Shown in pieces: positions 1-64,000 of a stretch of DNA of 64,000 nt. The notes under the pieces are model-generated. The model was not told the DNA's origin. It was given only the letters and a program-made list of their open reading frames with translations, and did not search any database. Source of the DNA: Sphingobacteriia bacterium. GTDB taxonomy: Bacteria; Bacteroidota; Bacteroidia; Bacteroidales; UBA7960. The stretch covers positions 51,150 to 115,149 of the forward strand of contig JAABRR010000015.1 of NCBI GenBank assembly GCA_011390785.1, written 5' to 3'. How positions within the stretch are numbered: the first letter of the stretch is position 1; each line of letters starts with the position of its first letter. The position numbers and the translations under genes were made by a program.

Positions 1-1
1 T

Positions 2-436
2 ACTTCCTACAATTGTGAAAATCGTGATTTTTGCCATTATGTATTACCGGCCTTGGTTGAAGCAGAGAATCAGTTTGAAATTGTTCAGGAAGAAACTTTT
101 GCTCCCATTCTTTATGTAATAAAATACAAAACCATTGAAGAAGCCATAGCGATAAATAATGGGGTGCCACAAGGGTTGTCGTCAGCTATTTTTACCGAGA
201 ATCTGCGCGAATCAGAATTGTTCCTTTCCGAAACAGGCTCAGACTGTGGTATTGCCAATGTAAATATTGGAACTTCGGGCGCCGAAATTGGAGGAGCATT
301 TGGTGGCGAGAAAGATACTGGTGGTGGCCGCGAATCGGGTTCCGATTCATGGAAAAGCTACATGCGTCGCCAAACCAACACCATAAACTACTCAACCGAT
401 TTGCCCCTGGCACAGGGAATTCAGTTTGGATTTTAA
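2..436 (+). CDS. aldehyde dehydrogenase, ALDH7/antiquitin-like (alpha-aminoadipic semialdehyde dehydrogenase type), C-terminal fragment; 5' end outside the window
   Basis: The frame is open from the window edge to the stop at 434-436. '[10 protein letters not shown]', 'GLSSAIFT' and '[53 protein letters not shown]' match the conserved C-terminus of ALDH7A1-type enzymes as I remember it. Confidence 0.8.
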
Positions 437-456
437 TAAAAATCATCCTTTTATAG

Positions 457-496
457 AAACAAAGCCTGTCAACTTAATTAGTGACGGGCTTTGTTT
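457..496. terminator. bidirectional rho-independent terminator between convergent genes
   Basis: Arms 'aaacaaagcctgtca' and 'tgacgggctttgttt' form a 15-bp stem with one G-U pair. A/T runs flank both sides. It lies between the ALDH stop and the mop stop. Confidence 0.6.
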
Positions 497-552
497 ATTA
501 AGAAGAGTTATGAAAGTTTTCAACAAATTAAAGTAGGGCAAGAAAACTTGTT

Positions 553-759
553 TTATTTGGCAATCATTACATCGGTAGATTTTATTACGGCAAATACTTC
601 ATCGCCCACTTTAAGGTTCAATTCTTCTACACTGTCTATGGTTATCATCGAATTGATAACATTTTCCCCGGGAATTTCTACCCTTACCTTGGCCATTACA
701 CTTCCAATTTTTATTTCCCTGATCGTACCTTTTACCTGATTTCTTGCGCTTAGTTCCAT
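553..759 (-). CDS. mop: molybdenum-pterin-binding protein Mop (single TOBE domain, 68 aa)
   Basis: 'ELSARNQVKGTIREIKIGSVMAKVRVEI...ITIDSVEELNLKVGDEVFAVIKSTDVMIAK' is the classical 68-aa Mop/TOBE pattern (SARNQ.KG ... IKS..VMI). Confidence 0.8.
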   Translation of the reverse strand: MELSARNQVKGTIREIKIGSVMAKVRVEIPGENVINSMITIDSVEELNLKVGDEVFAVIKSTDVMIAK

Positions 760-850
760 AGTTTTTTTATTATGATAAAATTTTTATTATTAACTTATCT
801 AATTAACCCCTATTTAATTGAAATGTTCTTTTCTTACATTTTTTTATTGC

Positions 851-1924
851 TTAATCTGTAAAAAGATAAATTTCTGCCAGTGCTTTTACCGAGCGGTCGG
901 CATAAAACTCTGAAGGAGAGAAAATCCGATAAAATCCCCAATCACTGGTATCTTCTGAAACGGCTAAAATAGGAGAAACCTGATCAGTGCGATTGAACAA
1001 CTCGCTAAAGCTATAAATAGCCCTGTACCCATCGGCCCCGGCAAAACATACCAGACCATTCTTGTTCCATTCTTTTGATGTTGGGTTAATTACCCCTGCA
1101 AGCTTATGGTTTAACGTTGGGCCTGAGAACAATTTTGCATGATGATAACCCATCCCCATGCCATAAAAACAGGAATAATACGTTTGATGAAAGTTGTTGG
1201 CAGTGTCTGGAAGTATTTCCAGTATCTTTTGGTTGTTTAGAACCACATTTACACTTTCGCTATTGAGTGGGCTAAGATCACGATCTATAGAATACTTCTT
1301 TTTATCAAATGATTTTACGGTAATGCGTGTAGGATTTTCAAGATTTCTGAAACCATAGAGATCGTTGGCCGCCACAACTTTCCATTTTTCGGCCATTGGG
1401 TAGCTCACTTCCTTTCTATGAGGTTCAATCTGGGCCATTTCTGTGGCAATTAAAATTTGATGCGGAAGGTTTGTGTGATAAATCTCAGACCATGAGAAAG
1501 AAACTTCTTCTCCTTTATCATTTTCAATAACTATATAAATATCTACCTGGGGACGAAATAAATCAGCATTTTTCTTGGCTATAGTTCTGGGGTGTAACAA
1601 GTCGAAAAGGGAATATCCTTTATAGCGGTAAGCTCCCAAAAACACCATACCGCTGTCGGGGTTAAAAAGGGTTTCTTTTATCACAACTTCGCGTTTGTAG
1701 AAATCTGATGTGTTAATCTCACCCGGGTTTTCAATTTCGCCGGAAATGCTCAGGATGGTTTCCTGCAGAGTATGTTCTTTTATTTGATGAAACAAACTGT
1801 TTCCATTGGCAGTCATGGACTTGCTGGCTCCACTTATGGCGTCAGGCAGATACTGACAAGAAGATAAAAGCGGAATAGTTAAGCTAATGATCAAGATTTG
1901 ATAAATGAAAGGTGTGAGATTCAT
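851..1924 (-). CDS. hypothetical lipoprotein, possibly two tandem molybdopterin-oxidoreductase-like folds
   Basis: This is a long ORF. The likely start is the internal 'MNLTPFIYQILIISLTIPLLSSCQ' (lipobox LSSC); the ORF track starts at 1969. Two internally similar segments ('GYSLFDLL...VSFSWSEIY...ILIATEM' and 'GPTLNHKL...GYRAIYSFSELF...PILAV') are reminiscent of Oxidored_molyb-type domains. It sits next to mop/modE/wtpA. Confidence 0.35.
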   Translation of the reverse strand: MNLTPFIYQILIISLTIPLLSSCQYLPDAISGASKSMTANGNSLFHQIKEHTLQETILSISGEIENPGEINTSDFYKREVVIKETLFNPDSGMVFLGAYRYKGYSLFDLLHPRTIAKKNADLFRPQVDIYIVIENDKGEEVSFSWSEIYHTNLPHQILIATEMAQIEPHRKEVSYPMAEKWKVVAANDLYGFRNLENPTRITVKSFDKKKYSIDRDLSPLNSESVNVVLNNQKILEILPDTANNFHQTYYSCFYGMGMGYHHAKLFSGPTLNHKLAGVINPTSKEWNKNGLVCFAGADGYRAIYSFSELFNRTDQVSPILAVSEDTSDWGFYRIFSPSEFYADRSVKALAEIYLFTD

Positions 1925-2214
1925 AAGATAAATGTATTTAAGTGGATATGCAATAATTACATATCGCAAAATTGCAATTTATTATTGAATTATAGGATTA
2001 GATTTCTTATTTAAAATGAATTAAAATTTGGATTTCTATAATTCTTAGAGAGCATTTAAACAGGATGTTGTAATTTTTATTTTGCTGGTTGTTGCTTTTT
2101 TAGCAATTAGATTGAACCTAAATTATTAATTTTGCCATGAAATTGAATAGGAAAATTTCGTTGCAAATATTAGCAAGAACTACATTTGATTTTTTATATA
2201 TCGTAAATTACAAT

Positions 2215-2589
2215 ATGAATTCATCAAAATTAGAGCTAAAACTAAATTATAAATTCTGGATAGAATCCCAGCAAGGTATTTCCATTTTGGGTGAAGGTAA
2301 GTGGAAGCTTTTAAAAGCCATTGAGCGGCATGGTTCACTTAAAGCGGCTGTTGATGAAATGGGTTACGCATACCGGCAAACCTGGCAAAATGTAAAGGAA
2401 ATTGAAGAAAAGCTGGGTTTTGCAATCATTGAAAAATCACGTGGCGGAGAGAAAGGAGGGCAAACCATTTTAACCGAAAAAGGAAGAATGATAGTAGCCT
2501 TTTTTGACAAGCTCTATGGCGAAACTAATGCGTTTCTTGAGTTTGAATTTGGGAAATTAATTAAGGAATTAAATAAGATAACTCAATAG
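2215..2589 (+). CDS. ModE-N-terminal-like winged-helix regulator (molybdate-responsive regulator family, no TOBE domains)
   Basis: 'ILGEGKWKLLKAIERHGSLKAAVDEMGYAYRQTWQNVKEIEEKLGFAIIEKSRGGEKGGQTILTEKGR' matches the ModE HTH domain pattern. The ORF is open from 2137, but ATG 2215 ('MNSSKLELK') is the more plausible start. Confidence 0.65.
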   Translation: MNSSKLELKLNYKFWIESQQGISILGEGKWKLLKAIERHGSLKAAVDEMGYAYRQTWQNVKEIEEKLGFAIIEKSRGGEKGGQTILTEKGRMIVAFFDKLYGETNAFLEFEFGKLIKELNKITQ

Positions 2590-2843
2590 TTTTTTTTATT
2601 AACCGATATGTAAAACGTGCAACACGCTATTTTCAATCAATTGTTTATCATTTTTATGGCATATTCTTTTTGATCAGGATTTTGCAGATAGCCGAAACCT
2701 TGTTGCTTCAGGTCGTCTGGCTTTTGTAGAATTGAAATAATCGTCCTGAAAAATGTTATTTTGCAAGTAAAAACAGTGCCCTAACCACACAATAAATCAA
2801 TGTTTACAAGTAACTGTGCAAAGTTTTTAAGAAGCATTGATTT

Positions 2844-2880
2844 TCCGGAAGCTGGGTTTCCCCAGCTTCCGGATTTATTT
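2844..2880 (+). terminator. strong hairpin plus T-tract in the leader of wtpA (attenuator or riboswitch expression-platform candidate)
   Basis: Perfect 13-bp inverted repeat 'tccggaagctggg'/'cccagcttccgga' with a 4-nt loop, followed by 'tttattt'. It ends 40 nt upstream of ATG 2920 and lies about 255 nt after the modE-like stop. Confidence 0.5.
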
Positions 2881-2919
2881 GAATAATGGTTAATTTTATT
2901 TCTTAAATTCCTGTAGACT

Positions 2920-3879
2920 ATGAATATTTTTAAAAGATTACTGGTTATATCGGCCCTTGCAGTTATTGTTTCTTGCCATCAAACCGGGAATAGTGATTCT
3001 TCCATTACACTCCATGTTATACATGCGGGTAGTCTTACCCAACCTGTCCATGAAATTGCTGATGCCTTTAAGAAAGAGAACCCCGGTGTTGTAATTCTTA
3101 CCGAAGCCTGGGGCAGCAAAGCAGGAGCAAGGCGGGTAATCGATATCAATACGCCTGCTGATATTTTTTTGTCTGCCGATTATATGGTAATAGAAAACAT
3201 GCTTATACCTGATCATGCATCATGGTATATTCCCTTTGCTACCAACGAACTGGCCATTGTTTACACACCTAAATCGCGATATGCAGAGAGCATTACAGTA
3301 GCAAACTGGCACGAAATTCTGCTGAAACCCGATGTTAAGTTTGGGAGAAGCAATCCGGATATGGACCCATGCGGAGTAAGAAGTGTATTTGCCATTCAGC
3401 TGGCTGAAGATTTGGAAAATGATGTGGGTTTGGCCGAAAAGCTGCTGCAAAAAGATAAAGACAACATCAGGCCCAAGGAAACGGATTTGATTGCTTTACT
3501 GGAGAGCCATCATATCGACTATATATTTCTTTATAAAAGTGTTGCAGTACAGCACGGTCTGGAATATCTGCAACTGCCTGACAGCTTGAGCCTGGGCAAT
3601 TTTACCCTTAACGATTGGTATAGGCAGGCAAGTGTGCAAACCCTGGGCACCGAACCCGGTGAAACGATTACAGAATATGGAGAAGCGATGGTTTATGGCC
3701 TTACCATTCCACACAAAACCACTGAAATGGAGTGGGCTGAAAAATTTGTAACTTTTGTTCTTGACCCTAAAAAGGGACAAGAAATCCTTTCCAGAATGGG
3801 ACAGGAGCCGATCGGTGAATTTGTGAATCCATATACCGAAATTATTCCTGAAAAGTTAAGACAAAAAATCAATCCTTAA
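2920..3879 (+). CDS. wtpA: WtpA-type tungstate/molybdate ABC transporter substrate-binding lipoprotein
   Basis: Signal peptide with 'VSC'. 'HVIHAGSL', 'SADYMVIENMLIP', 'NELAIVYT' and 'NWHEILLKPDVKFGRSNPDMDPCGVRS' parallel archaeal WtpA motifs as I recall them. Confidence 0.6.
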   Translation: MNIFKRLLVISALAVIVSCHQTGNSDSSITLHVIHAGSLTQPVHEIADAFKKENPGVVILTEAWGSKAGARRVIDINTPADIFLSADYMVIENMLIPDHASWYIPFATNELAIVYTPKSRYAESITVANWHEILLKPDVKFGRSNPDMDPCGVRSVFAIQLAEDLENDVGLAEKLLQKDKDNIRPKETDLIALLESHHIDYIFLYKSVAVQHGLEYLQLPDSLSLGNFTLNDWYRQASVQTLGTEPGETITEYGEAMVYGLTIPHKTTEMEWAEKFVTFVLDPKKGQEILSRMGQEPIGEFVNPYTEIIPEKLRQKINP

Positions 3880-4022
3880 TTCGAAAATAACCTTCTAAAT
3901 TTCTACGTAGCCAATTATAAGGAAAGGCAATAGAATCTTTCTGGTTATTTTTCAATCTTCTTAAGACATATTATTTATCTTAACCTTTCATCAAGTCAGT
4001 TTATACTTTTAAGCAATAGCTC

Positions 4023-4655
4023 TTATTGACTAAGCTTATTACCAAAAAGATGCCTTAGCTTTTGCATTTTCGGACTAATTACATAAGTGCAGTAGGGCTG
4101 GTTGGGATTATTTTTGTAATAATTTTGGTGATAATCTTCAGCCACATAAAACTCTTTTAAGGGTGATATCTCTGTAACCAATGGATTTTCCCAAAGATCT
4201 GAAGCATCAATTTCAGCAAACACTTCTTTGGCTTTTTTTTCCTGATCGTTGTTGTGATAGAAAATAACCGATCTGTATTGTGTTCCCACATCTGCGCCTT
4301 GTCGGTTCAGAGTTGTAGGGTCGTGCAAATGGAAAAAGATCTCCAGGATTTCCTGGTAGGAAATAACAGCCGGGTCAAAAGATAGTTGAACTACTTCTGC
4401 ATGACCGGTTCTGCCGGTAGTTACTTCGCGATAAGCAGGGTTTTTTATGTGGCCGCCACTGTATCCGCTGGTTGCAGAAATAATTCCTTTTACATCAAGA
4501 AATACGGCTTCAATGCACCAGAAACAGCCTCCACCCAGAGTAGCTGTTTCAAATTGTTCTGAATTATTATTTATCATATCTGTTGTTTTTGTTTCGGCAC
4601 TGCTGCAAGCAAAGAACATAACAAGCAGTAGAGGCAAAATTTGTTTTACTATCAT
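4023..4655 (-). CDS. msrA: peptide-methionine (S)-S-oxide reductase MsrA, exported/lipoprotein form
   Basis: 'GGGCFWCIEAVF' active site, 'GHAEVVQLSFDP', 'DPTTLNRQGADVGTQYRS'. The N-terminal signal has 'FFACSS'. Confidence 0.9.
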   Translation of the reverse strand: MIVKQILPLLLVMFFACSSAETKTTDMINNNSEQFETATLGGGCFWCIEAVFLDVKGIISATSGYSGGHIKNPAYREVTTGRTGHAEVVQLSFDPAVISYQEILEIFFHLHDPTTLNRQGADVGTQYRSVIFYHNNDQEKKAKEVFAEIDASDLWENPLVTEISPLKEFYVAEDYHQNYYKNNPNQPYCTYVISPKMQKLRHLFGNKLSQ

Positions 4656-4788
4656 AGTTTTAAAATTTTCTTTATTGTATGGTTGAAAACATTTTTATGG
4701 TATTCAAAGTTCAAAAATCAATTGGTAATAAAACAAAACTTTGTGTTGGGTTTATCTATCTTTGTGCAGGGTTTTAAATACACAATTA

Positions 4789-4917
4789 AGTCCACTCCGA
4801 AAAGTAGCAGACCCCCCGACCCCCTATAAGGGAGAGTTCGCAACTAATTAAATTACAAAGCATTGTGAATTCGGGTTTGATGATTGTCATAAATAAATAT
4901 ACTTTTCGGCGTAGACT
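4789..4917 (+). ncRNA. candidate structured RNA element (129 nt) directly upstream of the 4936 membrane-protein gene
   Basis: The closing stem 4789-4806 'agtccactccgaaaagta' pairs with 4900-4917 'tacttttcggcgtagact' at 16 of 18 positions. A nested stem 4834-4843 'gagttcgcaa' pairs with 4863-4872 'ttgtgaattc' over 10 bp, including two G-U pairs that work only on the + strand. Confidence 0.25.
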
Positions 4918-4935
4918 CATAATTCCAATATTTTT

Positions 4936-6270
4936 ATGCAGATACTTCTATCGCTGTTTTGGTTTTTAGTTTTTGCCTGGCTTATTGGTAAAATCCCCTT
5001 TTTTAAGAATATTAAAGGTTTGCCATATCGGCTTGCTATTATTTTTTTTGGTTTGAAAACCCTTGCCGGTTCGGTATTGATTTATATTTATACCTACTAC
5101 TACACCGACCCTGACTATGCTGATGTTTACAAATATTTTTATGATGGACAGACTATGTTTCGGGTAATCTCCGAAAATCCGATTGATTATTTGCGTATGC
5201 TTAGCGGAATAGGGGGTTCCGCAGATCATCTTGCAGTTTATTATGAAAAGTTAGATCACTGGTACAGGCCATGGTCTTCAGAATTATACAACGATAGCCG
5301 CCTGGTTATTCGGTTTAATGCGTTGGTTTCCATATTTTCTTTTGGATATATTCATGTGCATAATGTTTTTATCAACTTTTTCTCATTTAGCGGTTTGGTA
5401 GCATTGTTGAGATTCTTTTCAAGATATTCTGATAAAGAAAAAGTAAAGTGGCTGGCTCTGGGTATCTTTCTTTTTCCCGGTTTGCTTTTCTGGGGTTCAG
5501 GGATTTTGAAGGAAGGATTGTTGATATGGTCTTTTGGTTTCTGGGTGTTTTATGTTGACGAACTGATTTTTAAAAGAAAAATTAAAATTGGAGTATTATT
5601 ATTGGTTTTGTGGTATAGCTTCATCCTGCTGTTATTAAAACCTTATACGCTTTTATTGTGGCTTCCCTGTATGATTATTTTTTATTTTATACGCAATAGC
5701 AGTGTAATTAAGGTAAATGTTGTCTATTTTGCTGTAATTGCTTTTCTGGCTCTTTTAGCAACTTTTTCGGGCAAAATAATCCCTGGTTTAGATGTGCTGG
5801 AGTTTATTGCTACCAGGCAAAATGATTTTGTAGTACATTCTCTTTCTCTTGATGCAGGCAGCCAGATTCACTTTGCTTTTCTTCAGCCAACCTTTACAGA
5901 TGTATCGCTGGCCTATTTAAAAGGAATCGTCGATGCTTTTTTCAGGCCCCATATTTTCGAAGTTTATTCTGCCGTAACCTTCATGGCTGCATTTGAAAAT
6001 CTTATGTTGATAGCAATGGTGATATATGTGATTTTCTTTTTCGACAAAAGAAATCTAAATGCTTACCCTTTAAAATGGTCGGGCTTTTGGTTTACACTAC
6101 TGTTGTTTGGTTTTATTGGCATGATAACCGTAGCCTATGGCGGAATGGTACGTTACAGAATTCCTGCTTTACCTTTTTTGTGGTTGTTTCTTATCCATAT
6201 GGCAAACATGCCTAAACTAACAGGGAAAATATTTGGGCCTACAGGTTTTTTTTACGCTAAAAATGACTAA
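4936..6270 (+). CDS. polytopic integral membrane protein, unknown function (glycosyltransferase-C/ArnT-like topology possible)
   Basis: 444-aa ORF with at least 10 hydrophobic segments. I recognise no motif with confidence. Confidence 0.5.
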   Translation: MQILLSLFWFLVFAWLIGKIPFFKNIKGLPYRLAIIFFGLKTLAGSVLIYIYTYYYTDPDYADVYKYFYDGQTMFRVISENPIDYLRMLSGIGGSADHLAVYYEKLDHWYRPWSSELYNDSRLVIRFNALVSIFSFGYIHVHNVFINFFSFSGLVALLRFFSRYSDKEKVKWLALGIFLFPGLLFWGSGILKEGLLIWSFGFWVFYVDELIFKRKIKIGVLLLVLWYSFILLLLKPYTLLLWLPCMIIFYFIRNSSVIKVNVVYFAVIAFLALLATFSGKIIPGLDVLEFIATRQNDFVVHSLSLDAGSQIHFAFLQPTFTDVSLAYLKGIVDAFFRPHIFEVYSAVTFMAAFENLMLIAMVIYVIFFFDKRNLNAYPLKWSGFWFTLLLFGFIGMITVAYGGMVRYRIPALPFLWLFLIHMANMPKLTGKIFGPTGFFYAKND

Positions 6271-6365
6271 CCTTTTACCAATATCTGCGTATAATTTTTT
6301 GGATTCCTAAATTTCTGGTTATTTTCAGGTGTTTTAGGTTTCGACAAGAGATTTTATTTTTGATA

Positions 6366-7160
6366 ATGAAAAAGATAAAAAAAATGATTAACAAAACTGC
6401 ATTAATAACAGGTGCCAGCAGCGGAATAGGTTATGCATGCGCTGAATCATTGGCCGCAGTTGGTTATCAGTTAATAATTACTGCCCGGAGAAAAGAAAGG
6501 ATTAAAGAACTGGCAACAGATTTGGCCAAAAGGTATTCTGTTAATGTATTGCCACTTGTTTTCGATGTAAGAAAGAAGGAAGAAGTTTTTTCTGCCATAT
6601 CAAATCTGCCAGATGCTTATAAGCAGATAGATCTTTTGGTTAATAATGCTGGTTTGGCTTTAGGTCTTAGTGATATTCAGGGAGGTGATACTTCAGACTG
6701 GGATCAAATGATAGATACCAATGTAAAGGGGGTATTATACGTAAGCAAGGCAGTAATACCTGGAATGATTCAACGCAAACAAGGGCATATCATAAACATA
6801 GGAAGTATAGCTGGTAAAGAAACCTACCCGAAAGGAAATGTCTACTGTGCTTCCAAACATGCAGTAACCAGTTTGTCGAAAGCAATGAGAATGGAGCTTG
6901 TGGAGCATAATATTAAGGTTACTTTAGTAAATCCCGGAGCAGCTGATACGGAGTTTTCTTTGGTTCGTTTTAAAGGAGATGAAAGTGCAGCAAAAAAGGT
7001 ATATGAAGGATTTGAGCCTCTAAAGGCTGAAGATATTTCTCAATGCGTAGTTTTTTGTGCTCAATTGCCATTGCATGTCAACGTAGATGATATGGTTATT
7101 ATGCCCACTGCGCAGGCAACTGCATCAGTTAGCCTGTTCAACAGGACACAGACCGGATGA
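6366..7160 (+). CDS. SDR family NAD(P)-dependent oxidoreductase (YdfG/serine 3-dehydrogenase-like)
   Basis: 'TGASSGIGYA' (TGxxxGxG), 'NNAG', and the catalytic 'YCASKHAV' (YxxxK). The TTG at 6360 is an alternative start. Confidence 0.85.
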   Translation: MKKIKKMINKTALITGASSGIGYACAESLAAVGYQLIITARRKERIKELATDLAKRYSVNVLPLVFDVRKKEEVFSAISNLPDAYKQIDLLVNNAGLALGLSDIQGGDTSDWDQMIDTNVKGVLYVSKAVIPGMIQRKQGHIINIGSIAGKETYPKGNVYCASKHAVTSLSKAMRMELVEHNIKVTLVNPGAADTEFSLVRFKGDESAAKKVYEGFEPLKAEDISQCVVFCAQLPLHVNVDDMVIMPTAQATASVSLFNRTQTG

Positions 7161-7293
7161 TTGTAATATGTATGAAGAAAGAATTTTTTGTATTTTTCAC
7201 AAACTTATCGTTATTTTGTACTTTAATGGTTCTTTCTCTAAAAAAACCATAATTTTTTTGAGCTAAGAGTCTGATTTTTTAAAACAAAAACAA

Positions 7294-7944
7294 ATGGCAG
7301 AAACAATTCAAGTAATAATAGTTGATGATCACAAACTTGTGACTGATTGCATCGGTTTATTTCTAAGGGGGGCTAAAGATATTGATGTAATTGGGATTGC
7401 GCACAGTGGCAAGGATGCACTTAGCTTGCTTATGAAAGATGAACCTCATGTTGTCCTGGCAGATATTAGTATGCCTGAAATGTCGGGGATTCAACTTACC
7501 GCTGCAATTAAAGCAAAATATCCGAATGTTAAGATATTGATTCTTTCTATGCATTCTGATTATAATAATATATCTGAAGCAATTGATGCAGGTGCCGATG
7601 GGTATGTGCCTAAAGATGTTTCTTCGGAAGAATTAGTTGAAGCCATCACCACTGTGTCCCGTGGCAAGAATTATTTTCACTCAACTATTTCGGATGAGAT
7701 TGTGAAAAATTATGCCACCAAAAGACAGCAGGATGATACAATTTTACCACAGCTTACCCGTCGCGAATTAGAAGTATTACAACTTTTTGCCGAAGGATTT
7801 AACAATTCAGAAATTGCTGAAAAACTTTTTCTGAGTGTTAGAACCATAGAATCTCACAAAAATCATATTCTTCAGAAAACCAATATGAAAAATTCTGTTG
7901 AGCTAATAAAGTTTGCAATTAAAAACCGAATAATCGAAATCTGA
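7294..7944 (+). CDS. NarL/LuxR-family response regulator (REC + LuxR HTH)
   Basis: Acidic pocket 'VDDH', phospho-acceptor context 'VVLADISMPEMSG', and 'GYVPKD'. The C-terminal 'LTRRELEVLQLFAEGFNNSEIAEKLFLSVRTIESHKNHILQK' is a LuxR-type HTH. Confidence 0.9.
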   Translation: MAETIQVIIVDDHKLVTDCIGLFLRGAKDIDVIGIAHSGKDALSLLMKDEPHVVLADISMPEMSGIQLTAAIKAKYPNVKILILSMHSDYNNISEAIDAGADGYVPKDVSSEELVEAITTVSRGKNYFHSTISDEIVKNYATKRQQDDTILPQLTRRELEVLQLFAEGFNNSEIAEKLFLSVRTIESHKNHILQKTNMKNSVELIKFAIKNRIIEI

Positions 7945-7975
7945 TTTTAATTTTCAGGTCGCAAAGTATTATCAT

Positions 7976-8010
7976 AAACCCAAAATAGTATTATTTTGGG
8001 TTTTGTTTTG
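7976..8010 (+). terminator. rho-independent terminator after the response regulator gene
   Basis: 'aaacccaaaata' and 'tattttgggttt' form a 12-bp stem, followed by a T-rich tail 'tgttttg'. Confidence 0.6.
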
Positions 8011-8211
8011 CTCTAAAATTTCAGAAAAATTCTTTTTTCAGGAAGAAGGTTCAGACAGTATTTTTTTCCAGAGTGTTGAAAATGTGATAGATTAAAAATG
8101 CGGGGAGTATTTTGATGGGGGTAAAATTCCGTGTATTACCAATTCATTTCGCGTAAATTTACGGTTTCCCTGGTAGGATCTGGAATGTAAATTTGAATAA
8201 AAATTACATAC

Positions 8212-8529
8212 ATGATTGATACCCGTATAATAATAGCTGAAAGTAGTGATATAATGTTAGATGGTATTACTGCAATACTAAAAGAAGATTCAAATCTCCA
8301 GATTGTAGGAGGGGCAATTAAATACAATCACCTCTGCAGCCTCATAGAACAGACTCCTCATGATCTGGTGGTACTGGGTCCTATGATTACTGACAAGTTT
8401 AGCCATCAACTGATGGGTTATTTATTGAACCGGTTTCCTGAAATAAAAATTGCCCAGATAAACCTGGATGATGATAAAAACATCATTTTAAAAAAAATCA
8501 GGCGGGTAACAATGAACCTTGAAGTTTGA
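8212..8529 (+). CDS. stand-alone receiver-like protein lacking the phospho-acceptor Asp (pseudo-receiver)
   Basis: REC-like beta/alpha pattern 'RIIIAESSDIMLDGI...HDLVVLGPMITD'. E10-S11 replace the DD pair, and G56 replaces the acceptor Asp. Confidence 0.45.
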   Translation: MIDTRIIIAESSDIMLDGITAILKEDSNLQIVGGAIKYNHLCSLIEQTPHDLVVLGPMITDKFSHQLMGYLLNRFPEIKIAQINLDDDKNIILKKIRRVTMNLEV

Positions 8530-8640
8530 TTTGAATTAAAAGGAATTGATATTGATTTGATTTGTTTTTGTTTGTTTTATTTTGTTTTTGGGTTTGTAAA
8601 GTTTTGTTAAGTACTCTTCAAGTTAACAAAACTGATAATA

Positions 8641-8674
8641 AGCAGATAGAGGTTCGTCCGATATCTGCTTTTTT
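8641..8674 (+). terminator. rho-independent terminator
   Basis: 'agcagata' and 'tatctgct' form an 8-bp stem with a 13-nt loop, followed by a T6 run. Confidence 0.5.
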
Positions 8675-8844
8675 ATTATGTATTTAATGCCTTAATCTGC
8701 GTTTACTCATAAAGCCGTAAGGATTCAAACAAAAATATAACGGGTTAAATAGTAATATTTTATATTTATTAACCGCTAATATTTAATGCAATTATCTATA
8801 ACAGGAATTATGATAATGGAAAAAATGATTTTTAACGAAACTTT

Positions 8845-9939
8845 TTATGGGGATATAGATATCCCTGTCTTCCAATGATGGCTTTGGATTTGACTCATAA
8901 TGTTCTGGAATTTTTCATTCTCTTCGTAGTGAGGCCTGTGAGCTGAATTTTCGAACCATATAATATCTTTACCCAGGGGAGCTTTAATATGGTTAAAGTA
9001 TTTTTCTGTTAAAACATGAGATACAATGATATCATGCCTTCCTACAAGAAAGTATACAGGCACTTCAATATTCGGGGCTTCTTCAAAAAGATTAAGTTCT
9101 TTCAGATCGTCCCAAAGTGTGTTGATGCTAAAATATGGATCGAGTAACAGGTTGAATCTTACCATCCATGAATAAAAGGGTGATGACAAAATGGTTCTCA
9201 TTTCTTCCAGATCTACATATGGCCTTTCATTTTCATTATTAAAAACGATACCGCCATATTTATAAACCCACTTGCGGATTACAAGAGCGTCACCTACGGT
9301 ATAATTATCTGGTAGAGTATCAATCTTCGATAATTGTTTTAATGCCCTTTTGTTATTTTCTTCTATTGCTTTTTGGGTTACATATTCATATGCCAGCCTC
9401 TCATTTAGAAAAGGATTGGCACTTTGACCAGTAGAAATATACGCATAGAGCGTTTCAGGAAATCGTGATGCATATATAGCTCCAAGATTTGTGCCCCATG
9501 AATGACCCCACAAAAAAACTTTTTCAACATTCATTTTTTCTTTAACATATTCAATTACCTCGTGGGTATCGGAAATAAACTGTTCTACATTCATGCTATT
9601 TGCATCAAGTCCTGGTTTGTATGATCTTCCGGTTCCGCGCTGTTCCCAGTAGACTACAGTAAATTTTTTCTCCAGATTTTTCATGTAATTATCATAGGGC
9701 TCGAAAGGCAGCATAGGAAATCCAGGGCCTCCATGCAGATAAACCAAAACAGGGTTATCAGGATTTTTGCCGTTTATTAAAATAGCCTGCTTTGTACCCC
9801 CAATCTTAACCATCTCAAAATGATGAATCTTCCTATTTTCAAACTCCGGAAAACTTTTGTGCGACACACAAGAATTCAGAATAAATAATGATAAGAAAAG
9901 ATAAATAATATTGATGGTATAAGATTTAGATAAATTCAT
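8845..9939 (-). CDS. alpha/beta hydrolase, prolyl aminopeptidase-like, exported
   Basis: 'LHGGPGFP' oxyanion motif, nucleophile elbow 'GHSWGT', and a signal peptide with 'LNSC'. Confidence 0.75.
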   Translation of the reverse strand: MNLSKSYTINIIYLFLSLFILNSCVSHKSFPEFENRKIHHFEMVKIGGTKQAILINGKNPDNPVLVYLHGGPGFPMLPFEPYDNYMKNLEKKFTVVYWEQRGTGRSYKPGLDANSMNVEQFISDTHEVIEYVKEKMNVEKVFLWGHSWGTNLGAIYASRFPETLYAYISTGQSANPFLNERLAYEYVTQKAIEENNKRALKQLSKIDTLPDNYTVGDALVIRKWVYKYGGIVFNNENERPYVDLEEMRTILSSPFYSWMVRFNLLLDPYFSINTLWDDLKELNLFEEAPNIEVPVYFLVGRHDIIVSHVLTEKYFNHIKAPLGKDIIWFENSAHRPHYEENEKFQNIMSQIQSHHWKTGISISP

Positions 9940-10284
9940 TGGAAATTTTTATATGTTTTCAGTTCCTAAAATCTATGTTCTATTAAAGTAATCTAAAGTA
10001 AATTATTTATAAAATAATATGCAATAATAAAAGAAGAAAATATTGGTTTTATTCAAAGATACTAAAATGAAAGTGAAGAGATTTACTTGAAACGCCGAAA
10101 TTTTGACGGGTAAAAGATCTTAAAGGAGTTCATTTAACACTTGATGTTGGTTTAAATAAAGCAATTTTTCCTTAAATCTATAAATCAAACGGATAAGCAA
10201 CAAGAGTTAAAACAAGATAAATAATTACAGAATAAGAAGAAACGTATTTTCATAATTTTGCCTCCATTTATCGGCTTTGAATTG

Positions 10285-10292
10285 TATATTTG
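10285..10292 (+). promoter_or_regulatory. candidate Bacteroidota sigma-A -7 box (TATATTTG)
   Basis: It matches TAnnTTTG about 90 nt upstream of the lptF/G-like start. The nearest upstream TTTG is spaced slightly too far for an ideal -33 element. Confidence 0.25.
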
Positions 10293-10381
10293 CAGTCATT
10301 TTAAAATAAAGCTTTCTGTTTACTTATAGCTTCTATTGCGGTTAACAAAAAGCTATATCAATTTATAATCATCTACAATTT

Positions 10382-11860
10382 GTGAAGAAGTTACATTTTC
10401 TGATCATAAAAACCTACATAGGGCCATTCATAATGACCTTCTTTATTTCGTTGTTTATACTTTTAATGCAATTTCTATGGAAGTATGTAGATGATCTGGT
10501 GGGTAAAGGGTTAGAGTTTTACATTATTGGTGAATTATTATTTTATGCCTCTGCTACTTTTGTACCTCTTGCTTTGCCTCTTGCTATTTTGCTATCTTCT
10601 ATCATGACTATGGGCAGCCTGGGCGAGAACTATGAACTGGTAGCCCTTAAGTCGGCTGGTATTTCTCTTACACGCATTATGTGGCCATTGGTTTTGATTT
10701 CCGTTTTTTTTGTTTTTGCCGCTTTTTATTTCTCAAATAATATTTTGCCGGTAGCCAACCTTAAGATGGGTTCTCTTCTTTATGATGTCAGGCAGCAAAG
10801 GCCTGCTTTTAATATTCTTGAAGGTATCTATTATAAAGGAATTGATAATTTTGTTATCAGGGTAGAAGATAAGGATAGCGATGGTACAACCTTACGAAAC
10901 ATAAAAATTTATGATCATTCTGAACGCCGTGGCAATACTAATGTAACATTGGCAGAATGGGGAACCATGGAAGTTACCGAAGATAAAACTTATTTGGTAT
11001 TAACATTATATAATGGCTCTAATTTTCAGGAAGTAGAGCCTGAAGATTCCAGAGATCGGTCGCGGCCTTTTCAAAGAACACACTTTGACCAACAGGTACG
11101 TAAGTTTGACCTAAGTGGCTTTGCGCTCAACAGAACAGATGAGCAGTTATTCCGATCTAATTTCAGGATGCTGGATATTAGCCAGCTGCTTCATTTTGAA
11201 GATTCGCTCAAAACAGTAATGGACGAAAAACAAACTGAGTTTGTTAACAATTCACTGTCAAGGCTCTACAATTATATGTCTCTTGATAGTTTGGTAAAGA
11301 AAAATTTGGGACAAACAGAAGATTACGTTGTGCTGGAAGGATTAAATCATATAAGTACAATGAGTGCCCAAAAAAACGTGGTAAATCAGGCAATGAGCAA
11401 TATTCGGCAACTCAAAGAAAGTGCTTTGTTTGCCCTGGAAGACATTCAGCTTAGAGAAAGAAGGCTTGCCCGTTATAAGATAGAATTTCACAGGAAATTT
11501 ACCTTATCTTTTGCCTGCCTTATTCTGTTTATGATCGGAGCACCTTTGGGGGCAATTATCAGAAAAGGGGGTTTTGGGCTGCCAGTTGTTGTATCGGTGC
11601 TGTTTTTTGTTTTCTTTCACATTATTTCTATTACCGGCGAAAAATTTGTTCGTGAAATTGTGATGCCTGCATGGCAGGGAATGTGGTTGGCCAGTGTTGT
11701 TTTACTTCCTGTTGCTATTGTCCTTACCATCCAGGCTACTACTGATTCTGCCCTTATGGATATGGATTCTTATCTGGCAAAAATTGGCCGTATGAAAGCT
11801 AGAAGTATTTTCCTTTTTAAAAAAAGAAATAATAAAAATGAGGATACTACAACTAACTAA
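10382..11860 (+). CDS. LptF/LptG family LPS export permease (YjgP/YjgQ)
   Basis: GTG start. It has three N-terminal TM segments, a large periplasmic insert and three C-terminal TM segments. 'GSLGENYELVALKSAGIS' and 'FACLILFMIGAPLG' are typical of the family. Confidence 0.8.
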   Translation: MKKLHFLIIKTYIGPFIMTFFISLFILLMQFLWKYVDDLVGKGLEFYIIGELLFYASATFVPLALPLAILLSSIMTMGSLGENYELVALKSAGISLTRIMWPLVLISVFFVFAAFYFSNNILPVANLKMGSLLYDVRQQRPAFNILEGIYYKGIDNFVIRVEDKDSDGTTLRNIKIYDHSERRGNTNVTLAEWGTMEVTEDKTYLVLTLYNGSNFQEVEPEDSRDRSRPFQRTHFDQQVRKFDLSGFALNRTDEQLFRSNFRMLDISQLLHFEDSLKTVMDEKQTEFVNNSLSRLYNYMSLDSLVKKNLGQTEDYVVLEGLNHISTMSAQKNVVNQAMSNIRQLKESALFALEDIQLRERRLARYKIEFHRKFTLSFACLILFMIGAPLGAIIRKGGFGLPVVVSVLFFVFFHIISITGEKFVREIVMPAWQGMWLASVVLLPVAIVLTIQATTDSALMDMDSYLAKIGRMKARSIFLFKKRNNKNEDTTTN

Positions 11861-13043
11861 TAAAATTCCATATCCACCCAAAGATGGAGGTGCTATTGCC
11901 ACACTCAATATTTCCAGAGGGTTAGCCCAACTTGGCCATGAAATTACCATTTTGGGAATGAACACATTAAAACACTATTTTAATATAAAATTAATACCAG
12001 AGGACATTACAAATCTAATAGACATTCGAGAAGTTGTTGTAGATACCAAAATTTCGGCCTTTGCAGCTCTTAAAAACCTTCTTTTTTCTGACGATCCCTA
12101 TAATGCTGAACGTTTTTTTCATGATGGGTTTGCCAATGCTCTCAAAAAGCTTCTTAACGAAAAATCTTTTGATGTTATTCAGCTTGAAGGACTTTATCTT
12201 GGCTATTACATTGATATTATCCGTGCACATTCAAAGGCTAAGATCTCTTTGCGGGCTCATAATATTGAACACGAAATATGGGAGAGAACTGCATCGCAGG
12301 AAAAGCTTTACTGGAAGAAGTTATATTTCCGTATGCTGGCAGTAAGAATAAGACGGTTTGAAATTCGTATGCTCAATAAATACGATCTTCTTGTTCCTAT
12401 TACTGAAAGAGACGCATCTCACTACATGAGTTTTGGTAATAAAAAACCATATCTCGTTGTTCCTTCAGGTTTTGATACTTCTTTACTTGTTCCCAAACCA
12501 GATAATATTAACTATCCATCCGTATTTTTTATTGGTACCCTCGATTGGTTTCCTAACCAGGAAGGCCTTGTTTGGTTTATTGAGCAGGTGTGGCCATTGG
12601 TTTTGCAAAAACACCCTGATCTTAAATTCCACGTAGCTGGCAGAAATGCACCTCAATGGATAACAAGGCTGTTTAACAGAAATCCGAATATTGATTATAT
12701 GGGCGAAATTGAAGATGCCTATCAATTTATAACTGATAATGCTGTAATGGTGGCCCCTCTTTTTTCCGGAAGTGGGATGCGTGTCAAAATTATTGAAGGC
12801 ATGGCTTTGGGAAAAGCAATCGTAACAACAACAATAGGTGCCGAAGGAATTGATGTTACGCCCGGTAAAAATATCTTTGTAGAAGATGATGCAGAAGGGT
12901 TTTGTCAGCAATTAGATCATTTGTTGAATGACAGGGTTTTGTTTAATGAAGTGGGTAAACAGGCTAATTTGTTTGTTGGTAAAAATTATGATAACCATAA
13001 AATATCTGTTTCTCTGGCTGATTTTTATTCAAAAAATCTTTAG
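11838..13043 (+). CDS. glycosyltransferase family 4 (GT-B)
   Basis: 'YPPKDGGAIA' N-terminus. The C-terminal 'SGSGMRVKIIEGMALGKAIVTTTIGAEGI' is the EX7E-type motif region. It overlaps the upstream gene by 23 nt. Confidence 0.8.
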   Translation: MRILQLTNKIPYPPKDGGAIATLNISRGLAQLGHEITILGMNTLKHYFNIKLIPEDITNLIDIREVVVDTKISAFAALKNLLFSDDPYNAERFFHDGFANALKKLLNEKSFDVIQLEGLYLGYYIDIIRAHSKAKISLRAHNIEHEIWERTASQEKLYWKKLYFRMLAVRIRRFEIRMLNKYDLLVPITERDASHYMSFGNKKPYLVVPSGFDTSLLVPKPDNINYPSVFFIGTLDWFPNQEGLVWFIEQVWPLVLQKHPDLKFHVAGRNAPQWITRLFNRNPNIDYMGEIEDAYQFITDNAVMVAPLFSGSGMRVKIIEGMALGKAIVTTTIGAEGIDVTPGKNIFVEDDAEGFCQQLDHLLNDRVLFNEVGKQANLFVGKNYDNHKISVSLADFYSKNL

Positions 13044-13045
13044 AA

Positions 13046-14245
13046 ATGTTTGATAGTCAACCACTTTTCCTTTTAATATTTCAGGTAATTTTCTGGTTTA
13101 GCGTTGCCATCATTTTTTATTCTTATCTTGTTTTTCCATTGATTATTAAGTCACTGGCCTCCGGTAAAAAGTTATTGCTGAGTAAGTTTATGTCAACCGA
13201 TCAACTCCCATTTGTAAGTATTCTCATTTCAGCCTTTAATGAAGAAGAAGTTATAGAGCAAAAAATAAAAAGTTTATTCGCTACCCACTATCCTGCCGAT
13301 AAATTTGAAGTATTGATTGGTAGTGATGCTTCAGACGATAATACAGACGCTATTATATCAAATTTACAAAAGCAATTTCCTTCGCTTAGGTTTTTTCCCT
13401 TTAAGCAGCGCAGAGGCAAGGGAAACGTAATTAACGATCTATTCAATTATTCTGAAGGGGAAATAATTATTCTCACAGACGCCAATGTGATGCTCAATGA
13501 AGAGACTATTTTTGAATTGGTAAAATTTTTTAAGGATGATAAGGTTGGATTGGTTGACACGCGAATGATCAATACCCATATTCATCAGGATGGCATTTCT
13601 TATCAGGAGAAATCTTATATTGCCCGCGAAGTGTCAATAAAACAGCATGAAAGTATTTTGTGGGGTACTATGATGGGGCCTTTTGGCGGTTGTTTTGCCT
13701 TGCGGCGAACCCTATATGAACCTGTGCCTAAAAATTTTCTGGTTGATGATTTTTTTATCAATATGAAAGTTTTGGAAAAAGGATATCAATGCGTTAATAG
13801 TTTGGATGCCATAGTTTATGAGGATATTTCAAACAATTTAAAAGATGAGTACAGAAGAAAAGTAAGGATTTCTACCGGGAATTTTCAAAATCTCCGGCAT
13901 TTCTCTCATCTCTTGTGGCATAAAACCAAAGGCCTTTCTTTTTGTTTTATATCTCATAAAGCGTTACGTTGGTTTGGACCTGTCTTTTTAATTCTGGCCT
14001 TTATTTCCAACTTGCTGCTTGCTTTGCAGAGTGAAGTATATTTTTATATTTTTATTTTACACAGCTTTTTGATTGTACTACCTTTGTCAGACCTTTTATT
14101 GAAAAGGCTGGGAATGAATATAGCCGTTTTACGCTTTATAACTCATTTTTACAGTATGAACCTGGCATTATTGACCGGGTTTTTCAGAACTTTTAAAAAT
14201 ATTGAATCCAATGTCTGGAAGCCAACCAAAAGAAATCAAGCCTGA
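13046..14245 (+). CDS. membrane-bound glycosyltransferase family 2
   Basis: '[14 protein letters not shown]', 'GSDASDDNT' and 'ILTDANV' (DxD region) form a GT-A core flanked by TM helices. Confidence 0.8.
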
Positions 14246-15446
14246 CGATATAAAACTTAATACTATACCAGAAGCTATCGACGATATTAAAGCTGGTAAG
14301 GTTGTTATCGTAGTTGATGATGAAAGCAGAGAGAATGAAGGCGATTTTGTTGCTGCAGCTGAAACTATAACCCCCGAAATAGTAAACTTTATGGCCACGC
14401 ACGGCCGTGGACTTATATGTGCACCCATAACCCGTCAGCGTTGCGATTTGCTAAACCTTGATCTTATGGTTCCGAATAATACGGCAGCATACGAAACTCC
14501 ATTTACCATTTCTGTAGATTTACTAGGTCATGGATGCACAACAGGTATTTCTGCCAAAGACCGGGCGAAAACGATCAGAGCTCTCGCAGATAAAAAGATG
14601 AAACCTACTGATCTGGGACGCCCGGGGCATATTTTTCCTCTCAGGGCCCGGGAGGGGGGGGTTTTGCAAAGAGCCGGACATACAGAAGCAGCAATAGATC
14701 TTGCCCGTATGGCCGGACTTGAACCTGCCGGAGCTCTCGTAGAAATTATGAATGAAGATGGCACTATGGCTCGTTTGCCCGAATTGGTTCAGATTGCCCG
14801 AAAATTTGATCTTAAAATAGTTTCCATTGAAGCCCTGATTGCTCATAGAATAAGTACCGAAAGTCTTATTTCACAAGAAATTACAGTTGATTTACCCACC
14901 GAATGGGGAACATTTAAACTTACAGCCTTTCGGCAAACAACCAACGGTAAACTCCATCTTGCCCTTACTAAAGGAACCTGGCAACCAGGTGACGAAGTGT
15001 TGGTCAGGGTGCACTCTTCATGTGTTACCGGTGATATTTTTGGTTCTTGCCGCTGCGATTGTGGAAGCCAGCTGCATAAAGCCATGCAAATGGTTGAAGA
15101 AGAAGGGACAGGGGTTGTATTATACATGAATCAGGAAGGACGAGGTATTGGCTTATTGAACAAGTTAAAGGCATACCACCTTCAGGAAAAGGGGCTGGAT
15201 ACAGTAGAAGCTAATATCGAGCTCGGTTTTAAAGCAGATGAAAGAGACTATGGCATTGGCGCACAGATTTTACGTAGCCTGGGGGTTACCCGTGTTAAAC
15301 TAATTACAAATAACCCAAGTAAAAGAACAGGGCTTTCCGGATATGGAATTGAGATTACCGAGAATATTCCAATTATTATTCCTGCAGGTCCACATTCTCA
15401 ATTCTATATGGATACCAAAAAAAATAAAATGGGACATTTGTTATAG
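14202..15446 (+). CDS. ribBA: bifunctional 3,4-dihydroxy-2-butanone-4-phosphate synthase / GTP cyclohydrolase II
   Basis: '[12 protein letters not shown]' and '[14 protein letters not shown]' (RibB half). '[22 protein letters not shown]' and 'NQEGRGIGL' (RibA half). It overlaps the GT2 gene by 44 nt. Confidence 0.93.
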
Positions 15447-15516
15447 CCCCATATTATTAACTGCACGAAGGTTATTCATTATTAATATCTTATAAAATTG
15501 ACAGGTGAATAAGTTT

Positions 15517-16287
15517 CTATATAAATATGTCTTCTTTATAATTTGCCCCTAAAAAATACAGACCGCAACCGGGAACTGAATAACCCGCCCGGCTGCGATT
15601 TTTACTCTCGATAATATTTCTGAACTGTTTCAAGCTTGTTTTGCCCAGTCCTACTTCTACTATTGTTCCCACAATGGCTCTTACCATGTTCCTTAAAAAT
15701 CGATTGGATTTTATAGTAAAACCCAGAAGATGATCCTGTTCCTGCCATTGTGCTTCAGAAAGTTGGCAAATGTAATTGTTGACTTGTGTGTTGCTCCTCG
15801 AAAAACATTCGTAATCATCATATTCAAATAATATTTCAGTGGCCTGTTGCATGATAGGTAAATCAATAGGACGTTCCTGTAGCCATGCCCGGTTAATTAA
15901 AAAGGGATCTTTTTGTCTGCACAACAAATATTCATAACTTCTTGAAACGGCACTGAATCTGGCATGTGCATCATTACTTACCTGTCGAATTGTTTTTATA
16001 GCTATATCATGGGGTAGTAATTTGTTGAGTTTATATTGCAGTGCCATGTTGAGTAATTCTTCAGGAGTTCTCAAAGTATCAAAATGAGCAGTGTATTTTT
16101 TGGCATGAACTCCTGTGTCTGTTCTGCCACTTCCTGTTAGTCCCGTGTCTTCTTTTAGTAATGTATAGAGAGCATCTGAAATGTATTGCTGAACTGTTGG
16201 TGCATTGGGTTGTGTTTGCCAACCATGATAGGCCGTTCCGTCGTAGCTTAATTCTATGAAATATCTGTGGGTTTCTTTTTCCGGCAT
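15517..16287 (-). CDS. truA: tRNA pseudouridine(38-40) synthase TruA
   Basis: 'YDGTAYHGWQTQPN', catalytic 'GSGRTDTGVHA', and 'FLRNMVRAIVGT'. Confidence 0.9.
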   Translation of the reverse strand: MPEKETHRYFIELSYDGTAYHGWQTQPNAPTVQQYISDALYTLLKEDTGLTGSGRTDTGVHAKKYTAHFDTLRTPEELLNMALQYKLNKLLPHDIAIKTIRQVSNDAHARFSAVSRSYEYLLCRQKDPFLINRAWLQERPIDLPIMQQATEILFEYDDYECFSRSNTQVNNYICQLSEAQWQEQDHLLGFTIKSNRFLRNMVRAIVGTIVEVGLGKTSLKQFRNIIESKNRSRAGYSVPGCGLYFLGANYKEDIFI

Positions 16288-16591
16288 ATTATATCTTTTA
16301 AGATGAAATATTTTACAAAGATACTACCGTTTAGCTGTTTATGATAGCTGTTGTGCATTTAGAGCTTTGTATTATACCTCTTAATTAAAGAAAAATTTTG
16401 AAATAGTGTTTATAATGTTTATATGATTAGATATTATTAGGCGGAATAATTATTTATTTACATGTTTTATAAGTAACACAAATAAAGGCATATATGGACT
16501 TATTTTCAGTATTGTTATTTAGTCTTATTTTAAATAAGGCATAGAAATGAAAATAATTAAAGAAAAAATTATTTAAATAAAAAAGCCTTAT

Positions 16592-16599
16592 TATATTTG
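16592..16599 (+). promoter_or_regulatory. candidate -7 box (TATATTTG) of the first hydrogenase operon
   Basis: TAnnTTTG match 65 nt upstream of ATG 16664, inside a 376-nt AT-rich intergenic region. Confidence 0.3.
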
Positions 16600-16663
16600 G
16601 AGGAAAATAAATCATCACTATTCATAAATTATACATTTAAAAAATCAGAAAGGGATTAAATTT

Positions 16664-17131
16664 ATGACTAAAGTTGAAGAATTAGTAAAAAAGCAGGCCG
16701 AATTTCACGGTTACAAACGTGAAAGCCTTATGCCCATTCTTCAGGCCGTTGTTCGGTCAGAGAGGTTTCTCTCAGAGGAAGCCATGGTAGCCATAGCCAA
16801 AGAACTTGATATCAGCACTGCTGATGTATATGGTACTGCCTCCTTTTACACTTTCATGGACACCAAACCCCGGGGTAAAAATATCATCAGGGTTTGTAAA
16901 ACCATAACCTGCCATATGAAAGGTAAAGATGGTGTAATTGAAGCTTTGGAAGATACATTAAAAATCAAGCTTGGCGACACAACACCTGATGGGAAGTTTA
17001 GTCTGTTGCAGGCCAATTGCCTGGGATGGTGTCATAAAGGTCCGGTAATGCTTATTAACGACGAAGTGTATCCGGAGTTAACACCACAGTCTGCTGTTGA
17101 AATTATTCAGAAATACCTCAAGCAGAAGTAA
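16664..17131 (+). CDS. NuoE/HydC-like [2Fe-2S] thioredoxin-fold subunit (operon 1)
   Basis: Cys ligands 'VCKTITCHM' and 'ANCLGWCHKGPVM'. 'ASFYTFM' is typical of the NuoE family. Confidence 0.85.
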   Translation: MTKVEELVKKQAEFHGYKRESLMPILQAVVRSERFLSEEAMVAIAKELDISTADVYGTASFYTFMDTKPRGKNIIRVCKTITCHMKGKDGVIEALEDTLKIKLGDTTPDGKFSLLQANCLGWCHKGPVMLINDEVYPELTPQSAVEIIQKYLKQK

Positions 17132-17170
17132 TCATTTTGTATTGTTTTATTTTTCTAAAGCACAGTTATT

Positions 17171-18328
17171 ATGGATAACAAAATAAAAAAGGTTGACCTT
17201 ATTTTCGAAAATGTTGATTATCTCGAAGTTTTGGAGCGCTCTTTTAAACGCAGCCAGGATGAGATAATTCTTGATATAATTGATTCTGGCTTAAGGGGAA
17301 GGGGAGGAGCCGGATTTCCAACAGGATTAAAATGGAAATTTGCAAAGAATGAAGAAGCAGAGCAAAAATATGTAATATGTAATGCCGATGAGGGCGAACC
17401 GGGCACATTTAAAGACCGGGAAATTCTTACTCAGGTACCCGATAAAGTTCTGGCTGGTATGGCTCTTTGCGGAAAAGCTACAGGAGCCAATGAAGGATAT
17501 ATATATCTTAGGGGTGAATATAATTTCCTTTTGCCCAGTCTCCTTTCTTCTATAGAAAAATTTCATGATCAGTTAAAACAACTTAATTTTGATTTTACCA
17601 TTCATATAAAATCAGGCAGTGGTGCTTATGTATGTGGAGAAGAAACAGCCCTGATGGAGTCTATGGAAGGTAAACGTGGTGAACCAAGAAATAAACCTCC
17701 ATTTCCTACTACGGCTGGTTACCTGGGGCAACCAACATCTATCAATAATGTGGAAACACTTGTTTTTGCTCTGATGATAGCAAAGGAAGGGCCGACTAAA
17801 TTCAAAGAAATGGGTACATTCGACTCTCGCGGGTCTAAAGTATTTTCTGTTTCGGGCGATACTCCAAAGGCTGGGATCTATGAGCTTGAACTTGGAATGA
17901 GCCTTGAAGATTTTGTAAATGAATTTGGCGATGGTGATACAAAAGCTGTTCAGATTGGAGGAGCCTCCGGATTTTGTGTGGCCCGCAAGCATTTTAAAGA
18001 AACTGTAATTGGTTTCGAAGGGATTCCAACCGGCGGTTCTATGATGCTCTTTAACAGCACCCGATCTATGTTTAATATATTGAATGACTATCTTGAATTC
18101 TTTGAAGAAGAATCCTGCGGACAGTGCACCCCCTGTAGGGTGGGCTGCCAGCAATTACTTAAAGGAATTGAAGCAGTTAAAAGAGGAATTAAACCACCAA
18201 GTTATCTGGATGAATTGCAAAAGCTTTCTGAAACCATGAAGCTTGCATCGAAATGTGGTTTGGGCCAATCTGCTCCCAATCCTTTTAATTCAATTATTAA
18301 TAATTTCAGGGAGGAAATAATCTATTAA
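17171..18328 (+). CDS. NuoF/HydB-like flavoprotein subunit, minimal form (no N-terminal [2Fe-2S] domain, no C-terminal 2x[4Fe-4S] domain)
   Basis: 'GRGGAGFPTGLKWKF' (FMN), 'CNADEGEPGTFKDR', 'GSGAYVCGEETALMES' (NADH), and 'ESCGQCTPCRVG...CGLGQSAPNP' (N3-type 4Fe-4S). It is 385 aa, against 597 aa for the paralogue at 26331. Confidence 0.85.
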   Translation: MDNKIKKVDLIFENVDYLEVLERSFKRSQDEIILDIIDSGLRGRGGAGFPTGLKWKFAKNEEAEQKYVICNADEGEPGTFKDREILTQVPDKVLAGMALCGKATGANEGYIYLRGEYNFLLPSLLSSIEKFHDQLKQLNFDFTIHIKSGSGAYVCGEETALMESMEGKRGEPRNKPPFPTTAGYLGQPTSINNVETLVFALMIAKEGPTKFKEMGTFDSRGSKVFSVSGDTPKAGIYELELGMSLEDFVNEFGDGDTKAVQIGGASGFCVARKHFKETVIGFEGIPTGGSMMLFNSTRSMFNILNDYLEFFEEESCGQCTPCRVGCQQLLKGIEAVKRGIKPPSYLDELQKLSETMKLASKCGLGQSAPNPFNSIINNFREEIIY

Positions 18329-18408
18329 TATTCCCCTGTAATATATTTTAATAATAAAAATTAAGTAGAAGTAATACTTTTCTTCGTAACATTTTAAAGG
18401 AAATAAAA

Positions 18409-20190
18409 ATGAGCCCTTACAAAGTATCTCTTAAAATAAATAATTTATCAGTGTCTGTAGATGAAGGCACTACCATTCTGGAAGCAGCCCGCAAACTGAA
18501 TTTTAAGATTCCAACCTTATGCCACCATGATGACCTGTGCGTTGCAGGCAATTGTCGTGTATGTGTAGTTGAGCAGGTTGGTAACCGTGTTCTGCCGGCA
18601 TCTTGCGCAACTCCTGTATCTGAAGGAATGGAAATTCTTACCAATAGCATGAAGGTAAGACAGGCCCGTAAACATATTATTGAATTGCTACTTTCTGAAC
18701 ATAATGCTGAATGTACCATTTGCTATAAAAATGGCAATTGTGAATTGCAGGAATTGTCAAACGAATACAGAACAGGAAACCGTATGTTTCTTGATGTTCT
18801 AAAGAAATCTGCGGTTGATATTTCTTCACCGTCAATAGAAAAAGACGATTCAAAATGTATCCGCTGTCAGCGATGTGTCAGAACATGTTCCCAGCTGCAG
18901 GCTGTAAGTGCCCTTGGTGTTATCAACAAGGGAAAAGATATGAAAATATCTACCTTCCTTAATAAGCCTATGAACGATGTAGTTTGTACCAACTGCGGAC
19001 AGTGCGTAAACCGTTGCCCCACCGCTGCCCTGGTTGAAAGAAATTATATCGATCAGGTATTTGATGCCATTTACGATCCGAAAAAATTTGTGGTTGTTCA
19101 AACAGCCCCGGCCACAAGGGTGGCAATCAGTGAAGAGTTTGGGATGGGACCCAACCGGTCTACCGGAAAAATGGTGGCAGCATTGCGCCGTCTGGGATTC
19201 GATAAAGTACTCGACACCGATTTTACTGCCGACCTCACCATTATGGAAGAAGGCACAGAACTATTGACCCGCCTTAAAGAAGCTTTGGTTGATGGCAAAA
19301 ATGTTGCACTGCCAATGATGACCAGCTGCTCTCCCGGTTGGATTAAATTTCAGGAACATATATTCCCGGAATTACTGGATAATCTATCAACCTGCAAATC
19401 ACCACAGCAAATGTTTGGCCCCCTGGCAAAAACATACTACGCAGAAAAGATCAATAAAAATCCTGCCGATATGGTTGTAGTATCTATTATGCCATGTACA
19501 GCTAAAAAATATGAAGCCGACCGGCCCGAAATGCGAGGAAGCGGCTATAAAGATGTTGATTTTGTGCTTACTACACGCGAAATGGGTATGATGATTAAAC
19601 AAGCTGGTATCGATTTTGAAAAGCTTAGCGACGAGAAATACGATAGTATTCTGGGAGAGTCTAGTGGTGCTGCAGTGATTTTTGGAAACACCGGCGGTGT
19701 TATGGAAGCTGCTATACGCACTGCCTATGAAATTGTTACAGGACGAGAAGTTCCTTTCACCAACCTGAATATAAAGCCTGTAAGAGGCATGGAAGGTATC
19801 AAGGAAGCATCTGTTAAGATTAAGGATGTGAAACCTGAGTGGAGTTTCCTTGAAGGTGTGGAACTTAAGGTAGCCATAGCACATGGTTTATCTAATGCAA
19901 AAGAACTGATGACCAGTGTTAAAAACGGCACTGCCAATTATCATTTCATTGAAGTGATGGGCTGTCCGGGAGGTTGCATTGGTGGTGGTGGCCAACCTAT
20001 TCCTACCAACATGGAAATTCGTAAGAAGAGAGCCGCTGCCATTTACGAAGAAGATGAGAAAATGACCATCCGTAAGTCGCACGAAAATCCCGAAGTGCAG
20101 GAAGTTTATGCATCTTTCCTTCACAAACCCCTTGGACATCGTTCTCACGATCTGCTTCATACTCATTATACTGCTAAAAAGCGTTATTAA
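18409..20190 (+). CDS. [FeFe]-hydrogenase catalytic subunit, M3-type architecture, L1 motif variant TSCSP
   Basis: N-terminal [2Fe-2S] region 'CHHDDLCVAGNCRVC'. 'HNAECTICYKNGNC'. Two 4Fe-4S motifs, 'CIRCQRCVRTC' and 'CTNCGQCVNRCP'. H-cluster motifs 'MMTSCSPGW', 'MPCTAKKYE' and 'EVMGCPGGCIGGGGQP'. Confidence 0.92.
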   Translation: MSPYKVSLKINNLSVSVDEGTTILEAARKLNFKIPTLCHHDDLCVAGNCRVCVVEQVGNRVLPASCATPVSEGMEILTNSMKVRQARKHIIELLLSEHNAECTICYKNGNCELQELSNEYRTGNRMFLDVLKKSAVDISSPSIEKDDSKCIRCQRCVRTCSQLQAVSALGVINKGKDMKISTFLNKPMNDVVCTNCGQCVNRCPTAALVERNYIDQVFDAIYDPKKFVVVQTAPATRVAISEEFGMGPNRSTGKMVAALRRLGFDKVLDTDFTADLTIMEEGTELLTRLKEALVDGKNVALPMMTSCSPGWIKFQEHIFPELLDNLSTCKSPQQMFGPLAKTYYAEKINKNPADMVVVSIMPCTAKKYEADRPEMRGSGYKDVDFVLTTREMGMMIKQAGIDFEKLSDEKYDSILGESSGAAVIFGNTGGVMEAAIRTAYEIVTGREVPFTNLNIKPVRGMEGIKEASVKIKDVKPEWSFLEGVELKVAIAHGLSNAKELMTSVKNGTANYHFIEVMGCPGGCIGGGGQPIPTNMEIRKKRAAAIYEEDEKMTIRKSHENPEVQEVYASFLHKPLGHRSHDLLHTHYTAKKRY

Positions 20191-20209
20191 GATTCTTCTT
20201 TTATTCAAA

Positions 20210-20248
20210 TTTTTAACCGGGGCATAATGGCCCCGGTTAAAAATTTTG
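20210..20248 (+). terminator. strong rho-independent terminator ending hydrogenase operon 1
   Basis: 'tttttaaccggggc' and 'gccccggttaaaaa' form a perfect 14-bp stem with a 6-nt loop, followed by 'ttttg'. Confidence 0.8.
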
Positions 20249-20552
20249 CACCCGCTAATTCGCAAAAACAATAATCCTTATGGGTTGTTAAAAATAAATG
20301 ATAAGTTTTATTAAAGAATTAATTAAGCATTCTGTTTGCAGTTTTTATATTTATAGCAGAAATTAATAATTTAATACAAACAATTTTTTCGTTATTCTTT
20401 ATTTATATTTGGTTATTTTATTGCATTTCAGTAAAATAAGTACATATCAAAAGAAAGCAGTTCCAATGATGCTGTTACTTGATTAACAGATGTTATTTTA
20501 TTAATTATTGCTATTTGTCAATTTTGTTAGCTTAGCAATAAAGAATTAATTA

Positions 20553-20560
20553 TATATTTG
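20553..20560 (+). promoter_or_regulatory. candidate -7 box (TATATTTG) upstream of rex
   Basis: TAnnTTTG match 34 nt upstream of ATG 20594. The inverted repeat 'tattgcta' (20506-20513) / 'tagcaata' (20533-20540) lies just upstream. Confidence 0.3.
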
Positions 20561-20593
20561 CTTCATTTGGGGTGTAATTAAATATTGGTGGTT

Positions 20594-21244
20594 ATGAGAA
20601 TAAAATCCGGAAACAACACAAATGCTTTGAACCAGATTCCCGAGCCTACCTTAAGGCGTTTGCCAGGTTATCTGAGTTTTTTAAAATCATTAAAGATCAA
20701 TGCTGTAGAATATGTCTCAAGCAGTCAGATAGCAGCCAATTTTAAAATGGATTCTACCTTGGTAACCAAGGATCTTGCTTACACAGGAATAAAAGGACGA
20801 ACAAAAATTGGATACAATGTAGATAGTCTGATCAATACCATTATTGCCTTTCTTGATTTTAATACACATGAAAAGGCATTTCTTTTTGGAGTGGGCAACC
20901 TCGGGAAGGCATTGATAAAATATCAGGGATTACGAAGCTATGGATTAGATATAGTGGCAGGCTTTGATATTGATTCGTCTGTAACCAACCAGATACTTAA
21001 TGGTATTAAAATTTACCCTATAGATGAGTTTCGCGATCTTTCGCGCAAAACAGATGTTAGGCTGGGCATCATAACCACCCCTGATGCCAAAGCCCAGGAA
21101 ATAGCCGACCTTATGGTTGCATGGGGTATAAAGGGAATCTGGAATTTTACCCCACAAACCATTAAAGTGCCTGATAATATTGTAGTAGAAAACACTTCGA
21201 TATACTCTGATCTGGCTGTTTTGCTCAATCGGCTCAACAATTAG
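20594..21244 (+). CDS. rex: redox-sensing transcriptional repressor Rex
   Basis: 'IPEPTLRRLPGYLSFL' winged-helix N-terminus, 'SSSQIAANF', Rossmann 'FGVGNLGKAL', and 'GIWNFTP'. The TTG at 20585 is an alternative start. Confidence 0.9.
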   Translation: MRIKSGNNTNALNQIPEPTLRRLPGYLSFLKSLKINAVEYVSSSQIAANFKMDSTLVTKDLAYTGIKGRTKIGYNVDSLINTIIAFLDFNTHEKAFLFGVGNLGKALIKYQGLRSYGLDIVAGFDIDSSVTNQILNGIKIYPIDEFRDLSRKTDVRLGIITTPDAKAQEIADLMVAWGIKGIWNFTPQTIKVPDNIVVENTSIYSDLAVLLNRLNN

Positions 21245-21385
21245 CAGGAGCCGAAACTCTCACTTTTAAACAATCCTTATTTATAATCATTATTTATTGG
21301 GAAACTTTTTATTTGCCCTTTCTTTGTGAAGTCATTGCTGGTTGTAACGAGCATCGATCTTTTTTTTTCGTGCAGATAATTTAAG

Positions 21386-21403
21386 TTGTGAAAAAAATAA
21401 CAA
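21386..21403. promoter_or_regulatory. candidate Rex operator (TTGTGAAAAAAATAACAA)
   Basis: It is an 18-mer compared with the Rex consensus TTGTGAA-N4-TTCACAA. The left half matches 7 of 7. The right half matches 5 of 7, or 6 of 7 against the clostridial TTAACAA half. It lies 29 nt upstream of the -7 box at 21432. Confidence 0.45.
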
Positions 21404-21431
21404 TATAATTGTTCGTTTACTCCTTTACGCT

Positions 21432-21439
21432 TATCTTTG
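21432..21439 (+). promoter_or_regulatory. candidate -7 box (TATCTTTG) of the sensory cassette
   Basis: TAnnTTTG match about 85 nt upstream of ATG 21525. The octamer is identical to the one at 25686. Confidence 0.3.
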
Positions 21440-21524
21440 CGGTATTAAACAGGAAGATATGGTCTGTTTAGTTTAATAATTGGCAAGTCCTTTCAATATT
21501 ATAACTCTCTTTTTTAACATCAGC

Positions 21525-21872
21525 ATGATGACCATAAAACAAATTTCCGAATTATTAGAAGCTACAATAGTTTGCGGCGAAGACCGTAAAGAGCATAAAA
21601 TTGAAATGGCATTTGCTTCAGATCTGATGAGTGATGTGCTAACGCTCAGTGATAATAATGTAATGCTTATTACAGGTTTATCTAATATGCAGGCGTTGCG
21701 TACCGCTGAAATGGCAGAAATACCTGCCATTATATTTGCCAGGAATAAAAAAATATCAGAAGAAATGAAAGAACTGGCTATTGAGAATGATATCATCGTT
21801 TTGGAGTGCAGATTTTCAGTTTTTAAGGTTTCTGGGATGTTATTTAATAATGGAATTTCCCCCGTTTTTTAA
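21525..21872 (+). CDS. DRTGG domain protein (copy 1)
   Basis: 'ASDLMSDVLTL...VMLITGLSNMQALRTAEMAEIPAIIF...' resembles the small DRTGG-type proteins found next to hydrogenase genes, and also resembles the paralogue at 23804. The ORF is open from 21480. Confidence 0.55.
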   Translation: MMTIKQISELLEATIVCGEDRKEHKIEMAFASDLMSDVLTLSDNNVMLITGLSNMQALRTAEMAEIPAIIFARNKKISEEMKELAIENDIIVLECRFSVFKVSGMLFNNGISPVF

Positions 21873-21883
21873 TTTTGTATTGT

Positions 21884-22300
21884 ATGCATTTCGAATACCA
21901 GATTGAAGGTGGAAATTTTACCCGTGCCGGTTTTGCTTCCAGCGAAATAAAAAAAATGATGAAGCAGCTGAATGTTGATATGGGTGTTATTAAGCGTACG
22001 GTTGTATCTACCTACGAAGCCGAAGTAAATGTAGTTGCTCATGCATTTAGCGGTACAATCTATGTTGATCTTGATGAAGAAAAAATTGTAATACAGTTGC
22101 AGGATCAAGGTCCGGGAATACCAGATATTGATCAGGCAATGAAAGAGGGTTTCTCTACTGCAAGTAGTGCTGTGCGCGAAATGGGCTTTGGAGCAGGTAT
22201 GGGTTTACCCAATATTAAGCGTAATGCCGACGATTTTCAAATTACCAGCGAGGTAAATAAAGGCACTAACGTAAAAATAACAATGTTCTTCAATAAGTAA
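21884..22300 (+). CDS. GHKL-type ATP-binding protein, anti-sigma-factor-kinase-like (HATPase_c_2 type)
   Basis: 'YEAEVNVVAHA' (N-box region), 'LQDQGPGIPD' (G1, DxGxG) and 'GFGAGMGLPNI' (G2). It has no HisKA/DHp domain. The TTG at 21875 is an alternative start, 2 nt after the upstream stop. Confidence 0.65.
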   Translation: MHFEYQIEGGNFTRAGFASSEIKKMMKQLNVDMGVIKRTVVSTYEAEVNVVAHAFSGTIYVDLDEEKIVIQLQDQGPGIPDIDQAMKEGFSTASSAVREMGFGAGMGLPNIKRNADDFQITSEVNKGTNVKITMFFNK

Positions 22301-22403
22301 TTATCTAAAAGGCCGGTTTTTATTTACCTTTTCAAAAACGACTAAATCAATAATCAATTTCACTCAACCATATCTCAACATATATTAAATCAGCTTTTAA
22401 GCC

Positions 22404-23783
22404 ATGGTAATGGACACAAAGTATTTTCATCACGCATTAAAGTTCCGTAAGGATGTTTGTATTGGTTGCTCGCATTGTATGAGTGTTTGCCCTACATATG
22501 CTATCCGTATTCGTGACGGAAAGGCCGATTTGCTTGATAATTATTGTGTTGATTGTGGAAGATGCTACAGAGCCTGTCCTGTAGGTGCAATTATAGTTGA
22601 ACAAGACGATTTAAGACAGATTTTCAACTACAGCAAAAGGGTAGCTATTATTCCTTCCGTTTTAATGGGGCAGTTTCCTTCATCAGTATCCATAACACAG
22701 GTAACCAGTGTTTTAATGGAACTTGGTTTTACCCATGTCTATGAAGTAGAACACGGTGTAGAAGTGCTTAAATCCCAGATGAGCGAATATATTTCAGAAA
22801 ACACTGACATCCGGCCTTTAATTTCAACATTTTGTCCGGCTATTGTGAGGTTGATACAGGTTCGGTTTCCAAATCTTACCCCTAATCTGATTCTTCTAAA
22901 GTCTCCGCTTGATATCGCTGCAGCTTATTACAACAAGAAACTTATTGATGAAGGAAATAAGGCAGAAGAGATAGGTATTTTTTATATTACCCCATGTGCT
23001 GCAAAAATTGCCGCTGTGAAAAGTCCGGTAGGACAGAAAAATTCTCCTATTACCGGGGTTATCAATATGGATTATATTTTTAATAAAGTTTATACCGCTG
23101 TTAAGCAGGGTTTTCCAGGTAAAGACTCTCGGATATTCCCATCACGCGACCCCTTAAAATCTTCCGGTATTACATGGCCTGCAACAAATGGCGAAGCCGC
23201 ACACATGCCCGGCAGAACCCTCGCAATAGACGAGATCAATAATGTTATAGAATTTCTTGAACAACTTGAAAATGAAGAAAATCAGGATATTGACTTTCTT
23301 GAGTTACGCGCTTGCGATGAAAGCTGTGCAGGCGGAATTCTTACCAGCAGCAATCGGTTTTATACTGTGGAAAGGTTAAAAAAGAGAGCGCAACGCTCTG
23401 AAAATAAAGAAAAGGACAATAACTACCGGTATGTAAATCCCGGACCTATCATTGAATATAAAGAATTTTTAAAGCAGAATCTGGCCATTAAAAAAATTCA
23501 GCCCCGATCCATGGAAAAGCTTGATGAAAATATTTCTTTGGCGATGAAAAAAATGGAACAGGTTCATGAGATATTAGACAATCTTCCATATGTAGATTGT
23601 GGTATTTGTGGCTCTCCCACCTGCAGTGTTTTGGCTGAAGACATTGTGCAGGGGCATGCAAATATTAATCAATGCATCTACGTTCAAAAAAACCTTGAAC
23701 AAAAAGGTGATCTAACTTCCTTGCAATCAATGGAAATCCTCAAAAAAATTTGGGGTAAAGATAAATTTGAAGATAAGCAATAA
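22404..23783 (+). CDS. [FeFe]-hydrogenase-like sensory protein: 2x[4Fe-4S] ferredoxin domain + degenerate H-cluster domain + C-terminal 4-Cys Fe-S domain; no PAS domain
   Basis: 'CIGCSHCMSVCP' and 'CVDCGRCYRACP'. The H-domain motifs are altered: 'ISTFCPAIV' (L1), 'ITPCAAKIAA' (L2) and 'ELRACDESCAGG' (L3), with all four cluster-ligating Cys retained. The C-terminus has 'DCGICGSPTCSVLAEDIVQGHANINQC'. Confidence 0.8.
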   Translation: MVMDTKYFHHALKFRKDVCIGCSHCMSVCPTYAIRIRDGKADLLDNYCVDCGRCYRACPVGAIIVEQDDLRQIFNYSKRVAIIPSVLMGQFPSSVSITQVTSVLMELGFTHVYEVEHGVEVLKSQMSEYISENTDIRPLISTFCPAIVRLIQVRFPNLTPNLILLKSPLDIAAAYYNKKLIDEGNKAEEIGIFYITPCAAKIAAVKSPVGQKNSPITGVINMDYIFNKVYTAVKQGFPGKDSRIFPSRDPLKSSGITWPATNGEAAHMPGRTLAIDEINNVIEFLEQLENEENQDIDFLELRACDESCAGGILTSSNRFYTVERLKKRAQRSENKEKDNNYRYVNPGPIIEYKEFLKQNLAIKKIQPRSMEKLDENISLAMKKMEQVHEILDNLPYVDCGICGSPTCSVLAEDIVQGHANINQCIYVQKNLEQKGDLTSLQSMEILKKIWGKDKFEDKQ

Positions 23784-23803
23784 ACTTAATCAATTAATGA
23801 AAG

Positions 23804-24136
23804 ATGACAGTAAACGAAATTAAAGAAAGACTCTCTCTTACAATTTTGGGCGGACAAAAAGGATTGAATAACCAGGTTTCTGGTGGCTATGTCTCAGACT
23901 TGCTTAGTGATGTAATGGGAAATGCTGATGCAGCCCAGGTATGGATAACCTTGCAAACCCATAAAAATGTTATGGCTATAGCATCGTTAAAAGACCTCGC
24001 AGCTGTTATTTTGATAAACAACCATCAGCCCGACGAAGATATGCTGGGGCAAAGTAATGAAGAAGGAATTCCTGTTTTGGCAACATCGCTTAGTGCTTTC
24101 GAAGTAACCGGCAAGCTCTACGAACTTTTAAAATAG
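23804..24136 (+). CDS. DRTGG domain protein (copy 2)
   Basis: 'GGYVSDLLSDVMGNADAAQVWITLQTHKNVMAIASLKDLAAVILIN...EEGIPVLATSLSAFEVTGKLYELL'. Confidence 0.6.
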   Translation: MTVNEIKERLSLTILGGQKGLNNQVSGGYVSDLLSDVMGNADAAQVWITLQTHKNVMAIASLKDLAAVILINNHQPDEDMLGQSNEEGIPVLATSLSAFEVTGKLYELLK

Positions 24137-24140
24137 CAGT

Positions 24141-24884
24141 ATGCAACAGTTTTTGGCCGATCTACATATCCATACTTTGCTTTCGCCATGTGGCGATCTG
24201 GAGATGAGCCCTGCCAATATTGTTGCCTCCGCTCAGAAGAAAAACCTTGATATTATTGGCATTGCTGACCATAATTCAACCAAACACGGGCCCCTGATTA
24301 AAAAACTTGCCGCAGCCTGCGGAATATTTACCCTTTGCGGTGCCGAAGTAACAACAAGGGAAGAAACTCATTGCCTGGCGTTCTTTGAGAATAATACATC
24401 ACTCAGTGAGTTTCAGGAATATCTGGATGCTCACCTGCCTAATGTTAAAAACGATCCTAAGTACTTTGGTTATCAGGTGGTTGTTGATGAACAGGAAATG
24501 ATTTTAGAAGAAGTGGAGAAGCTGCTTATTTCTGCCCTTAACCAATCCATTGATCAGGTTGAAAGAAAAGTACATTCGTTGGGTGGATTATTCATTCCTG
24601 CCCATATCGATCGGGCCAAGTTTAGTCTGGTAAGCCAGTTGGGATTTGTTCCACCAGGACTTAATGCCGATGCCCTTGAAATATCATTTAAAACCACCAA
24701 AGATCAAATGCTGAAACAGTTTCCCTATCTTAAAAATTTCAGCTTTATCCGTAGTTCCGATGCCCATTTTCCTGATCAGTTAGGTAATTATTCTACCATC
24801 TTTGAAATGGAAGAAGTAAATTTCGACGAAATTAAAAAAGCTTTAAAAGGTGTTGATGGCAGGAAGGTGATTATACAGGATTAA
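24141..24884 (+). CDS. PHP (polymerase/histidinol-phosphatase) family metal-dependent phosphoesterase
   Basis: 'ADLHIHTLLSPCGD', 'IGIADHNS', 'IPAHIDR' and 'SSDAH' are PHP metal-ligand motifs. Confidence 0.8.
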   Translation: MQQFLADLHIHTLLSPCGDLEMSPANIVASAQKKNLDIIGIADHNSTKHGPLIKKLAAACGIFTLCGAEVTTREETHCLAFFENNTSLSEFQEYLDAHLPNVKNDPKYFGYQVVVDEQEMILEEVEKLLISALNQSIDQVERKVHSLGGLFIPAHIDRAKFSLVSQLGFVPPGLNADALEISFKTTKDQMLKQFPYLKNFSFIRSSDAHFPDQLGNYSTIFEMEEVNFDEIKKALKGVDGRKVIIQD

Positions 24885-24969
24885 AAGTACATGTTTGATC
24901 AGGAATGCCGCTTACAGAATTATTTTCCAAAACCGTAAATCAACCACAATCCATTAACCATAATACTAA

Positions 24970-25509
24970 ATGAAAGAACTTTCACTACATGTACTTGATG
25001 TTATTCAAAATTCGGTGAGTGCCAATGCTGCCAATATTCATCTCATCATACATGAAAATTCATCTGCTGAAACCCTTACCATTATTATTGAAGATGACGG
25101 AAAAGGCATGGCTCCCGAAGTTCTGGGAAAAGTAACCGATCCCTTCTTTACATCGCGAACAACCAGAAAAGTAGGATTAGGAATACCCCTATTTAAGCAA
25201 AATGCTGAAATATCAGGTGGTTCCTTTAAAATAACTTCTCAATTGGGCAAGGGTACACGTGTAAAAGCCGTGTTTGGCCTTTCGCACTTCGATCGGCCTC
25301 CACTTGGCGATATTGCGGGTGTTGTTATGTTAATGGTAAGCTCAAATCTACATATCAATTTCTTTTATCAACACAAGATAGATCAGAAAATGTATGAGTT
25401 TAACACACCCGAAATAAAGGAGGTGCTTGAAGATCTGCCCCTGAATGACCCTGCGGTTATTCGTCACTTAAAAGAGATGATAAATGAGAATTTAAAAGAT
25501 TTAAGGTAG
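24970..25509 (+). CDS. GHKL-type ATP-binding protein (histidine-kinase-like ATPase, no DHp or sensor domain)
   Basis: 'LHVLDVIQNSVSANA' (N box), 'IEDDGKGM' (G1), 'DPFFTSRTTRKVGLGIPLFKQ' (G2 region) and 'GKGTRV'. Confidence 0.7.
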   Translation: MKELSLHVLDVIQNSVSANAANIHLIIHENSSAETLTIIIEDDGKGMAPEVLGKVTDPFFTSRTTRKVGLGIPLFKQNAEISGGSFKITSQLGKGTRVKAVFGLSHFDRPPLGDIAGVVMLMVSSNLHINFFYQHKIDQKMYEFNTPEIKEVLEDLPLNDPAVIRHLKEMINENLKDLR

Positions 25510-25659
25510 ATGAACAGAATTCGCAATATTCTATGTGTGTTAATTTTTGGTGTAGAGCTTACCTTAAATTTTCCCAATCTTGAAAAGAGATCTTTGTAAG
25601 AAATATTATCAGTTTTTGCCCATCAACAAAGTAGTTTGACAATGAAAAAATTGATAGAA

Positions 25660-25693
25660 TTTGTTTTAATTAAGCCGGAAAACGCTATCTTTG
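25660..25693 (+). promoter_or_regulatory. candidate promoter of hydrogenase operon 2 (-33 TTTG at 25660-25663, -7 TATCTTTG at 25686-25693)
   Basis: It matches the Bacteroidota TTTG / TAnnTTTG architecture with a 22-nt spacer. It implies a leader of about 215 nt before ATG 25914. Confidence 0.35.
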
Positions 25694-25708
25694 TACAATA
25701 ATTCACAA
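25691..25708. promoter_or_regulatory. candidate Rex operator (TTGTACAATAATTCACAA) overlapping the -7 box
   Basis: It is an 18-mer compared with TTGTGAA-N4-TTCACAA. The left half matches 5 of 7 and the right half 7 of 7. It overlaps the 3' end of the TATCTTTG box. Confidence 0.45.
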
Positions 25709-25913
25709 CTCTAATTTTTAAAAATTATTAATGTTGTTAGGTTTGGTTAAAAACTTGTTTATTAAGTGGTTATATCTTTTTTATTAAATTTCAAATGTGT
25801 TATGATCGTTAACTTAGATGCGAGATGCACTTCAAGAAAAACTAAAAAAGCTTCATTTATATTACAATTGAACTGATCCAATTTTTTGTTTTATTAATTA
25901 ATGGGAGAAAAAA

Positions 25914-26312
25914 ATGACAAAAATTAAATCGTTAGCAGATTTAAAAAAAATGAAGAGCGATCTTCAATCACAAATTTCTATCAGACAAAAGAGTGAGAAC
26001 CCAGAGGGAAGAACACTCATCAGAATAGGAATGGGTACCAGTGGAATTGCATCTGGTGCAAAACAGGTTATGGAATTTCTAATGGATGAGTTGGAAAAAC
26101 GTAATGTGGATGCCATTGTAACACAGGTTGGCGATATGGGTTACAGTTATGCTGATCCTACTGTTGAGGTTACTGTTCCGGGCAAAGACCCATTGGTTTT
26201 TGGTGACGTTACCATCAAAAAAGCTGATGACATCATTGAAAAGTATATTAAAAACGGAGAATTGCTCGATGGCATCATTCCGGTAAATTATGAAACCATT
26301 GATAAAAAATAA
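25914..26312 (+). CDS. HndB-like thioredoxin-fold protein with no cysteine (cannot bind a [2Fe-2S] cluster)
   Basis: 'IRIGMGTSGIASGA...VTQVGDMGYSYADPTVEV' aligns with the (V)C(M)GTCGIAAGA ... GC.G.C..EP pattern of HndB/HydB-N domains, but every Cys position is replaced. The 132-aa protein contains no Cys. Confidence 0.6.
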   Translation: MTKIKSLADLKKMKSDLQSQISIRQKSENPEGRTLIRIGMGTSGIASGAKQVMEFLMDELEKRNVDAIVTQVGDMGYSYADPTVEVTVPGKDPLVFGDVTIKKADDIIEKYIKNGELLDGIIPVNYETIDKK

Positions 26313-26330
26313 TTAAGGAGGAATTTACGA

Positions 26331-28124
26331 ATGGCAAAATACAAAATGCATATGCTGGTTTGTGGGGGTACGGGTTGTCGTGCTTCTGCCAGCGACATGC
26401 TTTATGAAAGTTTAAAAAAAGAAGTTCAGGATAACAATCTGGAAAATGAAGTTCAGGTTGTTACTACCGGTTGCTTTGGGTTTTGCGAAAAGGGCCCCAT
26501 TGTTAAAATGATTCCCGACAATACTTTTTATGTGAGTGTTGAACCTAAAGATGCCAAAGAATTGGTGGCCGAGCATGCGCTAAAAGGTCGTAAGGTAAAT
26601 CGTCTTTTGTACGTGGACCCCACCAATAAGGAGCAAATATCAGACAGTAAGCATATGGGTTTTTACAAAAAACAAATCCGTATAGCTTTGCGCAATTGTG
26701 GTCTTATAAACCCTGAAAATATTGAAGAATATCTGGCTGCTGATGGCTACGAAGCTATGGGCAAGGTTTTGCTTGAAATGACACCTGAAGAGGCCATCAA
26801 AGTAGTTTTAGATTCCGGACTTCGCGGTAGGGGTGGTGGTGGTTTTCCCACAGGACTAAAATGGCAGATTGCCAGTAAAAACGAAGCAGACCAAAAATAT
26901 GTAGTTTGTAATGCAGACGAAGGCGACCCCGGTGCATTTATGGATCGTTCTATCCTTGAAGGCGACCCCCACACTGTACTCGAAGCAATGGTAATCAACG
27001 GATATTGTATTGGTGCTACCAAAGGCCTTATTTACATCAGAGCTGAATATCCACTTGCAATTCAAAGGTTGAAAATCGCTATTGGGCAGGCCCGCGAATT
27101 TGGCCTGTTAGGGACAGACATTCTTGGCTCTGGTTTTGATTTCGATGTTGAGATACGTTATGGTGCCGGAGCTTTTGTTTGTGGTGAAGAAACAGCACTT
27201 ATACATTCTATGGAAGGCGAAAGGGGAGAACCTACTTTTAAACCACCATTCCCCGCTCAAAGCGGTTACCTTGGTAAACCTACCAACGTAAACAATGTGG
27301 AAACGTACGCCAACATTCCTGTAATTATAAACAAAGGTGCTGAGTGGTTTTCTTCTATCGGAACAGAAAAATCAAAAGGTACCAAAGTTTTTGCACTGGC
27401 CGGAAAGATCAATAATGTAGGCCTTATTGAAGTGCCCATGGGTATTACCCTGCGCGAAGTGATCTATGAAATTGGTGGTGGCATAAAAGGCGGTAAAAAG
27501 TTTAAAGCTGTTCAAACCGGTGGCCCATCAGGAGGTTGCTTAACAGAAAAGCATCTCGATATTCCTATCGACTTCGATAACCTGATTGCTGCCGGTTCTA
27601 TGATGGGCTCAGGTGGTATGATCGTAATGGACGAAGATGATTGTATGGTGGCTGTTGCCAAATTCTATCTCGAATTTACTGTTGAAGAGTCCTGCGGAAA
27701 ATGTTCTCCGTGTCGTGTTGGTAACAAACGTCTTCATGAACAACTCGACCTAATTACAAAAGGGAAAGCGACAATGGAGGATCTTGACAAGCTGAAAAAC
27801 CTCAGTAATGTAATTAAAGATACTTCGCTTTGTGGTTTGGGACAAACATCGCCCAACCCCGTTCTTTCTACCATGGAAAATTTCTATGATGAATATGTGG
27901 CTCACGTTACCGATCATAGATGTCCTTCTGGTGTATGTAAGGATCTTATTCGCTACGAAGTAATTGCCGAAAACTGCGTGGGTTGTACTGCTTGTGCCCG
28001 TAATTGTCCGGTTAACTGTATTTCTGGTGAGCGCAAGCAGGTGCACCTGATCGACCAGGTTTTGTGCATCAAATGTGGTGCGTGCCTCGAGAAATGTAAG
28101 TTTAATGCAATTGCAGTGATTTAA
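26331..28124 (+). CDS. hydB: NuoF/HydB-type flavoprotein subunit, full-length (N-terminal [2Fe-2S], FMN/NADH, [4Fe-4S], C-terminal 2x[4Fe-4S])
   Basis: 'VCGGTGCRAS...TGCFGFCEKGP', 'GRGGGGFPTGLKW', 'CNADEGDPGAFMDR', 'GAGAFVCGEETAL', 'ESCGKCSPCRVG', 'CVGCTACARNCP' and 'CIKCGACLEKC'. Confidence 0.92.
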   Translation: MAKYKMHMLVCGGTGCRASASDMLYESLKKEVQDNNLENEVQVVTTGCFGFCEKGPIVKMIPDNTFYVSVEPKDAKELVAEHALKGRKVNRLLYVDPTNKEQISDSKHMGFYKKQIRIALRNCGLINPENIEEYLAADGYEAMGKVLLEMTPEEAIKVVLDSGLRGRGGGGFPTGLKWQIASKNEADQKYVVCNADEGDPGAFMDRSILEGDPHTVLEAMVINGYCIGATKGLIYIRAEYPLAIQRLKIAIGQAREFGLLGTDILGSGFDFDVEIRYGAGAFVCGEETALIHSMEGERGEPTFKPPFPAQSGYLGKPTNVNNVETYANIPVIINKGAEWFSSIGTEKSKGTKVFALAGKINNVGLIEVPMGITLREVIYEIGGGIKGGKKFKAVQTGGPSGGCLTEKHLDIPIDFDNLIAAGSMMGSGGMIVMDEDDCMVAVAKFYLEFTVEESCGKCSPCRVGNKRLHEQLDLITKGKATMEDLDKLKNLSNVIKDTSLCGLGQTSPNPVLSTMENFYDEYVAHVTDHRCPSGVCKDLIRYEVIAENCVGCTACARNCPVNCISGERKQVHLIDQVLCIKCGACLEKCKFNAIAVI

Positions 28125-28149
28125 TTAACTAATAACAGGAATTAATATA

Positions 28150-29922
28150 ATGGAACTTATCAAATTAACTATAGATAACAGAACTGTTGAGGTTGAAAAA
28201 GGTACCACTATTTTTCATGCAGCAAAAAAACTGGGTATCGAAATTCCCACGCTTTGCTATATGAACCTTAAGGACCTCAATATAGAGCACAAGCCCGGCG
28301 GTTGTCGTATTTGTGTGGTAGAAGTAGAAGGACGCCGTAACCTGGCACCCTCCTGTGCTACCGAATGTATGGAAGGAATGGTAGTGAAAACACATACCGT
28401 TCGTGTTCTCAACGCCAGAAGAACAGTATTGGAACTGATTATTTCTGATCATCCGTTCGACTGCCTTATCTGCGCCAAATCAGGCAATTGTGACCTACAG
28501 TCATTGGCCATCAAACTGGGTGTAAGAGATATTCCTTTCCAGGGCGAAAAGTCAACCTACAAGCCCGACTTTTCACCAGCCATTATCCGCGATATGGACA
28601 AATGTATCATGTGCCGCAGATGCGAAACCATGTGCAACGATTTTCAAACTGTTGGCGTGTTATCAGGCATCAACCGTGGTTTCGAAGCAGTTGTTGCACC
28701 CGCTTTTGAGCGCGACCTCGATCATAGCGAATGTACGTATTGCGGACAATGTGTGGCAGTATGCCCCACAGGCGCACTTACCGAAGTTGATCATACCAAA
28801 AATGTAATCGCTGCACTTTCTGATTCTAAGAAAACAGTTGTTGTACAAACTGCTCCCGCCGTTCGTGCTGCCCTGGGTGAAGAGTTTGGCCTTGAAGCTG
28901 GTACTTTGGTAACAGGTAAAATGGTTGCTGCATTACGTCAGTTAGGTTTTGACTATGTTTTCGATACCGATTTTGCTGCCGACCTTACCATCATGGAAGA
29001 AGGAACTGAACTTCTGGACAGACTTACCCGTCATTTGGGTGGTGATAAGGAAGTTAAGCTTCCCATCCTCACCTCCTGCTGCCCTGGTTGGGTTAATTTC
29101 TTTGAATACAATTACCCTGATATGATGGATGTACCATCTACAGCCCGCTCACCACAGCAAATGTTTGGTGCCATAGCCAAAACATATTTTGCCGAAAAAA
29201 TTAATGTGAAGCGCGAAGATATGGTTGTAGTTTCTATTATGCCATGTGTTGCTAAAAAATATGAATGTACCCGCGAAGAGTTCGCAACTGATGGCAACCC
29301 TGATGTTGATTTCTCCATTTCTACCCGCGAGCTGGCCCATTTCATCAAATCTGCCAACATCAATTTTAATGCATTGCCCGATGAAGATTTCGACAAACCT
29401 CTTGGCGAATCAACCGGTGCTGCAGTAATTTTTGGAACAACCGGCGGTGTTATTGAAGCAGCCGCCCGTACCGCTTACGAACTACACACAGGAAAAACGC
29501 TGGAGAAGGTTGATTTTGAAGCTCTCCGTGGCTTTGATGGAATCAGAAGCGCCAGCGTTGATTTTGATGGTGTTGATATTAAAATAGGTATAGCGCATGG
29601 GCTGGGCAATGCCCGCAAAATGCTCGATGATGTTAAAGCCGGCAGAAGCGAGTTTCATGCTATCGAAATTATGGCCTGCCCCGGTGGTTGCATTGGTGGT
29701 GGCGGTCAGCCATTGCACCATGGTGATTCATCAGTACTTAGAGCACGAGCCAAAGCAATATACTCGGAAGATGAGTCTAAAGTTTTGCGAAAATCACACG
29801 AAAACCCTTCCATTATTAAGCTTTACGAAGAATACCTGGGCAAACCCGGAAGTGAAAAAGCACACCACTTACTCCATACTCACTATTTTGATAAAAAATC
29901 AAAGCAGGTTTTATTGGATTAA
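28150..29922 (+). CDS. hydA: [FeFe]-hydrogenase catalytic subunit HydA, canonical H-cluster motifs
   Basis: 'ILTSCCPGW' (L1), 'MPCVAKKYE' (L2) and 'EIMACPGGCIGGGGQP' (L3). N-terminal [2Fe-2S], 'HPFDCLICAKSGNC', 'CIMCRRCETMC' and 'CTYCGQCVAVCP'. Confidence 0.95.
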   Translation: MELIKLTIDNRTVEVEKGTTIFHAAKKLGIEIPTLCYMNLKDLNIEHKPGGCRICVVEVEGRRNLAPSCATECMEGMVVKTHTVRVLNARRTVLELIISDHPFDCLICAKSGNCDLQSLAIKLGVRDIPFQGEKSTYKPDFSPAIIRDMDKCIMCRRCETMCNDFQTVGVLSGINRGFEAVVAPAFERDLDHSECTYCGQCVAVCPTGALTEVDHTKNVIAALSDSKKTVVVQTAPAVRAALGEEFGLEAGTLVTGKMVAALRQLGFDYVFDTDFAADLTIMEEGTELLDRLTRHLGGDKEVKLPILTSCCPGWVNFFEYNYPDMMDVPSTARSPQQMFGAIAKTYFAEKINVKREDMVVVSIMPCVAKKYECTREEFATDGNPDVDFSISTRELAHFIKSANINFNALPDEDFDKPLGESTGAAVIFGTTGGVIEAAARTAYELHTGKTLEKVDFEALRGFDGIRSASVDFDGVDIKIGIAHGLGNARKMLDDVKAGRSEFHAIEIMACPGGCIGGGGQPLHHGDSSVLRARAKAIYSEDESKVLRKSHENPSIIKLYEEYLGKPGSEKAHHLLHTHYFDKKSKQVLLD

Positions 29923-29940
29923 TTTTTATGGCAGGATAAT

Positions 29941-29968
29941 CCCCGGGAAATATGGAAATTTTCCGGGG
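29941..29968 (+). promoter_or_regulatory. intra-operon stem-loop between hydA and hydC (operon 2)
   Basis: 'ccccgggaaa' and 'ttttccgggg' form a 10-bp stem with one G-U pair and an 8-nt loop. No T-tract follows. It lies in the 93-nt hydA-hydC gap. Confidence 0.3.
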
Positions 29969-30015
29969 TCAAAGCCAGTAAAATACTTATTTCGTAACAA
30001 AAAAATATTTATATA

Positions 30016-30507
30016 ATGACATCAGTAAAACTAAAATTAAAAGAAAGTGATGTGCAGAAACTGAAAGAAGTAGCTAAATCTTTCAATAATGAAGCTGGTG
30101 AGCTGATCAATGTTTTGCACAAAGCTCAGGAAATATTCGGCTATTTGCCTGCTGAGGTGCAGGAAGTAGTAGCTCAGGAACTAAATGTTCCGGTGGCCAA
30201 GGTCTATGGGGTTGTAACCTTTTATTCCTTCTTTACTATGTTGCCCCGTGGGCGTTACCCTATTTCTATATGCACGGGTACGGCATGTTACGTAAGAGGT
30301 GCTGAAAAAGTACTTGATGAGTTCAAACGGATTCTTAAAATTCCTGTTGGTGAAACAACCTCAGATGGTAAATTCTCTATTACCTGTCTCAGATGCGTGG
30401 GCGCCTGTGGTTTAGCTCCTGTTGTGATGGTGGGCGATAAAACCTATGGCCGAGTTACAACCGACGGCGTTAAGGATATCCTGAAAGAATACGACACTGA
30501 AGATTAG
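30016..30507 (+). CDS. hydC: NuoE/HydC-type [2Fe-2S] subunit (operon 2)
   Basis: 'ICTGTACYVRG' and 'LRCVGACGLAPVVM' are the Cys ligands. 'VTFYSFF'. Confidence 0.9.
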   Translation: MTSVKLKLKESDVQKLKEVAKSFNNEAGELINVLHKAQEIFGYLPAEVQEVVAQELNVPVAKVYGVVTFYSFFTMLPRGRYPISICTGTACYVRGAEKVLDEFKRILKIPVGETTSDGKFSITCLRCVGACGLAPVVMVGDKTYGRVTTDGVKDILKEYDTED

Positions 30508-30531
30508 TCTTTGTTTCGTATAACTCCCATT

Positions 30532-30567
30532 AAAAAAAAGGGCAGTTTAACGACTGTCCTTTTTTTT
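30532..30567. terminator. bidirectional rho-independent terminator after operon 2
   Basis: An A8 run, the stem 'gggcagt'/'actgtcc' (7 bp, one G-U pair), then a T-run. It lies between convergent hydC (+) and the DUF5777-like gene (-). Confidence 0.65.
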
Positions 30568-30712
30568 GCTATTTTGTTGAAACATATCTTCGATAACCAG
30601 CATGTTACATTCTTATAAATACATTCCTTATTTATATTATATATTTAAAACCAAGCATTAAAAAATCAGAGTGCCATTTTTAGCATCCAATTTTAAATGA
30701 TTTTCTGTTTTC

Positions 30713-31603
30713 TCAAAGCTTAGGTTTTTTTATAGTGAATACCCGTACAATATTAAATCCAAAATAAATATCCCCTTTTAGCCAGTCGCCACGGGTCTCG
30801 GTAATGAAAGCACGTTCAAACATCGGTTGTGCATTGGTAAAGTGGAGTTGAAATACATGTCCGCCGGTTTCAAGGTCAAATCCAATAGAAAGCATATCTT
30901 TAAAACTTTCAGCGGTTGATGGGGTAAGTACCTGATAATATTCTGCATTAAAGGTTACCCGGTTGGTAAGTCTTAATCTTCCGCCGTATCCCAGAGCATA
31001 GATATCATTCGGATCCGCAATTTTCTCCACAAGATTTTTATGAACAAGGGTAGGGGTTAACTGAAACGAAATGCTGTTGGAAAATTTTCTGGCAATTAGA
31101 ATCTGATAAGTATATGATAATCGTGATGAGAAGTAATTTTCTCTTTCCGGATATCTCCATTTAAGGGAGTTTAGGTAGATGCCAGAAAATACAGATAGAG
31201 AGATAGGCATTTGTTTAGCCCCTGAGCTTTGTCGCAAAATTTTGTATTTGGCAAATCCATCAATTGTTTTTTCGAATGAACTTCTGCCTAATGAAACCGC
31301 AAGTCGATCGTTAATTCCATACTCAAAACCCATCCTAATCGTTGATTGATCAAGGCCCCATAGGTTGTAAGCTCCTTCATTTAGTCGTCCAAAGTGGTGG
31401 CTAATGATAAATTTCAATTCCCCATTGGGTGGATTTTCTATAGATTGACCGTTTACAATACGCGAAGTTTTGAACGTTGCATAGGCATATTCGGTAACAG
31501 GCTCCTGTTCTTCTTCAAGCATATCAAGCAAACCTTGTGATTGAATGCCTGGTAAAAGAAGAAAACAGAAGATTGAGATAAAATAAATACGTCTGGTTAG
31601 CAT
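30713..31603 (-). CDS. outer-membrane beta-barrel protein (DUF5777-like)
   Basis: It has a signal peptide, alternating beta-strand pattern and a C-terminal aromatic residue. It sits in the YceI/heme-motif operon context typical of this family. Confidence 0.45.
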   Translation of the reverse strand: MLTRRIYFISIFCFLLLPGIQSQGLLDMLEEEQEPVTEYAYATFKTSRIVNGQSIENPPNGELKFIISHHFGRLNEGAYNLWGLDQSTIRMGFEYGINDRLAVSLGRSSFEKTIDGFAKYKILRQSSGAKQMPISLSVFSGIYLNSLKWRYPERENYFSSRLSYTYQILIARKFSNSISFQLTPTLVHKNLVEKIADPNDIYALGYGGRLRLTNRVTFNAEYYQVLTPSTAESFKDMLSIGFDLETGGHVFQLHFTNAQPMFERAFITETRGDWLKGDIYFGFNIVRVFTIKKPKL

Positions 31604-31605
31604 AA

Positions 31606-32154
31606 TTACATTTTTTTAAGCGACACATCAACAGTTATTTCTATTTCTTCACTAATATTGCGCGAAACGGCTGAGGGTATGCTGATGTTATAATCTGCCA
31701 ATTTGATAGTGAAAACTGATTTTCCTGTAATCTGGTCACCGGCAATGGTTAATGTTCCTGGCTGGCTTATTTTGTTGGTAGCGTTTTTTATGGTAAGTTC
31801 ACCATCTACTGTAATATTGTAGGTGCCATTTTTGGTAAGGTCAACATCAGAAAGGTTTGCTATGCTTCCCTGAAATGTGGCATTGGGATATTCATGTGAT
31901 TCCACATAGTTTTCATTGAAATGCTCTTGCATCAGTGCCTTCTCAAAATTAAAAGAACGCATTAAAACCCTGAAGACGAATTCTCCGGTTTCAATATTTA
32001 AAGCACTGCTAACCTGTCGGTTTATGGCTTCAATATTTTCGAGCGGGGCTTCAGAATAAAAACGAATATATCCGTTACGTGTAACATAATTTTGTGCCAT
32101 CAGACCTGCGGATAGCAAAATGAGTAATGTGGATGTAATGAGTTGTTTTTTCAT
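31606..32154 (-). CDS. YceI family periplasmic polyisoprenoid-binding protein
   Basis: The likely start is 'MKKQLITSTLLILLSAGLMAQ'. 'SFNFEKALMQEHFNENYVESHEYPNATFQG' and 'TIKNATNKI' are YceI-like. The ORF is open to 32238. Confidence 0.7.
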   Translation of the reverse strand: MKKQLITSTLLILLSAGLMAQNYVTRNGYIRFYSEAPLENIEAINRQVSSALNIETGEFVFRVLMRSFNFEKALMQEHFNENYVESHEYPNATFQGSIANLSDVDLTKNGTYNITVDGELTIKNATNKISQPGTLTIAGDQITGKSVFTIKLADYNISIPSAVSRNISEEIEITVDVSLKKM

Positions 32155-32180
32155 GTCTGATTTATTTTTATTGGTTTTCT

Positions 32181-32615
32181 TTAATCTATTACAGAGCAGG
32201 ATTCTAAAATTACATCGGTTCCGGAAAACCCTGAACAAAATCCTTTTAGCTGAACTATAGTCCCCGAATTAATTTGTTTTACCGTATTGGAATGATTTTC
32301 AAGCATACTACACCGGATTCCTTCCGGGCCAAACATGCCTTGATCGAACGCAATAATAGCAATAACAAGACTATCTGCCTCTTCCACAGAATCCAAACTG
32401 CCTTCAATTTGAATAATTTTACCATTGTAAATTTGTTCGGCTTCCGATTGAGAATTGGCGAATGCATTGTATAATGCCTGAGCCGTCATTTCAAAATCTG
32501 GTTTGGCTTTTTCGTAATTTGTATGAGGTTTATTATAAACGAAGAAATACACTGCTGCAGCACCTATAAATCCCATTGCTGCAAGAATCAGAAAGATCTT
32601 TATCCATTTATTCAT
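32181..32615 (-). CDS. membrane-anchored OB-fold (tRNA_anti-like) protein, unknown function
   Basis: 'MNKWIKIFLILAAMGFIGAAAVYFF' is the anchor. 'AQALYNAFANSQSEAEQIYNGKIIQIEGSL' is typical of this small family. The ORF is open to 32657. Confidence 0.45.
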   Translation of the reverse strand: MNKWIKIFLILAAMGFIGAAAVYFFVYNKPHTNYEKAKPDFEMTAQALYNAFANSQSEAEQIYNGKIIQIEGSLDSVEEADSLVIAIIAFDQGMFGPEGIRCSMLENHSNTVKQINSGTIVQLKGFCSGFSGTDVILESCSVID

Positions 32616-32672
32616 GATAACAAAATTTAGTTTTACTAAACACGATAATAGAAGCAACTTACTTAATTTATC

Positions 32673-33041
32673 TTAGGGAGCTCCATTGGCTAACCATGCA
32701 TTTATTTTGGCCAGATCACAAGCTGGTAATTGGTTTTGCCCTTTGGGCATTGGCGAAAATCCTGGTAAGTGGTTTAAAGAGCCTTCCAGTTTGCCATTGT
32801 CAATAATGATTTGCAGATTATTACGATCGGCAGTTATTATGTTTCCTGATGGAGCTGATGCACTATGACATGAATTACAATTTGTTGCCAAAAGGTTGGA
32901 AACAAAATTAGCATAGGTAACATCTAGTGTATCACAATCTATATCGCTAAGGGGGTATAGATATTCTTCACTATCGTAATAGCATGATGAGAAATATAAT
33001 GTTACAGCTACCAGCAGAAGGGTTTTGGCGGTATGCTTCAT
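32673..33041 (-). CDS. small exported protein with one CXXCH heme-binding motif
   Basis: Lipobox 'FSSC' and 'CNSCHS'. The start ATG at 33041 lies just 3' of the upstream stop. The track start at 33062 would overlap the upstream gene by 20 nt. Confidence 0.5.
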   Translation of the reverse strand: MKHTAKTLLLVAVTLYFSSCYYDSEEYLYPLSDIDCDTLDVTYANFVSNLLATNCNSCHSASAPSGNIITADRNNLQIIIDNGKLEGSLNHLPGFSPMPKGQNQLPACDLAKINAWLANGAP

Positions 33042-33042
33042 T

Positions 33043-33747
33043 CTAGTTGTCTGGTGTTCCATTGTTTATCCATTTTTGAATTTGATCTGCAGGACATTGA
33101 GCCATAGCAGAGCCAGAGGGTGGCATAGCTGCAAAGCCATCAAGTCTGTTTATTGCTCCCATTAATCTTCCTGAATTGGCTATATCTGCTACCGCTGTAT
33201 AATTTGAAAGTATTACTCCTCCGTTGGCGCTACTCCCGCTATGACAACCCACACAACCATAGCTTTGCAAATTTGCAGTAACGGTTTGAGAGTAGGTTAC
33301 ATCATCAAGATTACAGGCAGTATCAATACATTCAAGATTTTTTGCACCCTGCATTATCCAGGTATAAACCATCTGAATTTGTTCTGTGGTAAAGGGAAGA
33401 TTGGGTGGAGGAGGCATCCTTTTGTCTAAATCATCTTCAGTCAATACCTCATAAAGATCACTTCCATTGGGGTTACCAGGACGTACATCGGCGGTCTGCA
33501 TAACCGATTCGTAATCTGTAAGTATTACCCCGTCCATTTGACTGGCTGCATCGTGGCATCCCGCACGGGCACAGGTAGATGCCAGCAGCGGGAGCAGGTC
33601 CTTGTTAAAATAGATAGTATCTGGATCGCATGTATTTCCTGTAATATCAGGATTCTGATCTTCTGAAACCAATGGTTCATGACGGCAGGCGTAAAAAAGC
33701 AGGATCAGAAAAGCAAACAGGAGAGAAGATGTTTTTATTTGCTTCAT
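33043..33747 (-). CDS. exported protein with cytochrome-c-like motifs (CX4CH and CXXCH)
   Basis: Lipobox 'FYAC', 'CARAGCHD' (C-x4-CH) and 'CVGCHSG' (CXXCH). The two halves repeat 'L.DYESVM/ L.NYTAV...'. Confidence 0.5.
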   Translation of the reverse strand: MKQIKTSSLLFAFLILLFYACRHEPLVSEDQNPDITGNTCDPDTIYFNKDLLPLLASTCARAGCHDAASQMDGVILTDYESVMQTADVRPGNPNGSDLYEVLTEDDLDKRMPPPPNLPFTTEQIQMVYTWIMQGAKNLECIDTACNLDDVTYSQTVTANLQSYGCVGCHSGSSANGGVILSNYTAVADIANSGRLMGAINRLDGFAAMPPSGSAMAQCPADQIQKWINNGTPDN

Positions 33748-33983
33748 AATAATTGAGTAATAATCAAAATTCTAAATATCAGTCAAATGTAAACAATTAA
33801 TTTAATTGGATGTTAATAATCGCTTTTAAGTTAATGGGTTCCCCGATTTTTTTGCGTTTTTTTGCTATTTGTTTTTATAAAAATTGGGTTGTTCCTTTTT
33901 TTGATATATTTATTTAAGATTTACTTCAACAAAAATTCTCTTCTGGATTTTCTTCTTCAGTTATTTTCTTATAGTTCATAATA

Positions 33984-34676
33984 TTATCCTGTTTTGCTTA
34001 TTATTTGCAGCTTTTCCCGCTCAGAAATGATAATATCTTTTCCAATAAGTTGAATTAGTGATTCTCTTTCAAATTCCTTTAAAAATTTCACAGCACTTTC
34101 CTGAGTTATTCCAGCAAAATCAGCAATATCTTGCCTGGTTAGATTTTCAAATATTTTTTCATATAAAAATTCTGGTGATGACAGGTAGCATAAAGCTGAT
34201 GCCAGTTTGCCCCGCATTTGTTTGTAAGAAAGATTTTTTATGATTTCGAGTAGCTGATTTTCAATGCGTTGATTTCGCGATGTTAATTGCATGGCGAATG
34301 CCGGATTTTGAAGCAAAACTTGCTTCAGGGCTTCTTTATCAATCATACAAATACGCGAATCTTTAAGGGCCATTGCCGAAAAATTATAGTACTCATTTCC
34401 AAAAACAGACGAGTAGGCCAGAAAGTCACCCGTTTTGGCAAGGTTAACATTTATGTGTCGTTTTGGGCCTGTTTGAAGAAACACTTTCACCAACCCCTCA
34501 ATTATATACAAAATGTAGGGGGCAAATGCACCCTGTTTAAAAAGGGTTTCGCCTTTTTCATACAAAAGCTGTGTCTTTTTTGTATTGATGAGCTCCAATT
34601 CTTTTTCGTTAAGCAAATGAAAGCATTCTGAAAGAACGGCATTCTGAAGGTAACTTTCTTTAATGTGTTTTTCCAT
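33984..34676 (-). CDS. Crp/Fnr family transcriptional regulator
   Basis: It has a cNMP-binding-like beta-roll region and a C-terminal HTH 'LTRQDIADFAGITQESAVKFLKEFERE'. There is no N-terminal Cys cluster. Confidence 0.8.
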   Translation of the reverse strand: MEKHIKESYLQNAVLSECFHLLNEKELELINTKKTQLLYEKGETLFKQGAFAPYILYIIEGLVKVFLQTGPKRHINVNLAKTGDFLAYSSVFGNEYYNFSAMALKDSRICMIDKEALKQVLLQNPAFAMQLTSRNQRIENQLLEIIKNLSYKQMRGKLASALCYLSSPEFLYEKIFENLTRQDIADFAGITQESAVKFLKEFERESLIQLIGKDIIISEREKLQIISKTG

Positions 34677-34708
34677 TGTACTTTAATGTTTGTCTTTATG
34701 GCGAAGAT

Positions 34709-34746
34709 ATTACAATTTCATAATAAAAAAGTTGCAAAATTGTAAT
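34709..34746. promoter_or_regulatory. 10-nt perfect inverted repeat in the crp/fnr - trx divergent region (candidate operator)
   Basis: 'attacaattt' (34709-34718) pairs with 'aaattgtaat' (34737-34746) across an 18-nt spacer. A third 'attgtaat' copy is at 34761-34768. Confidence 0.35.
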
Positions 34747-34902
34747 CGATCTGTTGTTGCATTGTAATGCCTATAATAGCAGCTATTTTGAAGTTTGTCT
34801 GTAATTTTGTCCCGCAATATTCAATAAGGATTTGAGCCGAATTATTTCACATCAGAATAATCTCAAAATTTAAATACTAACCAACAATTAATTTTTAAAA
34901 TT

Positions 34903-35253
34903 ATGGCAATGTTACAAACAGCGCTGCAGGAAATTGAAACTGCAGCAGAATTAAAAAAGATTATCAGCGAAAATGAAAATGTAATGGTATGTTGTGGCCG
35001 CATGGGGCCTATGTGTATTCCTGTTTACGAAGCCATGGAAGAATTGGAGGAAGACCGTGAAGATGTTAAGTTTTTCACTATGGCTTTCGACTCACCCGAA
35101 GCCAATATTATCAGAGAAGACCCTTCATGTCTTGGTTTCATGGGTTTGCCTTTTACCATGTATTACAAAAAGGGTGAAGTAGCTCATGCTACCAGCAGCA
35201 TCCAGTCTATGGAAAAAATTAAAGCTGTACTCAACGATAAGTTTGGCAAATAA
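34903..35253 (+). CDS. thioredoxin-fold protein with atypical active-site region (CCGRMGPMC instead of WCGPC)
   Basis: Trx-like pattern 'VMVCCGRMGPMCIPVYEAMEEL', with the cis-Pro region 'GLPFTMYY'. Confidence 0.55.
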   Translation: MAMLQTALQEIETAAELKKIISENENVMVCCGRMGPMCIPVYEAMEELEEDREDVKFFTMAFDSPEANIIREDPSCLGFMGLPFTMYYKKGEVAHATSSIQSMEKIKAVLNDKFGK

Positions 35254-35260
35254 TTGAGCA

Positions 35261-36208
35261 ATGGATGAAGTTTTTGATGTTATGATTTTGGGCGCCGGAG
35301 CTGCCGGACTAACTGCCGGAATTTACACTTCCCGGGCTAAATTTTCCACACTGATTCTTAACGAAGGGCCTATTGGCGGGCAGATGGTACTTACCAACGA
35401 GGTTGCCAATTATCCTGGTGTTGAAAAAACCACCGGTTATGCTATGGCCGGCATCATGAAAAAGCAAGCCAAAGAATTTGGTTGCAAAATAAAATCGAAC
35501 GTAAAGATAACCGAATATGACCTTGGTGAAAAGGTAAAGTCTGTTACGCTTGAAGATGGCCGTGTTTTTAAAGCCTGGAGTGTGATTCTTGCACCGGGTG
35601 GTAAATCCCGAACTTTAAATATACCTGGTGAAGATAAATTCAGGGGCTCCGGAATTTCTTACTGTGCTACCTGTGATGGCGAGTTTTTTACCGGAAAAGA
35701 AATTGTGGTAGTAGGTGGGGGTAATTCGGCCCTTGAAGAGGCGGTTGCTTTAACAAAATATGTCACCAAGGTTACCGTTGTTCATCAGTTCGATCATTTT
35801 CAGGCTTTTGAACATGCAGTAAGAGAAGCACAAAGCAACCCTAAAATTGAGTTTATCATGGAGTCTACACTTACAGAATTCACAGGGAATGAGAGCCTGG
35901 AAAGAGTAACCATCAAAAATATTCCAACAGAGGAAACCTATCAATATCCGGCCCAGGGCACTTTTATTTTTATAGGTTATTCGCCCAATACATCGGCTTT
36001 TAAGGGTATTGTTGAGATGAACGAAAGAGAAGAAATTATAACCAATAGCGAAATGCAGACTAACTTACCAGGTGTATTTGCTGCCGGCGATAGTATTGTG
36101 AAACGATACCGACAAATAACTACAGCGGTAGCTGATGGAACCATTGCTGCCCTCACAGCTGCCGAATATGTGGCAAAGACAAAAAAAGAAGAACTAGTGT
36201 TAAACTAA
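35261..36208 (+). CDS. thioredoxin-reductase-like flavoprotein lacking the NADPH-binding arginines (FFTR/DTR-like)
   Basis: 'ILGAGAAGLTAG' (FAD), redox 'CATCDG', and 'VGGGNSALEEA'. 'VHQFDHFQA' replaces the canonical 'HRRDxFRA'. 'FAAGD'. Confidence 0.85.
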   Translation: MDEVFDVMILGAGAAGLTAGIYTSRAKFSTLILNEGPIGGQMVLTNEVANYPGVEKTTGYAMAGIMKKQAKEFGCKIKSNVKITEYDLGEKVKSVTLEDGRVFKAWSVILAPGGKSRTLNIPGEDKFRGSGISYCATCDGEFFTGKEIVVVGGGNSALEEAVALTKYVTKVTVVHQFDHFQAFEHAVREAQSNPKIEFIMESTLTEFTGNESLERVTIKNIPTEETYQYPAQGTFIFIGYSPNTSAFKGIVEMNEREEIITNSEMQTNLPGVFAAGDSIVKRYRQITTAVADGTIAALTAAEYVAKTKKEELVLN

Positions 36209-36224
36209 AGTACTGTAAAAGGAA

Positions 36225-36806
36225 ATGTTAAAAGTAAATTCATTAAAACAACTACATTTATTGGTTAAAGCAGGTCAATCCAACTGGGTGTTTGTATATA
36301 AAAAAGGCTCAGAAGCCAGCGAATGTGCGCTTAAAAGTTTGGAAAGTGCTTTCAACAAGATAAAGGGTATTAATCTCTTTCTTGTTGATGTAACCGATGT
36401 AAGAGATATTCATACCCATTATAATATTACATCTGCTCCATCTTTACTACATTTGCAGGGAACAGTATTGAAGAATGTTGTAAAAGGCTGTAATGATGTT
36501 TCTTTTTACGAAGGAATTTTTAATAATTCGGTATTTGTAGCCCAATCTGCCAATGAAGAAAAACCATCAAAAAGGGTCACTGTATATTCAACTCCAACCT
36601 GTTCATGGTGTAATGTATTAAAATCCCACTTGAGACAACATAACGTCCGGTTTCAGGATATTGATGTTTCGCGCGACCAAAGAGCTGCCGACGAATTGGT
36701 AAAACGCTCAGGGCAAATGGGAGTGCCACAAACCGATATCAATGGCGAAATCATTGTAGGATTTAACAAAACCAGAATAAACGAATTACTGGATATAAAC
36801 GAATAA
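36225..36806 (+). CDS. two-domain redox protein: N-terminal monothiol Trx-like domain + C-terminal glutaredoxin/NrdH-like domain (CSWC)
   Basis: The C-terminal 'VTVYSTPTCSWCNVLKSHL...GVPQTDINGEIIVGFN' is a classical Grx-like fold. The N-terminal half has a Trx-like pattern with only 'GSEASEC'. Confidence 0.65.
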   Translation: MLKVNSLKQLHLLVKAGQSNWVFVYKKGSEASECALKSLESAFNKIKGINLFLVDVTDVRDIHTHYNITSAPSLLHLQGTVLKNVVKGCNDVSFYEGIFNNSVFVAQSANEEKPSKRVTVYSTPTCSWCNVLKSHLRQHNVRFQDIDVSRDQRAADELVKRSGQMGVPQTDINGEIIVGFNKTRINELLDINE

Positions 36807-36838
36807 ATTAGTATTAACTCATTAATGAAATTAATAGA

Positions 36839-37126
36839 ATGAAAGAAGTACAACCTGTAAATCAAAATGTTTTGCTGGAGTTTCCCGGCGATAATACCGA
36901 AAGAAAAACTGCATCGGGTATAATCATTCCTGATACCGTGAAAGAAAAAAATAATATTGCCAAAGTTGTTGCCATGAGCAATATTGATAATGCAGAAGTT
37001 TCCGTTGGCGATACTGTTATTTATAATGAATACAGTGTCAAAGAGATCGAAATTAATGGTAAAAAACATTTGATGATTCAGTATGCAGAAATCATGGCCA
37101 AATTGGTAGAAACAGAAACTATCTGA
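36839..37126 (+). CDS. groES: GroES/Cpn10 family co-chaperonin, orphan copy (no adjacent groEL)
   Basis: 'VLLEFPGDNTERKTASGIIIPDTVKEK' (mobile loop), 'VGDTVIYNEY' and 'INGKKHLMIQYAEIMA'. Confidence 0.75.
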   Translation: MKEVQPVNQNVLLEFPGDNTERKTASGIIIPDTVKEKNNIAKVVAMSNIDNAEVSVGDTVIYNEYSVKEIEINGKKHLMIQYAEIMAKLVETETI

Positions 37127-37159
37127 TCATCTCAAACACCAACTAACACAGTAATATTG

Positions 37160-37194
37160 AAAAAGCATTCCGAAATACAGGGATGCTTTTTTTT
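37160..37194 (+). terminator. rho-independent terminator after the trx/groES operon
   Basis: 'aaaaagcattcc' and 'gggatgcttttt' form the stem (one G-U pair), followed by a T8 run. Confidence 0.65.
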
Positions 37195-37306
37195 GCCCGA
37201 CTGTTAAATGTTTAATATAATGTTGAAAAAGTTAAACAAAATTGTTTTTTTGATGTTACCTGTTCGATATTTATTTTAATAAATAACCCTATAATATTTA
37301 TTCAAT

Positions 37307-38140
37307 ATGGAACAATTAGGTAATGCAACTTTTGAGAACTATGTAGGCCTGACTCAGGGTCTTAGTGAAATGGGCTACCAGATGGTAGCGCATGTTTTAA
37401 CACTTGGTTATGCTGTGATGCTGGCCGGGTTGTTTTATTTTATTTTAACCATAAAAACTGTAGCACCCAAATACAGAACATCTTCTGTGCTTTCAGTTGT
37501 CGTTATGGTTTCTGCTTTTTTATTGCTATATGCCCAGGCTCAAAACTGGACTAATAGTTTTGTTTTTGACGTTGAAAGAGGAAGATATTTTCTTGGTGAT
37601 GGAGTAGATTTGTTTAACAATGGATACAGATATTTAAACTGGCTTATTGATGTGCCAATGCTGTTATTTCAAATTTTATTTGTAGTTTCCTTAACTAAAT
37701 CTAAATTTTCAAGCATTCGGAATCAGTTCTGGTTTTCGGGTACAGGTATGATCTTAACAGGATATGTAGGTCAGTTTTACGAAGTAACCAATTTGGTAGC
37801 TTTTGCCGCCTGGGGAACTATTTCAACTCTTTTCTTCATCCACATCCTCATTCTTATGAAGAGAGTTATCAATGAAGGTAAAGAAGGAATTCCAGCTTCT
37901 GCTCAAAAAGCGTTGAATACAATCTGGTATCTGTTCCTGTTTTCATGGATGCTATATCCAGGTGCTTTCCTGATGCCACATTTGGCGGGTATTGAAGGAG
38001 CACTGTTTGGAGAAGCAGGTATTGTTGGTCGTCAGCTTACTTACACAATAGCTGATGTTACATCTAAAGTGATTTATGGTATTATGCTTACAATCGTAGC
38101 ACAAATCCTAAGTCAGAAGGAAGGTTACGAGCAGAAATAA
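37307..38140 (+). CDS. microbial rhodopsin, NDQ-motif light-driven Na+ pump (NaR, KR2-like)
   Basis: Helix C 'NNGYRYLNWLIDVPMLLFQILFVVSL' gives N111/D115/Q122. Helix G 'YTIADVTSKVIYG' gives D250 and the Schiff-base K254. The N-terminus 'LGNATFENY...LTLGYAVMLAGLFYFILTIK' matches KR2 closely as I recall it. Confidence 0.92.
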   Translation: MEQLGNATFENYVGLTQGLSEMGYQMVAHVLTLGYAVMLAGLFYFILTIKTVAPKYRTSSVLSVVVMVSAFLLLYAQAQNWTNSFVFDVERGRYFLGDGVDLFNNGYRYLNWLIDVPMLLFQILFVVSLTKSKFSSIRNQFWFSGTGMILTGYVGQFYEVTNLVAFAAWGTISTLFFIHILILMKRVINEGKEGIPASAQKALNTIWYLFLFSWMLYPGAFLMPHLAGIEGALFGEAGIVGRQLTYTIADVTSKVIYGIMLTIVAQILSQKEGYEQK

Positions 38141-38167
38141 TTAAGTTTATTTCGATACTTCTCCATT

Positions 38168-38223
38168 AAACTGTACGATCAACTTTAATTGTTAAGATTA
38201 ATGTTGATCGTACAGTTTTTTTA
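38168..38223 (+). terminator. strong rho-independent terminator after the rhodopsin gene
   Basis: Perfect 16-bp inverted repeat 'aaactgtacgatcaac' (38168-38183) / 'gttgatcgtacagttt' (38203-38218), followed by a T-run. Confidence 0.8.
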
Positions 38224-38478
38224 ATTAAAATATTAATTGCCAATTTTATGTCGGTTACTCGAAATTAAGTTATTTACTGGTGTATCCACATTTTTTCGCT
38301 TTTAAATATAAACTAAACCTAAAATGTTGATTTTTTTGGACTGTGTCATCTAATACTATCATTGTTTTAGATCAATGATTGGTTTGTGGATCAAAATTGT
38401 TAAATTTACATATCAGAAAATGATAAGTTTATCAGTAACTGATGCATTAAGCCCACCAAACACAGTAATTAAAATCGA

Positions 38479-39003
38479 ATGAGAAGTAAAACGGTTCTAT
38501 TTTTATGTCTCTTTTTGACAGTATTGACTGTTAAAAGTCAGCATCCTTCAGTCTTCGGCTTAAATAACCAGGGTAAAATAGGGTTATCGGCTACACTTGG
38601 AAATCAATTACAGGGTGCTTCTGTTATTTACTGGTTCACTCCCCGTTTTTTAGTAACTCCTTCATTAAGTTTTAGCTATTTATCCAATAAAGAACTTGAT
38701 ATGTCTTTGGGTATTTCAACAAGGCATTATTTAAGGGTAGAACAATCATCATATTACTTGGGGCTAAGGATTGGGACAATACTGTTAAAGCCTTATGATG
38801 ATCCTGACGATAAATTTATTCGTACTGATTTATTTGCAGGTGTGAGTTTTGGGGTTGAGCATTTTTTTACCCGGTTTTTCACCCTGGGTATGGAGGTGCA
38901 AGGTGATTACCTGCAATCTGACGAACGATCTGATAGATTTGAAAACCAACGAGGGGTTGGAGTGGTTATCAGACCAGTAGTTCTGGTCACATTTTATTTT
39001 TAA
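38479..39003 (+). CDS. small outer-membrane beta-barrel protein
   Basis: It has a signal peptide, alternating amphipathic strands and a C-terminal 'VTFYF'. Confidence 0.5.
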   Translation: MRSKTVLFLCLFLTVLTVKSQHPSVFGLNNQGKIGLSATLGNQLQGASVIYWFTPRFLVTPSLSFSYLSNKELDMSLGISTRHYLRVEQSSYYLGLRIGTILLKPYDDPDDKFIRTDLFAGVSFGVEHFFTRFFTLGMEVQGDYLQSDERSDRFENQRGVGVVIRPVVLVTFYF

Positions 39004-39030
39004 TGTCAGAAAGTATTGTTATATAAAACT

Positions 39031-39066
39031 AAAAAAAGCTGTCATATTATCCTGACAGCTTTTTTT
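39031..39066. terminator. bidirectional rho-independent terminator
   Basis: A7 run, 'gctgtca', an 8-nt loop, 'tgacagc', then a T6 run. It lies between convergent genes. Confidence 0.65.
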
Positions 39067-39128
39067 GTTATTATTATAAATTGTGGATTATCTCAGATGA
39101 TCAAAACATCATTATTTAAGAAAGATCT

Positions 39129-39938
39129 TTATTCACAAACAACATCGAATCCATTAGTTGCCCAGCAATGAAACTGATCGTTTCCATAAAATTTGGGGTC
39201 TTTAATCTTACCTTCTTTCGATGTTACATCCCACTTTATTTCAACTAAATTGTTTTGCCCTTTGTTGAAAATTTCATAAAAGGCATTTAAATCAAGGTTA
39301 TTGTCGCGCCCGTGGCTAATATATCCACCGTTTTCAGAATCGGAAGGAATAATATTGGTGTAGGTAATTCCAAAATCTTCATCACTATTTTTGTACCATT
39401 CTATTCCAATGTAGGGCGAAGGATTACTCTGTTCCCTGTTTAAAGTCCAGGTGCCTGATTTTCCATCTAATGACGATTCTCCGGTGTACCAAAGAAAGTT
39501 TGAAAAGCCATTATTACCCGATTTGCTCACAAACATTTCCCAATTTACATTTGCTCCGCTTATAGTTCCGACTAAATCTGCCGTATATTGATTTACACCA
39601 ACATTTACCGAGTACGACCATTTCCATGACCCATTACCCTGAAATTGGGGCTCATGATTAAAGGCTTCTGTAAAAGTAGCTACCGGCACAGCAAGGTTTA
39701 CGAAAATTACAGTATTCCATACTGCGACATGTGCCACTGCCAGTGTTCTGTTTATTTGGGTATTTTGGGTGGATACTGTTTTGGTATTCATAAAATCGCT
39801 GAAGTCCATAACAAAAGATGATTCCGGTGGCAGTACCGGTGCCTTTTCTGTTTCTTCCTTTTGGCAGGATGTGGTAACTACTAATAAAAGGACAATAAGC
39901 GATAATAAAATCCGGGTTATTCCTGATATGTTTTTCAT
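39129..39938 (-). CDS. hypothetical lipoprotein (last gene of the ECF/TonB-receptor locus)
   Basis: The start 'MKNISGITRILLSLIVLLLVVTTSCQ' carries a lipobox. I recognise no family. The ORF is open to 39986. Confidence 0.5.
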   Translation of the reverse strand: MKNISGITRILLSLIVLLLVVTTSCQKEETEKAPVLPPESSFVMDFSDFMNTKTVSTQNTQINRTLAVAHVAVWNTVIFVNLAVPVATFTEAFNHEPQFQGNGSWKWSYSVNVGVNQYTADLVGTISGANVNWEMFVSKSGNNGFSNFLWYTGESSLDGKSGTWTLNREQSNPSPYIGIEWYKNSDEDFGITYTNIIPSDSENGGYISHGRDNNLDLNAFYEIFNKGQNNLVEIKWDVTSKEGKIKDPKFYGNDQFHCWATNGFDVVCE

Positions 39939-40102
39939 GATGTTAGTTTTTGTGGTTATTAATAGAACTATTATGTTAAAATTCAAATGATTGATAATTA
40001 ATGATTTTTATTTTTACAAAGTTAGTTCATTAAATATTTGAAATTAAAGTAAAGATACCCAGGCGATTTTACCTGGATATCTTTACTTTTTAGCCTTAGA
40101 AT

Positions 40103-41290
40103 TTAGTTTGCCTTACCATTATCTGTCGAAAATGAGATTTCAAAATTCATGATATGAGAAGGATTGTATGGTGCAAGGTCAGTTATGATATTTTCCAGTT
40201 CAGAGTATAAACCAGAAGGAGCTTCTCCACCCTGAACAAAACCCTGTGCATTGAAATAGGCAGGGGCTGATGTGTGATAGAGGTAGGCATCCAGTATTTC
40301 CTGATCAATGCCCGGCCAAACATTTGTAATCTGGTTGCTGAATACATTACGGACAGAATACATATTTAGCAAAGTATTGCGGTCAGTGGCATCCAGGCTC
40401 ATAGGAGGAAGTCCTACTTCTGCCACAGAAACATTGTTGCTTTCTGATGCTGCTGCTACGAAGGCCCAGTTGAAACCGGTTTCATTGGTAAAGAATTTGG
40501 CATTAGGATGCTCAGAATTTCCATATATGCTTATCACATCATTGTTTTTCCCAGCAAACATTTTCATTTTACTTAAGGCATAAGGTGCTACCAGTGGGCT
40601 GGGAAGTGGAAATCCGGTAATGGCCACAATCATGTGTTTTTCGTAACCTGCTTCACCGGCTTCGCTGTAGTCGATTCTGAAATGGGTAAAAATGTACTCT
40701 TCTTCCGTATTTCTGTCAATGTTATAAGGATTGATCAATGCTACTCCCTTTACCGGACTGTTGTTCCAGAAAACCTGCAGGGCAATACCGTTATTTCCGG
40801 TTTTTGATGCAGCGTCAATATCCGTAACCGTTAGTCCAAATTGCCAGGTATCACTTTCAAATGAAGGGTTTTCAACAATTGTTAAATGTTTTGTTCTATT
40901 GTCATCATCGCTGATATAGGTTAGTTCCAGCGGACGACTGAGATTGTTCCGTGCTATCATTTTAATAACATCTTCGGTAAGTTCTGCACCAAATTCGCCA
41001 ATATGTATGAAGTTTCGAAGGTGTTCATAAATGTCGTTGCCACGCAGGGTGTCAACCTGGCCACTTTTTACACTCATGTCAGAACTGATAGAAGAAGGAA
41101 TTTCTACCCTGAAGCTTTGTGGAAGTATACTTTCTGGTTCGTTCATAGGATCCAAATCATCCTGTTCACATGACTGGAAACTAATTGCCAGAATCATTAC
41201 CATTACCACCCAGATACTTTTTCTTACGGTCGCGGTTACACTAAAGTTTGCTTTGTTGGTTGTGCCGAATTTTACGATTTCATTTTTCAT
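40103..41290 (-). CDS. hypothetical lipoprotein
   Basis: 395-aa ORF with lipobox 'ISFQSC'. I recognise no family. Confidence 0.5.
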   Translation of the reverse strand: MKNEIVKFGTTNKANFSVTATVRKSIWVVMVMILAISFQSCEQDDLDPMNEPESILPQSFRVEIPSSISSDMSVKSGQVDTLRGNDIYEHLRNFIHIGEFGAELTEDVIKMIARNNLSRPLELTYISDDDNRTKHLTIVENPSFESDTWQFGLTVTDIDAASKTGNNGIALQVFWNNSPVKGVALINPYNIDRNTEEEYIFTHFRIDYSEAGEAGYEKHMIVAITGFPLPSPLVAPYALSKMKMFAGKNNDVISIYGNSEHPNAKFFTNETGFNWAFVAAASESNNVSVAEVGLPPMSLDATDRNTLLNMYSVRNVFSNQITNVWPGIDQEILDAYLYHTSAPAYFNAQGFVQGGEAPSGLYSELENIITDLAPYNPSHIMNFEISFSTDNGKAN

Positions 41291-41526
41291 TTTTCTTAAA
41301 TTTTAGAGGTTAAAAATTGTATTTCGGTTGTAATACACAGAAAAATGAATGTACCCTTACGTTGAACTAAGTTTTTTTTAGAATATTGATTTCAAACGAT
41401 AACGGAAGTCAGATCTGGTGGCAATGGAAAGGCGCAGTGCTGTTATCCATTGCCGTTGGCTTTAACCAGCGGATGAAGGAATTATTGGAGTCAAGCACTA
41501 TCGATTTATCGACCTGCATAATTCGT

Positions 41527-42396
41527 TTAATTCCCAACAACCACTGTGTCTCTCAGCACTGCGCAGGCAGCAAAAAAGCCAAGGGCGCCGTCAATATTAC
41601 CGGGGGGATTGCCTCTTGATGTTTCAAACAAGCTTCCCTGCCACTGGGTTTCTGCTACCAGTCCACGAAGGTAGGTGGCATACTCAGGGGTAAGCGAATA
41701 TTTTGTAAGGTAGGCTATGGAGCCGGCAGGGAAAAATGCTCTTTCCTTATCCTGAGGAAATATCTGGTTACTGACATCAATGGTATTAAACGTATAATGC
41801 ATCAAATGAGCCCTGTTTAAAGAATCCGGATGATCATAACCAGGCAGGTGCTCCCAACTTATAAGTGCTTCATACATGGCCTGTTCAAATGGGCTGTAAG
41901 CGTCGTTATTCCAGTTTATGGTATATTTTTCATTCGATACATTGAAAACAAAGGAAGGCTGTGATGCCGGGAATATGGGTTGCATATAGGTGTGGGCGCG
42001 GAATTCTTTTTCGTTCCATACAATAACCAATTCATAGGTTCGATCAACGGTAGTGGCAGCCGGCAAAACACTGGTGTATAGCCCTGCAACTGTATCAGAG
42101 TGTGTAAAGGGCATGATGATCTGGTTGGTTCTTATCCAAACTGTGGCATCGGTAACAGCTTCGGGGTGGGCATTGAGCGAATCGAGCGGGTAAGAAAGAT
42201 AAATCTTTTGTGTAGTGAATTCGTTGGTGAGGATGGCATTCACTACGATGGTTTCTTCCTGTGTGTAATCAATTGGCCAATCTATTGGTTTTTCACAACC
42301 AAACAATAGTATCAAAATTACTAATATTATTGATTGGTGTTTAAAGCCTGACAGAACCGGAACCTGCAATATATGTTTAAAAGAAATCAGGGCCAT
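41527..42396 (-). CDS. DUF4249-like lipoprotein (usual partner of CarboxypepD_reg TonB-dependent receptors)
   Basis: Lipobox 'LLFGC'. The stop-start junction with the upstream receptor is 1 nt. Size and context are typical of the family. Confidence 0.55.
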   Translation of the reverse strand: MALISFKHILQVPVLSGFKHQSIILVILILLFGCEKPIDWPIDYTQEETIVVNAILTNEFTTQKIYLSYPLDSLNAHPEAVTDATVWIRTNQIIMPFTHSDTVAGLYTSVLPAATTVDRTYELVIVWNEKEFRAHTYMQPIFPASQPSFVFNVSNEKYTINWNNDAYSPFEQAMYEALISWEHLPGYDHPDSLNRAHLMHYTFNTIDVSNQIFPQDKERAFFPAGSIAYLTKYSLTPEYATYLRGLVAETQWQGSLFETSRGNPPGNIDGALGFFAACAVLRDTVVVGN

Positions 42397-42397
42397 A

Positions 42398-45013
42398 CTA
42401 TTGAATTTTAAATTTATAGCTCAATGATGGCATTATGCTGCTAAGATACTTCTGCGTGGTAATCAAATTTTGATTGTTAACCAGATTTTCCTGAACATTA
42501 TAATTACCCGGGGTTGATTCGGTTTTATTAAAATTGAGAGATATGGGGTTTTGCTTATTATACAAATTGTAAATGCCTAGGTTTAGGCTGTGTTGGTAGC
42601 GATTGGAAGGTTTTCCAAAAAACCATTCAAAGGAAATGTCCATGCGATGGTAATTGGGCAAACGGTCGTTGTTTTTTTTGTCGTAAACCGGAACGGTGCT
42701 GTTGTTAAAGGAATAGAATCCTACCGGGGTGGTTATGGCCGATCCGCTGTGGTATATCCAGTTAGTTGATATGTTGGTTTTGGGCGAAATTCTCCAGGTA
42801 AGGAATAAACTAAACTCATGAGGCCTGTCGTAAAAAGAAGGGTAACTCCTGTTTTCGTTTATTTCGGGAAAACGGTTTGCAACTCCAGACCACGTATAGG
42901 CTATCCAACCTGATAAAATGCCGGTGGTACGTTTAAGCATAAACTCTAACCCATAAGAGTGTGTAGTTCCGAAACGTAATTGGCTTTCTATGAGTGGGTT
43001 GAGCAGGAGTGGTGCATGGTCGGCATATTCAATCTGGTTGGTCATATTTTTTATATATGCATCGCTAACCCATTCTAAACCTGATTGCGGGAAAAAACGT
43101 GTATATCCGGCACTGATCTGCAATGCCTTCTGCGGCTTTATGTTATAGTTGCTGGGCATCCAAATTTCGAAAGAAGAAAACGGACTAATGGTATTGGAAA
43201 TTAGATGCAGATTTTGGTGGTACAAACCCATGCTTAGCCTTAGCGATGAGTTGGTATTGATTCTATACCGGGCACTTAACCGAAAATCCAGGTTCAGGTA
43301 AGAAGCGATGGTTTCTTTGCTGCTATAATCAATTGTATCGGTTACAGCATACGTATTGTCTAACGGGTAAACCCTTGCCGGGCCTTTGTTGATCCAAAGG
43401 GGTGTTCTAAGAGCGGCATTCCAGGCCCATTTTTCTGTTATTCGCTTCTCGCGACTTACATAAAGTGCTGTTTCGCTGGCATCCCCCGCATAAACTCTGG
43501 GTATCAACGGATCTAATTCTTCATTATAATCGGTAAGGTTACCCGGATTAAAGCCATAGGCCATTTGAGAAAACCCCATGCGCCATGTAATATCCGGATC
43601 AGGGTAGTAGGTGAAATCGTATTTTAGGCCAACATTTCTGATGCCTGATTGCCAGGAAGGCCCGCCAATAAGTAATTTGTATTTGTACTCGCTGGCAAAA
43701 AAAGTAAGGTTCGAAAACAATTTGTTGTTGTAAATCCTGTTCCAGCGAAAGGTTGATGTTAAGTTACTCCATCCAATACCCACAATTTGTCCGTTTCCCT
43801 GGGGGGTAGTATAATTGTCAGTCCCGTTAAATGCAGAAAAGTAAACACGATTTTTGTTATTGATCTGCCAGTTTACTTTAAAATTTATATCCCTGATAAA
43901 GAAATCGCTGTTGGGTGAAAACCGATGATAGATCCACTCCAGGTTAGATCTTCTGAAGGATGCAAATATTGAAGCTTTGTTTTTTGCGATGGGGCCTTCA
44001 ACAGAAAAACGATACATTAATGGGTTTAATAGCCCTTCTGCTGAATAGCTTTTTATATTCCCTTCGCGGGTTTGGATATCGATTACACTGGATAACCTGC
44101 CTGCTTTTTCAATGGGCATATCTGCCTTGTAGATATTTATTTCTTTGGCAACTTCCGGAATAATAACTGAGTAGAAACCAAATAAATGGGCGGGATTAAA
44201 AACCGGGGCTTCATCAATAAGAATCAGATTCTGATCTTTGTTTCCGCCGCGGGCAAAGAAGAACGACGAACCATCGCTGTGCGTTTGAAACCCCGGCAGT
44301 GACTGCAGGCTTTTTATCAACCCGATTTCACCCGCAAACTGGGGCATTTGTTCAAATTGACGCGGATTTATGGTAAGTTTCCCTGTTTGACTTTTGTTTA
44401 TATGCTCGGGGTTTTCTGTTACCATAACGATAACTTCTCCAAGGGTTTGGAAGTTGGGTTCGAGTTCGGGATTAATCTGCTGATTGGTGTTAAGTTCCAA
44501 AACCAAACTATCGGTATTGTAGCCTATAAAGGAGAAAGAAAGAGTGTAAGTGTCCTGTGGCAGACTTAAAGAAAAAAATCCGTAAGAATTACTAAAAGCT
44601 CCCTTGTTTAAGTCTTTGATAAGGATAGTTGCTCCCGGAAGTGATTCTCCGGTGGTTTTGTCATAGATTACACCGCTAATGGTATAGTGGGGAGTTTGCG
44701 ACGAAGGGGGGATTTTTTTTATCACAATCTGCTCTCTGACAACGCGGTATTCTATGTTAAATTCATCTGCAAGTCTTTTGAGAACAACATCAATAGTTTG
44801 ATCAACAATATTGATTGTTAATGTTTTGGGTGACGAAATATTTCTGCTGTTGTAAGAAAAGTAGATGCCTGTTTCCCTGGTAATATTTTCCAATATTTCC
44901 TGAATTGTAGCATCCGAAAGTTCTACGCTTAACTTTTTGTCTAACAGGTTGTTTTGAGATTTTCCAACCAGAACCAGGAGAAAGAGAAATAAAAATAGAA
45001 TATTTTTCTGCAT
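42398..45013 (-). CDS. TonB-dependent receptor with N-terminal STN signalling domain and carboxypeptidase-regulatory-like domain
   Basis: STN-like 'LSVELSDATIQEILENITRETGIYFSY...'. 'ISGVIYDKTTGESLPGATILIKD' (CarboxypepD_reg), plug 'LIDEAPVFNPAHLFGF', and a C-terminal barrel ending 'LSYKFKIQ'. Confidence 0.85.
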   Translation of the reverse strand: MQKNILFLFLFLLVLVGKSQNNLLDKKLSVELSDATIQEILENITRETGIYFSYNSRNISSPKTLTINIVDQTIDVVLKRLADEFNIEYRVVREQIVIKKIPPSSQTPHYTISGVIYDKTTGESLPGATILIKDLNKGAFSNSYGFFSLSLPQDTYTLSFSFIGYNTDSLVLELNTNQQINPELEPNFQTLGEVIVMVTENPEHINKSQTGKLTINPRQFEQMPQFAGEIGLIKSLQSLPGFQTHSDGSSFFFARGGNKDQNLILIDEAPVFNPAHLFGFYSVIIPEVAKEINIYKADMPIEKAGRLSSVIDIQTREGNIKSYSAEGLLNPLMYRFSVEGPIAKNKASIFASFRRSNLEWIYHRFSPNSDFFIRDINFKVNWQINNKNRVYFSAFNGTDNYTTPQGNGQIVGIGWSNLTSTFRWNRIYNNKLFSNLTFFASEYKYKLLIGGPSWQSGIRNVGLKYDFTYYPDPDITWRMGFSQMAYGFNPGNLTDYNEELDPLIPRVYAGDASETALYVSREKRITEKWAWNAALRTPLWINKGPARVYPLDNTYAVTDTIDYSSKETIASYLNLDFRLSARYRINTNSSLRLSMGLYHQNLHLISNTISPFSSFEIWMPSNYNIKPQKALQISAGYTRFFPQSGLEWVSDAYIKNMTNQIEYADHAPLLLNPLIESQLRFGTTHSYGLEFMLKRTTGILSGWIAYTWSGVANRFPEINENRSYPSFYDRPHEFSLFLTWRISPKTNISTNWIYHSGSAITTPVGFYSFNNSTVPVYDKKNNDRLPNYHRMDISFEWFFGKPSNRYQHSLNLGIYNLYNKQNPISLNFNKTESTPGNYNVQENLVNNQNLITTQKYLSSIMPSLSYKFKIQ

Positions 45014-45041
45014 AGATATCAGATGTGGTAAAACTTACAAC

Positions 45042-46055
45042 CTATTGACAGCCGTCTCCTGCAACTGTTATTATTTCACCGGAACGTATATATCGCAAAT
45101 TAAATGTTTCTTTTATGATGGTCAACACGTCTTCGGCAGATCTTTGGTCGAAGGTGGCTGTAAGCAGGCAATGGGCCAATTCCGGGTTTTGGAGTTGAAA
45201 CGATACATTATAAGTATTACCCACTGTTTTGAATACTACATCCAACGGAGTTTGGTTAAATACAAGCTTTTGCGTTTTCCATGAAATAATATTGGGATCA
45301 CTATTACTGACCCCTGAAAGTGTGTTTTGAGATTTGTTGTAAATGGCTTTTCCCCCGGCAGAAAGGAGCACAGTCTGTCCGCTGGTAGTTGTTACGTCAA
45401 CACTACCGGAAATTACCGAAACTTCTGCTGTATCTTCATTTTTTAACGCCCTTATGTTAAACGAAGTACCCAAAACGGTAACCTTAAATTCTTCTGTTTC
45501 AACAATAAATGGTTTTTCAGGATTTTTGGCAACATCAAAAAAAGCTTCCCCTTCAAGTAATACGCGCCGCTCATCTTTTTTAAACCGGGCAGGGTAAGAA
45601 ATTTGAGAACTGGTATTTACATGTACCACCGATCCATCTTTTAATTCCACCTGAACAGGATTATTTTCAGCGGTTATCTGCTGGGTGTGGGTGCTTTGCA
45701 AGAAATATAAAGACCATGCCCCTATAGCAAGCAGAATTATTCCGGCAGCAATTCTTAGCATTAGTGCTGGCCATTGGATTATTTTAGGCTCTTTTTTCGA
45801 ATTTTTTGGATTGATTCCAGCCTGAATTTTCTGCCAGGCCATTTCATTGTTTTCAAAAGATTTACCGGCGGTTCCCAGTAGCATCCAACTTTGCTTAATT
45901 TCGTGAAAGAGCTGGCGCTTTTGGGCGTCTTCCTTTACCCAATCTTCGAGCAATTGTATTTCATCAGGAGAAATTTCTCCTGTAAGGTACTTAGCTGCGA
46001 GGGCTTCAAAGTCGATATGTTGATGCTTTTCAGTCATATTCTTTTGATTATACAC
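45042..46055 (-). CDS. FecR family anti-sigma factor / transmembrane sensor
   Basis: 'YLTGEISPDEIQLLEDWV', a single TM segment 'LMLRIAAGIILLAIGAWSLYF', 'GEAFFDVAKNPEKPFIV' and 'VTVLGTSFNI'. Confidence 0.85.
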   Translation of the reverse strand: MYNQKNMTEKHQHIDFEALAAKYLTGEISPDEIQLLEDWVKEDAQKRQLFHEIKQSWMLLGTAGKSFENNEMAWQKIQAGINPKNSKKEPKIIQWPALMLRIAAGIILLAIGAWSLYFLQSTHTQQITAENNPVQVELKDGSVVHVNTSSQISYPARFKKDERRVLLEGEAFFDVAKNPEKPFIVETEEFKVTVLGTSFNIRALKNEDTAEVSVISGSVDVTTTSGQTVLLSAGGKAIYNKSQNTLSGVSNSDPNIISWKTQKLVFNQTPLDVVFKTVGNTYNVSFQLQNPELAHCLLTATFDQRSAEDVLTIIKETFNLRYIRSGEIITVAGDGCQ

Positions 46056-46126
46056 CTGATTTGGTATTTACCCTTACTCCGGTTTTATTTTTTTTATGTT
46101 TTATCACTTGTTTTACTTATGTTATT

Positions 46127-46684
46127 TTATTGAATGCCTGATACATACCAAATAATAAAAAGTAACCACAGATGTTTAAGTTCAACCCTTAATATTTTCA
46201 GGGCTTTCGACATTTGTGCTTCTACAGTTTTTACTGAAATGTCCAGTTTTTCGGCTGTTCTTTTATAAGATAATTCTTCAAACCGGCATAATTCAAAAAC
46301 TTCCCGGCACTTTTCGGGTAGCTTATCCAATGCCTCAGCAATTTGTTTTTCTAAGTCGGATTCTGAAATTTTGTCGTTATCATAAACAGGAATTTCCATT
46401 TCCGCTTCTACATCAAGATAGTAGCTCCGGAATTTTTTTGTATCGCGAATATGATTCAGACATCTGTTTTTTACAGAAGTGAAAAGGTAGCTTTTTATCG
46501 ATTTTTCCTGTTCTATGTTTTGGCGATGATCCCATATGTTGATAAACACCTGTTGTACAATTTCTTCTGCTGCACTATAATCATTTACATATCCGGCAGC
46601 AAAACGGCACAATGATGCATAATGCGTGTCGAAAAGAACGCGGAATGCTTTTTCAGTAGATACATCATTATTTTGCATTGCCAT
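46127..46684 (-). CDS. ECF-type RNA polymerase sigma-70 factor (Bacteroides expansion family)
   Basis: 'FRVLFDTHYASLCRFAAGYV', 'AEEIVQQVFINIWD' (region 2), and 'LPEKCREVFELCRFEELSYKRTAEKLDISVKTVEAQMSKAL' (region 4). The ORF is open to 46702. Confidence 0.85.
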   Translation of the reverse strand: MAMQNNDVSTEKAFRVLFDTHYASLCRFAAGYVNDYSAAEEIVQQVFINIWDHRQNIEQEKSIKSYLFTSVKNRCLNHIRDTKKFRSYYLDVEAEMEIPVYDNDKISESDLEKQIAEALDKLPEKCREVFELCRFEELSYKRTAEKLDISVKTVEAQMSKALKILRVELKHLWLLFIIWYVSGIQ

Positions 46685-46871
46685 TGCATCCAATTTCATC
46701 AACTGACATACCCAGCTTATTAATGCTTAGGTTAAACCGGGGCATTACCAGAAAAATAAATGTAAGTTTGTCGTAAAAAACTTTTTTGGGCTCTTCCCCG
46801 AAAAACCACTTAAACCCATAGTTGGAAAAAGTATTGATGTATTTTTCGCGAAAGTCATTCATGAGGTTCAT
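46668..46871 (-). pseudogene. remnant of an Rpn / PD-(D/E)XK recombination-promoting nuclease (putative transposase) gene with a large internal deletion
   Basis: 'REKYINTFSNYGFKWFFGEEPKK' matches the conserved N-terminus (YINPFTDFGFKKLFGEE) of the Bacteroidota Rpn family. 'KLTFIFLVMPRFN' matches the C-terminal 'FIYLE(M/L)PKFNK' block. Only 67 codons remain, and they run into the sigma-factor gene. Confidence 0.5.
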
Positions 46872-47222
46872 ATTTGTGACAAAGATAAGGAATATATTAT
46901 TTTACTTTACTGCATGTTGATGTTGGGTTTGCTGGGAAGGAATGGGTTGAATATGAAAACATCCATAAAATATAATCGTAACACCTATGTGAATGTTAAA
47001 AAATGTTGGTAAATTTTAGTTAAAATGTTAAGATTATGAAAAAATTAACTAATTTTGTTTATTAATGATTTTACTTTTCACACCGATTGACCTAAAGCGG
47101 ACATAAATACACAGGCAATGACAAAAACTATATGCAGTAAGTAAATTACTATTGTTGACTATACCATCAATTATTTGTGATGGAGGCATCTTATTGAAAA
47201 GAAAATATTAAAACTTAAGGAG

Positions 47223-47555
47223 ATGAAGAATTTGATGCGAAGTGCAGGTTTTATTTTATTCGGCATATTTTTATTGGTAGGTTGTGGTAGCAACCAGATG
47301 GAAAAGGATGCTGAGAAGCTTGCTGAAGTAGCCTGCGAATTAAGAATTATGGCTATGAATCTTGATGAAGGAGATATTCACGGACTTACTGAGTTTACTC
47401 AGAAAATGGCCATGTTTGCTGAGATGTCTAAGGAAATGGAAGCCAGGCATAATTTGAGTGAAAATGATCCTGAGTTTGAGAAACTCATTAGAGAAGCACT
47501 AAAGCATACTGAATGCGGCGAAGTGGAGCTTGAAGATCTCTTCGATTTCTTTTGA
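47223..47555 (+). CDS. small hypothetical lipoprotein
   Basis: Lipobox 'LLVGCGS' and an acidic helical body. Confidence 0.5.
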   Translation: MKNLMRSAGFILFGIFLLVGCGSNQMEKDAEKLAEVACELRIMAMNLDEGDIHGLTEFTQKMAMFAEMSKEMEARHNLSENDPEFEKLIREALKHTECGEVELEDLFDFF

Positions 47556-47589
47556 TCATTAAGCCTTATATAGATGCTTGCATTCAAAT

Positions 47590-47625
47590 AAAAAAGAGCA
47601 CTCGTAACTGAGCGCTCTTTTTTTT
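47590..47625. terminator. bidirectional rho-independent terminator
   Basis: A-run, the stem 'agagcactc'/'gagcgctct' (8 of 9 bp), then a T8 run. It lies between convergent genes. Confidence 0.65.
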
Positions 47626-47647
47626 GATATAGTTACTTCAGCTAATA

Positions 47648-50413
47648 TTACGCTGTGGTAAAGGTAGCCTGAGCACCTTTTGCAGCTTGTTTTTCACGGG
47701 CAACAGCTTGTGCAGCAGCAAGGCGTGCAATCGGAACACGGAAAGGTGAGCAACTTACATAGTCCATGCCTACCGTGTGACAGAATTCAACTGAGCTGGG
47801 TTCTCCACCATGCTCGCCACAAATACCGATTTTCAGTTTCGGACGGGTAGATCGGCCTCTTTCGATGCCTAATTTAACTAATTGGCCAACACCTTCCTGA
47901 TCAAGCACCTGAAATGGGTCGTGCTTCAAAAGTCCTTTTTCGAGATAAATGGGCAAGAAAGAACCAATATCGTCACGTGAATATCCAAAGGTCATTTGGG
48001 TAAGGTCATTGGTACCAAAAGAGAAGAATTCAGCACTTTCAGCAATTTTATCGGCTACCAGGGTAGCTCTTGGAATTTCAATCATTGTGCCTACCAGGTG
48101 ATCAATGGTGTCGCCAAACTCCTCGAACACTTTAGCAATGGTATCACGAACAATCGTTTCCTGCATTTTCATTTCAGCATAAGTTCCTGTAAGAGGAATC
48201 ATGATTTCAGGAATGGCTTTGATACCCTTTTTCTTCAGGTTCAAAGCAGCTTCAATAATAGCACGAGCCTGCATTTCAGTTACTTCAGGGTAGGTATTTC
48301 CCAAACGGCAACCACGGTGTCCCAACATGGGGTTTACTTCGTGTAATGCGTCAACTTTGGCTTTTACATCGGCGGCAGAGATTCCCATTTCTTTTGCCAT
48401 TTCAGCCTGATTTTCGGGCTCATGGGGCAGGAATTCGTGCAAAGGTGGGTCGAGCAAACGAACTGTAACAGGCAGATCGTGCATAGCTTCGAAGATACCT
48501 TCAAAGTCTTCGCGTTGAATAGGCAAAAGTTTTTCCAATGCTTTGCGACGACCAGTTTCATCATTGGCGAGAATCATTTCGCGCATGGCTTTGATACGTG
48601 CACCTTCAAAGAACATGTGCTCTGTGCGGCAAAGGCCGATACCTTTTGCACCAAATTCACGGGCTACCCTTGAATCTTTGGGAGTATCTGCATTGGTTCG
48701 AACACTCATGCGGGTATGTTTTTCGGCTAATTCCATCAAGGATGCAAAGTCACCACTCACTTCAGGATCAACAGTAACAATTTTATCAGCATAAACAACA
48801 CCTGTAGTGCCATTAAGAGAGATAAAATCACCTTCTTTAAATACTTTGCCGTCAATGGTCATTGTGCGGTCTTTATAGCTAACCTTGATAGCACCTGCAC
48901 CAGAAATACAGCATTTGCCCATACCACGGGCCACAACAGCAGCATGCGATGTCATACCACCACGGGCAGTAAGAATACCTTCGGCAGCATCCATACCGCT
49001 AAGGTCTTCAGGAGAAGTTTCTACGCGCACCAGTACAACTTTTTTTCCTTGTGCAGCCCATTCAGCAGCTTCATCAGCAAAAAATACGATCTGACCGGTA
49101 GCAGCGCCTGGAGATGCAGGAAGTCCTTTGGCAATTTTTTTCGCTTTGGCTTCTTCTTCAGCATCAAAAACAGGGTGGAGAAGTTCATCCAGTTTGGGAG
49201 CTTCTACCCTGATCAAAGCTTCTTCTTCGGTAAGCATTCCTTCACGGAGCATATCCATGGCAATTTTCACCATAGCAGCACCGGTACGCTTACCAGAGCG
49301 GGTTTGAAGCATCCAGAAACGACCTTCCTGAATAGTAAACTCGATATCCTGCATATCGCGGTAATGGTTTTCGAGTTTTTTCTGGTTGTCATGAAGTTCT
49401 TTGTATAATTCGGGAAATAATTCTTCCAATGAAGGATAATTATTTTTACGCTCTTCTTCGCTGATACCCTGTAATTTAGCCCAACGCAATGAACCTTCTT
49501 TGGTAATCTGGCGTGGTGTACGAATACCGGCAACTACGTCTTCACCCTGTGCATTAACAAGGTATTCACCATTGAAAAGATTTTCGCCTGTGGCAGCATC
49601 GCGGCTAAAGGCAACACCTGTGGCAGATGTTTCACCCATGTTACCATATACCATGGCCTGCACGTTTACAGCAGTACCCCATTCGGCGGGTATATTATGC
49701 ATTTTCCGGTAGTAGGTAGCACGAGGGTTGTTCCATGATTCAAATACAGCTAATACTGATCCCCAGAGTTGCTCCCATGGATCTTCAGGGAAATCTTGTC
49801 CGGTTTGTTCTTTAACGGCCTTCTTAAAGCGAACCACCAGTTCTTTCAAATCATCGGTAGAAAGATCCTGATCTGTAACAGCACCTTTTTCTTCTTTAAG
49901 GTGTTCCATGATTTCATCAAATGGATCTTCGTCATCCTTACTCTCGGGTTTCATTCCCATTACAACATCACCGTACATTTGAACAAAGCGACGGTAAGAG
50001 TCCCATACAAAGCGTTCATTGCCAGATTTTTTGATGAGCCCTTCGAGGGTTTCAACATTTAAACCCAGGTTAAGCACTGTATCCATCATACCGGGCATTG
50101 AAGCACGGGCTCCTGAACGAACAGAAAGCAACAGGGGGTTTTCCTTGTCACCGAAGCCGGCATTCATCTCTTTTTCAACCTTTGCAATATTTTCGGTTAC
50201 CTCAGCTTTTATCGCTTCAATTGTTCCCTCTCGTCCAACTTCATTGTAAAGTGTACATACTTCGGTAGTAATAGTTATGCCCGGAGGAACCGGTACACCA
50301 ATATTTACCATTTCTGCAAGGTTAGCACCTTTTCCACCCAGCAGGTTGCGCATGGTGGTGTCTCCGTCGGCTTTTTTGCCTCCAAAAAAATAAACCTTCT
50401 TGTTTTTTTCCAT
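47648..50413 (-). CDS. ppdK: pyruvate, phosphate dikinase
   Basis: 'GGKGANLAEM', phospho-His loop 'GGMTSHAAVVARGMG', and 'GLCRTEHMF'. The C-terminal 'GICGEHGGEPSSV...YVSCSPFRVP' is also typical. The likely start is 'MEKNKKVYFF'. The ORF is open to 50437. Confidence 0.95.
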   Translation of the reverse strand: MEKNKKVYFFGGKKADGDTTMRNLLGGKGANLAEMVNIGVPVPPGITITTEVCTLYNEVGREGTIEAIKAEVTENIAKVEKEMNAGFGDKENPLLLSVRSGARASMPGMMDTVLNLGLNVETLEGLIKKSGNERFVWDSYRRFVQMYGDVVMGMKPESKDDEDPFDEIMEHLKEEKGAVTDQDLSTDDLKELVVRFKKAVKEQTGQDFPEDPWEQLWGSVLAVFESWNNPRATYYRKMHNIPAEWGTAVNVQAMVYGNMGETSATGVAFSRDAATGENLFNGEYLVNAQGEDVVAGIRTPRQITKEGSLRWAKLQGISEEERKNNYPSLEELFPELYKELHDNQKKLENHYRDMQDIEFTIQEGRFWMLQTRSGKRTGAAMVKIAMDMLREGMLTEEEALIRVEAPKLDELLHPVFDAEEEAKAKKIAKGLPASPGAATGQIVFFADEAAEWAAQGKKVVLVRVETSPEDLSGMDAAEGILTARGGMTSHAAVVARGMGKCCISGAGAIKVSYKDRTMTIDGKVFKEGDFISLNGTTGVVYADKIVTVDPEVSGDFASLMELAEKHTRMSVRTNADTPKDSRVAREFGAKGIGLCRTEHMFFEGARIKAMREMILANDETGRRKALEKLLPIQREDFEGIFEAMHDLPVTVRLLDPPLHEFLPHEPENQAEMAKEMGISAADVKAKVDALHEVNPMLGHRGCRLGNTYPEVTEMQARAIIEAALNLKKKGIKAIPEIMIPLTGTYAEMKMQETIVRDTIAKVFEEFGDTIDHLVGTMIEIPRATLVADKIAESAEFFSFGTNDLTQMTFGYSRDDIGSFLPIYLEKGLLKHDPFQVLDQEGVGQLVKLGIERGRSTRPKLKIGICGEHGGEPSSVEFCHTVGMDYVSCSPFRVPIARLAAAQAVAREKQAAKGAQATFTTA

Positions 50414-50724
50414 TGTTAATCTAATTTGGTCCGTCAATAATAAATTAATAGTTTAAAAAATCTAATTCTATGATCTTTTTTCTTAAAAATATAATATCTA
50501 TATGTAATAAAAAGTATTGTAATTATTTGAAATTCAAATTATTATGCATATTTTTCATGAAAAAGAAGTACAAATTTACGCTTTTTTCAGCTCTTAATAA
50601 AGGGAAGATTTTAAATTTTGGCTTTTTTGATTTAAATTGTGATGAGGTATTCTGCATGGAAAGCAAATCAACATAAACTTTCAATTTTAATTGATTAGGT
50701 AAAGTCTTTTCCTAAAATTCGATG

Positions 50725-50732
50725 TACTTTTG
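50725..50732 (+). promoter_or_regulatory. candidate -7 box (TACTTTTG) for hisS
   Basis: TAnnTTTG match 31 nt upstream of ATG 50763. It favours that start over the TTG at 50745. Confidence 0.3.
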
Positions 50733-50762
50733 TGACTTCAAAAATTGAAATTTCATATTTTT

Positions 50763-52142
50763 ATGTCGAAACAAAAACCTTCTATCCCCAAAGGAACAAG
50801 GGATTTTCAGCCTGAAGAAATAGCCCGCAGAAATTATATTTTTAACAGTATACAAGGAGTATTTGAACTATACGGTTTTAAGCCTATTGAAACACCTGCC
50901 ATGGAAAATCTTTCTACCCTGATGGGAAAGTATGGCGAGGAAGGTGACCGGTTGATTTTCAAAATTCTTAATTCGGGAGATTATTTATCTAAAGCTGATG
51001 ATAATCTTTTAGGGGAAAAGGATTCTTTGAGAGTAAGCAATCAAATATCAGAGAAAGCATTACGCTACGACTTAACCGTACCTTTTGCCCGTTATGTTGT
51101 TCAGCATCAGAATGAAATTACTTTTCCGTTTAAACGATTCCAGATTCAACCCGTTTGGCGTGCCGACCGGCCACAAAAGGGCAGGTATCGTGAGTTTTTT
51201 CAGTGTGATGCTGATGTGATTGGAAGTGATGCCTTATTCAATGAAGTTGAATTATTACAAATAATCGACACTGTTTTTACTCACCTTGGTTTAAGTATCA
51301 CCATTAAAATCAATAACCGTAAAATTTTGGCTGGAGTAGCAGATTATATTGGCTTTCCTGATAAGATCATTGATATCACCACGGCAATTGACAAGCTGGA
51401 TAAGATAGGATTAGAAAAGGTTAATGAAGAGCTGATGGAAAGAGGACTGAATATAAACGCCATTAGCGCTCTGCAACCTGTTTTGCAATTGAAAGGTAAC
51501 CACCAGGAAAAGATAATGCAACTGAAGGCGGTTTTAAATACATCGGAGTTGGGGAAAAAGGGCATTGCCGAAATAGAAGAGATTTTCAGCATTCTGGATA
51601 TTAACCCGTTGAAATCCAATGTTGAACTGGATCTCACTCTTGCTCGCGGCTTAAATTATTACACGGGTGCCATTATAGAAGTTAAAGCAAACGATGCAAA
51701 AATGGGAAGCATATGTGGGGGTGGGCGATATGATGATCTTACGGGTATTTTTGGGCTGCCTGGACTGTCAGGGGTTGGAATTTCCTTTGGAGCTGACCGT
51801 ATTTATGATGTGATGCTGGAACTGAATTTATTTCCCCGAAATATTCTTACCTTCAGCGAGGTATTGCTTGTAACTTTTGGAAATGAAGAGCATAAGTACG
51901 CACAAAAAGTTTTATCGGAATTTAGAGCAAACGGTATTAAATCAGAATTATATCCGGATTTAGCCAAAATGAAAAAGCAAATTCAGTATGCTGATAAAAA
52001 TAAAATTCCTTTTGTTTTGATTATAGGTACTGATGAAATTGCCTCTGGTAAATTGGCTTTGAAAAATATGAAAACCGGAGAGCAAAATTTAATGTCTGCT
52101 GATGAAATAATTGAGTATTTAAAGCAATACAAAAAACAGTAA
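50763..52142 (+). CDS. hisS: histidine--tRNA ligase
   Basis: '[11 protein letters not shown]', '[11 protein letters not shown]', '[14 protein letters not shown]' and 'GGGRYDDL'. Confidence 0.93.
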
Positions 52143-52154
52143 TTTGCTCTACGC

Positions 52155-53693
52155 ATGTATCAACACATTATCAAAACACAACGCATTACTTTTGAAGATT
52201 TGAAAAAGATCTTCACGCAAAAAACCAAACTTGCTTTATCATCAGAAAGCAGGCATTCGATTGTTCAGTGTCGTGAGTATCTTGATCAGAAGATTTCATC
52301 CCAAACTGAGCCTATTTACGGAGTAACAACTGGTTTTGGGTCTTTATGCAATCATAGTATCTCATCTGCCGATCTGGGGCAATTACAAAAGAATCTTGTT
52401 ATGTCACATGCCTGTGGAGTCGGGGAGAGAGTCCCTGATGAAATTGTGAAAATCATGCTTTTTCTGAAAATTCAATCTCTTTCATATGGACATTCGGGCA
52501 TACAACTGGCTACTGTTGAGAGACTGATTGATTTTTTCAACAATGATTTGTTACCAGTGGTATACAGCCAGGGTTCTTTGGGTGCGTCTGGCGATTTAGC
52601 TCCTTTGGCACATATGAGTTTACCATTGCTGGGACTGGGAGAAGTTTTACTGGATGGGAAAGTTGTTGCTGCGGCAGATGCTTATAAAGAATTGGGATGG
52701 GAACCCCTTGAACTGGTTTCAAAAGAAGGGTTGGCATTGTTAAATGGCACCCAGTTTATGGGAGCTTATGGAGTTTTTATTTTGCTTCGTACCTTTGAAT
52801 TAACCCAGTGGGCTGATCTTATCGGGGCTTTGTCACTTGATGCATTTGATGGCCGCATTGAACCCTTTTTTGATGAAGTTCACCGTGTGCGGCATCATTC
52901 AGGTCAAATTCAAACAGCCGAAAACATCTGTCAAATATTATCAGGCAGTGAACTTATAAACCGTAATAAGACACATGTACAGGATCCTTATTCGTTTCGT
53001 TGTATTCCACAAGTTCATGGTGCCAGTAAAGATGCAATAAACTATATAGCCAGTGTTTTTGAAAATGAAGTAAATGCCGTAACAGATAATCCCACTATTT
53101 TTCCTAAACTGGACAGAATTATTTCTGCCGGTAATTTTCATGGACAACCTCTTGCCTTATCGCTTGATTTTTTGGCTATCGCATTAGCTGAGTTGGGAAA
53201 TATTTCTGAACGAAGAGTTTACAGACTAATATCTGGCGAGAGAAAATTGCCATCATTCCTAATTGCCAACCCCGGACTAAATTCGGGCTTTATGATTCCT
53301 CAATATACGGCCGCATCAATTGTAAGTCAAAATAAGCAATATTGTACACCAGCATCAATAGATTCGATTGAATCTTCGCAAGGACAGGAAGACCATGTGA
53401 GCATGGGCGCAAACGGCGCAGTAAAAGCTCTTAAGGTAATGCAAAATTTAGAAAAATTACTTGCCATTGAATTACTTAATGCTACCCAGGCTGTTGAATT
53501 CAGAAGACCCTTTAAAACATCACCCATTCTCGAAAAGCTATTAGCAAATTTCAGACAGAAAGTAGATTTTATAAGTGACGACACTATAATGTATCTGGAA
53601 ATTGAAAAGGTTTTGCAATTTCTTCAAAATGAAAATATTGATGCTTATAAAATAGAAACTGACGAGGATGGTAAATTATCAGTGAAAAACTGA
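52155..53693 (+). CDS. hutH: histidine ammonia-lyase
   Basis: 'YGVTTGFG' and the MIO-forming 'GSLGASGDLAPLAH'. 'MSHACGVG' carries the Ser-His selectivity pair. 'NFHGQP'. Confidence 0.9.
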   Translation: MYQHIIKTQRITFEDLKKIFTQKTKLALSSESRHSIVQCREYLDQKISSQTEPIYGVTTGFGSLCNHSISSADLGQLQKNLVMSHACGVGERVPDEIVKIMLFLKIQSLSYGHSGIQLATVERLIDFFNNDLLPVVYSQGSLGASGDLAPLAHMSLPLLGLGEVLLDGKVVAAADAYKELGWEPLELVSKEGLALLNGTQFMGAYGVFILLRTFELTQWADLIGALSLDAFDGRIEPFFDEVHRVRHHSGQIQTAENICQILSGSELINRNKTHVQDPYSFRCIPQVHGASKDAINYIASVFENEVNAVTDNPTIFPKLDRIISAGNFHGQPLALSLDFLAIALAELGNISERRVYRLISGERKLPSFLIANPGLNSGFMIPQYTAASIVSQNKQYCTPASIDSIESSQGQEDHVSMGANGAVKALKVMQNLEKLLAIELLNATQAVEFRRPFKTSPILEKLLANFRQKVDFISDDTIMYLEIEKVLQFLQNENIDAYKIETDEDGKLSVKN

Positions 53694-53818
53694 TTAAAAA
53701 CCATCGAAACGTATCTCTTATATGGGTTGATGATGATTAAAGAAATAAATTTTGTTCTTTAATATTTTTCAACTAATTTGCATGCGATAAATATAATTTA
53801 AACTGATAAATAATAGCC

Positions 53819-54241
53819 ATGGAAAATGATGTAACCAAAGAAAAAGTTCGTCCGGTTTTTATCACTGTTTTATGTGTTATTGCTTTCCTTCATGTAGGAA
53901 TGTCTGTTATAACCGGTTTAACAGCAATAATTTTATCTCCTGAATTGGGATGGTTTAAAACTAATGGATTTTTTGCTTTTTTTACCGATGGTTTAAGCAG
54001 TTTTCTGGGTTTAAGATGGCAAATTGTTATGCTCATTTTTTCAATTGTTTCTTTTCTGGGTATAGTTCATATCTGGAAAATGAAAAGGTCGGGTGTTTGG
54101 CTTTTTTCTATTCCACTTTTCATTAATATAATTTTACCCCTTCTGAAACTTGGAATAGGCTGGTGGATATTGATTCCCAATATTCTTCTGATTTTTTTCC
54201 TGATATTTTTATTTGCTCTGAATTACCAAAAGCTTAAATGA
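53819..54241 (+). CDS. small integral membrane protein, unknown function
   Basis: 140-aa ORF with four hydrophobic segments. Confidence 0.45.
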   Translation: MENDVTKEKVRPVFITVLCVIAFLHVGMSVITGLTAIILSPELGWFKTNGFFAFFTDGLSSFLGLRWQIVMLIFSIVSFLGIVHIWKMKRSGVWLFSIPLFINIILPLLKLGIGWWILIPNILLIFFLIFLFALNYQKLK

Positions 54242-54279
54242 TCCTGTGGCTCCGGAATATCAACAAGCAATTGTCTTAA

Positions 54280-56391
54280 TCAGTTTATCTGAGGTAAAAA
54301 GCTGTATCTTTTTGCATAGTATAGCATCTGCTCAAGAAAATCATCAGGATACTCTACTTTAACATCAACAATGCGATCGTTTAGTACCACCGGAATAAAA
54401 ACAGGATTGATAAACGCTGAAAAAGGGGGCACTCCGAGTTTTTTAAACCTTTGGTGCACTTCCGCCAAAAGCTCCTGGTCAACTTCAATTCCATAATTCT
54501 CTACAAGATTTTTAGCTGTATTGTAATCTCCTTCTGATTTTATTCTTTGCACTTCCATTAGTAATTCACCAAAGAGTTCCCGCAGTCTGGCATAATTGTG
54601 AATTACAAAACAGGTTTTACCATCAACAGCTTTTTTTTCAATGATATTTTCATCTTTCCCCATTTCAAAAACTTTTGCCGCAATTAATTGTCGGTTTCGC
54701 ATGTGGGTTTGTTCGATGTTTTTACCAGGTTCAATTCTTTGTAACTGCAGCATCAATCCATTATTGATGTATTGATTGTACTGTGTTTTTGCCGCCGACA
54801 GGTTAGGTAACAACCCCATTTCCATAATTGTGGAGTCCATGATAAAGTATAAAGCAATTAGATCCGCACGAGTTTCTTCTATAACGGATGCATAATTTTT
54901 AAGGGTTACAGCCATGTCATCAACACCAGGTTTTAACTGGCCTGAACCATGGCCTATAATTTCGTGAAGATCAGTATGAAGATTATTGGAAATAAATCCG
55001 TAGTCTTTTATCCACTGCAGGGTTTCTTTATTGCAGGCAAATTCTTCGGCAATACTGCTCTGTAAATTAGCCTGATGATGTGCCAGTGCTATATTGGTTA
55101 TGGTAACAGATTTAGACCCATGGTCTTTTCTGATCCAGTCTGAATTGGGTAAATTTACTCCAAGTGGAGGAGTTGGACTATTATCACCTGCAAGAGCTGC
55201 GACATGAATTGCCCTTGCCGATATACCTGTAACAGCCTCCTTTTTATAATCAGGATTAAAAGGCATATTTTTTTCAAAGTAAGATGCTTTTGCAGAAATT
55301 TTTCTTACCCGCTCTATTGATTCATTATCAGTAATGGAAACCATAGACTGGTAGGAACCTTTTAGGCCAAAAGGGTCACCATAAACTTCAATAAAACCAT
55401 TCGTAAAATCTACGTTTGATATTGTATCCTGAACCCACAAAATATTATATTCGTCAAATAAACGTAAATCTCCTGTTTCATAAAAGGCTATGAGCTTTGA
55501 AATAATTTCGCGCTGCAGTTCGCTATTTGCCACAGAAAGAGCTTTTTTGAGCCAATTTAAAATTTCCTGTATTGCAGGGCCATACATTCCTATTGCACTC
55601 CATACATTTTCTTTAATGATATTGTTACTCTTTTCCAATTGAGAGTTTAATCCGTATGATATTGGATAATCATCGTCTGGCTTACGTATTGAGTCGTAAA
55701 AAGCAATTACCTCTTCCTGGCTAACATTCTTATAAAAGTTATTGGCAGATTCCTTTGCCAGATCTGAATCTGCAGAAAGATTGACCCTTTTTTCAGCTGT
55801 TTGCGGATCAAATAGTATGGTGATCATAAATTTGATAAAATCATTGATCTCCTCAGTTCCTCTTAATGGAAAATTAGCATCTGGCGAATTATTAATCAGT
55901 TCAATAAAATAATCTTTTGAAAAGCCCGGAATGATTTTTTCTGTTGAATAGTGATGATGAATACCATTTGAAACAAAAACTCTTTTGGCATAGGTAAGAA
56001 ACTTATTATACTGGTCGTTATCTTTATTTCCATTATAATGTAAAAGGATCTCTTCAAGAGTTTTTCGAACAGTAAGGTTATATGCATAATTTTGATCCCA
56101 TATTATATCCCTGCCCGACAATGCTGCTTCATGCAGATAATATATCAGGATTTTATCTTTCAATTCCAGTTGGTCAAATCCCGGTATTTTGTATCGGAGT
56201 ATTCGGGTATCAGCAAACTGCTCTGTCTGGTATATAAATTCTTCCATTTCTAATTGATTTTTATTGTTTTGGCAACTTGTAATCAGAAAAAAAGCAACTA
56301 AAAAAATCAACGCGATTTTTGAAGCATTGCAGGCAAAAAAGCGTTTATTTTTACTTAAATTAAACCAGCTTTTTTCAATATTAGGTTTCAT
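54280..56391 (-). CDS. dipeptidyl-peptidase III-like M49 family zinc peptidase, exported
   Basis: 'HEIIGHGSG' (HExxGH) and 'EETRADL' (EExRAE/D), the two M49 zinc motifs. Signal with lipobox 'ITSC'. Confidence 0.7.
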   Translation of the reverse strand: MKPNIEKSWFNLSKNKRFFACNASKIALIFLVAFFLITSCQNNKNQLEMEEFIYQTEQFADTRILRYKIPGFDQLELKDKILIYYLHEAALSGRDIIWDQNYAYNLTVRKTLEEILLHYNGNKDNDQYNKFLTYAKRVFVSNGIHHHYSTEKIIPGFSKDYFIELINNSPDANFPLRGTEEINDFIKFMITILFDPQTAEKRVNLSADSDLAKESANNFYKNVSQEEVIAFYDSIRKPDDDYPISYGLNSQLEKSNNIIKENVWSAIGMYGPAIQEILNWLKKALSVANSELQREIISKLIAFYETGDLRLFDEYNILWVQDTISNVDFTNGFIEVYGDPFGLKGSYQSMVSITDNESIERVRKISAKASYFEKNMPFNPDYKKEAVTGISARAIHVAALAGDNSPTPPLGVNLPNSDWIRKDHGSKSVTITNIALAHHQANLQSSIAEEFACNKETLQWIKDYGFISNNLHTDLHEIIGHGSGQLKPGVDDMAVTLKNYASVIEETRADLIALYFIMDSTIMEMGLLPNLSAAKTQYNQYINNGLMLQLQRIEPGKNIEQTHMRNRQLIAAKVFEMGKDENIIEKKAVDGKTCFVIHNYARLRELFGELLMEVQRIKSEGDYNTAKNLVENYGIEVDQELLAEVHQRFKKLGVPPFSAFINPVFIPVVLNDRIVDVKVEYPDDFLEQMLYYAKRYSFLPQIN

Positions 56392-56422
56392 TATATAAAG
56401 ATTACTGATAAACCATGAAGTA

Positions 56423-57412
56423 TTATCTTACCACGGGTCTTTCCTGGTATTCTTTTATTTGGCTGTATTCGTTTTCTTCCCGTTCCAGTTTTCTTCTGTG
56501 CGACAGACTTAAAGCTCTTTTCTCTAGTTTGTAAAGGTCTGGCTGTCCTGCATTTACCCACGCAGTATACCAATAATCACCCACATTTTTCACCGCTCTT
56601 TGCATTTGTCTTTCCACCATGCCTTTCATTCCTTCATGCATGGCATGAGAAAATATTTGTGAATAAGTTCTAACATTGCTTTGCCCTCTTATTTCATGGG
56701 CATATAAAAGGTCTGGTGGAAGATTAACCATTAAACTGTCATAAACAAAGTATATGGTATCAATGGTAAGGTGACTTTGTTCTATAAGCTCCCAGGCTCT
56801 GTCAGCAGGCGAATCAATGTATTCAGCCCGACCAACGAGAAAATTATATGAATCTGCATACAATTCAACAAGTCTGCTTTCCCAAAGTGCATGAATGCCT
56901 CTCTGTTCGGGAGTTTTTCCGTTATAATATTTTGTAGTATGCAGGGGAGTGCATAAATCTGCAACATAATGACCTAAATGGGTGGCTGTATAAAGAATTC
57001 TGTCAACATCTTCACTCTGGAAAGCATCGGTAAGCCGATACATCATAATATTTACATGCCAGGGTAAAATACCATATTCCTGCAAGGTGTCTTCAGAAAA
57101 TTTTGCTACGGCATCAGTCCATTTTCTGGGAACATCAGCAAAAGGATTATCGCCGAAATGGTCAATATCAATATAATGTCGTTGTGCTTCCCCTTCAACA
57201 GCATGGGCTCTTCGATCAGGGTCTATCGATCGTTCCGTAACGTATTCTATATGATGTTTGAAAAAACCAACCATGTCGGGCGGAAGGGTGAAAATTGCCA
57301 TACGGTTTATCTTTCTGTGAGCTGCAAAACCGAAGGAGAAAACATCCATATTAGGTATCATCATTAAGATGATAAAGAAGGATGTAGTAATACTGTACTT
57401 AAATTTACCAAA
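56423..57412 (-). CDS. zinc-dependent phospholipase C / S1-P1 nuclease superfamily protein
   Basis: 'FGFAAHRKIN', 'HYIDIDH', 'ILPWH', 'HLGHYVADLCTPLHTT' and 'GIHALWES' are His/Asp-rich metal-ligand blocks. The ORF is open to the TTG at 57439. Confidence 0.45.
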   Translation of the reverse strand, partial: FGKFKYSITTSFFIILMMIPNMDVFSFGFAAHRKINRMAIFTLPPDMVGFFKHHIEYVTERSIDPDRRAHAVEGEAQRHYIDIDHFGDNPFADVPRKWTDAVAKFSEDTLQEYGILPWHVNIMMYRLTDAFQSEDVDRILYTATHLGHYVADLCTPLHTTKYYNGKTPEQRGIHALWESRLVELYADSYNFLVGRAEYIDSPADRAWELIEQSHLTIDTIYFVYDSLMVNLPPDLLYAHEIRGQSNVRTYSQIFSHAMHEGMKGMVERQMQRAVKNVGDYWYTAWVNAGQPDLYKLEKRALSLSHRRKLEREENEYSQIKEYQERPVVR

Positions 57413-57554
57413 CATGTATTTACGTTTTGTACCGGCCAACCGAAAGGTTTGTCAACATGTTTAGAACCGGGCATGATTATAAAAATAGTAATAATTTATC
57501 AATTTTGTAATTATCATGTTATTAACCGATTCTGTTCAATTATAATAAAGTATT

Positions 57555-57731
57555 ATGTTTATCCGCAACCTTGCCAGTAAGTTTGCTTTTGTCAAATAGG
57601 TACTCTTTTCAATTGCCGTCAGTTTTAACTGACGCATAAAATGTGCACAACGCCAAGACGGGACGGTAATAGAATAAGTTGAGTTAAAAAGCGCAAATAC
57701 AATTTTTACTGGCAAGATTGCGGATAATCAT
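57555..57731. ncRNA. 177-nt element closed by a 26-nt imperfect inverted repeat (candidate structured ncRNA or miniature repeat element)
   Basis: 'atgtttatccgcaaccttgccagtaa' (57555-57580) is complementary to 'ttactggcaagattgcggataatcat' (57706-57731) at 24 of 26 positions. There is an internal hairpin 'gtcag-ttttaa-ctgac'. Further helix extension is possible through 'gctttt'/'aaaagc'. Confidence 0.3.
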
Positions 57732-57759
57732 ATAAAATATTAACTGTATTCGAAAATAG

Positions 57760-58524
57760 TTAGTGTAAAGATATAAGAGTGTTGTTTTTCACATCAATAA
57801 TTTCATGATCCCTTAACACGGGTATACATTGGCTTATATTCATCTGGGTTGAATAATCAATTATATCGTCGAGTCCCATTCTTTTAAGTCTATGGCGGTG
57901 GGCAGCCTTATCTATGTAGTTCCGCAGATTTTTTTTTGCCTCTTTCCAAATATCGGCACTTGCAATGGCTGAATCACAAGTGGTATGGAATTCGTCTTTT
58001 CCATTCTCTATAATATAATCCACAGCAGCTCCTGCAAAAATTGTATCTTCCATAGAAAATCGGTTTTTCCACCCTGCACAAAAAATTATAATGGGTTTCT
58101 TTTGTTGCATTGCCCAGTTACAGATTGCATCTCGGTTGGTAAAAGCTCCAATTCCTACAAGGTTTTTTCCCTGCCCGACCATTTTCAGTGCCTGGGTACC
58201 ATTGGTGGTATTCATAACTACTGTTTTGCCTGATAAGCGGGGTTCCATAAAGTTGAACGGAGAATTTCCAAATTCTGCGCAATCAAGGGTTTTTCCTTCC
58301 CTTTCGCCTGAAACGATATATCCCTTTTCTTTGTAGTCAATACTCTCTGAGATTTCGGCAACCGGAATCAAAGATTTTACTTTATTATCAAAAGCTGCAA
58401 CCATAGATGTACTTGCTCTGAAAATATCAGTTACGATGATTACAGCATTGTCTTTTTCATACAGATGCCATGATAAGGGGGAGAAACAAACTTCTACCGG
58501 ATATTTTCCTGCTTCGTTATACAT
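57760..58524 (-). CDS. 2-phosphosulfolactate phosphatase (ComB) family protein
   Basis: 'VIIVTDIFRASTSMV', 'TNGT' and 'SMEDTIFAGA' are ComB family blocks. Confidence 0.7.
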   Translation of the reverse strand: MYNEAGKYPVEVCFSPLSWHLYEKDNAVIIVTDIFRASTSMVAAFDNKVKSLIPVAEISESIDYKEKGYIVSGEREGKTLDCAEFGNSPFNFMEPRLSGKTVVMNTTNGTQALKMVGQGKNLVGIGAFTNRDAICNWAMQQKKPIIIFCAGWKNRFSMEDTIFAGAAVDYIIENGKDEFHTTCDSAIASADIWKEAKKNLRNYIDKAAHRHRLKRMGLDDIIDYSTQMNISQCIPVLRDHEIIDVKNNTLISLH

Positions 58525-58589
58525 GAATTGGATATATTGATGGGAGTAACAAAAGAAACATCTGGATTATCAGGTGTTTATTCCATATT

Positions 58590-59678
58590 TTATTTATAAA
58601 AAGGGCGTTTAACAATGATTGCCTTAAAAGTTTTCCCACGAATTTCAATAAAAATTTCGGTCCCTGGCGTTGAAAACTCTTTGGTAACATATCCCATGCC
58701 AATAGCTTTTTTTAGAGATGGCGACATAGTACCGGACGTAACTTCACCAATTTGCTGGCTGTCTGAATTGAGGATAGGGTAATGTTGGCGGGCAATTCCT
58801 TTTTCAATCAATTCAAAACCTACGAGCAACTTTTTTACTCCGTCTTTTTTTTGCTTTTCGAGTGCTTCCCGGTTTACGAAACTATTTCCGTCGGTAAATC
58901 TGGTAATCCATCCCAGCGCTGCTTCAAGTGGCGAAGTTTCATCGTTGATGTCATTCCCATAAAGACAATATCCCATTTCAAGCCTTAGGGTATCTCTTGC
59001 AGCAAGCCCAATGGGTTTAATGTCAAACTCATTGCCTGCTTCCAATACCGCTTCGTAGATTTTCAATCCATCAGTATTGTTGAAATAAATTTCACAACCG
59101 CCTGCCCCGGTATATCCTGTTGTAGAAAGCAGCACATCTTTGATGCCGGCAAACTCCAGTATTTTATAGGTGTAAAAGGGCATGTCTTCTATGGGTTCGC
59201 TTGTGAGCTTTTGCATGGCTTTTAGGGCCAATGGACCTTGTATGGCCAATTGCCCTGTTTCATCGGATTTATTGGTAAGGGATGCTCCAAAGGTTTTATT
59301 TTGTTCTGTAAGCCAGTTGAAATCCTTTTCAATATTGGAAGCGTTTACCACCAAGAGGTATTTTTCTTTTGAAAAGTGATAAACAAGAAAATCGTCAACA
59401 ATGCCACCTTTATCATTTGGAAAGCATGTGTATTGAACTTTGCCTTCATTTAAAACAGCAATATCATTAGAACTAACTTTCTGCACCAAATCAAAGGCCA
59501 TGGGTCCTTCTACCCAAATTTCACCCATATGAGATACATCAAAAACACCTAGTTTTTCGCGAACGGTAAGGTGTTCGGCAGTAACTCCTTCAAATTGCAC
59601 TGGCATATAAAAGCCTGCAAAAGGAACCATTTTGGCTCCCATCGCTTCGTGTTTTTCTTTAAAAACAGTGGTTTTCAT
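58590..59678 (-). CDS. gcvT: glycine cleavage system aminomethyltransferase T
   Basis: '[16 protein letters not shown]', '[11 protein letters not shown]', '[15 protein letters not shown]', '[17 protein letters not shown]' and 'PFYK' at the C-terminus. Confidence 0.93.
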
Positions 59679-59784
59679 TGTTTAGTAAGGTTGAAAAATT
59701 GAGAAAAAGTAATTTTTGCTTTCCTTGAATTAAATTAGGAAAGAGATATTTCTAAAACATCATTGATAGATAAATGTTGCCGGG

Positions 59785-60975
59785 TTATTTCAATACTTCT
59801 GTAACCAGTTGGGCGGCCTCCTTTAAAAGAATAGCAGATTTAACCTTCAGCCCTGATTCGTCAATGATAATTTTCGCTTCTTCTGCATTGGTTCCCTGCA
59901 ATCTAACAATAATAGGAACGTTTATTTCGCCTATGTTTTTGTAGGCATCAACAATACCCTGGGCAACACGGTCGCATCTTACAATACCCCCAAAAATATT
60001 TACCAGAATAGCTTTTACGTTGGGGTCTTTGAGAATTATTCTGAAAGCTTCTTCTACTCTTTTGGCATTGGCAGAACCACCTACATCAAGGAAATTTGCC
60101 GGATCACCACCTGAGAGTTTAATAATATCCATGGTTGCCATGGCTAATCCTGCTCCGTTTACCATGCAGCCCACATTCCCGTCAAGTTTTACGTAGTTCA
60201 GGTCAAATTTGCCTGCTTCTACTTCCATGGGGTCTTCTTCGAGCAAATCGCGCATTTCCATAATTTCGGGATGTCTAAACAAAGAGTTTCCATCTATACT
60301 CATCTTGGTATCTGCCACGAGGATCTTATCATCGGCAGTCTTGAAAAGGGGGTTTATTTCGAGTAAAGTGCAATCATTTTTGATATAAGCGTTGTAAAGT
60401 TTCGGTACAAACTTAACCATGTTTTTAAATGCATCACCAGACAAGCCCAGGTTGAAAGCTATTCTTCTGCACTGAAAAGGTAATACGCCGGTTTTGGGAT
60501 CAATTTCTTCGGTATAAATTTCATCAGGAGTTTCTTCGGCAACTTTTTCAATATCCATTCCACCCCTGGGTGAATACATAATCATATTCCGCGAAGTGGC
60601 TCTGTTGAGGAGAATACTCATGTATATTTCAGATGGTTCAGATGGTCCAGGGTAATAAATGTTCTGTTCTATGAGTACTTTATGCACTTTTTTGCCCTGA
60701 GGCCCTGTTTGTGGCGTTACAAGCTGCATCCCGAGAATATTTCCGGCATGTGTTTTAACATCTTCAAGGGATCTGGCTATTTTTACACCGCCCCCTTTGC
60801 CACGTCCGCCGGCGTGAATCTGAGCTTTTACCGCGCTAACATCACTGCCGGTTATATGCTTCAGATTTTTAGCACTTTCAAGTGCATCGGTAACGGTTTC
60901 AACCATACTTCCTTCTGGAACCGGAACACCGTATTTCTTTAGCAGGGATTTGCCCTGATACTCATGTACATTCAT
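59785..60975 (-). CDS. sucC: ADP-forming succinate--CoA ligase subunit beta
   Basis: 'MNVHEYQGKSLLKKYGVPVP', 'KAQIHAGGRGKGGGVK', 'LEINPL' and 'GNVGCMVNGAGLAMATMD'. Confidence 0.93.
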   Translation of the reverse strand: MNVHEYQGKSLLKKYGVPVPEGSMVETVTDALESAKNLKHITGSDVSAVKAQIHAGGRGKGGGVKIARSLEDVKTHAGNILGMQLVTPQTGPQGKKVHKVLIEQNIYYPGPSEPSEIYMSILLNRATSRNMIMYSPRGGMDIEKVAEETPDEIYTEEIDPKTGVLPFQCRRIAFNLGLSGDAFKNMVKFVPKLYNAYIKNDCTLLEINPLFKTADDKILVADTKMSIDGNSLFRHPEIMEMRDLLEEDPMEVEAGKFDLNYVKLDGNVGCMVNGAGLAMATMDIIKLSGGDPANFLDVGGSANAKRVEEAFRIILKDPNVKAILVNIFGGIVRCDRVAQGIVDAYKNIGEINVPIIVRLQGTNAEEAKIIIDESGLKVKSAILLKEAAQLVTEVLK

Positions 60976-61143
60976 TTTATCGTTTTTTATTATTTCTGAC
61001 AGCTTTCTTAATCAGGCAAAAATACAAATTTAACAGTCATTTCAGGGGTTAGGGTATAATATTTTTGAATTAATAAGTTTTGTGTATAATATAAAGCTAA
61101 TTTATGGCGTTATATTTCCGAAAACTATGGTTCAATTAAATTA

Positions 61144-61401
61144 ATGTTAATGAAACAATCATTTACCCTTGAAAATGATTTGACTATGATGATCGACCTT
61201 TTATCAGAAATGGTTGATAACGAAAACATCTCCCAGAAACAATTGGAGAATGCAGCTGGTAAATTACTCAACACTATGTCGCAAAAGAAAAGTAATGAAT
61301 TACCATCGAGAAACGTAGTCAGAAATATTATGAATTACTCCCGGGCACTTCATGTGCTTAAACCCGAAAAAAGTAAGCCTTTTCAGGTTATCATAAATTA
61401 A
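61144..61401 (+). CDS. hypothetical small protein
   Basis: 85-aa ORF followed by a terminator-like hairpin. I recognise no motif. Confidence 0.35.
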   Translation: MLMKQSFTLENDLTMMIDLLSEMVDNENISQKQLENAAGKLLNTMSQKKSNELPSRNVVRNIMNYSRALHVLKPEKSKPFQVIIN

Positions 61402-61420
61402 ACTTTTTTTGGGCGACTGA

Positions 61421-61472
61421 AAAATACCGCAGTATCTCTGTTCTTTAACTGATATGCTGCGGTTTTATTTTT
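61421..61472 (+). terminator. rho-independent terminator
   Basis: 'ataccgcagtatc' and 'gatatgctgcggt' form a stem with a 2-nt bulge, followed by 'tttatttttcc'. Confidence 0.5.
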
Positions 61473-61578
61473 CCGTTAAACACGGAAGCTTCCTTTTTAA
61501 AATTCTATTAATTTTGCAATGCTTCAATATTAAAAAGCATTTCTACAATTCTGAATATATAATCCTAATTTCATAATT

Positions 61579-61716
61579 ATGCGTAAGAGAATAATATTCG
61601 CCGTATTTGCCCTAATGGTATTGGGCTTTAGCCTTACAGGTTGCAGATCACAGGAATTATGCCCGGCATACGGGGATAATCATTCTACTGAACAACCCCA
61701 GGAACTGGTTAGCTGA
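61579..61716 (+). CDS. unannotated 45-aa lipoprotein (below the ORF-track size cut-off)
   Basis: Hand translation gives 'MRKRIIFAVFALMVLGFSLTGCRSQELCPAYGDNHSTEQPQELVS*'. It has a positively charged n-region, a hydrophobic core and the lipobox 'LTGC'. Confidence 0.4.
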   Translation: MRKRIIFAVFALMVLGFSLTGCRSQELCPAYGDNHSTEQPQELVS

Positions 61717-61871
61717 AAGGCTTTTTCAGGTTCTTATGCTATAACCCGGTAATTATTTTTGCCGGGTTTCATTGTTTGTACCCGGTTACTATCTAAAAGG
61801 CTATCAACTTTTTAGATATGAATGGATACCCCCAAAAAAAAATCAGGAATATCTATAAAATTCTCTCTGCT

Positions 61872-63077
61872 ATGCGGCTTAATTTCTTAGTAATACTTTC
61901 GTTGTTGATTATTTGTTTTTCGGCTTGTGGAACAAAACCCATTGATAGTTCTGAAGGGATTTTTCAAAATAGTATTCCGGGTGCATGGCAAACCGAAAAA
62001 TACTTTCCTTTTCTTGAAGATAAGAACCTTGCTCTTGTAGGCAATCATAGTTCGCTGATTGATAATGCACATTTAGCAGATTCGCTATTATCTGCCGGCT
62101 TTCATTTAAAAAAGGTGTTTAGTCCTGAGCACGGATTTCGGGGTTCTGCTGCTGCCGGCGAATATGTAAAGAGTGGTATTGATCTGCAAACGGGACTTCA
62201 GGTTATAAGTCTTTATGGTTCAAACCGGCGACCATCAGCAGAAGATCTTCAGGATATTGATCTTATAATATTTGATATTCAGGACGTTGGGGCGCGTTTC
62301 TATACTTATATTTCAACTATGACCTATATGATGGAAGAGGCAGCCCGGCTTAATATTCCAATGTTGATACTCGACCGGCCCAATCCAAACGGGCATTATG
62401 TTGATGGTCCGGTATTGAAGCCTGATCAGTCTTCTTTTGTCGGTTTGCACCAGATTCCTGTTGTTCACGGTTTAACCATTGCAGAATATGCTCTTATGGT
62501 TAATGGAGAAGGCTGGCTTGGTAATAATTTAAAATGTGATCTGCAGATTATTCCTGTGAAAAATTATACAAGAGATTCATGGTATGAGCTTCCGGTAGCC
62601 CCTTCGCCAAACCTTCCTGATATGACAAGTATCATTCATTATCCATACCTGTGTTTTTTTGAGGGTACAGCAGTCAGTTTGGGCCGTGGTACTGATTTTC
62701 CTTTCCAGGTTTATGGGCATCCTGATCTGCCAAAAGATAAATATCCTTTTGTTTTTACTCCTGAAAGCCGCACCGCTGCTCCCAATCCGCCCCAATTGGG
62801 AAAAAAATGCCAGGGTATTGATCTTAGGTCAGAAAACCCTCAGGAGTTAAAAAGGTTGTCACGTCTGGATTTGAGTCATCTAATTACTACATATCAGAAT
62901 TTCCCTGATAAAGAAAGCTTCTTTAACAATTTCTTTGACCGGTTGGCCGGAACATCTGAATTACGAAATCAAATAATTGATGGGTGGACAGAAGATGAGA
63001 TAAGAGATTCGTGGCAAAGTGGGTTAGATAAGTTCAGAGAATTAAGAAAGCCATATTTGTTATACCCCGACATATAG
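61872..63077 (+). CDS. DUF1343 / NamZ-like exo-beta-N-acetylmuramidase family lipoprotein
   Basis: 'LVGNHSS', 'FSPEHGFRG', 'SLYG', 'DIIIFDIQDVGARFYTYISTM', 'LDRPNP' and 'PVVHGLTIAEYA'. The start 'MRLNFLVILSLLIICFSAC' is preferred. The ORF is open from 61818. Confidence 0.75.
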   Translation: MRLNFLVILSLLIICFSACGTKPIDSSEGIFQNSIPGAWQTEKYFPFLEDKNLALVGNHSSLIDNAHLADSLLSAGFHLKKVFSPEHGFRGSAAAGEYVKSGIDLQTGLQVISLYGSNRRPSAEDLQDIDLIIFDIQDVGARFYTYISTMTYMMEEAARLNIPMLILDRPNPNGHYVDGPVLKPDQSSFVGLHQIPVVHGLTIAEYALMVNGEGWLGNNLKCDLQIIPVKNYTRDSWYELPVAPSPNLPDMTSIIHYPYLCFFEGTAVSLGRGTDFPFQVYGHPDLPKDKYPFVFTPESRTAAPNPPQLGKKCQGIDLRSENPQELKRLSRLDLSHLITTYQNFPDKESFFNNFFDRLAGTSELRNQIIDGWTEDEIRDSWQSGLDKFRELRKPYLLYPDI

Positions 63078-63107
63078 ACAAACAGATTGTTGATATATTT
63101 AATTCTG

Positions 63108-64000
63108 TTAAGGCAACTGTGAAATGGCATCCATAACTTTTTCCATTTTTCTTCTCATTTGCAATGGCGTACCTTCATAATTATTTACTATCAGCGTAAA
63201 TGCAACTAACTTACCATTACGTGTTTGGGTATAGCCAGCATAAGATCTTACATGTGAAATGAACCCACTTTTGGCCATCAAAATTCCTGCTGAATTTGTT
63301 GAAGCGAACATAGTTTCGAGTGATCCCGACTTATTGGCAACCGGTAAACCTTTGATTAAACTGTTATAAATAACTTCATTCTGAGCGGCAAATACCAGCA
63401 TTTCTGTTAATTGTTCCGGGGTAAGCCTGTTATAGGGTGATAGTCCACTACCATCATATAATTTCATTCCTTGCGTATCAACATCCTTATTGGCCCAAAA
63501 TTCAATTATGCATTTAACTCCTGCGTCGAAACTCCCTTCATTCTGTTCTAATTTTCCGAGTGTTTTTAACAGGTTTTCGGCATAAGTATTTACACTTTTC
63601 ATGTTGGTTCGCTCAACAATATCTTCTAAGGCAGGAGAAAGGGTTTTGTGAAGGACAATACGCGATAATTCAGCATTCCCGGGGGATAAATATCTGCTTG
63701 TAGTTGCATCTCCTTTTACAGAAACACCTTTATTTTTAAGAAATTCCGAAAAAGAAGATGCCAGGAAAAACCCCGGATCAGGAATTGAACCTTTTACTTC
63801 GAAACCGGGCCTGCCCATGGGTACTGTTCCGGTTAACCATCTTTCGTTTCCGTAAGGAGCTCCAAAAATATAAACATTGTCGCCAGAATTGACTGGCCCG
63901 GTTGTAACATCATTGATAAATGAAACACCTGGCAGATATGGTTCTGTATTAATTACCCGGGCAGGATCGCCAATTTTTCTGCCCGGCTGAAAAAAAATAC
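63108..64000 (-). CDS. dacB: D-alanyl-D-alanine carboxypeptidase/endopeptidase (PBP4, DacB family), C-terminal part; 5' end outside the window
   Basis: The frame stays open upstream of the track's Met at 63818. My translation of 63819-63999 gives '...NSGDNVYIFGAPYGNERWLTGTVP', continuous with 'MGRPGFEVKGSIPDPG'. The 'KSGF' (KTG-like) box and the C-terminal 'FTLIVNNY' are typical of PBP4. Confidence 0.75.
   Translation of the reverse strand, partial: IFFQPGRKIGDPARVINTEPYLPGVSFINDVTTGPVNSGDNVYIFGAPYGNERWLTGTVPMGRPGFEVKGSIPDPGFFLASSFSEFLKNKGVSVKGDATTSRYLSPGNAELSRIVLHKTLSPALEDIVERTNMKSVNTYAENLLKTLGKLEQNEGSFDAGVKCIIEFWANKDVDTQGMKLYDGSGLSPYNRLTPEQLTEMLVFAAQNEVIYNSLIKGLPVANKSGSLETMFASTNSAGILMAKSGFISHVRSYAGYTQTRNGKLVAFTLIVNNYEGTPLQMRRKMEKVMDAISQLP

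Follow-up and report, generated by a model that had tools for sequence, protein, structure and literature searches.

The window, by which we mean the whole 64 kb stretch of DNA analyzed here, contains rex and a cassette of six co-directional genes, with a trimeric [FeFe]-hydrogenase operon on either side. The gene content, order and coordinates that an earlier note had given for rex, the cassette and the operons all hold, with every open reading frame present on the + strand. Hydrogenase operon 1 (16664–20190) was assigned from its Pfam domains and comprises hydC1 (16664–17131), a short hydB1 (17171–18328) whose 385-aa product lacks the ferredoxin-like end domains, and hydA1 (18409–20190). It ends in an intrinsic terminator (20207–20246) with a perfect 17-bp stem and a 6-nt loop, and the folding values (ΔG −26.5 kcal/mol, z −6.1) bear out its description as strong. 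In about 16 loci from Bacteroidales, an equivalent of operon 1 immediately precedes the cassette.

Following rex (20594–21244) and a gap of 280 nt, the cassette encodes a DRTGG protein (DRTGG1, 21525–21872), a GHKL ATPase (GHKL1, 21884–22300), a hydrogenase-like Fe-S protein (HydS, 22404–23783), a second DRTGG protein (DRTGG2, 23804–24136), a PHP protein (24141–24884) and a second GHKL ATPase (GHKL2, 24970–25509), with intergenic gaps of 11, 103, 20, 4 and 85 nt in gene order. A further 404 nt separates GHKL2 from operon 2 (25914–30507), which is of the electron-bifurcating type and is kept downstream of the cassette in relatives. Its genes are a hydD-like gene whose product has no cysteines (25914–26312), hydB2 (26331–28124), hydA2 (28150–29922) and hydC2 (30016–30507), followed by a terminator with a 17-pair stem and a T-run (30531–30568). 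The window also carries the rhodopsin gene that had been reported for this genome, at 37307–38140.

Every domain previously named in the six proteins was recovered by Pfam and NCBIfam profile searches, and no DNA-binding, REC, STAS, PP2C, PAS or DHp domain was found in them at E ≤ 0.01. With the classical parts absent, the cassette is, as had been proposed, neither a two-component system nor a classical partner-switching system. Judged from gene order, its arrangement is far beyond chance, since the identical order occurs in dozens of genomes from three phyla.

The sensor-like hydrogenase

Pfam assigns to HydS two Fer4 domains, a weak Fe_hyd_lg_C match (78.6 bits, compared with about 325 for catalytic HydA proteins) and, at the C terminus, a PF04060 'FeS' domain. 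All of the H-cluster and accessory-cluster cysteines are retained, with two [4Fe-4S] clusters at the N terminus, Cys144, Cys198, Cys304 and Cys308 in the H-domain, and a C-terminal four-cysteine cluster formed by Cys399, Cys402, Cys407 and Cys424. The protein carries the motifs TFCP, TPCAAK and ELRACDESCAGG. The proton-relay cysteine is missing, and no PAS domain was detected in the domain search at E ≤ 0.01. HydS is 34% identical over its whole length (E 1e-56) to TamHydS (Tmath_0862) from Thermoanaerobacter mathranii, which likewise has two [4Fe-4S] clusters, an H-domain and a C-terminal four-cysteine cluster, no PAS domain and no proton-relay cysteine; Met353 is replaced by Ser in TamHydS and by Thr in the window protein. 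By sequence, the window sensor is thus a group D (M2e, "HydS"/TamHydS-type) putative sensory [FeFe] hydrogenase.

The earlier note had linked this protein to the putative sensory [FeFe] hydrogenases, which stands, and had placed it in the HydS/HfsB type, which does not, given its assignment to group D/M2e and the absence of PAS. We rejected the PAS-containing group C identity in favor of this separate, already named class. Group C (M2f) systems, exemplified by HydS from Thermotoga maritima, HydS from Ruminococcus albus and hfsABCD from Thermoanaerobacterium, resemble the window in having a hydrogenase-like sensor with an extra C-terminal [4Fe-4S] cluster encoded beside a hydrogenase operon. 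They differ in using a PAS sensor and a PP2C (SpoIIE-type) phosphatase, whereas the window has neither and the sensor's partners are DRTGG, GHKL and PHP proteins. Group C systems adjoin a Ser/Thr kinase and a phosphatase.

TamHydS is the biochemically characterized prototype of group D; it turns over slowly, binds H2 with high affinity and changes structure in response to H2. A 2026 study of the protein reported that H2 does not reduce the C-terminal cluster, which weighs against the signaling model favored below, and that interaction partners are still to be identified. Reports that group D genes precede hydABC in Firmicutes date back to about 2010, and published accounts place hydABC of the bifurcating kind downstream of them, with kinase-like genes either close by or between the two. 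Both the sensor class and its location with kinase-like neighbors are therefore already in the literature.

Conservation and gene fusions

At least 594 species genomes contain a relative. Bacteroidales make up the majority of the best 80 of these relatives and dominate the closest homologs, so that finding the cassette in Bacteroidota is not unexpected, contrary to what had been supposed. DRTGG1 and GHKL1 are adjacent to HydS in 76 of 77 loci; DRTGG2 and PHP are present in 54 of 69 and GHKL2 in 49 of 69. In the neighborhood survey, hydA or hydB was no more than 10 kb away in 38 of 52 loci. The cassette consists of two three-gene modules, a near-universal DRTGG1–GHKL1–HydS triad (module 1) and an accessory DRTGG2–PHP–GHKL2 set (module 2) tied to hydD-hydB-hydA. 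Module 2 precedes module 1 in three loci (L026, L028 and L034). In L072, the triad is joined directly to hydDBAC and, in L084, hydABC follows HydS, with module 2 missing from both. Free-standing triad operons with unrelated flanking genes occur in Spirochaetota and some Bacteroidales.

The TamHydS-type clusters of Thermoanaerobacter, Caldicellulosiruptor and C. thermocellum lie upstream of hydC-[GHKL]-hydD-hydB-hydA and share the order seen in the window, namely DRTGG, GHKL, HydS, DRTGG, PHP and GHKL, then HydD/B/A/C. The window version differs in belonging to Bacteroidales, in having GHKL2 before hydD and hydC last rather than first, in the insertion of rex upstream, in the presence of a second, short-HydB hydrogenase operon upstream, and in the loss of cysteines from its HydD-like protein.

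Genes within the cluster are tightly packed in L001 (junctions of −1, 0, 11, 1 and −4 nt). Among the 150 cluster representatives listed at 50% identity (the best hits), 10 have fused genes. GHKL1 is joined to HydS in P0184, DRTGG1 to HydS in P0216 and P0223, and DRTGG2 to the C terminus of HydS in P0142, P0144, P0208, P0214, P0224, P0230 and P0232. Eight of the ten recur in other cluster members at equal or near-equal length, several of them on many contigs. The three fusion types that we examined each lie within a recognizable version of the cluster, one in standard Bacillota order, one without PHP and one rearranged with hydABC not nearby. These natural fusions suggest that DRTGG1, GHKL1 and DRTGG2 work with HydS in one complex.

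HydS could instead be a low-activity catalytic, ferredoxin-linked hydrogenase whose small neighbors are co-located by history or for unrelated reasons. In its favor, a comparative study classed the group D gene as 'Fd-linked', TamHydS is able to turn over H2, and a 2024 survey labels group D 'functionally undefined'. The near-obligate synteny across three phyla and the repeated fusions exclude chance co-location, however, and the loss of the proton-relay cysteine together with the published kinetics argues against bulk catalysis, so that we consider this explanation very improbable. The reading that we prefer, and to which we give somewhat better than an even chance, is that the region represents, in Bacteroidales, a widespread regulatory cluster built around a group D (M2e) HydS, which goes together with the electron-bifurcating HydABC(D) and signals through two modules. 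Counting against it, the triad-only genomes show that neither module 2 nor a neighboring hydABC is required for the core to act.

DRTGG1 and GHKL1

DRTGG1 is a single-domain protein of about 114 aa (Pfam PF07085, 28.1 bits) with an invariant loop, A-S-D-L-M-S-D-V-L. Its AlphaFold2 model has a pLDDT of 90.7, with low values in the SDLMSDVL loop, and Foldseek matches the model to 2ioj with a TM score of 0.83. As modeled, the DRTGG fold is distinct and not STAS. GHKL1 contains HATPase_c and HATPase_c_2 domains with conserved N, G1 and G2 boxes, and residues 15–132 align nearly full length with the anti-sigma F factor SpoIIAB, identifying it as a SpoIIAB/RsbW-like GHKL ATPase and putative Ser/Thr kinase.

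The SpoIIAA–SpoIIAB–σF and RsbV–RsbW–σB modules resemble the window in their succession of a small protein of about 115 aa, a GHKL protein of about 140 aa and then a 'target', as well as in the near end-to-end alignment of GHKL1 with SpoIIAB and in a phosphoesterase encoded nearby. They differ in that the small partner in the window is DRTGG rather than STAS, the third gene encodes a hydrogenase rather than a sigma factor, and the phosphoesterase is PHP rather than PP2C. Two observations here weigh against the two-module signaling model: STAS, the known substrate of SpoIIAB-type kinases, is unrelated to the DRTGG fold, and GHKL1 falls under the NCBIfam cut-offs for both SpoIIAB (61.6 bits against spIIAB) and RsbW.

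DRTGG2, PHP and GHKL2

DRTGG2 scores 24.9 bits in Pfam, slightly below the cut-off of 25.2; its family membership is secure because it is paralogous to DRTGG1 and its synteny is conserved. Its loop, S-D-L-L-S-D-V-M, corresponds to that of DRTGG1. The next protein is a predicted PHP-family metal-dependent phosphoesterase (Pfam PHP and PHP_C) in which the metal ligands are conserved (HxH, DHN, E, H, H and D-x-H). Among solved structures, its closest relative is the PHP domain from Endonuclease Q (EndoQ), a DNA endonuclease (E 7.8e-11), and the best NCBIfam/PADLOC matches are the PHP domains of TrlF and Ppl ATPases, followed by 3′,5′-bisphosphate nucleotidase and RNase RNM. Protein phosphatases are not among the nearest NCBIfam relatives, which again counts against the model that we favor.

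These matches bear on an alternative in which module 2 acts on a nucleic acid or nucleotide rather than a phosphoprotein, the EndoQ-like PHP and GHKL2 cleaving hyd mRNA, DNA or a nucleotide second messenger when HydS responds, with control at the RNA or nucleotide level. Its appeal lies in the EndoQ, TrlF/Ppl and nucleotidase matches and in a conserved set that includes no DNA-binding regulator; GHKL ATPases are also found paired with nucleases elsewhere, as in MutL. Yet the EndoQ alignment stops at residue 233 of 400, with the similarity centered on the metal-binding motifs and the PHP_C segment. Pfam finds no domains other than PHP and PHP_C in the 247-aa window protein, which, given where the alignment ends, comprises the PHP core only and lacks the remaining C-terminal part of EndoQ. 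PHP enzymes include protein tyrosine and histidinol phosphatases, and L072 and L084 lack module 2 despite having hydABC after HydS. We regard this alternative as distinctly unlikely.

GHKL2 (HATPase_c; AlphaFold2 pLDDT 91.5) is a stand-alone ATPase resembling the CA domain of histidine kinases, with a C-terminal extension of about 75 aa for which no clear structural match was found. It invariably accompanies hydD and hydABC and, in Bacillota, is encoded within the structural operon, flanked by hydC and hydD. Foldseek searches place MutL, PMS2 and MLH1, through their N-terminal ATPase domains, level with kinase CA domains, and GHKL2 has neither a DHp domain nor a known acceptor, a further point against signaling through the two modules.

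The position of this gene and its structural matches would also fit regulatory or assembly subunits of the hydrogenases, with no phosphotransfer and no signaling cascade: the GHKL proteins would be ATP-driven clamps or chaperones (compare Hsp90 and MutL) and the DRTGG proteins dimerization scaffolds that gate or assemble HydS and HydABC(D). Solved DRTGG domains occur in the regulatory region of CBS-pyrophosphatases and the N-terminal domain of HPr kinase, Pfam finds no phospho-acceptor domain, and the fusions indicate association while being silent on phosphotransfer. This explanation is nevertheless unlikely in our view. GHKL1 is specifically SpoIIAB-like in sequence, and SpoIIAB is a kinase; a pure clamp would hardly explain a conserved phosphoesterase with apparently intact catalytic residues; and triad-only operons lie far from any hydABC. 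In addition, the HydABC structures listed in a PDB search name no such subunits, which is weak evidence.

Rex and operator-like sites

Rex, an NADH/NAD+-sensing repressor, was identified by Put_DNA-bind_N and CoA_binding domains in Pfam and by an NCBIfam score of 267.7 bits (cut-off 130); its reading frame opens at a TTG at 20585, with the first ATG at 20594. The only two TTGT-N10-ACAA sequences in the window fall one in each promoter region of the cassette and operon 2. Candidate operator 1, TTGTGAAAAAAATAACAA (21386–21403), is followed 29 nt downstream by a −7 motif of the Bacteroidetes type, TATCTTTG (21432–21439), and an 18-mer identical to the operator is found upstream of rex in L005. 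Candidate operator 2, TTGTACAATAATTCACAA (25691–25708), upstream of operon 2, overlaps a −7-type motif of the same sequence (25686–25693), and L005 carries a TTGTTAATTAATTAACAA box at the equivalent place. Across related loci, such sites are enriched upstream of DRTGG1 (0.38/kb), hydD (0.19/kb) and hydC1 (1.87/kb) relative to a background of 0.045/kb. Against a role for Rex, each site has two mismatches to the consensus and the window total is not above chance; a strict site precedes DRTGG1 in only 11 of 78 related loci, and operon 1 in the window has no such Rex-like site.

Rex binding upstream of the homologous five-gene hyd operon is experimental in Caldicellulosiruptor bescii and Clostridium thermocellum, and Rex sites have been reported upstream of hfsABCD. 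The window resembles the former regulons in combining Rex with TTGT..ACAA palindromes upstream of a hydrogenase operon, and differs in that rex lies beside the cluster and the sites are predicted ones with mismatches. Because rex neighbors the cluster in just 8 of 82 loci, it is not core to the module, with which it had been proposed to act.

Proposed mechanism

In the model that we favor, module 1 would be the sensing core, with HydS forming a single complex together with DRTGG1, DRTGG2 and GHKL1, the last a SpoIIAB-like protein that binds ATP, as proposed from the near-obligate synteny, the overlapping or abutting frames in relatives and the natural fusions. An H2-dependent state of HydS may alter the binding or phosphorylation targets of GHKL1, the candidate being the Ser-rich loop that is invariant and flexible in the DRTGG proteins. 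Module 2 would serve as an accessory reset or output module in which PHP would strip the modification or cut another phosphoester and GHKL2 would couple the signal to the neighboring enzyme, more likely post-translationally than by contacting DNA, as DNA-binding proteins are missing from the conserved set. Rex would be a lineage-specific addition, making the cassette and operon 2 subject to regulation by NADH/NAD+ by way of the two operator-like promoter sites. That the system works as "kinase plus phosphatase", with GHKL proteins modifying DRTGG proteins and PHP undoing this as the earlier note proposed, is something that we still infer, since DRTGG is not STAS and the nearest solved relative of PHP is EndoQ. 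In agreement with the earlier view that the module has no assigned biochemical function, the literature searched contained no published mechanism or function for the accessory genes, and no report of phosphorylation, ATPase activity, H2 response or protein interaction for their products.

The sensing concept is shared with HoxBC–HoxJ–HoxA of Cupriavidus necator, in which a slow, inhibitor-tolerant [NiFe] H2 sensor and a kinase-type ATPase control hydrogenase genes. There, the histidine kinase HoxJ has the complete PAS-DHp-CA architecture, and HoxA is a response regulator that binds DNA; the metal center is unrelated, and elements of the HoxJ/HoxA type are absent from the window. The cluster itself is ordinary, and the neighboring hydrogen-producing enzyme is probably its control target, with the fusions pointing to the likely protein partners of the sensor.

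Gene organization of the locus

Two [FeFe]-hydrogenase operons enclose the genes under study. Operon 1, hydC1-hydB1-hydA1 (16664–20190, forward strand; Pfam), ends in a hairpin at 20207–20246 with a 17-bp perfect stem (ΔG −26.5 kcal/mol, z −6.1), which bears out the strong terminator proposed in the earlier note. It is followed by rex (20594–21244, forward; NCBIfam Rex NF003994, 267.7 bits against a cut-off of 130) and by six genes, all on the forward strand: DRTGG1 (21525–21872; PF07085), GHKL1 (21884–22300; HATPase_c and HATPase_c_2), the Fe-S/hydrogenase-like sensor HydS (22404–23783; two Fer4 domains, a weak Fe_hyd_lg_C match and a C-terminal PF04060), DRTGG2 (23804–24136; PF07085), PHP (24141–24884; PHP and PHP_C) and GHKL2 (24970–25509; HATPase_c). 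After a gap of 404 nt, operon 2 begins with a hydD-like gene and continues through hydB2, hydA2 and hydC2 (25914–30507, forward) to a terminator at 30531–30568. The open reading frame map and the profile searches agree with the layout and domains that the earlier note had given for the cassette: every domain named there was recovered, and profile searches of the six proteins found no DNA-binding, REC, STAS, PP2C, PAS or DHp domain. Scans for sigma-70 promoters and for terminators returned the same counts as shuffled sequence; Bacteroidetes promoters are unlike the sigma-70 type, and TAnnTTTG promoter motifs were picked by eye in place of the sigma-70 scan.

In operon 2, Pfam places [2Fe-2S], [4Fe-4S] and H-domains in HydA, an FMN/NADH site with an N-terminal 2Fe-2S domain and two C-terminal [4Fe-4S] motifs in HydB, and a thioredoxin-like 2Fe-2S domain in HydC. 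This predicted domain set is that of an electron-bifurcating HydABC (group A3). The hydD-like product (25914–26312, forward) has a thioredoxin fold and no cysteines, with S, D and S at three columns that read C, C and C in 51 of 60 relatives. Because this cysteine-free pattern is confined to the window and a single related locus (L005), the HydD iron-sulfur cluster seems to have been lost in this lineage. The product of hydB1 (17171–18328, forward) is a short, NuoF-like protein of 385 aa that lacks two features of the HydB in operon 2, the 2Fe-2S domain at the N-terminus and the 2x[4Fe-4S] domains at the C-terminus. A short-HydB operon directly upstream of the cassette recurs in Bacteroidales, at L001, L004, L005, L008, L009, L011–L014, L016–L018, L020, L030 and L040.

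Past operon 2 lie genes for a DUF5777 membrane β-barrel and for YceI-like and PSCyt1 cytochrome-c-domain proteins (30713–33747, reverse), for which related loci displayed no link to the cassette, and a Crp/Fnr-type regulator (33984–34676, reverse). The rhodopsin gene mentioned in the earlier note is indeed present, at 37307–38140 (forward; Bac_rhodopsin, 158 bits in Pfam), 7 kb from the two [FeFe]-hydrogenase operons, and its position suggests a fermentative Bacteroidales that is also able to use light.

HydS is a putative group D sensory hydrogenase

The sensor is a protein of 459 aa with two N-terminal [4Fe-4S] motifs (Fer4, residues 14–66), an H-domain (Fe_hyd_lg_C, 78.6 bits in Pfam) and a C-terminal four-cysteine motif (PF04060, residues 394–426), beyond which 33 residues follow. 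When 54 diverse relatives are aligned, Cys144, Cys198, Cys304 and Cys308, the ligands of the H-cluster, prove either invariant or conserved in at least 90%, and the cysteines of the accessory clusters (C19, C25, C29, C48, C51, C54, C58, C399, C402, C407 and C424) are invariant or nearly so. Its motifs are STFCP, TPCAAK and ELRACDESCAGG. With motifs matched by eye, STFCP stands in place of TSCCP, so that the proton-relay Cys299 of catalytic enzymes is absent, and TPCAAK in place of MPCxxK puts a threonine at the position of Met353. Loss of Cys299 and replacement of Met353 by a hydroxyl residue are among the hallmarks of the M2e, or group D, class, of which TamHydS from Thermoanaerobacter mathranii is the prototype (PMC8163306). 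Using tblastn with a TamHydS coding sequence taken from the supplement of PMC13104023, we found 34% identity to the sensor (E 1e-56) over residues 8–265 and C-terminal segments, an only approximate figure owing to machine-reading errors in the published sequence text; the window's own HydA proteins reach 24% over a partial stretch.

These hallmarks and the similarity to TamHydS identify the sensor as a putative sensory hydrogenase of group D. The earlier note had instead likened it to the PAS-bearing HydS/HfsB type (group C), an assignment that we revise: Pfam and NCBIfam searches detected no PAS domain at E ≤ 0.01. An improbable rival reading takes HydS to be purely catalytic; the loss of the proton-relay cysteine speaks against it. 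Both the sensor class and its gene cluster were already known, and TamHydS has been characterized biochemically. Group D hydrogenases were proposed as sensors from about 2010 and studied by spectroscopy from 2020; a 2024 survey labels them 'functionally undefined', and the 2026 TamHydS paper calls for the identification of interaction partners.

The cassette consists of two modules

Sensor homologues number more than 4600 at E < 1e-10, the closest coming from Bacteroidales and other Bacteroidota metagenome-assembled genomes, and 1799 clusters at 50% identity reach this threshold. A scan with one genome per species placed relatives in at least 594 genomes; Bacteroidales make up most of the best 80, with Spirochaetota and Bacillota next. 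Contrary to the earlier note, the module is thus hardly unexpected in a Bacteroidota-like genome, and the window instance adds nothing unusual to the known distribution of the cluster.

For the neighbourhood survey, HMMs built from the window proteins and first-round matches were used to score all six-frame open reading frames of 83 loci. Where sufficient upstream DNA was available, GHKL1 adjoins the sensor in 76 of 77 loci and DRTGG1 lies upstream in the same proportion (76/77). Among the 69 loci with sufficient downstream DNA, DRTGG2 and PHP occur in 54 and GHKL2 in 49. The co-occurrence with hydrogenase genes anticipated in the earlier note is borne out, with hydA or hydB within 10 kb in 38 of 52 loci. 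Rex is a neighbour in just 8 of 82, which led us to reject it as a core component; it is a lineage-specific neighbour.

The cassette is therefore composed of two modules, DRTGG1-GHKL1-HydS and DRTGG2-PHP-GHKL2. The first occurs without the second in all seven Spirochaetota loci and in several Bacteroidales loci; in those triad-only loci whose neighbouring genes were scanned for an output, the neighbours are unrelated (an M16 peptidase, transporters and a TonB-dependent receptor). The second module mostly follows the first and precedes it in L026, L028 and L034, while in L072 it is absent and hydD-hydB-hydA-hydC comes directly after HydS. In Bacillota the order is DRTGG1-GHKL1-HydS-DRTGG2-PHP-hydC-GHKL2-hydD-hydB-hydA, which sets the GHKL2 gene within the five-gene structural operon and agrees with the published loci Tmath_0862 with Tmath_0865–0869 and Athe_1292 with Athe_1295–1299. 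The gene junctions of L001 measure −1, 0, 11, 1 and −4 nt, and the genes of close relatives abut or overlap. On this synteny, PHP and GHKL2 are testable candidates for a second module that can be separated from the first and is linked to HydD and HydABC.

In L052, a group-C-like set comprising a monomeric [FeFe] hydrogenase, a SpoIIE/PP2C phosphatase and a second HydS-like gene (11384–16100, reverse) is convergent to the DRTGG1-GHKL1-HydS triad; two putative sensor types can therefore be neighbours.

Gene fusions place DRTGG and GHKL1 proteins beside HydS

Among the 150 sensor-family cluster representatives with the best scores, ten are longer than usual, and Pfam together with our own HMMs resolves them into three kinds of fusion. 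GHKL1::HydS is represented by P0184 (607 aa), DRTGG1::HydS by P0216 and P0223, and HydS::DRTGG2 by P0142, P0144, P0208, P0214, P0224, P0230 and P0232. Assembly artefacts were considered and rejected, as eight of the ten recur in cluster members at equal or near-equal length. Several of the recurring fusions are seen across many independent contigs; a 533-aa HydS::DRTGG2 form belongs to a cluster of 80 members, and individual members were seen on as many as 27 contigs. The clusters of P0223 and P0208 have one member each.

The fusion loci that we examined, covering all three types, lie within recognizable versions of the cluster. L086 has the standard Bacillota order, L084 lacks PHP, and L085 is rearranged with hydABC absent nearby. 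Downstream of GHKL1::HydS in L084 (8001–16915), a protein of 1010 aa joins HydB to a GltD-like NAD(P)H oxidoreductase. L085 (5941–9955), from the isolate 'bacterium 210820-DFI.6.37', carries GHKL1, DRTGG2-like, PHP, GHKL2, DRTGG1::HydS and HydD-like genes directly after a V-type ATPase operon; with hydABC missing from this order, the HydD-like gene there accompanies the regulatory genes.

Because all three are found fused to HydS, DRTGG1, the SpoIIAB-like GHKL1 and DRTGG2 are likely its direct partners. The fusions, taken with the synteny, make the best case attainable in this analysis for the DRTGG proteins and GHKL1 acting in one complex with HydS.

Folds and motifs of the accessory proteins

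GHKL1 finds its best PDB matches in the anti-sigma F factor SpoIIAB (E 1e-7, residues 15–132 of 138) and its best NCBIfam match in spIIAB at 61.6 bits, under the cut-off of 135, and it retains the N, G1 and G2 boxes. The AF2 model of DRTGG1 (pLDDT 90.7) has the fold of AF1212 (2ioj, TM 0.83), of the CBS-pyrophosphatase DRTGG domain and of the HPr kinase N-terminal domain. We rejected the idea of a hidden STAS domain, since the only structures that the model matches are those of DRTGG domains and the HPr kinase N-terminal domain, and Pfam reports no STAS. DRTGG1 and DRTGG2 have in common an invariant loop, (A/V)SDL(M/L)SDV(L/M), which is the lowest-confidence region of the DRTGG1 model. An ATP-dependent switch or kinase acting on this loop is one reading of such a pair; a rival gives the accessory proteins a clamp or assembly role with no phosphotransfer. 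Fusion to HydS can be set beside either reading, and the retained ATPase boxes and the invariant loop beside the switch or kinase that we favour.

GHKL2 resembles a histidine-kinase CA domain in sequence and also MutL-type ATPases in fold, and its C-terminus is extended by a conserved stretch of some 75 residues for which we obtained no convincing structural match. Residues 105–114 (25282–25311, forward) form a conserved SHFDRPPLGD, akin to the histidine-kinase H-box SHELRTPL, in which D108, G113 and D114 are invariant and the histidine is not; in the structure model the segment is a loop. Searches of the cassette gave no HisKA or Response_reg matches, leaving GHKL2 as a lone CA-like domain, and neither a PP2C phosphatase nor a sigma-factor target turned up in the six cassette proteins, the scanned flanking genes or the conserved neighbourhood.

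The PHP protein retains all metal-binding motifs. Among solved structures it comes closest to the PHP core of Endonuclease Q, a DNA repair nuclease (E 7.8e-11), and among curated families to the PHP domains found in the TrlF and Ppl ATPases. Beyond its catalytic core, Endonuclease Q has zinc-finger and C-terminal helical domains. Residues 7–245 of the 247-aa protein align to residues 6–233 of the 400-aa enzyme, and from these lengths and the end of the alignment the parts beyond the core are absent here; we rejected membership of the Endonuclease Q family, as the PHP core alone aligns. The matches to Ppl and TrlF also prompted us to consider an anti-phage defence island, which we rejected because PADLOC matched the PHP core to Ppl at only 30 bits and left the other six scanned proteins without a match, and because the synteny is with hydrogenase genes. 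Candidate substrates of PHP are a phosphoprotein, a nucleic acid or a nucleotide. The relationship to a DNA repair nuclease sits well with the less likely rival of a nucleic acid or nucleotide target, and the restriction of the match to the core speaks against it.

Candidate Rex operators

Rex has winged-helix and NAD(H)-binding Rossmann domains, with GxGxxG present as GVGNLG. Only two TTGT-N10-ACAA sites occur in the whole 64-kb window, at 21386–21403 and 25691–25708, each with two mismatches to a TTGTGAA-N4-TTCACAA-type operator. Their number is no higher than chance; the placement is what draws attention, since each sits in a promoter region, the first in that of the cassette and the second in that of operon 2, and one lies beside and the other overlaps a Bacteroidetes −7-type motif, TATCTTTG. 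In related loci the density of such palindromes is 0.38 per kb upstream of DRTGG1, 0.19 upstream of hydD and 1.87 upstream of hydC1, compared with a background of 0.045 per kb, and in L005 both rex and hydD are preceded by a box. The intergenic region upstream of operon 1 in the window contains no Rex box at three or fewer mismatches; among 13 related loci, its counterpart has one in 9. In C. bescii and C. thermocellum, Rex has been shown to bind upstream of the homologous hyd operon. Control of the cassette and operon 2 by Rex through the predicted sites is plausible.

A model for the cassette

What we observe directly is the identity of the parts, the conservation of their catalytic and ligand residues, their synteny, the two modules and the fusions. 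Building on these, we lean modestly toward a model in which HydS would be the H2-responsive subunit, a role taken from the TamHydS literature, in a complex with DRTGG1, GHKL1 and DRTGG2. GHKL1 would serve as an ATP-dependent switch or kinase, possibly transferring phosphate to the DRTGG loop, and PHP with GHKL2 may make up a reset or output module, separable from the rest and coupled to HydD and HydABC, with PHP perhaps reversing the change. Since the conserved set contains no DNA-binding protein, the output on the hydrogenase would probably be post-translational.

A bolder and rather doubtful extension is that the triad and its accessory module make up an undescribed ATP-dependent, partner-switch-like H2 signalling complex. 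DRTGG would take the place of STAS, PHP that of PP2C and the hydrogenase that of the sigma factor, with direct post-translational control of an electron-bifurcating hydrogenase, not transcription, as its output. As the earlier note had stated, the accessory genes appear to lack a published function: our searches of the DRTGG/hydrogenase, PHP/ATPase, anti-sigma, GHKL and locus-tag literature returned no functional study of the accessory proteins.

The dissection into two modules and the fusions make the mechanism more directly testable. How much H2 fermenting anaerobes release in guts, sediments and digesters is set by electron-bifurcating [FeFe] hydrogenases. If confirmed, the cassette would represent a signalling architecture that is neither a two-component system nor classical partner switching, and it would offer a lever for engineering H2 or ethanol yields.

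Follow-up and report, generated by a model that had tools for sequence, protein, structure and literature searches.

A Bacteroidales member of the Group D (M2e) putative sensory [FeFe] hydrogenases encoded in a conserved gene cassette ahead of HydABC-type structural genes

By sequence comparison, the product of the hydS gene described here belongs to Group D (M2e) of the [FeFe] hydrogenases and is related to Thermoanaerobacter mathranii TamHydS at the orthologue level. The gene lies on a 64,000-nucleotide stretch of DNA (the window) from a Bacteroidales genome, and the features of its neighborhood are collected in Table 1. The HydS lineage is not new; the protein is a Bacteroidales member of an already described slow, sensor-like family. 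We hold with good confidence that the locus as a whole is best explained by Group D identity, retention of the H-cluster cofactor, signalling through partner proteins and an additional layer of control by Rex. The locus bears on H2 sensing by anaerobes and on the adjustment of their hydrogenases. As a protein family HydS brings no novelty, but the comparative data give testable leads.

Table 1. Features of the hydS locus (coordinates are positions in the window).
Feature	Position	Strand	Evidence or remark
Rex, redox-sensing transcriptional repressor	20585–21244	+	NF003994, 267.6 bits (cutoff 130)
Rex-operator-like site TTGTGAAAAAAATAACAA, 77 nt upstream of the cassette	21386–21403	+	motif scan
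Upstream DRTGG-domain protein	21480–21872	+	domain search, homologue alignment
SpoIIAB/RsbW-like HATPase_c_2 protein (serine-kinase/anti-sigma type ATPase)	21875–22300	+	domain and structure match, alignment
HydS, Group D (M2e) putative sensory [FeFe] hydrogenase, 459 aa	22404–23783	+	ORF, Pfam, alignment, AF2, tree
Ferredoxin-type [4Fe-4S] motif pair, C19/C22/C25/C29 and C48/C51/C54/C58	22458–22580	+	Pfam, motif check
First ferredoxin motif CIGCSHCMSVCP, HydS residues 19–30	22458–22493		
Second ferredoxin motif CVDCGRCYRACP, HydS residues 48–59	22545–22580		
L1 motif STFCP, residues 141–145; F143 at proton-relay position, C144 a [4Fe-4S]H ligand	22824–22838	+	alignment
L2 motif TPCAAKIAA, residues 196–204; T196 at M353 position, C198 cluster ligand, K201 equivalent to K358	22989–23015	+	alignment
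Group D-specific proton pathway residues T261 (Tam S249), E264 (Tam E252), D276 (Tam D265)	23184–23231	+	alignment
L3 motif ELRACDESCAGG, residues 300–311; C304 cluster ligand, C308 bridging Cys to [2Fe]H	23301–23336	+	alignment
C-terminal Cx2Cx4Cx16C (C399/C402/C407/C424) in DCGICGSPTCSVLAEDIVQGHANINQC, residues 398–424; predicted fourth [4Fe-4S] site, Pfam PF04060	23595–23675	+	Pfam, alignment
Downstream DRTGG-domain protein	23804–24136	+	domain search, alignment
PHP-domain metal-dependent phosphoesterase	24141–24884	+	domain search, alignment
Stand-alone histidine-kinase-type CA ATPase domain, no DHp domain	24970–25509	+	domain search, alignment
Rex-operator-like site TTGTACAATAATTCACAA, ahead of the structural genes	25691–25708	+	motif scan
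Small ORF ahead of HydB, 132 aa	25914–26312	+	positional homologue of a 121–137 aa ORF in other loci
Trimeric HydABC-type [FeFe] hydrogenase structural genes	26331–30507	+	domain search
HydB, NuoF-like	26331–28124	+	
HydA, group A6, canonical TSCCP	28150–29922	+	
HydC, NuoE-like	30016–30507	+	
Strong intrinsic-terminator-like hairpin (17 pairs and T run) closing the operon	30531–30568	+	

From N- to C-terminus, HydS comprises an F-domain (residues ~14–63), an H-domain (~70–330), linker helices and the [4Fe-4S] domain PF04060. A preliminary description of this gene had reported two ferredoxin-type motifs, retention of the four H-cluster Cys residues, altered L1, L2 and L3 signatures with Phe at the relay Cys position and the Lys kept, and the lack of a PAS domain, all of which we confirmed. 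Fer4 dicluster models matched the N-terminus with E values of about 1e-10, and the eight Cys residues of the two motifs are invariant in the homologue alignment. C144, C198, C304 and C308 are likewise invariant in 240 homologues (120 Bacteroidales-type and 120 from Firmicutes), and each quoted motif was found at its residues. Pfam and NCBIfam searches of HydS detected neither a PAS domain nor any other output domain at E ≤ 1. The C-terminal four-Cys site had been described as extra; the site is present, but it is the defining domain common to Groups C and D rather than an addition. Pfam matched Fe_hyd_lg_C to residues 89–311 (78.6 bits, E 7.6e-22) and PF04060 to residues 394–426 (E 3.4e-11), and the chain ends 35 residues after the last Cys. 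HydS contains 16 Cys residues in total, eight of the ferredoxin type, four of the H-cluster and four at the C-terminus, leaving none over. The AF2 model was confident (pLDDT 92.5, pTM 0.90), and the closest structures found by Foldseek were [FeFe] hydrogenases, all of them catalytic, with a TM score of about 0.6. A PDB sequence search with HydS, in which a polyferredoxin and catalytic HydA ranked highest, returned no solved Group C or D structure.

The Group D class was set out in 2010–2012, and its biochemistry has been developed since 2019 through TamHydS (PMC6984386, PMC8163306, PMC10407848, PMC11803613, PMC13104023). TamHydS carries a complete H-cluster, a pair of [4Fe-4S] clusters at its N-terminus and a fourth [4Fe-4S] cluster, the last demonstrated at the C-terminal site (PMC13104023). 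The enzyme turns over H2 slowly, has a high affinity for H2 and stabilizes the reduced Hred state, and it interconverts H+ and H2 reversibly at low rates (PMC8163306). The earlier statement that a PAS domain is part of the described HydS enzymes was out of date, as TamHydS lacks one and has been characterized since 2019–2020. The proposal of a PAS-less, sensor-type lineage was borne out by the Group D traits of HydS, although this lineage was already known as Group D/M2e.

End-to-end alignment of HydS with TamHydS gave 37% identity over 427 residues (E 3e-100), whereas the group A HydA of the same window gave only a partial match of 23%. The TamHydS sequence was reconstructed from the published CDS and verified at 19 published residue numbers. 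A genome-contig scan gave two loci, the nearest in a ‘Sphingobacteriia bacterium’ MAG at 76% identity. Phylogenetic placement relied on a rough neighbor-joining tree, in which HydS nested in M2e with TamHydS and the named Group D proteins, while the histidine-kinase-linked and group A proteins fell outside in 38 of 40 bootstraps; HydS is thus outside the catalytic clades, as anticipated. The published M2e criterion is a C-terminal Cx2Cx4Cx16C for a fourth [4Fe-4S] cluster (PMC8163306). HydS combines this motif with the Fer4 pair, the four H-cluster Cys residues, Thr at the M353 position and E264, E300, D276 and T261, and it has neither a relay Cys nor a PAS domain. Its gene lies upstream of a trimeric group A hydrogenase with two HATPase genes nearby. 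Carere (2012) lists Athe_1292 among the ‘D M2e’ genes that precede trimeric bifurcating hydrogenases; from its genome and gene position, Athe_1292 appears to be our locus L004. The published Group D list already holds Bacteroidales and Marinilabiliales genera, to which HydS is tied by taxonomy and family membership and not by accession identity. We also considered longer relatives (515–607 aa) as PAS-containing Group C proteins and rejected this assignment: seven were DRTGG or HATPase fusions, three had no extra Pfam domain and none had a PAS domain.

Alignment around the cofactor indicated that the altered L1, L2 and L3 motifs are the Group D norm, except for a Phe and an Arg that are specific to the Bacteroidales clade. 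F143 aligns with C299 of CpI and A137 of TamHydS. This position is Phe in 118/120 Bacteroidales-type homologues as opposed to Ala in 115/120 Firmicutes Group D proteins, and it was never Cys among 125 representative clusters. R302 occupies the M497/L291 position, which is Arg in all 120 Bacteroidales-type homologues as opposed to Leu in 109/120 from Firmicutes. At the M353 position all 120 Bacteroidales-type proteins have Thr, and all 120 from Firmicutes have Ser or Thr. K358 is the partner of a CN- ligand, and its equivalent K201 is kept in 115/120 members of the Phe/Arg clade, in which the relay residues E264 and E300 (Tam E289) are invariant (120/120). Ser or Thr at M353 is a stated M2e hallmark (PMC8163306), and the E252/E289/D265/S-T249 pathway (TamHydS numbering) has been defined as Group D-exclusive (PMC10407848). 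Phe is much bulkier than Ala or Cys, and TamHydS mutants at the C299- and M497-equivalent positions have a strongly perturbed H-cluster (PMC11803613). The Phe/Arg pair, which replaces Ala/Leu beside the bridgehead amine, probably retunes H-cluster reactivity without abolishing cofactor binding. Bacteroidales, gut genera among them, carry a natural variant at the very positions that engineers mutate in TamHydS, making it an obvious second Group D model enzyme.

From Firmicutes to Bacteroidales the cassette has the order DRTGG, SpoIIAB-like ATPase, HydS, DRTGG, PHP phosphoesterase, CA-only ATPase and HydABC genes, with matching synteny in Thermoanaerobacter, C. bescii and Bacteroidales. The upstream DRTGG protein has the invariant motifs SDLMSDVL and LxTGL...RTAE, and its alignment with homologues suggests a true start at the Met at about nucleotide 21528. 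The SpoIIAB-like protein matched anti-sigma F factor 1til (E 8e-8) with invariant N, G1 and G2 boxes, and the PHP protein matched the EndoQ PHP domain (E 8e-11) with invariant HxH, DHNS, AHxDR and SSDAH motifs; the boxes that bind ATP and the metal-ligating residues of the PHP protein do not vary between phyla. The cassette itself has no gene for a DNA-binding protein, a sigma factor or a receiver domain. Other organisms contain natural fusions of the HydS core (HydS-DRTGG, DRTGG-HydS and HATPase_c_2-HydS), and a more distant relative is fused to HisKA and HATPase_c next to a response regulator. HydS very likely binds the DRTGG and SpoIIAB-like ATPase proteins directly, since both are fused to it in other organisms. 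We know of no established function for DRTGG, and our literature searches for DRTGG with hydrogenases, or for HydS with anti-sigma factors or serine kinases, returned nothing relevant.

The organism encodes two HydA enzymes. One of the two paralogous HydABC-type hydrogenases is atypical: its HydB is truncated, and Ser occupies the place of a [4Fe-4S]H ligand. The 132-aa ORF ahead of HydB lacks the three Cys residues conserved in its positional homologues. No HydE, HydF or HydG maturase gene was found among the 30 larger window ORFs scanned.

Each of the five Bacteroidales loci had Rex-operator-like sites ahead of the cassette. Equivalents of the site at 21386–21403 precede the first DRTGG gene in L001, L005, L006 and L007, and the site ahead of the structural genes, which overlaps a TATCTTTG element (Bacteroidetes −7 consensus TAnnTTTG), is also kept in L001 and L006. 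Locus L001 had four Rex-like matches against 0.47 expected, a number equalled in 0 of 200 shuffles. Across the whole window the number of Rex boxes was not significant (6 against 3.75 expected), so the weight rests only on their position and conservation across loci. A sigma-70 promoter scan, which is uninformative for Bacteroidetes, showed no enrichment (43 sites against 43.6 expected). The operator-like sites suggest that the Rex regulon includes the cassette as a conserved member.

From these comparisons, we find support for HydS as a PAS-less sensor-type [FeFe] hydrogenase that would have to signal through separate partner proteins, its sensing role being putative as it is family-wide. Cross-phylum synteny and the fusions of HydS to DRTGG or HATPase_c_2 also favor the partner-based signalling put forward in the preliminary description, which is the literature's own hypothesis for Group D/M2e (PMC8163306, PMC3561251); the H2-sensing role of the group has been termed ‘putative’ (PMC8163306). 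The proposed mechanism begins with H2, which would reduce the H-cluster and an N-terminal cluster of HydS. In TamHydS, a 2026 study found that H2 does not reduce the C-terminal cluster (PMC13104023), which removes for that protein the simplest signalling model, a redox change of this cluster. Reduction of HydS would feed an ATP-dependent phosphorylation or partner-switching cycle, with the PHP phosphoesterase as the reset; we infer kinase, substrate and phosphatase roles for the cassette partners from homology. The output of the cycle would be altered expression or activity of the neighboring hydrogenases. Rex would provide a second layer of control by sensing NADH/NAD+ at operators ahead of the cassette and the structural genes. 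A more far-reaching joint reading is possible, although we judge it rather doubtful: Bacteroidales Group D would be a functionally distinct sensor (the co-varying F143/R302 pair, and Gln/His for Asp by the C-terminal cluster), and the DRTGG/SpoIIAB-like/PHP/CA-ATPase cassette would form an uncharacterized phospho-signalling pathway that, jointly with Rex, coordinates two paralogous HydABC-type hydrogenases. If so, H-cluster behavior could differ qualitatively, for example by essentially no turnover or by a shifted H2 affinity or potential.

Several other readings of HydS were weighed against a Group D sensor. That it belongs to another group, either Group C (M2f) with an unrecognized output domain or catalytic Group A or B, could draw on its top NCBIfam model being TIGR04105 of group B1 and on the PF04060 domain common to Groups C and D. 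However, all scores are far below their cutoffs (TIGR04105, 115.8 bits against 450; the group A models TIGR02512, 78.6 against 405.95, and NF040763 of A6, 70.4 against 765), and the canonical group A motifs TSCCP, MPCxxKxxE and ExMxCxxGCxxGGGQP are missing. No PAS follows the Cx2Cx4Cx16C motif as it does in Group C, and the short tail gave no other domain match. Together with the Group D-exclusive residues and the grouping with TamHydS, these results already largely refute assignment to another group, which is almost certainly wrong. The preliminary description also raised the alternative of an Fe-S redox sensor without the 2Fe subcluster. In that case F143 and R302 would fill the diiron site, and the [4Fe-4S] clusters would read the ferredoxin or redox state in place of H2. 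The near-universal Phe and universal Arg of the clade do flank the adt amine, the TamHydS mutations at both positions are strongly perturbing, and the Pfam H-domain score is low (78.6 bits against 322 for the true HydA). Such low scores are, however, equally typical of active TamHydS-like proteins (representatives, 62–114 bits). The conserved bridging C308, K201 and E264 and E300, the two proton relays to the adt amine, would be purposeless without a [2Fe]H site, and the organism must have maturation machinery since it encodes two HydA enzymes. We consequently disfavor loss of the subcluster as improbable.

HydS could also be a slow catalytic hydrogenase, or a redox subunit working with HydABC that could provide an extra electron entry or exit module, rather than a signalling protein, with the ATPase, PHP and DRTGG proteins serving assembly or another function. 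This would agree with the reversible activity of TamHydS, with the tight packing of hydS and the structural genes in one orientation, and with the Firmicutes arrangement in which the CA-only ATPase gene lies inside the structural operon, between hydC and hydB. Yet the canonical proton pathway is gone and turnover by TamHydS is low. A distant relative joins this core to an entire histidine kinase, and others join it to a SpoIIAB-like ATPase or DRTGG, arrangements typical of signalling and not of catalysis. In addition, the NADH-dependent hydrogenase purified from Caldanaerobacter, a close relative, reportedly consisted of HydA–D only (Soboh et al. 2004), a composition that also speaks against an added subunit. 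A catalytic or subunit role is accordingly unlikely, and a Group D sensor that signals through partners remains our preferred reading. The Group D family adjoins the main H2-producing enzymes and probably helps to control them. The Bacteroidales Phe/Arg pair, the DRTGG and SpoIIAB-like fusions and the conserved Rex operator-like sites go beyond the cited Group D papers.

Among known systems TamHydS is closest. The two proteins are of one size class (435 and 459 aa) with a four-cluster architecture and no PAS domain, and they share the E252/E289/D265/S-T249 pathway, a hydroxyl residue at M353, K358, the R30/R32 and E392/D393 interdomain contacts and a gene cassette upstream of HydABC. HydS differs in having Phe for Ala at the C299 position, Arg for Leu at the M497 position, Glu for K126 and Gln for Asp before the last C-terminal Cys; this Asp (Tam D403) was proposed to tune the cluster potential. 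The HydS host is a mesophile-type Bacteroidales (37.8% GC). In its locus, rex and another hydrogenase operon are found directly upstream, and hydC follows hydA, whereas hydC precedes the CA ATPase gene in the TamHydS locus.

Group C (M2f), represented by TmHydS, resembles HydS in its N-terminal F-clusters, an H-domain without the relay Cys, the Cx2Cx4Cx16C/PF04060 domain and an adjoining bifurcating hydrogenase. In contrast, Group C proteins carry a C-terminal PAS domain and lack the E252-type relay (PMC10407848). The histidine-kinase-linked sensory hydrogenases (by our reading HydDB ‘C1’-type; L002, 9965–11968) have the same Fer4, H-domain and PF04060 core beside HydB and HydA. In the L002 protein, which is only 26% identical to HydS, this core is fused to HisKA and HATPase_c and paired with a response regulator, whereas in the present locus the ATPase modules are encoded as individual proteins and a receiver domain is absent. 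The 141-aa neighbor of HydS is a SpoIIAB-like HATPase_c_2 protein with intact ATP-binding boxes, as in the SpoIIAB/SpoIIAA and RsbW/RsbV modules. Unlike those modules, the cassette has no STAS-domain antagonist, PP2C phosphatase or sigma factor; DRTGG and PHP proteins take those positions, with roles that are putative. In Cupriavidus, H2 is sensed by HoxBC, a regulatory [NiFe] hydrogenase that works with the kinase HoxJ. HoxBC is unrelated to HydS in metal site and fold, and its histidine kinase contains a PAS domain and acts with a defined response regulator, but the two systems share the idea that a low-activity hydrogenase serves as the H2 receptor of a kinase controlling hydrogenase genes.

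The HydS reading frame was confirmed. It encodes a 459-aa product, and all of the motifs quoted in a preliminary description made from the sequence were found where that description had placed them. The protein contains exactly 16 Cys residues, equal to four sets of four. Pfam searches detected neither a PAS domain nor any other output domain in HydS, even at E<=1, upholding the earlier statement that PAS is absent. HydS scored 78.6 bits against the NCBIfam group A model (cutoff 406), 70.4 bits against group A6 (cutoff 765) and 115.8 bits against group B1 (cutoff 450). An AlphaFold2 model generated from a 78-sequence alignment was confident (pLDDT 92.5, pTM 0.90), and its top structural matches in the PDB were catalytic [FeFe] hydrogenases (TM ~0.6); sequence and structure searches of the PDB found no solved Group C or D structure.

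Features of the HydS locus and Rex-operator-like sites (L001, L005, L006 and L007 are other Bacteroidales loci with the HydS cassette; positions are in the window unless a locus is named)
Feature	Position	Strand	Remark
NuoE-like	16664-17131	+	first hydrogenase
NuoF-like, short	17171-18328	+	first hydrogenase
HydA, upstream paralogue	18409-20190	+	first hydrogenase
Rex	20585-21244	+	
DRTGG, first	21480-21872	+	
SpoIIAB-like HATPase_c_2	21875-22300	+	directly before HydS
HydS	22404-23783	+	
DRTGG, second	23804-24136	+	after HydS
PHP	24141-24884	+	
CA-only HATPase	24970-25509	+	
Small ORF	25914-26312	+	
HydB	26331-28124	+	
HydA, downstream	28150-29922	+	
HydC	30016-30507	+	
Strong terminator	30531-30568		after HydC
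HydS ferredoxin-type motif 1	residues 19-30		CIGCSHCMSVCP
HydS ferredoxin-type motif 2	residues 48-59		CVDCGRCYRACP
HydS L1	residues 141-145		STFCP
HydS L2	residues 196-204		TPCAAKIAA
HydS L3	residues 300-311		ELRACDESCAGG
HydS C-terminal site			C399-x2-C402-x4-C407-x16-C424
Pfam Fer4 dicluster domain	N-terminal motifs		
Pfam Fe_hyd_lg_C	residues 89-311		E 7.6e-22
Pfam PF04060, 'Putative Fe-S cluster'	residues 394-426		E 3.4e-11
Rex-operator-like sites, window	21386-21403, 25691-25708		
Rex-operator-like sites, L001	980-997, 6813-6830		
Rex-operator-like sites, L005	8107-8124, 8163-8180		
Rex-operator-like sites, L006	7972-7989, 8971-8988, 15201-15218		
Rex-operator-like sites, L007	8083-8100, 9075-9092		

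HydS is a Group D [FeFe] hydrogenase of the M2e subclass, matching the published definition point for point. Land et al. defined M2e by two N-terminal [4Fe-4S] motifs plus an H-domain, a C-terminal Cx2Cx4Cx16C motif, the absence of PAS, loss of C299 (the proton-relay Cys in CpI-type numbering) and of the group A proton pathway, Ser or Thr in place of M353, and a gene position upstream of a heterotrimeric bifurcating hydrogenase and beside a histidine-kinase-like ATPase (PMC8163306). The M353 and K358 positions are Thr196 and Lys201 in HydS. All sequence- and context-level features of Group D/M2e are present, and HydS falls outside Groups A, B and C. In 2012 Carere et al. had already tabulated monomeric sensory hydrogenases under 'D M2e' (Athe_1292, TTE0887 and Cphy_3798; PMC3561251). 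The preliminary reading of a PAS-less sensory hydrogenase was right in substance, but its remark that known HydS enzymes have a PAS domain is outdated, as this PAS-less class has been described since 2010-2012, with biochemistry since 2019.

The phylogenetic check that had been suggested gave the same answer. In a rough NJ tree the HydS clade was nested inside the M2e family, together with TamHydS, the putative sensory hydrogenase of Thermoanaerobacter mathranii, and named Group D proteins from Caldicellulosiruptor, Coprothermobacter, Caldanaerobius and Thermoanaerobacterium. The group A HydAs and a relative fused to a histidine kinase lay outside M2e in 38 of 40 bootstraps. The family is large, with 4600 matches at E<=1e-10 among scored candidates and 311 clusters at E<=1e-30 in a 50%-identity library. 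The closest matches were Bacteroidales/Bacteroidota MAG proteins that bear the annotation '[Fe-Fe] hydrogenase large subunit C-terminal domain-containing protein'. Parabacteroides, Odoribacter, Proteiniphilum, Alkaliflexus, Anaerophaga and Marinilabilia are already among the sources of the 70 Group D enzymes listed in the literature.

We compared 120 Bacteroidales-type with 120 Firmicutes Group D homologues. Position 299 was Phe in 118 and Tyr in 2 of the Bacteroidales-type proteins, whereas it was Ala in 115 of the Firmicutes proteins; position 497 (Met in CpI) was Arg in all 120 of the former and Leu in 109 of the latter. Across 125 representative clusters, Cys was never found at position 299, and the eight H-cluster and C-terminal Cys were essentially invariant. 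Arg or Lys occupied position 497 in 16 of 23 representative clusters with an aromatic residue at 299 versus 19 of 104 otherwise, counts that ignore kinship; this F/Y plus R/K signature marks a monophyletic clade that includes HydS. The publications consulted do not mention a Phe/Arg variant. Positions 299 and 497 flank the adt bridgehead amine, and the TamHydS substitutions A137C and L291M strongly alter the H-cluster (PMC11803613). Because every protein of the Phe/Arg clade has the bridging Cys and both relay glutamates, and 115 of 120 keep K201, we infer from these sequences that the H-cluster is probably retained and retuned rather than lost. The branches also differ at the residue before the last C-terminal Cys. 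In TamHydS this residue is D403, for which a role in lowering the C-terminal cluster potential has been suggested; the position is Asp in 116/120 Firmicutes proteins versus Gln or His in 104/120 Bacteroidales proteins (the rest Arg, Asn or Tyr), and Q423 (nt 23670-23672) in HydS.

Natural fusions in a representative library join the HydS core to domains of the kinds encoded beside it: HydS-DRTGG in P0261, P0263, P0327 and P0343, DRTGG-HydS in P0335 and P0342, and an N-terminal SpoIIAB-like HATPase_c_2 domain ahead of HydS in P0303. These gene fusions are the strongest new evidence suggesting that HydS signals through partners, and with fusion at either terminus the partners would lie on a single face of HydS. 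The possibility that longer HydS relatives are PAS proteins was rejected: these seven are DRTGG or HATPase_c_2 fusions, and no longer relative has PAS. A distant relative (26% identity) has a HydS-type core fused to HisKA and HATPase_c, encoded beside a response regulator and HydB/HydA; its locus (L002, 5913-15010) also encodes a hybrid kinase and a radical-SAM/BATS protein resembling HydG or HydE. Motifs kept across phyla include the N, G1 and G2 boxes of both cassette ATPases, HxH, DHNS, AHxDR and SSDAH of PHP, and SDLMSDVL and LxTGL of DRTGG. The nearest solved relatives of the partners were SpoIIAB, histidine-kinase CA domains and the EndoQ PHP domain, with the HPr kinase N-terminal domain a weak match.

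Gene order from DRTGG to HydA is shared by Thermoanaerobacter (the genomic setting of TamHydS), C. bescii and Bacteroidales, and the entire set of 14 genes, with rex and the first hydrogenase, was found again in L006 and L007. These two loci thereby also keep rex and the HydS cassette between two hydrogenases. The NuoE/NuoF/HydA operon (16664-20190, +) lies directly upstream of rex. Its HydA shares 50% identity with the downstream HydA and reaches 869 bits with the group A6 model. Its L1 is TSCSPGW instead of TSCCPGW, placing Ser at a [4Fe-4S]H ligand position (CpI C300); the L2 and L3 sequences are canonical. This Ser is kept in 116 of 120 homologues of 75-93% identity from Bacteroidales and Lentimicrobium; homologues occur in L006 (5731-7512) and L007 (6062-7846). 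In the literature searched, such a variant is mentioned once, for Melainabacteria (PMC3787301). The upstream NuoF-like protein (385 versus 597 aa) covers no more than residues 148-523 when aligned with the downstream HydB and therefore lacks the N-terminal 2Fe-2S and C-terminal ferredoxin domains, a truncation that could yield a non-bifurcating enzyme. In the window, nothing but a 400-nt intergenic stretch separates the small ORF from the CA-ATPase gene. L006 has an inserted MFS-type transporter gene at this point (13295-14569, ~425 aa), and the corresponding place in L001 is taken by an unannotated ORF of 425 aa (5290-6567). The small ORF (132 aa) ahead of HydB had no Pfam match. Among the loci compared, only the window and L006 lack its three Cys (ATCG to GTSG and TGCxGxC to VGDMGYS in the window), which are retained in Thermoanaerobacter, C. 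bescii, L001, L005 and L007.

Searching for the palindrome TTGTKAAnnnnTTMACAA with <=2 mismatches identified, in 5/5 Bacteroidales loci examined, a Rex-operator-like site 76-123 nt ahead of the cassette's first gene. Such sites also lie upstream of rex in three Bacteroidales loci, upstream of structural hydrogenase genes in three, and, with one mismatch, ahead of hydC in Thermoanaerobacter. L001 contained four matches versus 0.47 expected, a number equalled in 0 of 200 shuffles. A TATCTTTG element adjoins each site in the window; it matches the Bacteroidetes -7 promoter consensus.

Published work on TamHydS showed that H2 reduces the H-cluster and an N-terminal cluster and that secondary structure changes upon H2. 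By the same reaction, H2 would reduce the H-cluster and an N-terminal cluster of HydS, and DRTGG and ATPase proteins bound to HydS may read the resulting conformational change. The neighboring hydrogenases would then be tuned by an ATP-dependent cycle of phosphorylation or partner switching that PHP resets, with Rex presumably adding NADH/NAD+ control as a second input.

For comparison with the characterized enzyme, the TamHydS protein (435 aa) was reconstructed from its published, OCR-damaged coding sequence (supplement, PMC13104023) and checked at 19 published residue numbers. HydS gave a full-length alignment with it (37% identity over 427 aa, E 3e-100); its match to the window's own group A HydA was only partial (23%). 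The Group D-exclusive proton pathway of TamHydS, E252, E289, D265 and S249 (PMC10407848), is kept in HydS as E264, E300, D276 and T261, and HydS also keeps the interdomain contacts R30/R32 and E392/D393. What goes beyond the publications consulted is the Phe/Arg clade signature, the DRTGG/ATPase fusion evidence and the conserved Rex operators.

Follow-up and report, generated by a model that had tools for sequence, protein, structure and literature searches.

The described proteins closest to the rhodopsin analysed here are the Na+ pumps KR2 (Krokinobacter/Dokdonia eikasta rhodopsin 2; PDB 3X3B, 4XTL and others) and IaNaR from Indibacter alkaliphilus. On the regulatory side, the nearest described systems are those of CarH/LitR-type regulators, whose mechanism has been described elsewhere (PMC6739363). 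Known operators of LitR are bipartite palindromes of the form TGT..ACA, overlap promoters and belong to regulons that include the genes for photolyase and FolE (PMC9758184). Here, we describe a rhodopsin gene, referred to as NaR, which lies downstream of [FeFe] hydrogenase genes within a 64-kb stretch of DNA (the window). To our knowledge, the light regulation of rhodopsin genes in Bacteroidota is poorly understood, and we know of no earlier description of a rhodopsin gene adjoining HydABC. The joint explanation that best accounts for the data, to which we assign a probability of about three in four, is that NaR encodes a functional IaNaR-like Na+ pump, forms a transcription unit of its own that is preceded by a light-regulon box, and has been inherited vertically in a fermentative 'Bacteroidales' lineage of sediments.

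The rhodopsin and its transcription unit

NaR is an ATG-initiated open reading frame on the forward strand (37307..38140) coding for 277 amino acids, of which residues 27-265 match the seven-helix type-1 rhodopsin family (Pfam PF01036, E = 3e-46). A sequence-only reading of this DNA had placed the protein close to KR2 with residue numbering offset by one, and the ungapped alignment bears this out (69% identity, 187/271, E = 7e-124), although IaNaR (PDB 8JH0) is closer, with 79.6% identity over 275 aa (E = 1e-146), no gaps and the same numbering. The helix C motif RYLNWLIDVPMLLFQ (aa 108-122, forward strand), which includes R108, N111, D115 and Q122, spans 37628..37672 and not, as had been written, 37637-37672. 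Helix G carries ADVTSK (38051..38068, forward strand, aa 249-254), with D250 (KR2 D251) and the Schiff-base lysine K254 (KR2 K255). All five residues named in support of an NDQ-type pump (N111, D115, Q122, D250 and K254) are where that reading had put them, with N111/D115/Q122 corresponding to KR2 N112/D116/Q123 and to the positions of BR D85/T89/D96. Across 83 aligned relatives, the NDQ residues, R108, S69, G170, D250 and K254 are invariant. In addition, when the KR2/IaNaR reference residues for the release side and the oligomer interface (R109, S70, E11, E160, R243, H30, Y25 and D102 in KR2 numbering) were compared with NaR, every one was found to be kept (R108, S69, E10, E159, R242, H29, Y24 and D101).

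The KR2-type cytoplasmic uptake gate, N61/G263, is absent from NaR, which has S60/T262 in its place. Substitutions at the gate positions of KR2 change cation selectivity, and Na+-pump rhodopsins pump H+ when Na+ is lacking; both facts, like the two exchanges themselves (N61 to S, G263 to T), would favour a pump that has no Na+ selectivity in vivo and moves, for example, mainly H+ or K+. We nevertheless consider such a pump highly improbable: IaNaR has the same S60/T262 pair and its Na+ pumping has been measured (PMC10679507), the pair is the majority state among the relatives (63/83), and all other residues of the pathway are conserved. The N/G gate of KR2, by comparison, is found in 9 of the 83 and marks a minority clade of marine flavobacteria in the tree. 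As judged from these alignments, the gate pair is a subtype difference that poses no bar to membership of the Na+-pump rhodopsins. Many carriers of the S60/T262 subtype are 'Bacteroidales' MAGs from soda lakes and from saline sediments and mats, and the description of NDQ rhodopsins as mostly marine and flavobacterial, from which the sequence-only reading started, is outdated for this subtype.

With its ion selectivity assigned by homology, we take NaR to be a genuine but ordinary light-driven Na+-pump rhodopsin. By analogy with KR2 and IaNaR, light would isomerise the retinal bound to K254, the Schiff-base proton would pass to D115, and Na+ would enter past the S60/T262 cytoplasmic gate, be held transiently near N111/D250, and exit past R108 and then the E10/E159/R242 cluster.

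The gene upstream of NaR, which codes for GroES, ends in a separate intrinsic terminator (37159..37194, forward strand) with a 13-bp stem, an 8-nt loop and a T-run (dG = -16.5 kcal/mol, z = -4.5; 0/200 shuffles fold equally well). This hairpin isolates NaR from upstream transcription, which makes NaR a stand-alone unit. Downstream, the intrinsic terminator of NaR itself (38168..38222, forward strand) consists of 22-nt arms that are 95% complementary, a 7-nt loop and a T7 run, with a hairpin (38168-38218) of dG = -27.3 kcal/mol and z = about -8.6; together, the two terminators sustain the earlier description of NaR as monocistronic with a very strong terminator. A scan with sigma-70 and terminator consensus patterns missed the NaR terminator and gave 6 promoter matches, fewer than the 9.8 expected from shuffles, and was set aside. 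Upstream of NaR, we saw by eye no convincing Bacteroidetes-type -7 element (TAnnTTTG), and an Rfam scan of the full window at gathering thresholds gave no match to any RNA family, riboswitches near NaR included.

The downstream neighbour, x174 (38479..39003, forward strand), is predicted to be a small outer-membrane protein with an eight-stranded beta-barrel: its AlphaFold2 model (pLDDT 80) has a signal peptide and eight strands, and the top Foldseek matches are the OprF N-domain, NspA and OmpA-TM. Homologues of x174 lie downstream of NaR in contigs L003, L009, L010, L012 and L088, and the protein is restricted to its lineage, with only 7 clusters among 5.8 billion proteins. A bidirectional terminator (39030..39067; dG = -18.5 kcal/mol, z = -8.0) follows both x174 and a convergent gene of 285 aa, and x174 is probably transcribed separately from NaR. 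A functional partnership with NaR, in retinal uptake for instance, was considered and abandoned, as x174 is a generic, lineage-restricted OMP barrel with a strong terminator between the two genes; it is retained here as a conserved neighbour.

Hydrogenase genes and inheritance of the locus

The two [FeFe] hydrogenases proposed from the sequence were confirmed by Pfam architectures as HydABC-type clusters, one at 16664-20190 and the other in the operon x132-HydB2-HydA2-HydC2 (25914..30507, forward strand), the ancestral upstream neighbour of NaR. Both combine a HydA H-cluster domain with NuoF-like (FMN, 4Fe-4S) and NuoE-like (2Fe-2S) proteins, and Pfam also identifies a third, HydS-like [FeFe]-hydrogenase homologue at 22404-23783. 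To judge from domain architecture, the HydABC enzymes of the window would be bifurcating. The genes for Crp/Fnr (reverse strand), x116, a TrxR-like protein, a Grx-like protein and GroES (forward strand), at 33984..37126, separate the hydrogenase operon from NaR both in the window and in contig L088, whereas a 3.4-kb block on the reverse strand (30568..33983), annotated with Pfam as DUF5777, YceI, OB-fold, x129 and a c-type cytochrome and delimited by a break in the blastn alignment of the window with L088, is a window-specific insert between HydC2 and Crp relative to that contig. In the TrxR-like protein, HQFDHFQ stands in place of the HRRxxxR motif that specifies NADPH, which fits the 'ferredoxin-type' thioredoxin system suggested previously. 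A Rex-like regulator and c-type cytochromes are also encoded in the window; genes for Rnf, Nqr or a Na+-ATPase were not found within its 64 kb.

Had NaR been gained recently by horizontal transfer, or were the contig a chimera of aerobe and fermenter DNA, as the sequence-only reading had allowed, this hydrogenase context would be meaningless. The composition of the window, however, is typical throughout. The GC content of NaR (z = -0.39) and its GC3 resemble those of its surroundings, 41/56 genes have a less typical codon usage than NaR, and tetranucleotide correlations across the window range from r = 0.91 to 0.97. Read depth is flat at about 12-13x in two runs, independent contigs span 30144-34929 and 35142-41347 and with them the junctions, and the NaR context is identical in two Logan assemblies. 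Furthermore, NaR lies downstream of orthologous HydABC genes, on the same strand, in the window and in five contigs from other samples and assemblers. It follows directly after HydC2 in L003, L009 and L010, with Crp..GroES in between in L088, and in the MAG of L012 PPDK and NaR share one contig. Nucleotide identity to L088 is 82.0% for the segment with NaR (35257-38141) and 80.6-82.4% for the flanking segments, and the dS of NaR to its nearest relative (0.97) falls within the range of the neighbouring genes (0.60-1.43).

What speaks for a transfer is that NaR genes are patchy across Bacteroidota, that the gene order from HydC2 to NaR varies among relatives, and that an NJ tree places NaR of Pararhodonellum, an aerobic member of the Cyclobacteriaceae (85% identity), next to the window/L003 pair. 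Because of this last placement, an ancient transfer of NaR between orders is likely; a recent gain or a chimera is extremely improbable. NaR is neither chimeric nor recently acquired, and has long been inherited vertically in a sediment Bacteroidales lineage, where it would originally have lain immediately downstream of HydABC-2. Its dN/dS of about 0.02-0.1 at dS ~1-2, which makes it as constrained as HydC2, TrxR and GroES, indicates strong purifying selection.

A palindromic box upstream of the rhodopsin gene

Between the GroES terminator and NaR lies a palindromic box, TGTTTAA-N16-TTAAACA (37209..37238), which we regard as a putative CarH/LitR-type operator; its right arm stops 68 nt upstream of the NaR start codon. 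It is the single exact copy in the 64 kb, against an expectation of 0.00. Allowing up to one mismatch, the box was found in 26/80 NaR upstream regions and in 3/600 background segments. Of 23 'Bacteroidales' NaR loci, 19 carry it, at a fixed position upstream of NaR, but none of 28 NaR loci from Flavobacteriales/Cyclobacteriaceae does; no box stands at the canonical upstream position in 16 Flavobacteriales NaR loci (KR2's own not among them), and the upstream region of IaNaR is without it, the best match having 4 mismatches. The box also precedes proteorhodopsin-type genes, at loci L033 and L175.

An unbiased scan of metagenomes for the box pattern returned 124 sites on 120 contigs, with 105 of the sites outside ORFs, a figure inflated because the pattern and intergenic DNA are both rich in AT. 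Just one of these 120 pattern-selected contigs carries a rhodopsin gene, and we therefore dropped the notion of a rhodopsin-specific box in favour of a broader light regulon. Genes for ECF sigma factors, CrtI, CrtB, Idi, PTPS, FolE, photolyase, fasciclin or MerR-B12 proteins lie within 4 kb in 43 of the 120 contigs, and the box precedes ECF-sigma/crtIB, PTPS-folE-photolyase and fasciclin operons, as a shared operator would. A MerR-B12 gene is also found 9 kb from NaR at locus L031. Since the box is common to NaR and to Bacteroidota light-response operons near MerR-B12 genes, NaR is probably light-regulated, and such a box would most likely keep the gene repressed in the dark and let it be expressed in the light.

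A second, box-like site with one mismatch, TGTTTAA-N16-TTAAACt (37611..37640), falls inside the NaR coding sequence, over codons L102-W112, where the mismatched base is fixed by the Trp codon. This site occurs in 11/25 loci that have the upstream box and in 2/48 that do not (p = 6e-5, with equal GC in the two groups and kinship uncorrected). The site could serve as an auxiliary operator, or its presence could be coincidental.

The box could also be read as the -35/-10 pair of an autoregulated ECF-sigma promoter, or as the site of an unrelated dimeric regulator, in which case NaR would respond to a signal other than light via B12, such as photo-oxidative or envelope stress. ECF sigma genes do stand directly downstream of the box at 12 loci, its 16-nt spacing is typical of promoter elements, and the window has no MerR-B12 (CarH/LitR-type) gene within its 64 kb. 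In Streptomyces, moreover, light induction of crt genes reportedly runs via an ECF sigma factor, according to a study cited in PMC6739363. Yet the arms of the box are perfect inverted repeats whose symmetry reaches past the selected arms into the flanks and the edges of the spacer, which is atypical for sigma promoter elements. The right arm stops only 2-3 nt 5' of the start codon in several operons, and MerR-B12 (CarH/LitR-type) genes adjoin the box in 10/120 metagenome contigs. We regard a promoter or an unrelated site as a real possibility, though an unlikely one, and favour a CarH/LitR-type operator. In a limited full-text literature search, we found no publication that treats rhodopsin genes as targets of LitR/CarH or that deals with the box, and nothing specific on ECF factors, fasciclin and light in Flavobacteria.

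Retinal supply, the host and comparison with known systems

The formation of retinal by Blh needs O2. Because of this, an anaerobe would be unable to make retinal, and NaR could be an intact but idle gene, a decaying passenger whose opsin is never reconstituted. The segment does look fermentative, and it had been noted from the sequence that blh and crt genes are missing from the window, which was confirmed by scanning every ORF of 90 aa or more with Pfam and by a six-frame tblastn search with a Blh seed. In addition, no Bacteroidales locus has blh or crt within 10 kb of NaR. The absence, though real, carries almost no weight: of about 80 loci with this NaR type, only 2, both from Lewinellaceae, have blh within 10 kb of the rhodopsin gene, so that its lack in the window is uninformative, and we discarded blh linkage as a gauge of retinal capacity. 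An unlinked blh is the norm even for aerobic carriers.

Several observations speak for a gene in use. The dN/dS of NaR (0.02-0.095) shows a constraint like that on HydC2, TrxR and GroES, all functional residues are invariant in 23 Bacteroidales loci, and the regulatory box is conserved. Moreover, the ortholog at locus L020 (82% identical) is transcribed in soda-lake/alkali-sediment RNA, as seen in assembled contigs of another sample that has no light/dark contrast; these transcript contigs break at both intergenic regions. The window's own NaR had no match in RNA runs, its matches being confined to DNA runs, which are sediment metagenomes. There is also a precedent in the rhodopsins of Saccharibacteria, which reportedly rely on external retinal and are encoded without recognisable retinal biosynthesis (10.1101/2022.02.13.480300 / PMC9296517), as is the opsin at the window locus. 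The Saccharibacteria proteins differ in being H+ pumps of episymbionts, and the absence of blh established for the window covers 64 kb plus flanks; with that scope, the likeness raises the possibility that the host of NaR obtains retinal from its neighbours. Taken together, we judge an idle gene to be improbable and prefer a functional pump.

We take the host to be an uncultured member of the 'Bacteroidales' that lives in sediment and encodes two HydABC-type hydrogenases together with a HydS/Rex sensing module and PPDK; the relatives of this PPDK at 79-97% identity are all from uncultured organisms. We found nothing specific in the literature on NaR in anaerobic Bacteroidales/ML635J-40. The earlier suggestion of a light-exposed fermenter is strengthened by the sediment origin of the runs, by the linkage of NaR to HydABC in six contigs, by the box and by the transcribed ortholog, with the word 'fermenter' drawn from one 64-kb segment. 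In saline or alkaline surface sediments and mats that receive light, the pump would probably supplement a low-energy fermentation with a sodium-motive force, or with Na+ extrusion, driven by light. A fuller picture, in which H2-producing fermentative Bacteroidales of anoxic or micro-oxic photic sediments and mats practise rhodopsin phototrophy under a B12-dependent light switch of the CarH/LitR type, scavenge retinal from phototrophic neighbours and use the sodium-motive force to ease the limits of fermentation (through Rnf or a Na+-ATPase, for example), is doubtful at present and offered as speculation. If it were true, the box would define a light regulon that extends across Bacteroidota, takes in rhodopsin genes and was previously undescribed.

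As a protein, NaR contributes little that is new, being 80% identical to a crystallised Na+ pump. More notable are its long inheritance by uncultured H2-producing sediment Bacteroidales and its apparent connection to a DNA switch for light responses in Bacteroidota. NaR is a stable, selected and expressed trait of an uncultured Bacteroidales lineage with bifurcating-type hydrogenases in saline or alkaline sediments, extending rhodopsin photoheterotrophy towards fermentative, low-oxygen niches and sharpening the question of where the retinal comes from. The box offers a concrete link between rhodopsin genes and the carotenoid/photolyase light circuitry of Bacteroidota, with its MerR-B12 regulators and ECF sigma factors, and could be used to mark light-regulated genes in genomes.

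Set against the systems already described, NaR shares with KR2 the NDQ motif and the residues of the Na+ pathway and departs from it at the N61/G263 gate, whereas with IaNaR it has in common NDQ, D250, K254, R108, the E10/E159/R242 cluster, H29 and S60/T262. The IaNaR host differs: it is an aerobic, alkaliphilic Cyclobacteriaceae isolate, and its gene has no hydrogenase neighbourhood. That neighbourhood in turn resembles the HydABC and HydS/Rex systems of the Thermotoga/Thermoanaerobacter type, in which HydA has 2Fe-2S, 4Fe-4S, H-cluster and SSU domains alongside a NuoF-like HydB and a NuoE-like HydC, as in the window; the window's HydS-like protein, whose flanking genes code for DRTGG, HATPase and PHP proteins and which is accompanied by the Rex-like regulator, recalls their HydS/Rex sensing module. 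Finally, the NaR box differs from characterised LitR sites in its arms (TGTTTAA/TTAAACA) and in its spacer (16 nt against 12). It nonetheless has the outer TGT...ACA of the LitR/CarH operators bound by Pseudomonas PplR1/PmlR2, T(G/A)TACA-N12-TGTA(C/T)A (PMC9758184, PMC6739363), like them falls in promoter or 5' regions, and has genes for regulators that combine a MerR-HTH with a B12-binding domain beside it, and the photolyase, FolE and carotenoid genes and the ECF-sigma relay of LitR/CarH regulons match the content of the operons that the box precedes.

An Indibacter-type sodium-pump rhodopsin

The window encodes a genuine NDQ sodium-pump rhodopsin (NaR) of the IaNaR-like subtype. Its open reading frame (37307..38140, +) begins with ATG, encodes 277 amino acids and matches the Pfam family Bac_rhodopsin (PF01036, E = 3e-46). 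The helix C peptide RYLNWLIDVPMLLFQ (aa 108-122) contains N111, D115 and Q122, and the ADVTSK motif contains D250 and K254, exactly as numbered in the sequence-only reading, which had the helix C residues right but placed the start of the motif at nucleotide 37637 instead of 37628. The likeness to Krokinobacter rhodopsin 2 (KR2) with an offset of one residue, also proposed there, was borne out by a PDB search (ungapped alignment, E = 7e-124, 187/271 = 69% identity). The same search returned a closer relative with identical numbering, 8JH0 (E = 1e-146, 219/275 = 79.6% identity), which is IaNaR, an Indibacter alkaliphilus Na+ pump for which Na+ pumping and the photocycle have been measured (PMC10679507).

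Among the pathway residues checked, E10, Y24, H29, S69, D101, R108, N111, D115, Q122, E159, G170, R242, D250 and K254 are conserved, the sole exception being the cytoplasmic gate pair, which is N61/G263 in KR2 and S60/T262 both here and in IaNaR. Across 83 NaR relatives, the NDQ residues, R108, D250 and K254 are invariant; the S/T gate is the majority state (63/83), and the N/G state of KR2 is a minority one (9/83) belonging to a marine flavobacterial clade. G170 (nt 37814-37816), the same residue in all 83 NaRs examined, is presumably the equivalent of the xanthorhodopsin 'fenestration' glycine (XR G156). This NaR could conceivably work with a carotenoid as antenna or accelerator, because a preprint describes both the retention of this glycine in NaR-clade proteins and the binding of carotenoids by NM-R2.

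Neighbourhood and ancestry of the gene

Pfam annotation of all sizeable ORFs in the window placed the gene in the following order: HydC1-HydB1-HydA1 (16664-20190); a Rex-like redox regulator (20585); a HydS-like [FeFe]-hydrogenase homologue with DRTGG, HATPase and PHP genes (21480-25509); the second hydrogenase operon, HydABC-2, as x132-HydB2-HydA2-HydC2 (25914-30507; x-names give ORF length in amino acids); DUF5777, YceI, OB-fold, x129 and c-type cytochrome genes on the minus strand (30713-33747); Crp/Fnr (33984); x116, TrxR-like, Grx-like and GroES genes (34903-37126); NaR itself (from 37307, +); x174 (from 38479); and, further downstream, a SusC/FecR/ECF set, PPDK and HisRS. The HydS-like homologue combines Fer4, H-cluster and PF04060 domains and sits with the Rex-like regulator between the two HydABC clusters. 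Together with the DRTGG, HATPase and PHP genes this region (20585-25509) looks like an H2/redox-sensing module, and it is also kept in the comparison contigs L003, L009, L010 and L088.

The TrxR-like flavoprotein (35261-36208) retains CATC and both Rossmann motifs and has HQFDHFQ in place of HRRxxxR, the canonical NADPH-binding motif of TrxR. The lack of this motif suggests a non-NADPH donor, possibly ferredoxin, with which the 'ferredoxin-type' thioredoxin system proposed from sequence is compatible. The x116-TrxR-Grx-GroES unit adjoins the divergent Crp/Fnr gene, an arrangement conserved in L088. A 3.4-kb block (30568-33983) encodes a DUF5777 beta-barrel, YceI, an OB-fold protein, a 129-aa weakly cytochrome-c-like protein and a c-type cytochrome of the PSCyt1 kind. 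It is missing from the otherwise collinear L088 and is an insertion specific to the lineage, placed between HydABC-2 and Crp.

Downstream of NaR, x174 (38479-39003) is kept in six contigs including the window, with homologues of 45-75% identity 3' of NaR in L003, L009, L010, L012 and L088. In the protein database the family forms just 7 clusters, and no Pfam family scored above cut-off. Its structural model (pLDDT 80) has a signal peptide and an 8-stranded barrel, with OprF N-domain, NspA and OmpA-TM as best structural matches, and x174 is accordingly predicted to be a small, lineage-restricted 8-stranded outer-membrane beta-barrel protein. Since a strong terminator separates the two genes, we set x174 aside as a NaR partner and treat it as a syntenic neighbour. 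Other genes recur beside NaR: a 155-aa SnoaL_3/DUF4440 (NTF2-like) gene and a 98-102-aa gene in Bacteroidales MAGs (L012, at 11038-11505 and 12273-12581; also L009, L010, L020, L040 and L056), both absent from the window, and Na+/Ca2+ exchanger family (PF01699) genes within 10 kb in four loci (L073, L080, where the gene lies at 13981-14940, and two others), two of which are Psychroflexus.

A chimeric contig, one of the ways in which the pairing of rhodopsin and hydrogenases might have been artefactual, is not supported by read depth, which is flat at 12-13x over 24-44 kb in two sediment-metagenome runs, by contigs in these runs that bridge 30144-34929 and 35142-40985/41347, and by a tetranucleotide correlation of 0.91-0.97 in each 4-kb segment. 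TrxR-Grx-GroES-NaR-x174 is reproduced exactly in two Logan assemblies. Other samples show the NaR-hydrogenase linkage again, and the arrangements form three nested states. In state A, NaR lies directly 3' of HydC2, whose operon is 87-93% identical to the window's HydABC-2 (L003, a 244-kb JGI contig with a 95% identical NaR; L009 and L010, 86%). State B, seen in L088 (NaR 94%), reads HydC2, Crp(-), x116-TrxR-Grx-GroES, NaR, x174, and state C, the window, adds the 3.4-kb block to this. The alternative of a recent horizontal transfer fares no better: GC content (0.376, z = -0.39) and GC3 (z = -0.54) are typical, codon usage is nearer the window mean than that of 41/56 genes, nucleotide identity to L088 is 80.6-82.4% whether measured over the Hyd genes, over Crp-GroES or over NaR, and the dS of NaR to L088 (0.97) falls among the values for HydC2, GroES, TrxR and x174 (0.60-1.43). 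Within the lineage, NaR dN/dS is 0.02-0.095. In the L012 MAG (NaR 84% identical), a 91%-identical PPDK lies on the same 86.6-kb contig as NaR. From the recurrent linkage, composition, depth, dS and dN/dS we infer that the last ancestor shared by these genomes already had NaR beside HydABC-2, and that purifying selection on the gene is strong. NaR probably did move between orders of Bacteroidota at some earlier time, since sequences from aerobic Cyclobacteriaceae are interspersed in the NaR tree.

PPDK relatives at 79-97% identity all come from uncultured 'Bacteroidales bacterium' MAGs. Many carriers of the window's NaR subtype are 'Bacteroidales' MAGs coded CSSed, T3Sed, DLM, GEM and LCM, the last three of which we take to be soda-lake mats, and further carriers are 'Bacteroidales' MAGs from Salar de Ascotan sediment. 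CSSed and T3Sed denote the top 10 cm of Kulunda soda-lake sediments (PMC6146748), where Vavourakis et al. had already noted Bacteroidetes with rhodopsin; we found no earlier report of the NaR-hydrogenase linkage in the literature. A light-exposed fermenter is a plausible host physiology, now better supported than before.

Transcription and retinal supply

NaR is bracketed by a GroES terminator before it (hairpin and T-run, 37159-37192; -16.5 kcal/mol, z = -4.5) and, 28 nt past its stop codon, by a 22-bp-arm hairpin running into a T7 tract (38168-38218; -27.3 kcal/mol, z = -8.6), which bears out its earlier description as a monocistronic gene with a strong terminator of its own. A consensus terminator scanner did not detect the latter, and an Rfam scan of the window gave no match. 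The window's own NaR is present in DNA runs only. In an alkali-sediment metatranscriptome, contigs with a depth of 7-9 cover positions 5550-5800 and 5823-6305 of an NaR that is 82% identical (L020, a Cock-Soda-type sediment MAG) and has the upstream box described below; its neighbours reach 12.5 and 24.7. Coverage breaks off over both intergenic regions flanking NaR, which speaks for RNA instead of carried-over DNA, and for a separate transcript ending just past the stop.

That the 64-kb window holds no blh or crt genes for retinal synthesis was correctly observed, and Rnf, Nqr and ATPase genes were not found in it either; the argument built on the missing blh is void. When every hydrophobic Blh-sized ORF within 10 kb of NaR was collected from about 80 loci, only one (L079, 9203-10114) was a beta-carotene dioxygenase (PF15461), and tblastn added a second (L075, 10885-11685). 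Both lie directly 3' of NaR in Lewinellaceae, and none was found within 10 kb in the about 78 other loci. Even aerobic isolates as a rule lack blh near NaR, so its absence is uninformative about this genome.

A palindromic box shared with light-response operons

Alignment of NaR upstream regions from five relatives with differing upstream genes (GroES, HydC, DHODH) revealed a box with invariant arms, TGTTTAA-N16-TTAAACA, whose exact form occurs once in the window (37209-37238; 0.00 expected). When up to 1 mismatch is allowed, 26/80 non-redundant NaR upstream regions contain it, almost always with a 16-nt spacer and ending 46-70 nt before the ATG; only 3/600 random background segments match as well. 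It precedes NaR in 19/23 Bacteroidales, 3/14 Cytophagales, 0/16 Flavobacteriales and 0/12 Cyclobacteriaceae loci. In L031, a 'Bacteroidales' MAG from Salar de Ascotan sediment, the upstream box is degenerate (3 mismatches). The NaR coding sequence of the window contains a second box-like site with 1 mismatch (37611-37640), 402 bp from the upstream copy, over invariant LFNNGYRYLNW codons; synonymous positions in the arms are kept, while the codons of the spacer vary. It occurs in 11/25 loci with the upstream box vs 2/48 without (p = 6e-5, GC equal), and may reflect an auxiliary operator or shared ancestry.

Two Cytophagales-like contigs carry the box upstream of proteorhodopsin-type genes with a DTE motif: L033 (exact box 16408-16437; gene 15637-16398, -) and L175 (box 1777-1806; gene 940-1686, -). 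The NaR of L033, 6 kb away, has no box, so different rhodopsin types appear to be wired to it in different lineages. In a Maribacter MAG (L086), an exact box (4833-4862) precedes a fasciclin-domain lipoprotein gene (4914-5495) immediately upstream of NaR (5661-6533).

An unbiased scan of metagenomes, in which only the 14 bases of the pattern were specified, gave at least 120 contigs (L090-L209). Since only one of the 120 among the matches listed (L175) has a rhodopsin, a rhodopsin-specific box is ruled out. Among the same matches, 105/124 sites lie outside ORFs, and the families found within 4 kb were ECF sigma (14 loci, in 12 of which it directly follows the box), CrtI-type desaturase (14), fasciclin (11-12, among the most frequent box-preceded genes), MerR-HTH plus B12-binding proteins of CarH/LitR architecture (MerR-B12; 10), photolyase (9), phytoene synthase (8), SRPBCC-like (6), PTPS (6), GTP cyclohydrolase I (5) and NUDIX/Idi (4). 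Two arrangements are typical: [box]-ECF-CrtI-CrtB-Idi-PTPS-FolE, accompanied by MerR-B12, and [box]-PTPS-FolE-SRPBCC-SDR-photolyase. Such light-response genes occur in 43/120 contigs, and in 31/74 of those of at least 4 kb, among the matches listed. Across metagenomic Bacteroidota-like contigs the box marks these two kinds of operon and fasciclin operons, in many cases with a MerR-B12 gene next to them. A limited literature search found no published description of the box.

Symmetry running past the selected arms (tttTGTTTAAy-tTtt...a-aat-TTAAACAaaa) points to binding by a dimeric protein. No regulator for the box is encoded in the 64-kb window; L031 has a MerR-B12 gene (19601-20458, -) about 9 kb from NaR, 37% identical to a protein of the box-scan contig L146. 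Proteins of the CarH/LitR family repress transcription with the help of AdoB12 until light releases them, and in some cases an ECF sigma relays the signal (PMC6739363). The box is possibly an ECF-sigma promoter instead. We favour a putative operator of a Bacteroidota light regulon with the window's NaR as one target, because LitR/CarH operator form and regulon content resemble the box loci. The box would then link NaR and some proteorhodopsins to carotenoid/photolyase/ECF/MerR-B12 light-response circuitry in Bacteroidota, a directly testable connection and the most interesting by-product of this analysis. Photolyase, FolE and a cryptochrome are among the members of LitR-family regulons, and the characterised operators, over the -35 region or 5' UTR, are bipartite palindromes like the box, differing in arms and spacer: T(G/A)TACA-N12-TGTA(C/T)A as against TGTTTAA-N16-TTAAACA (PMC9758184 for the LitR family).
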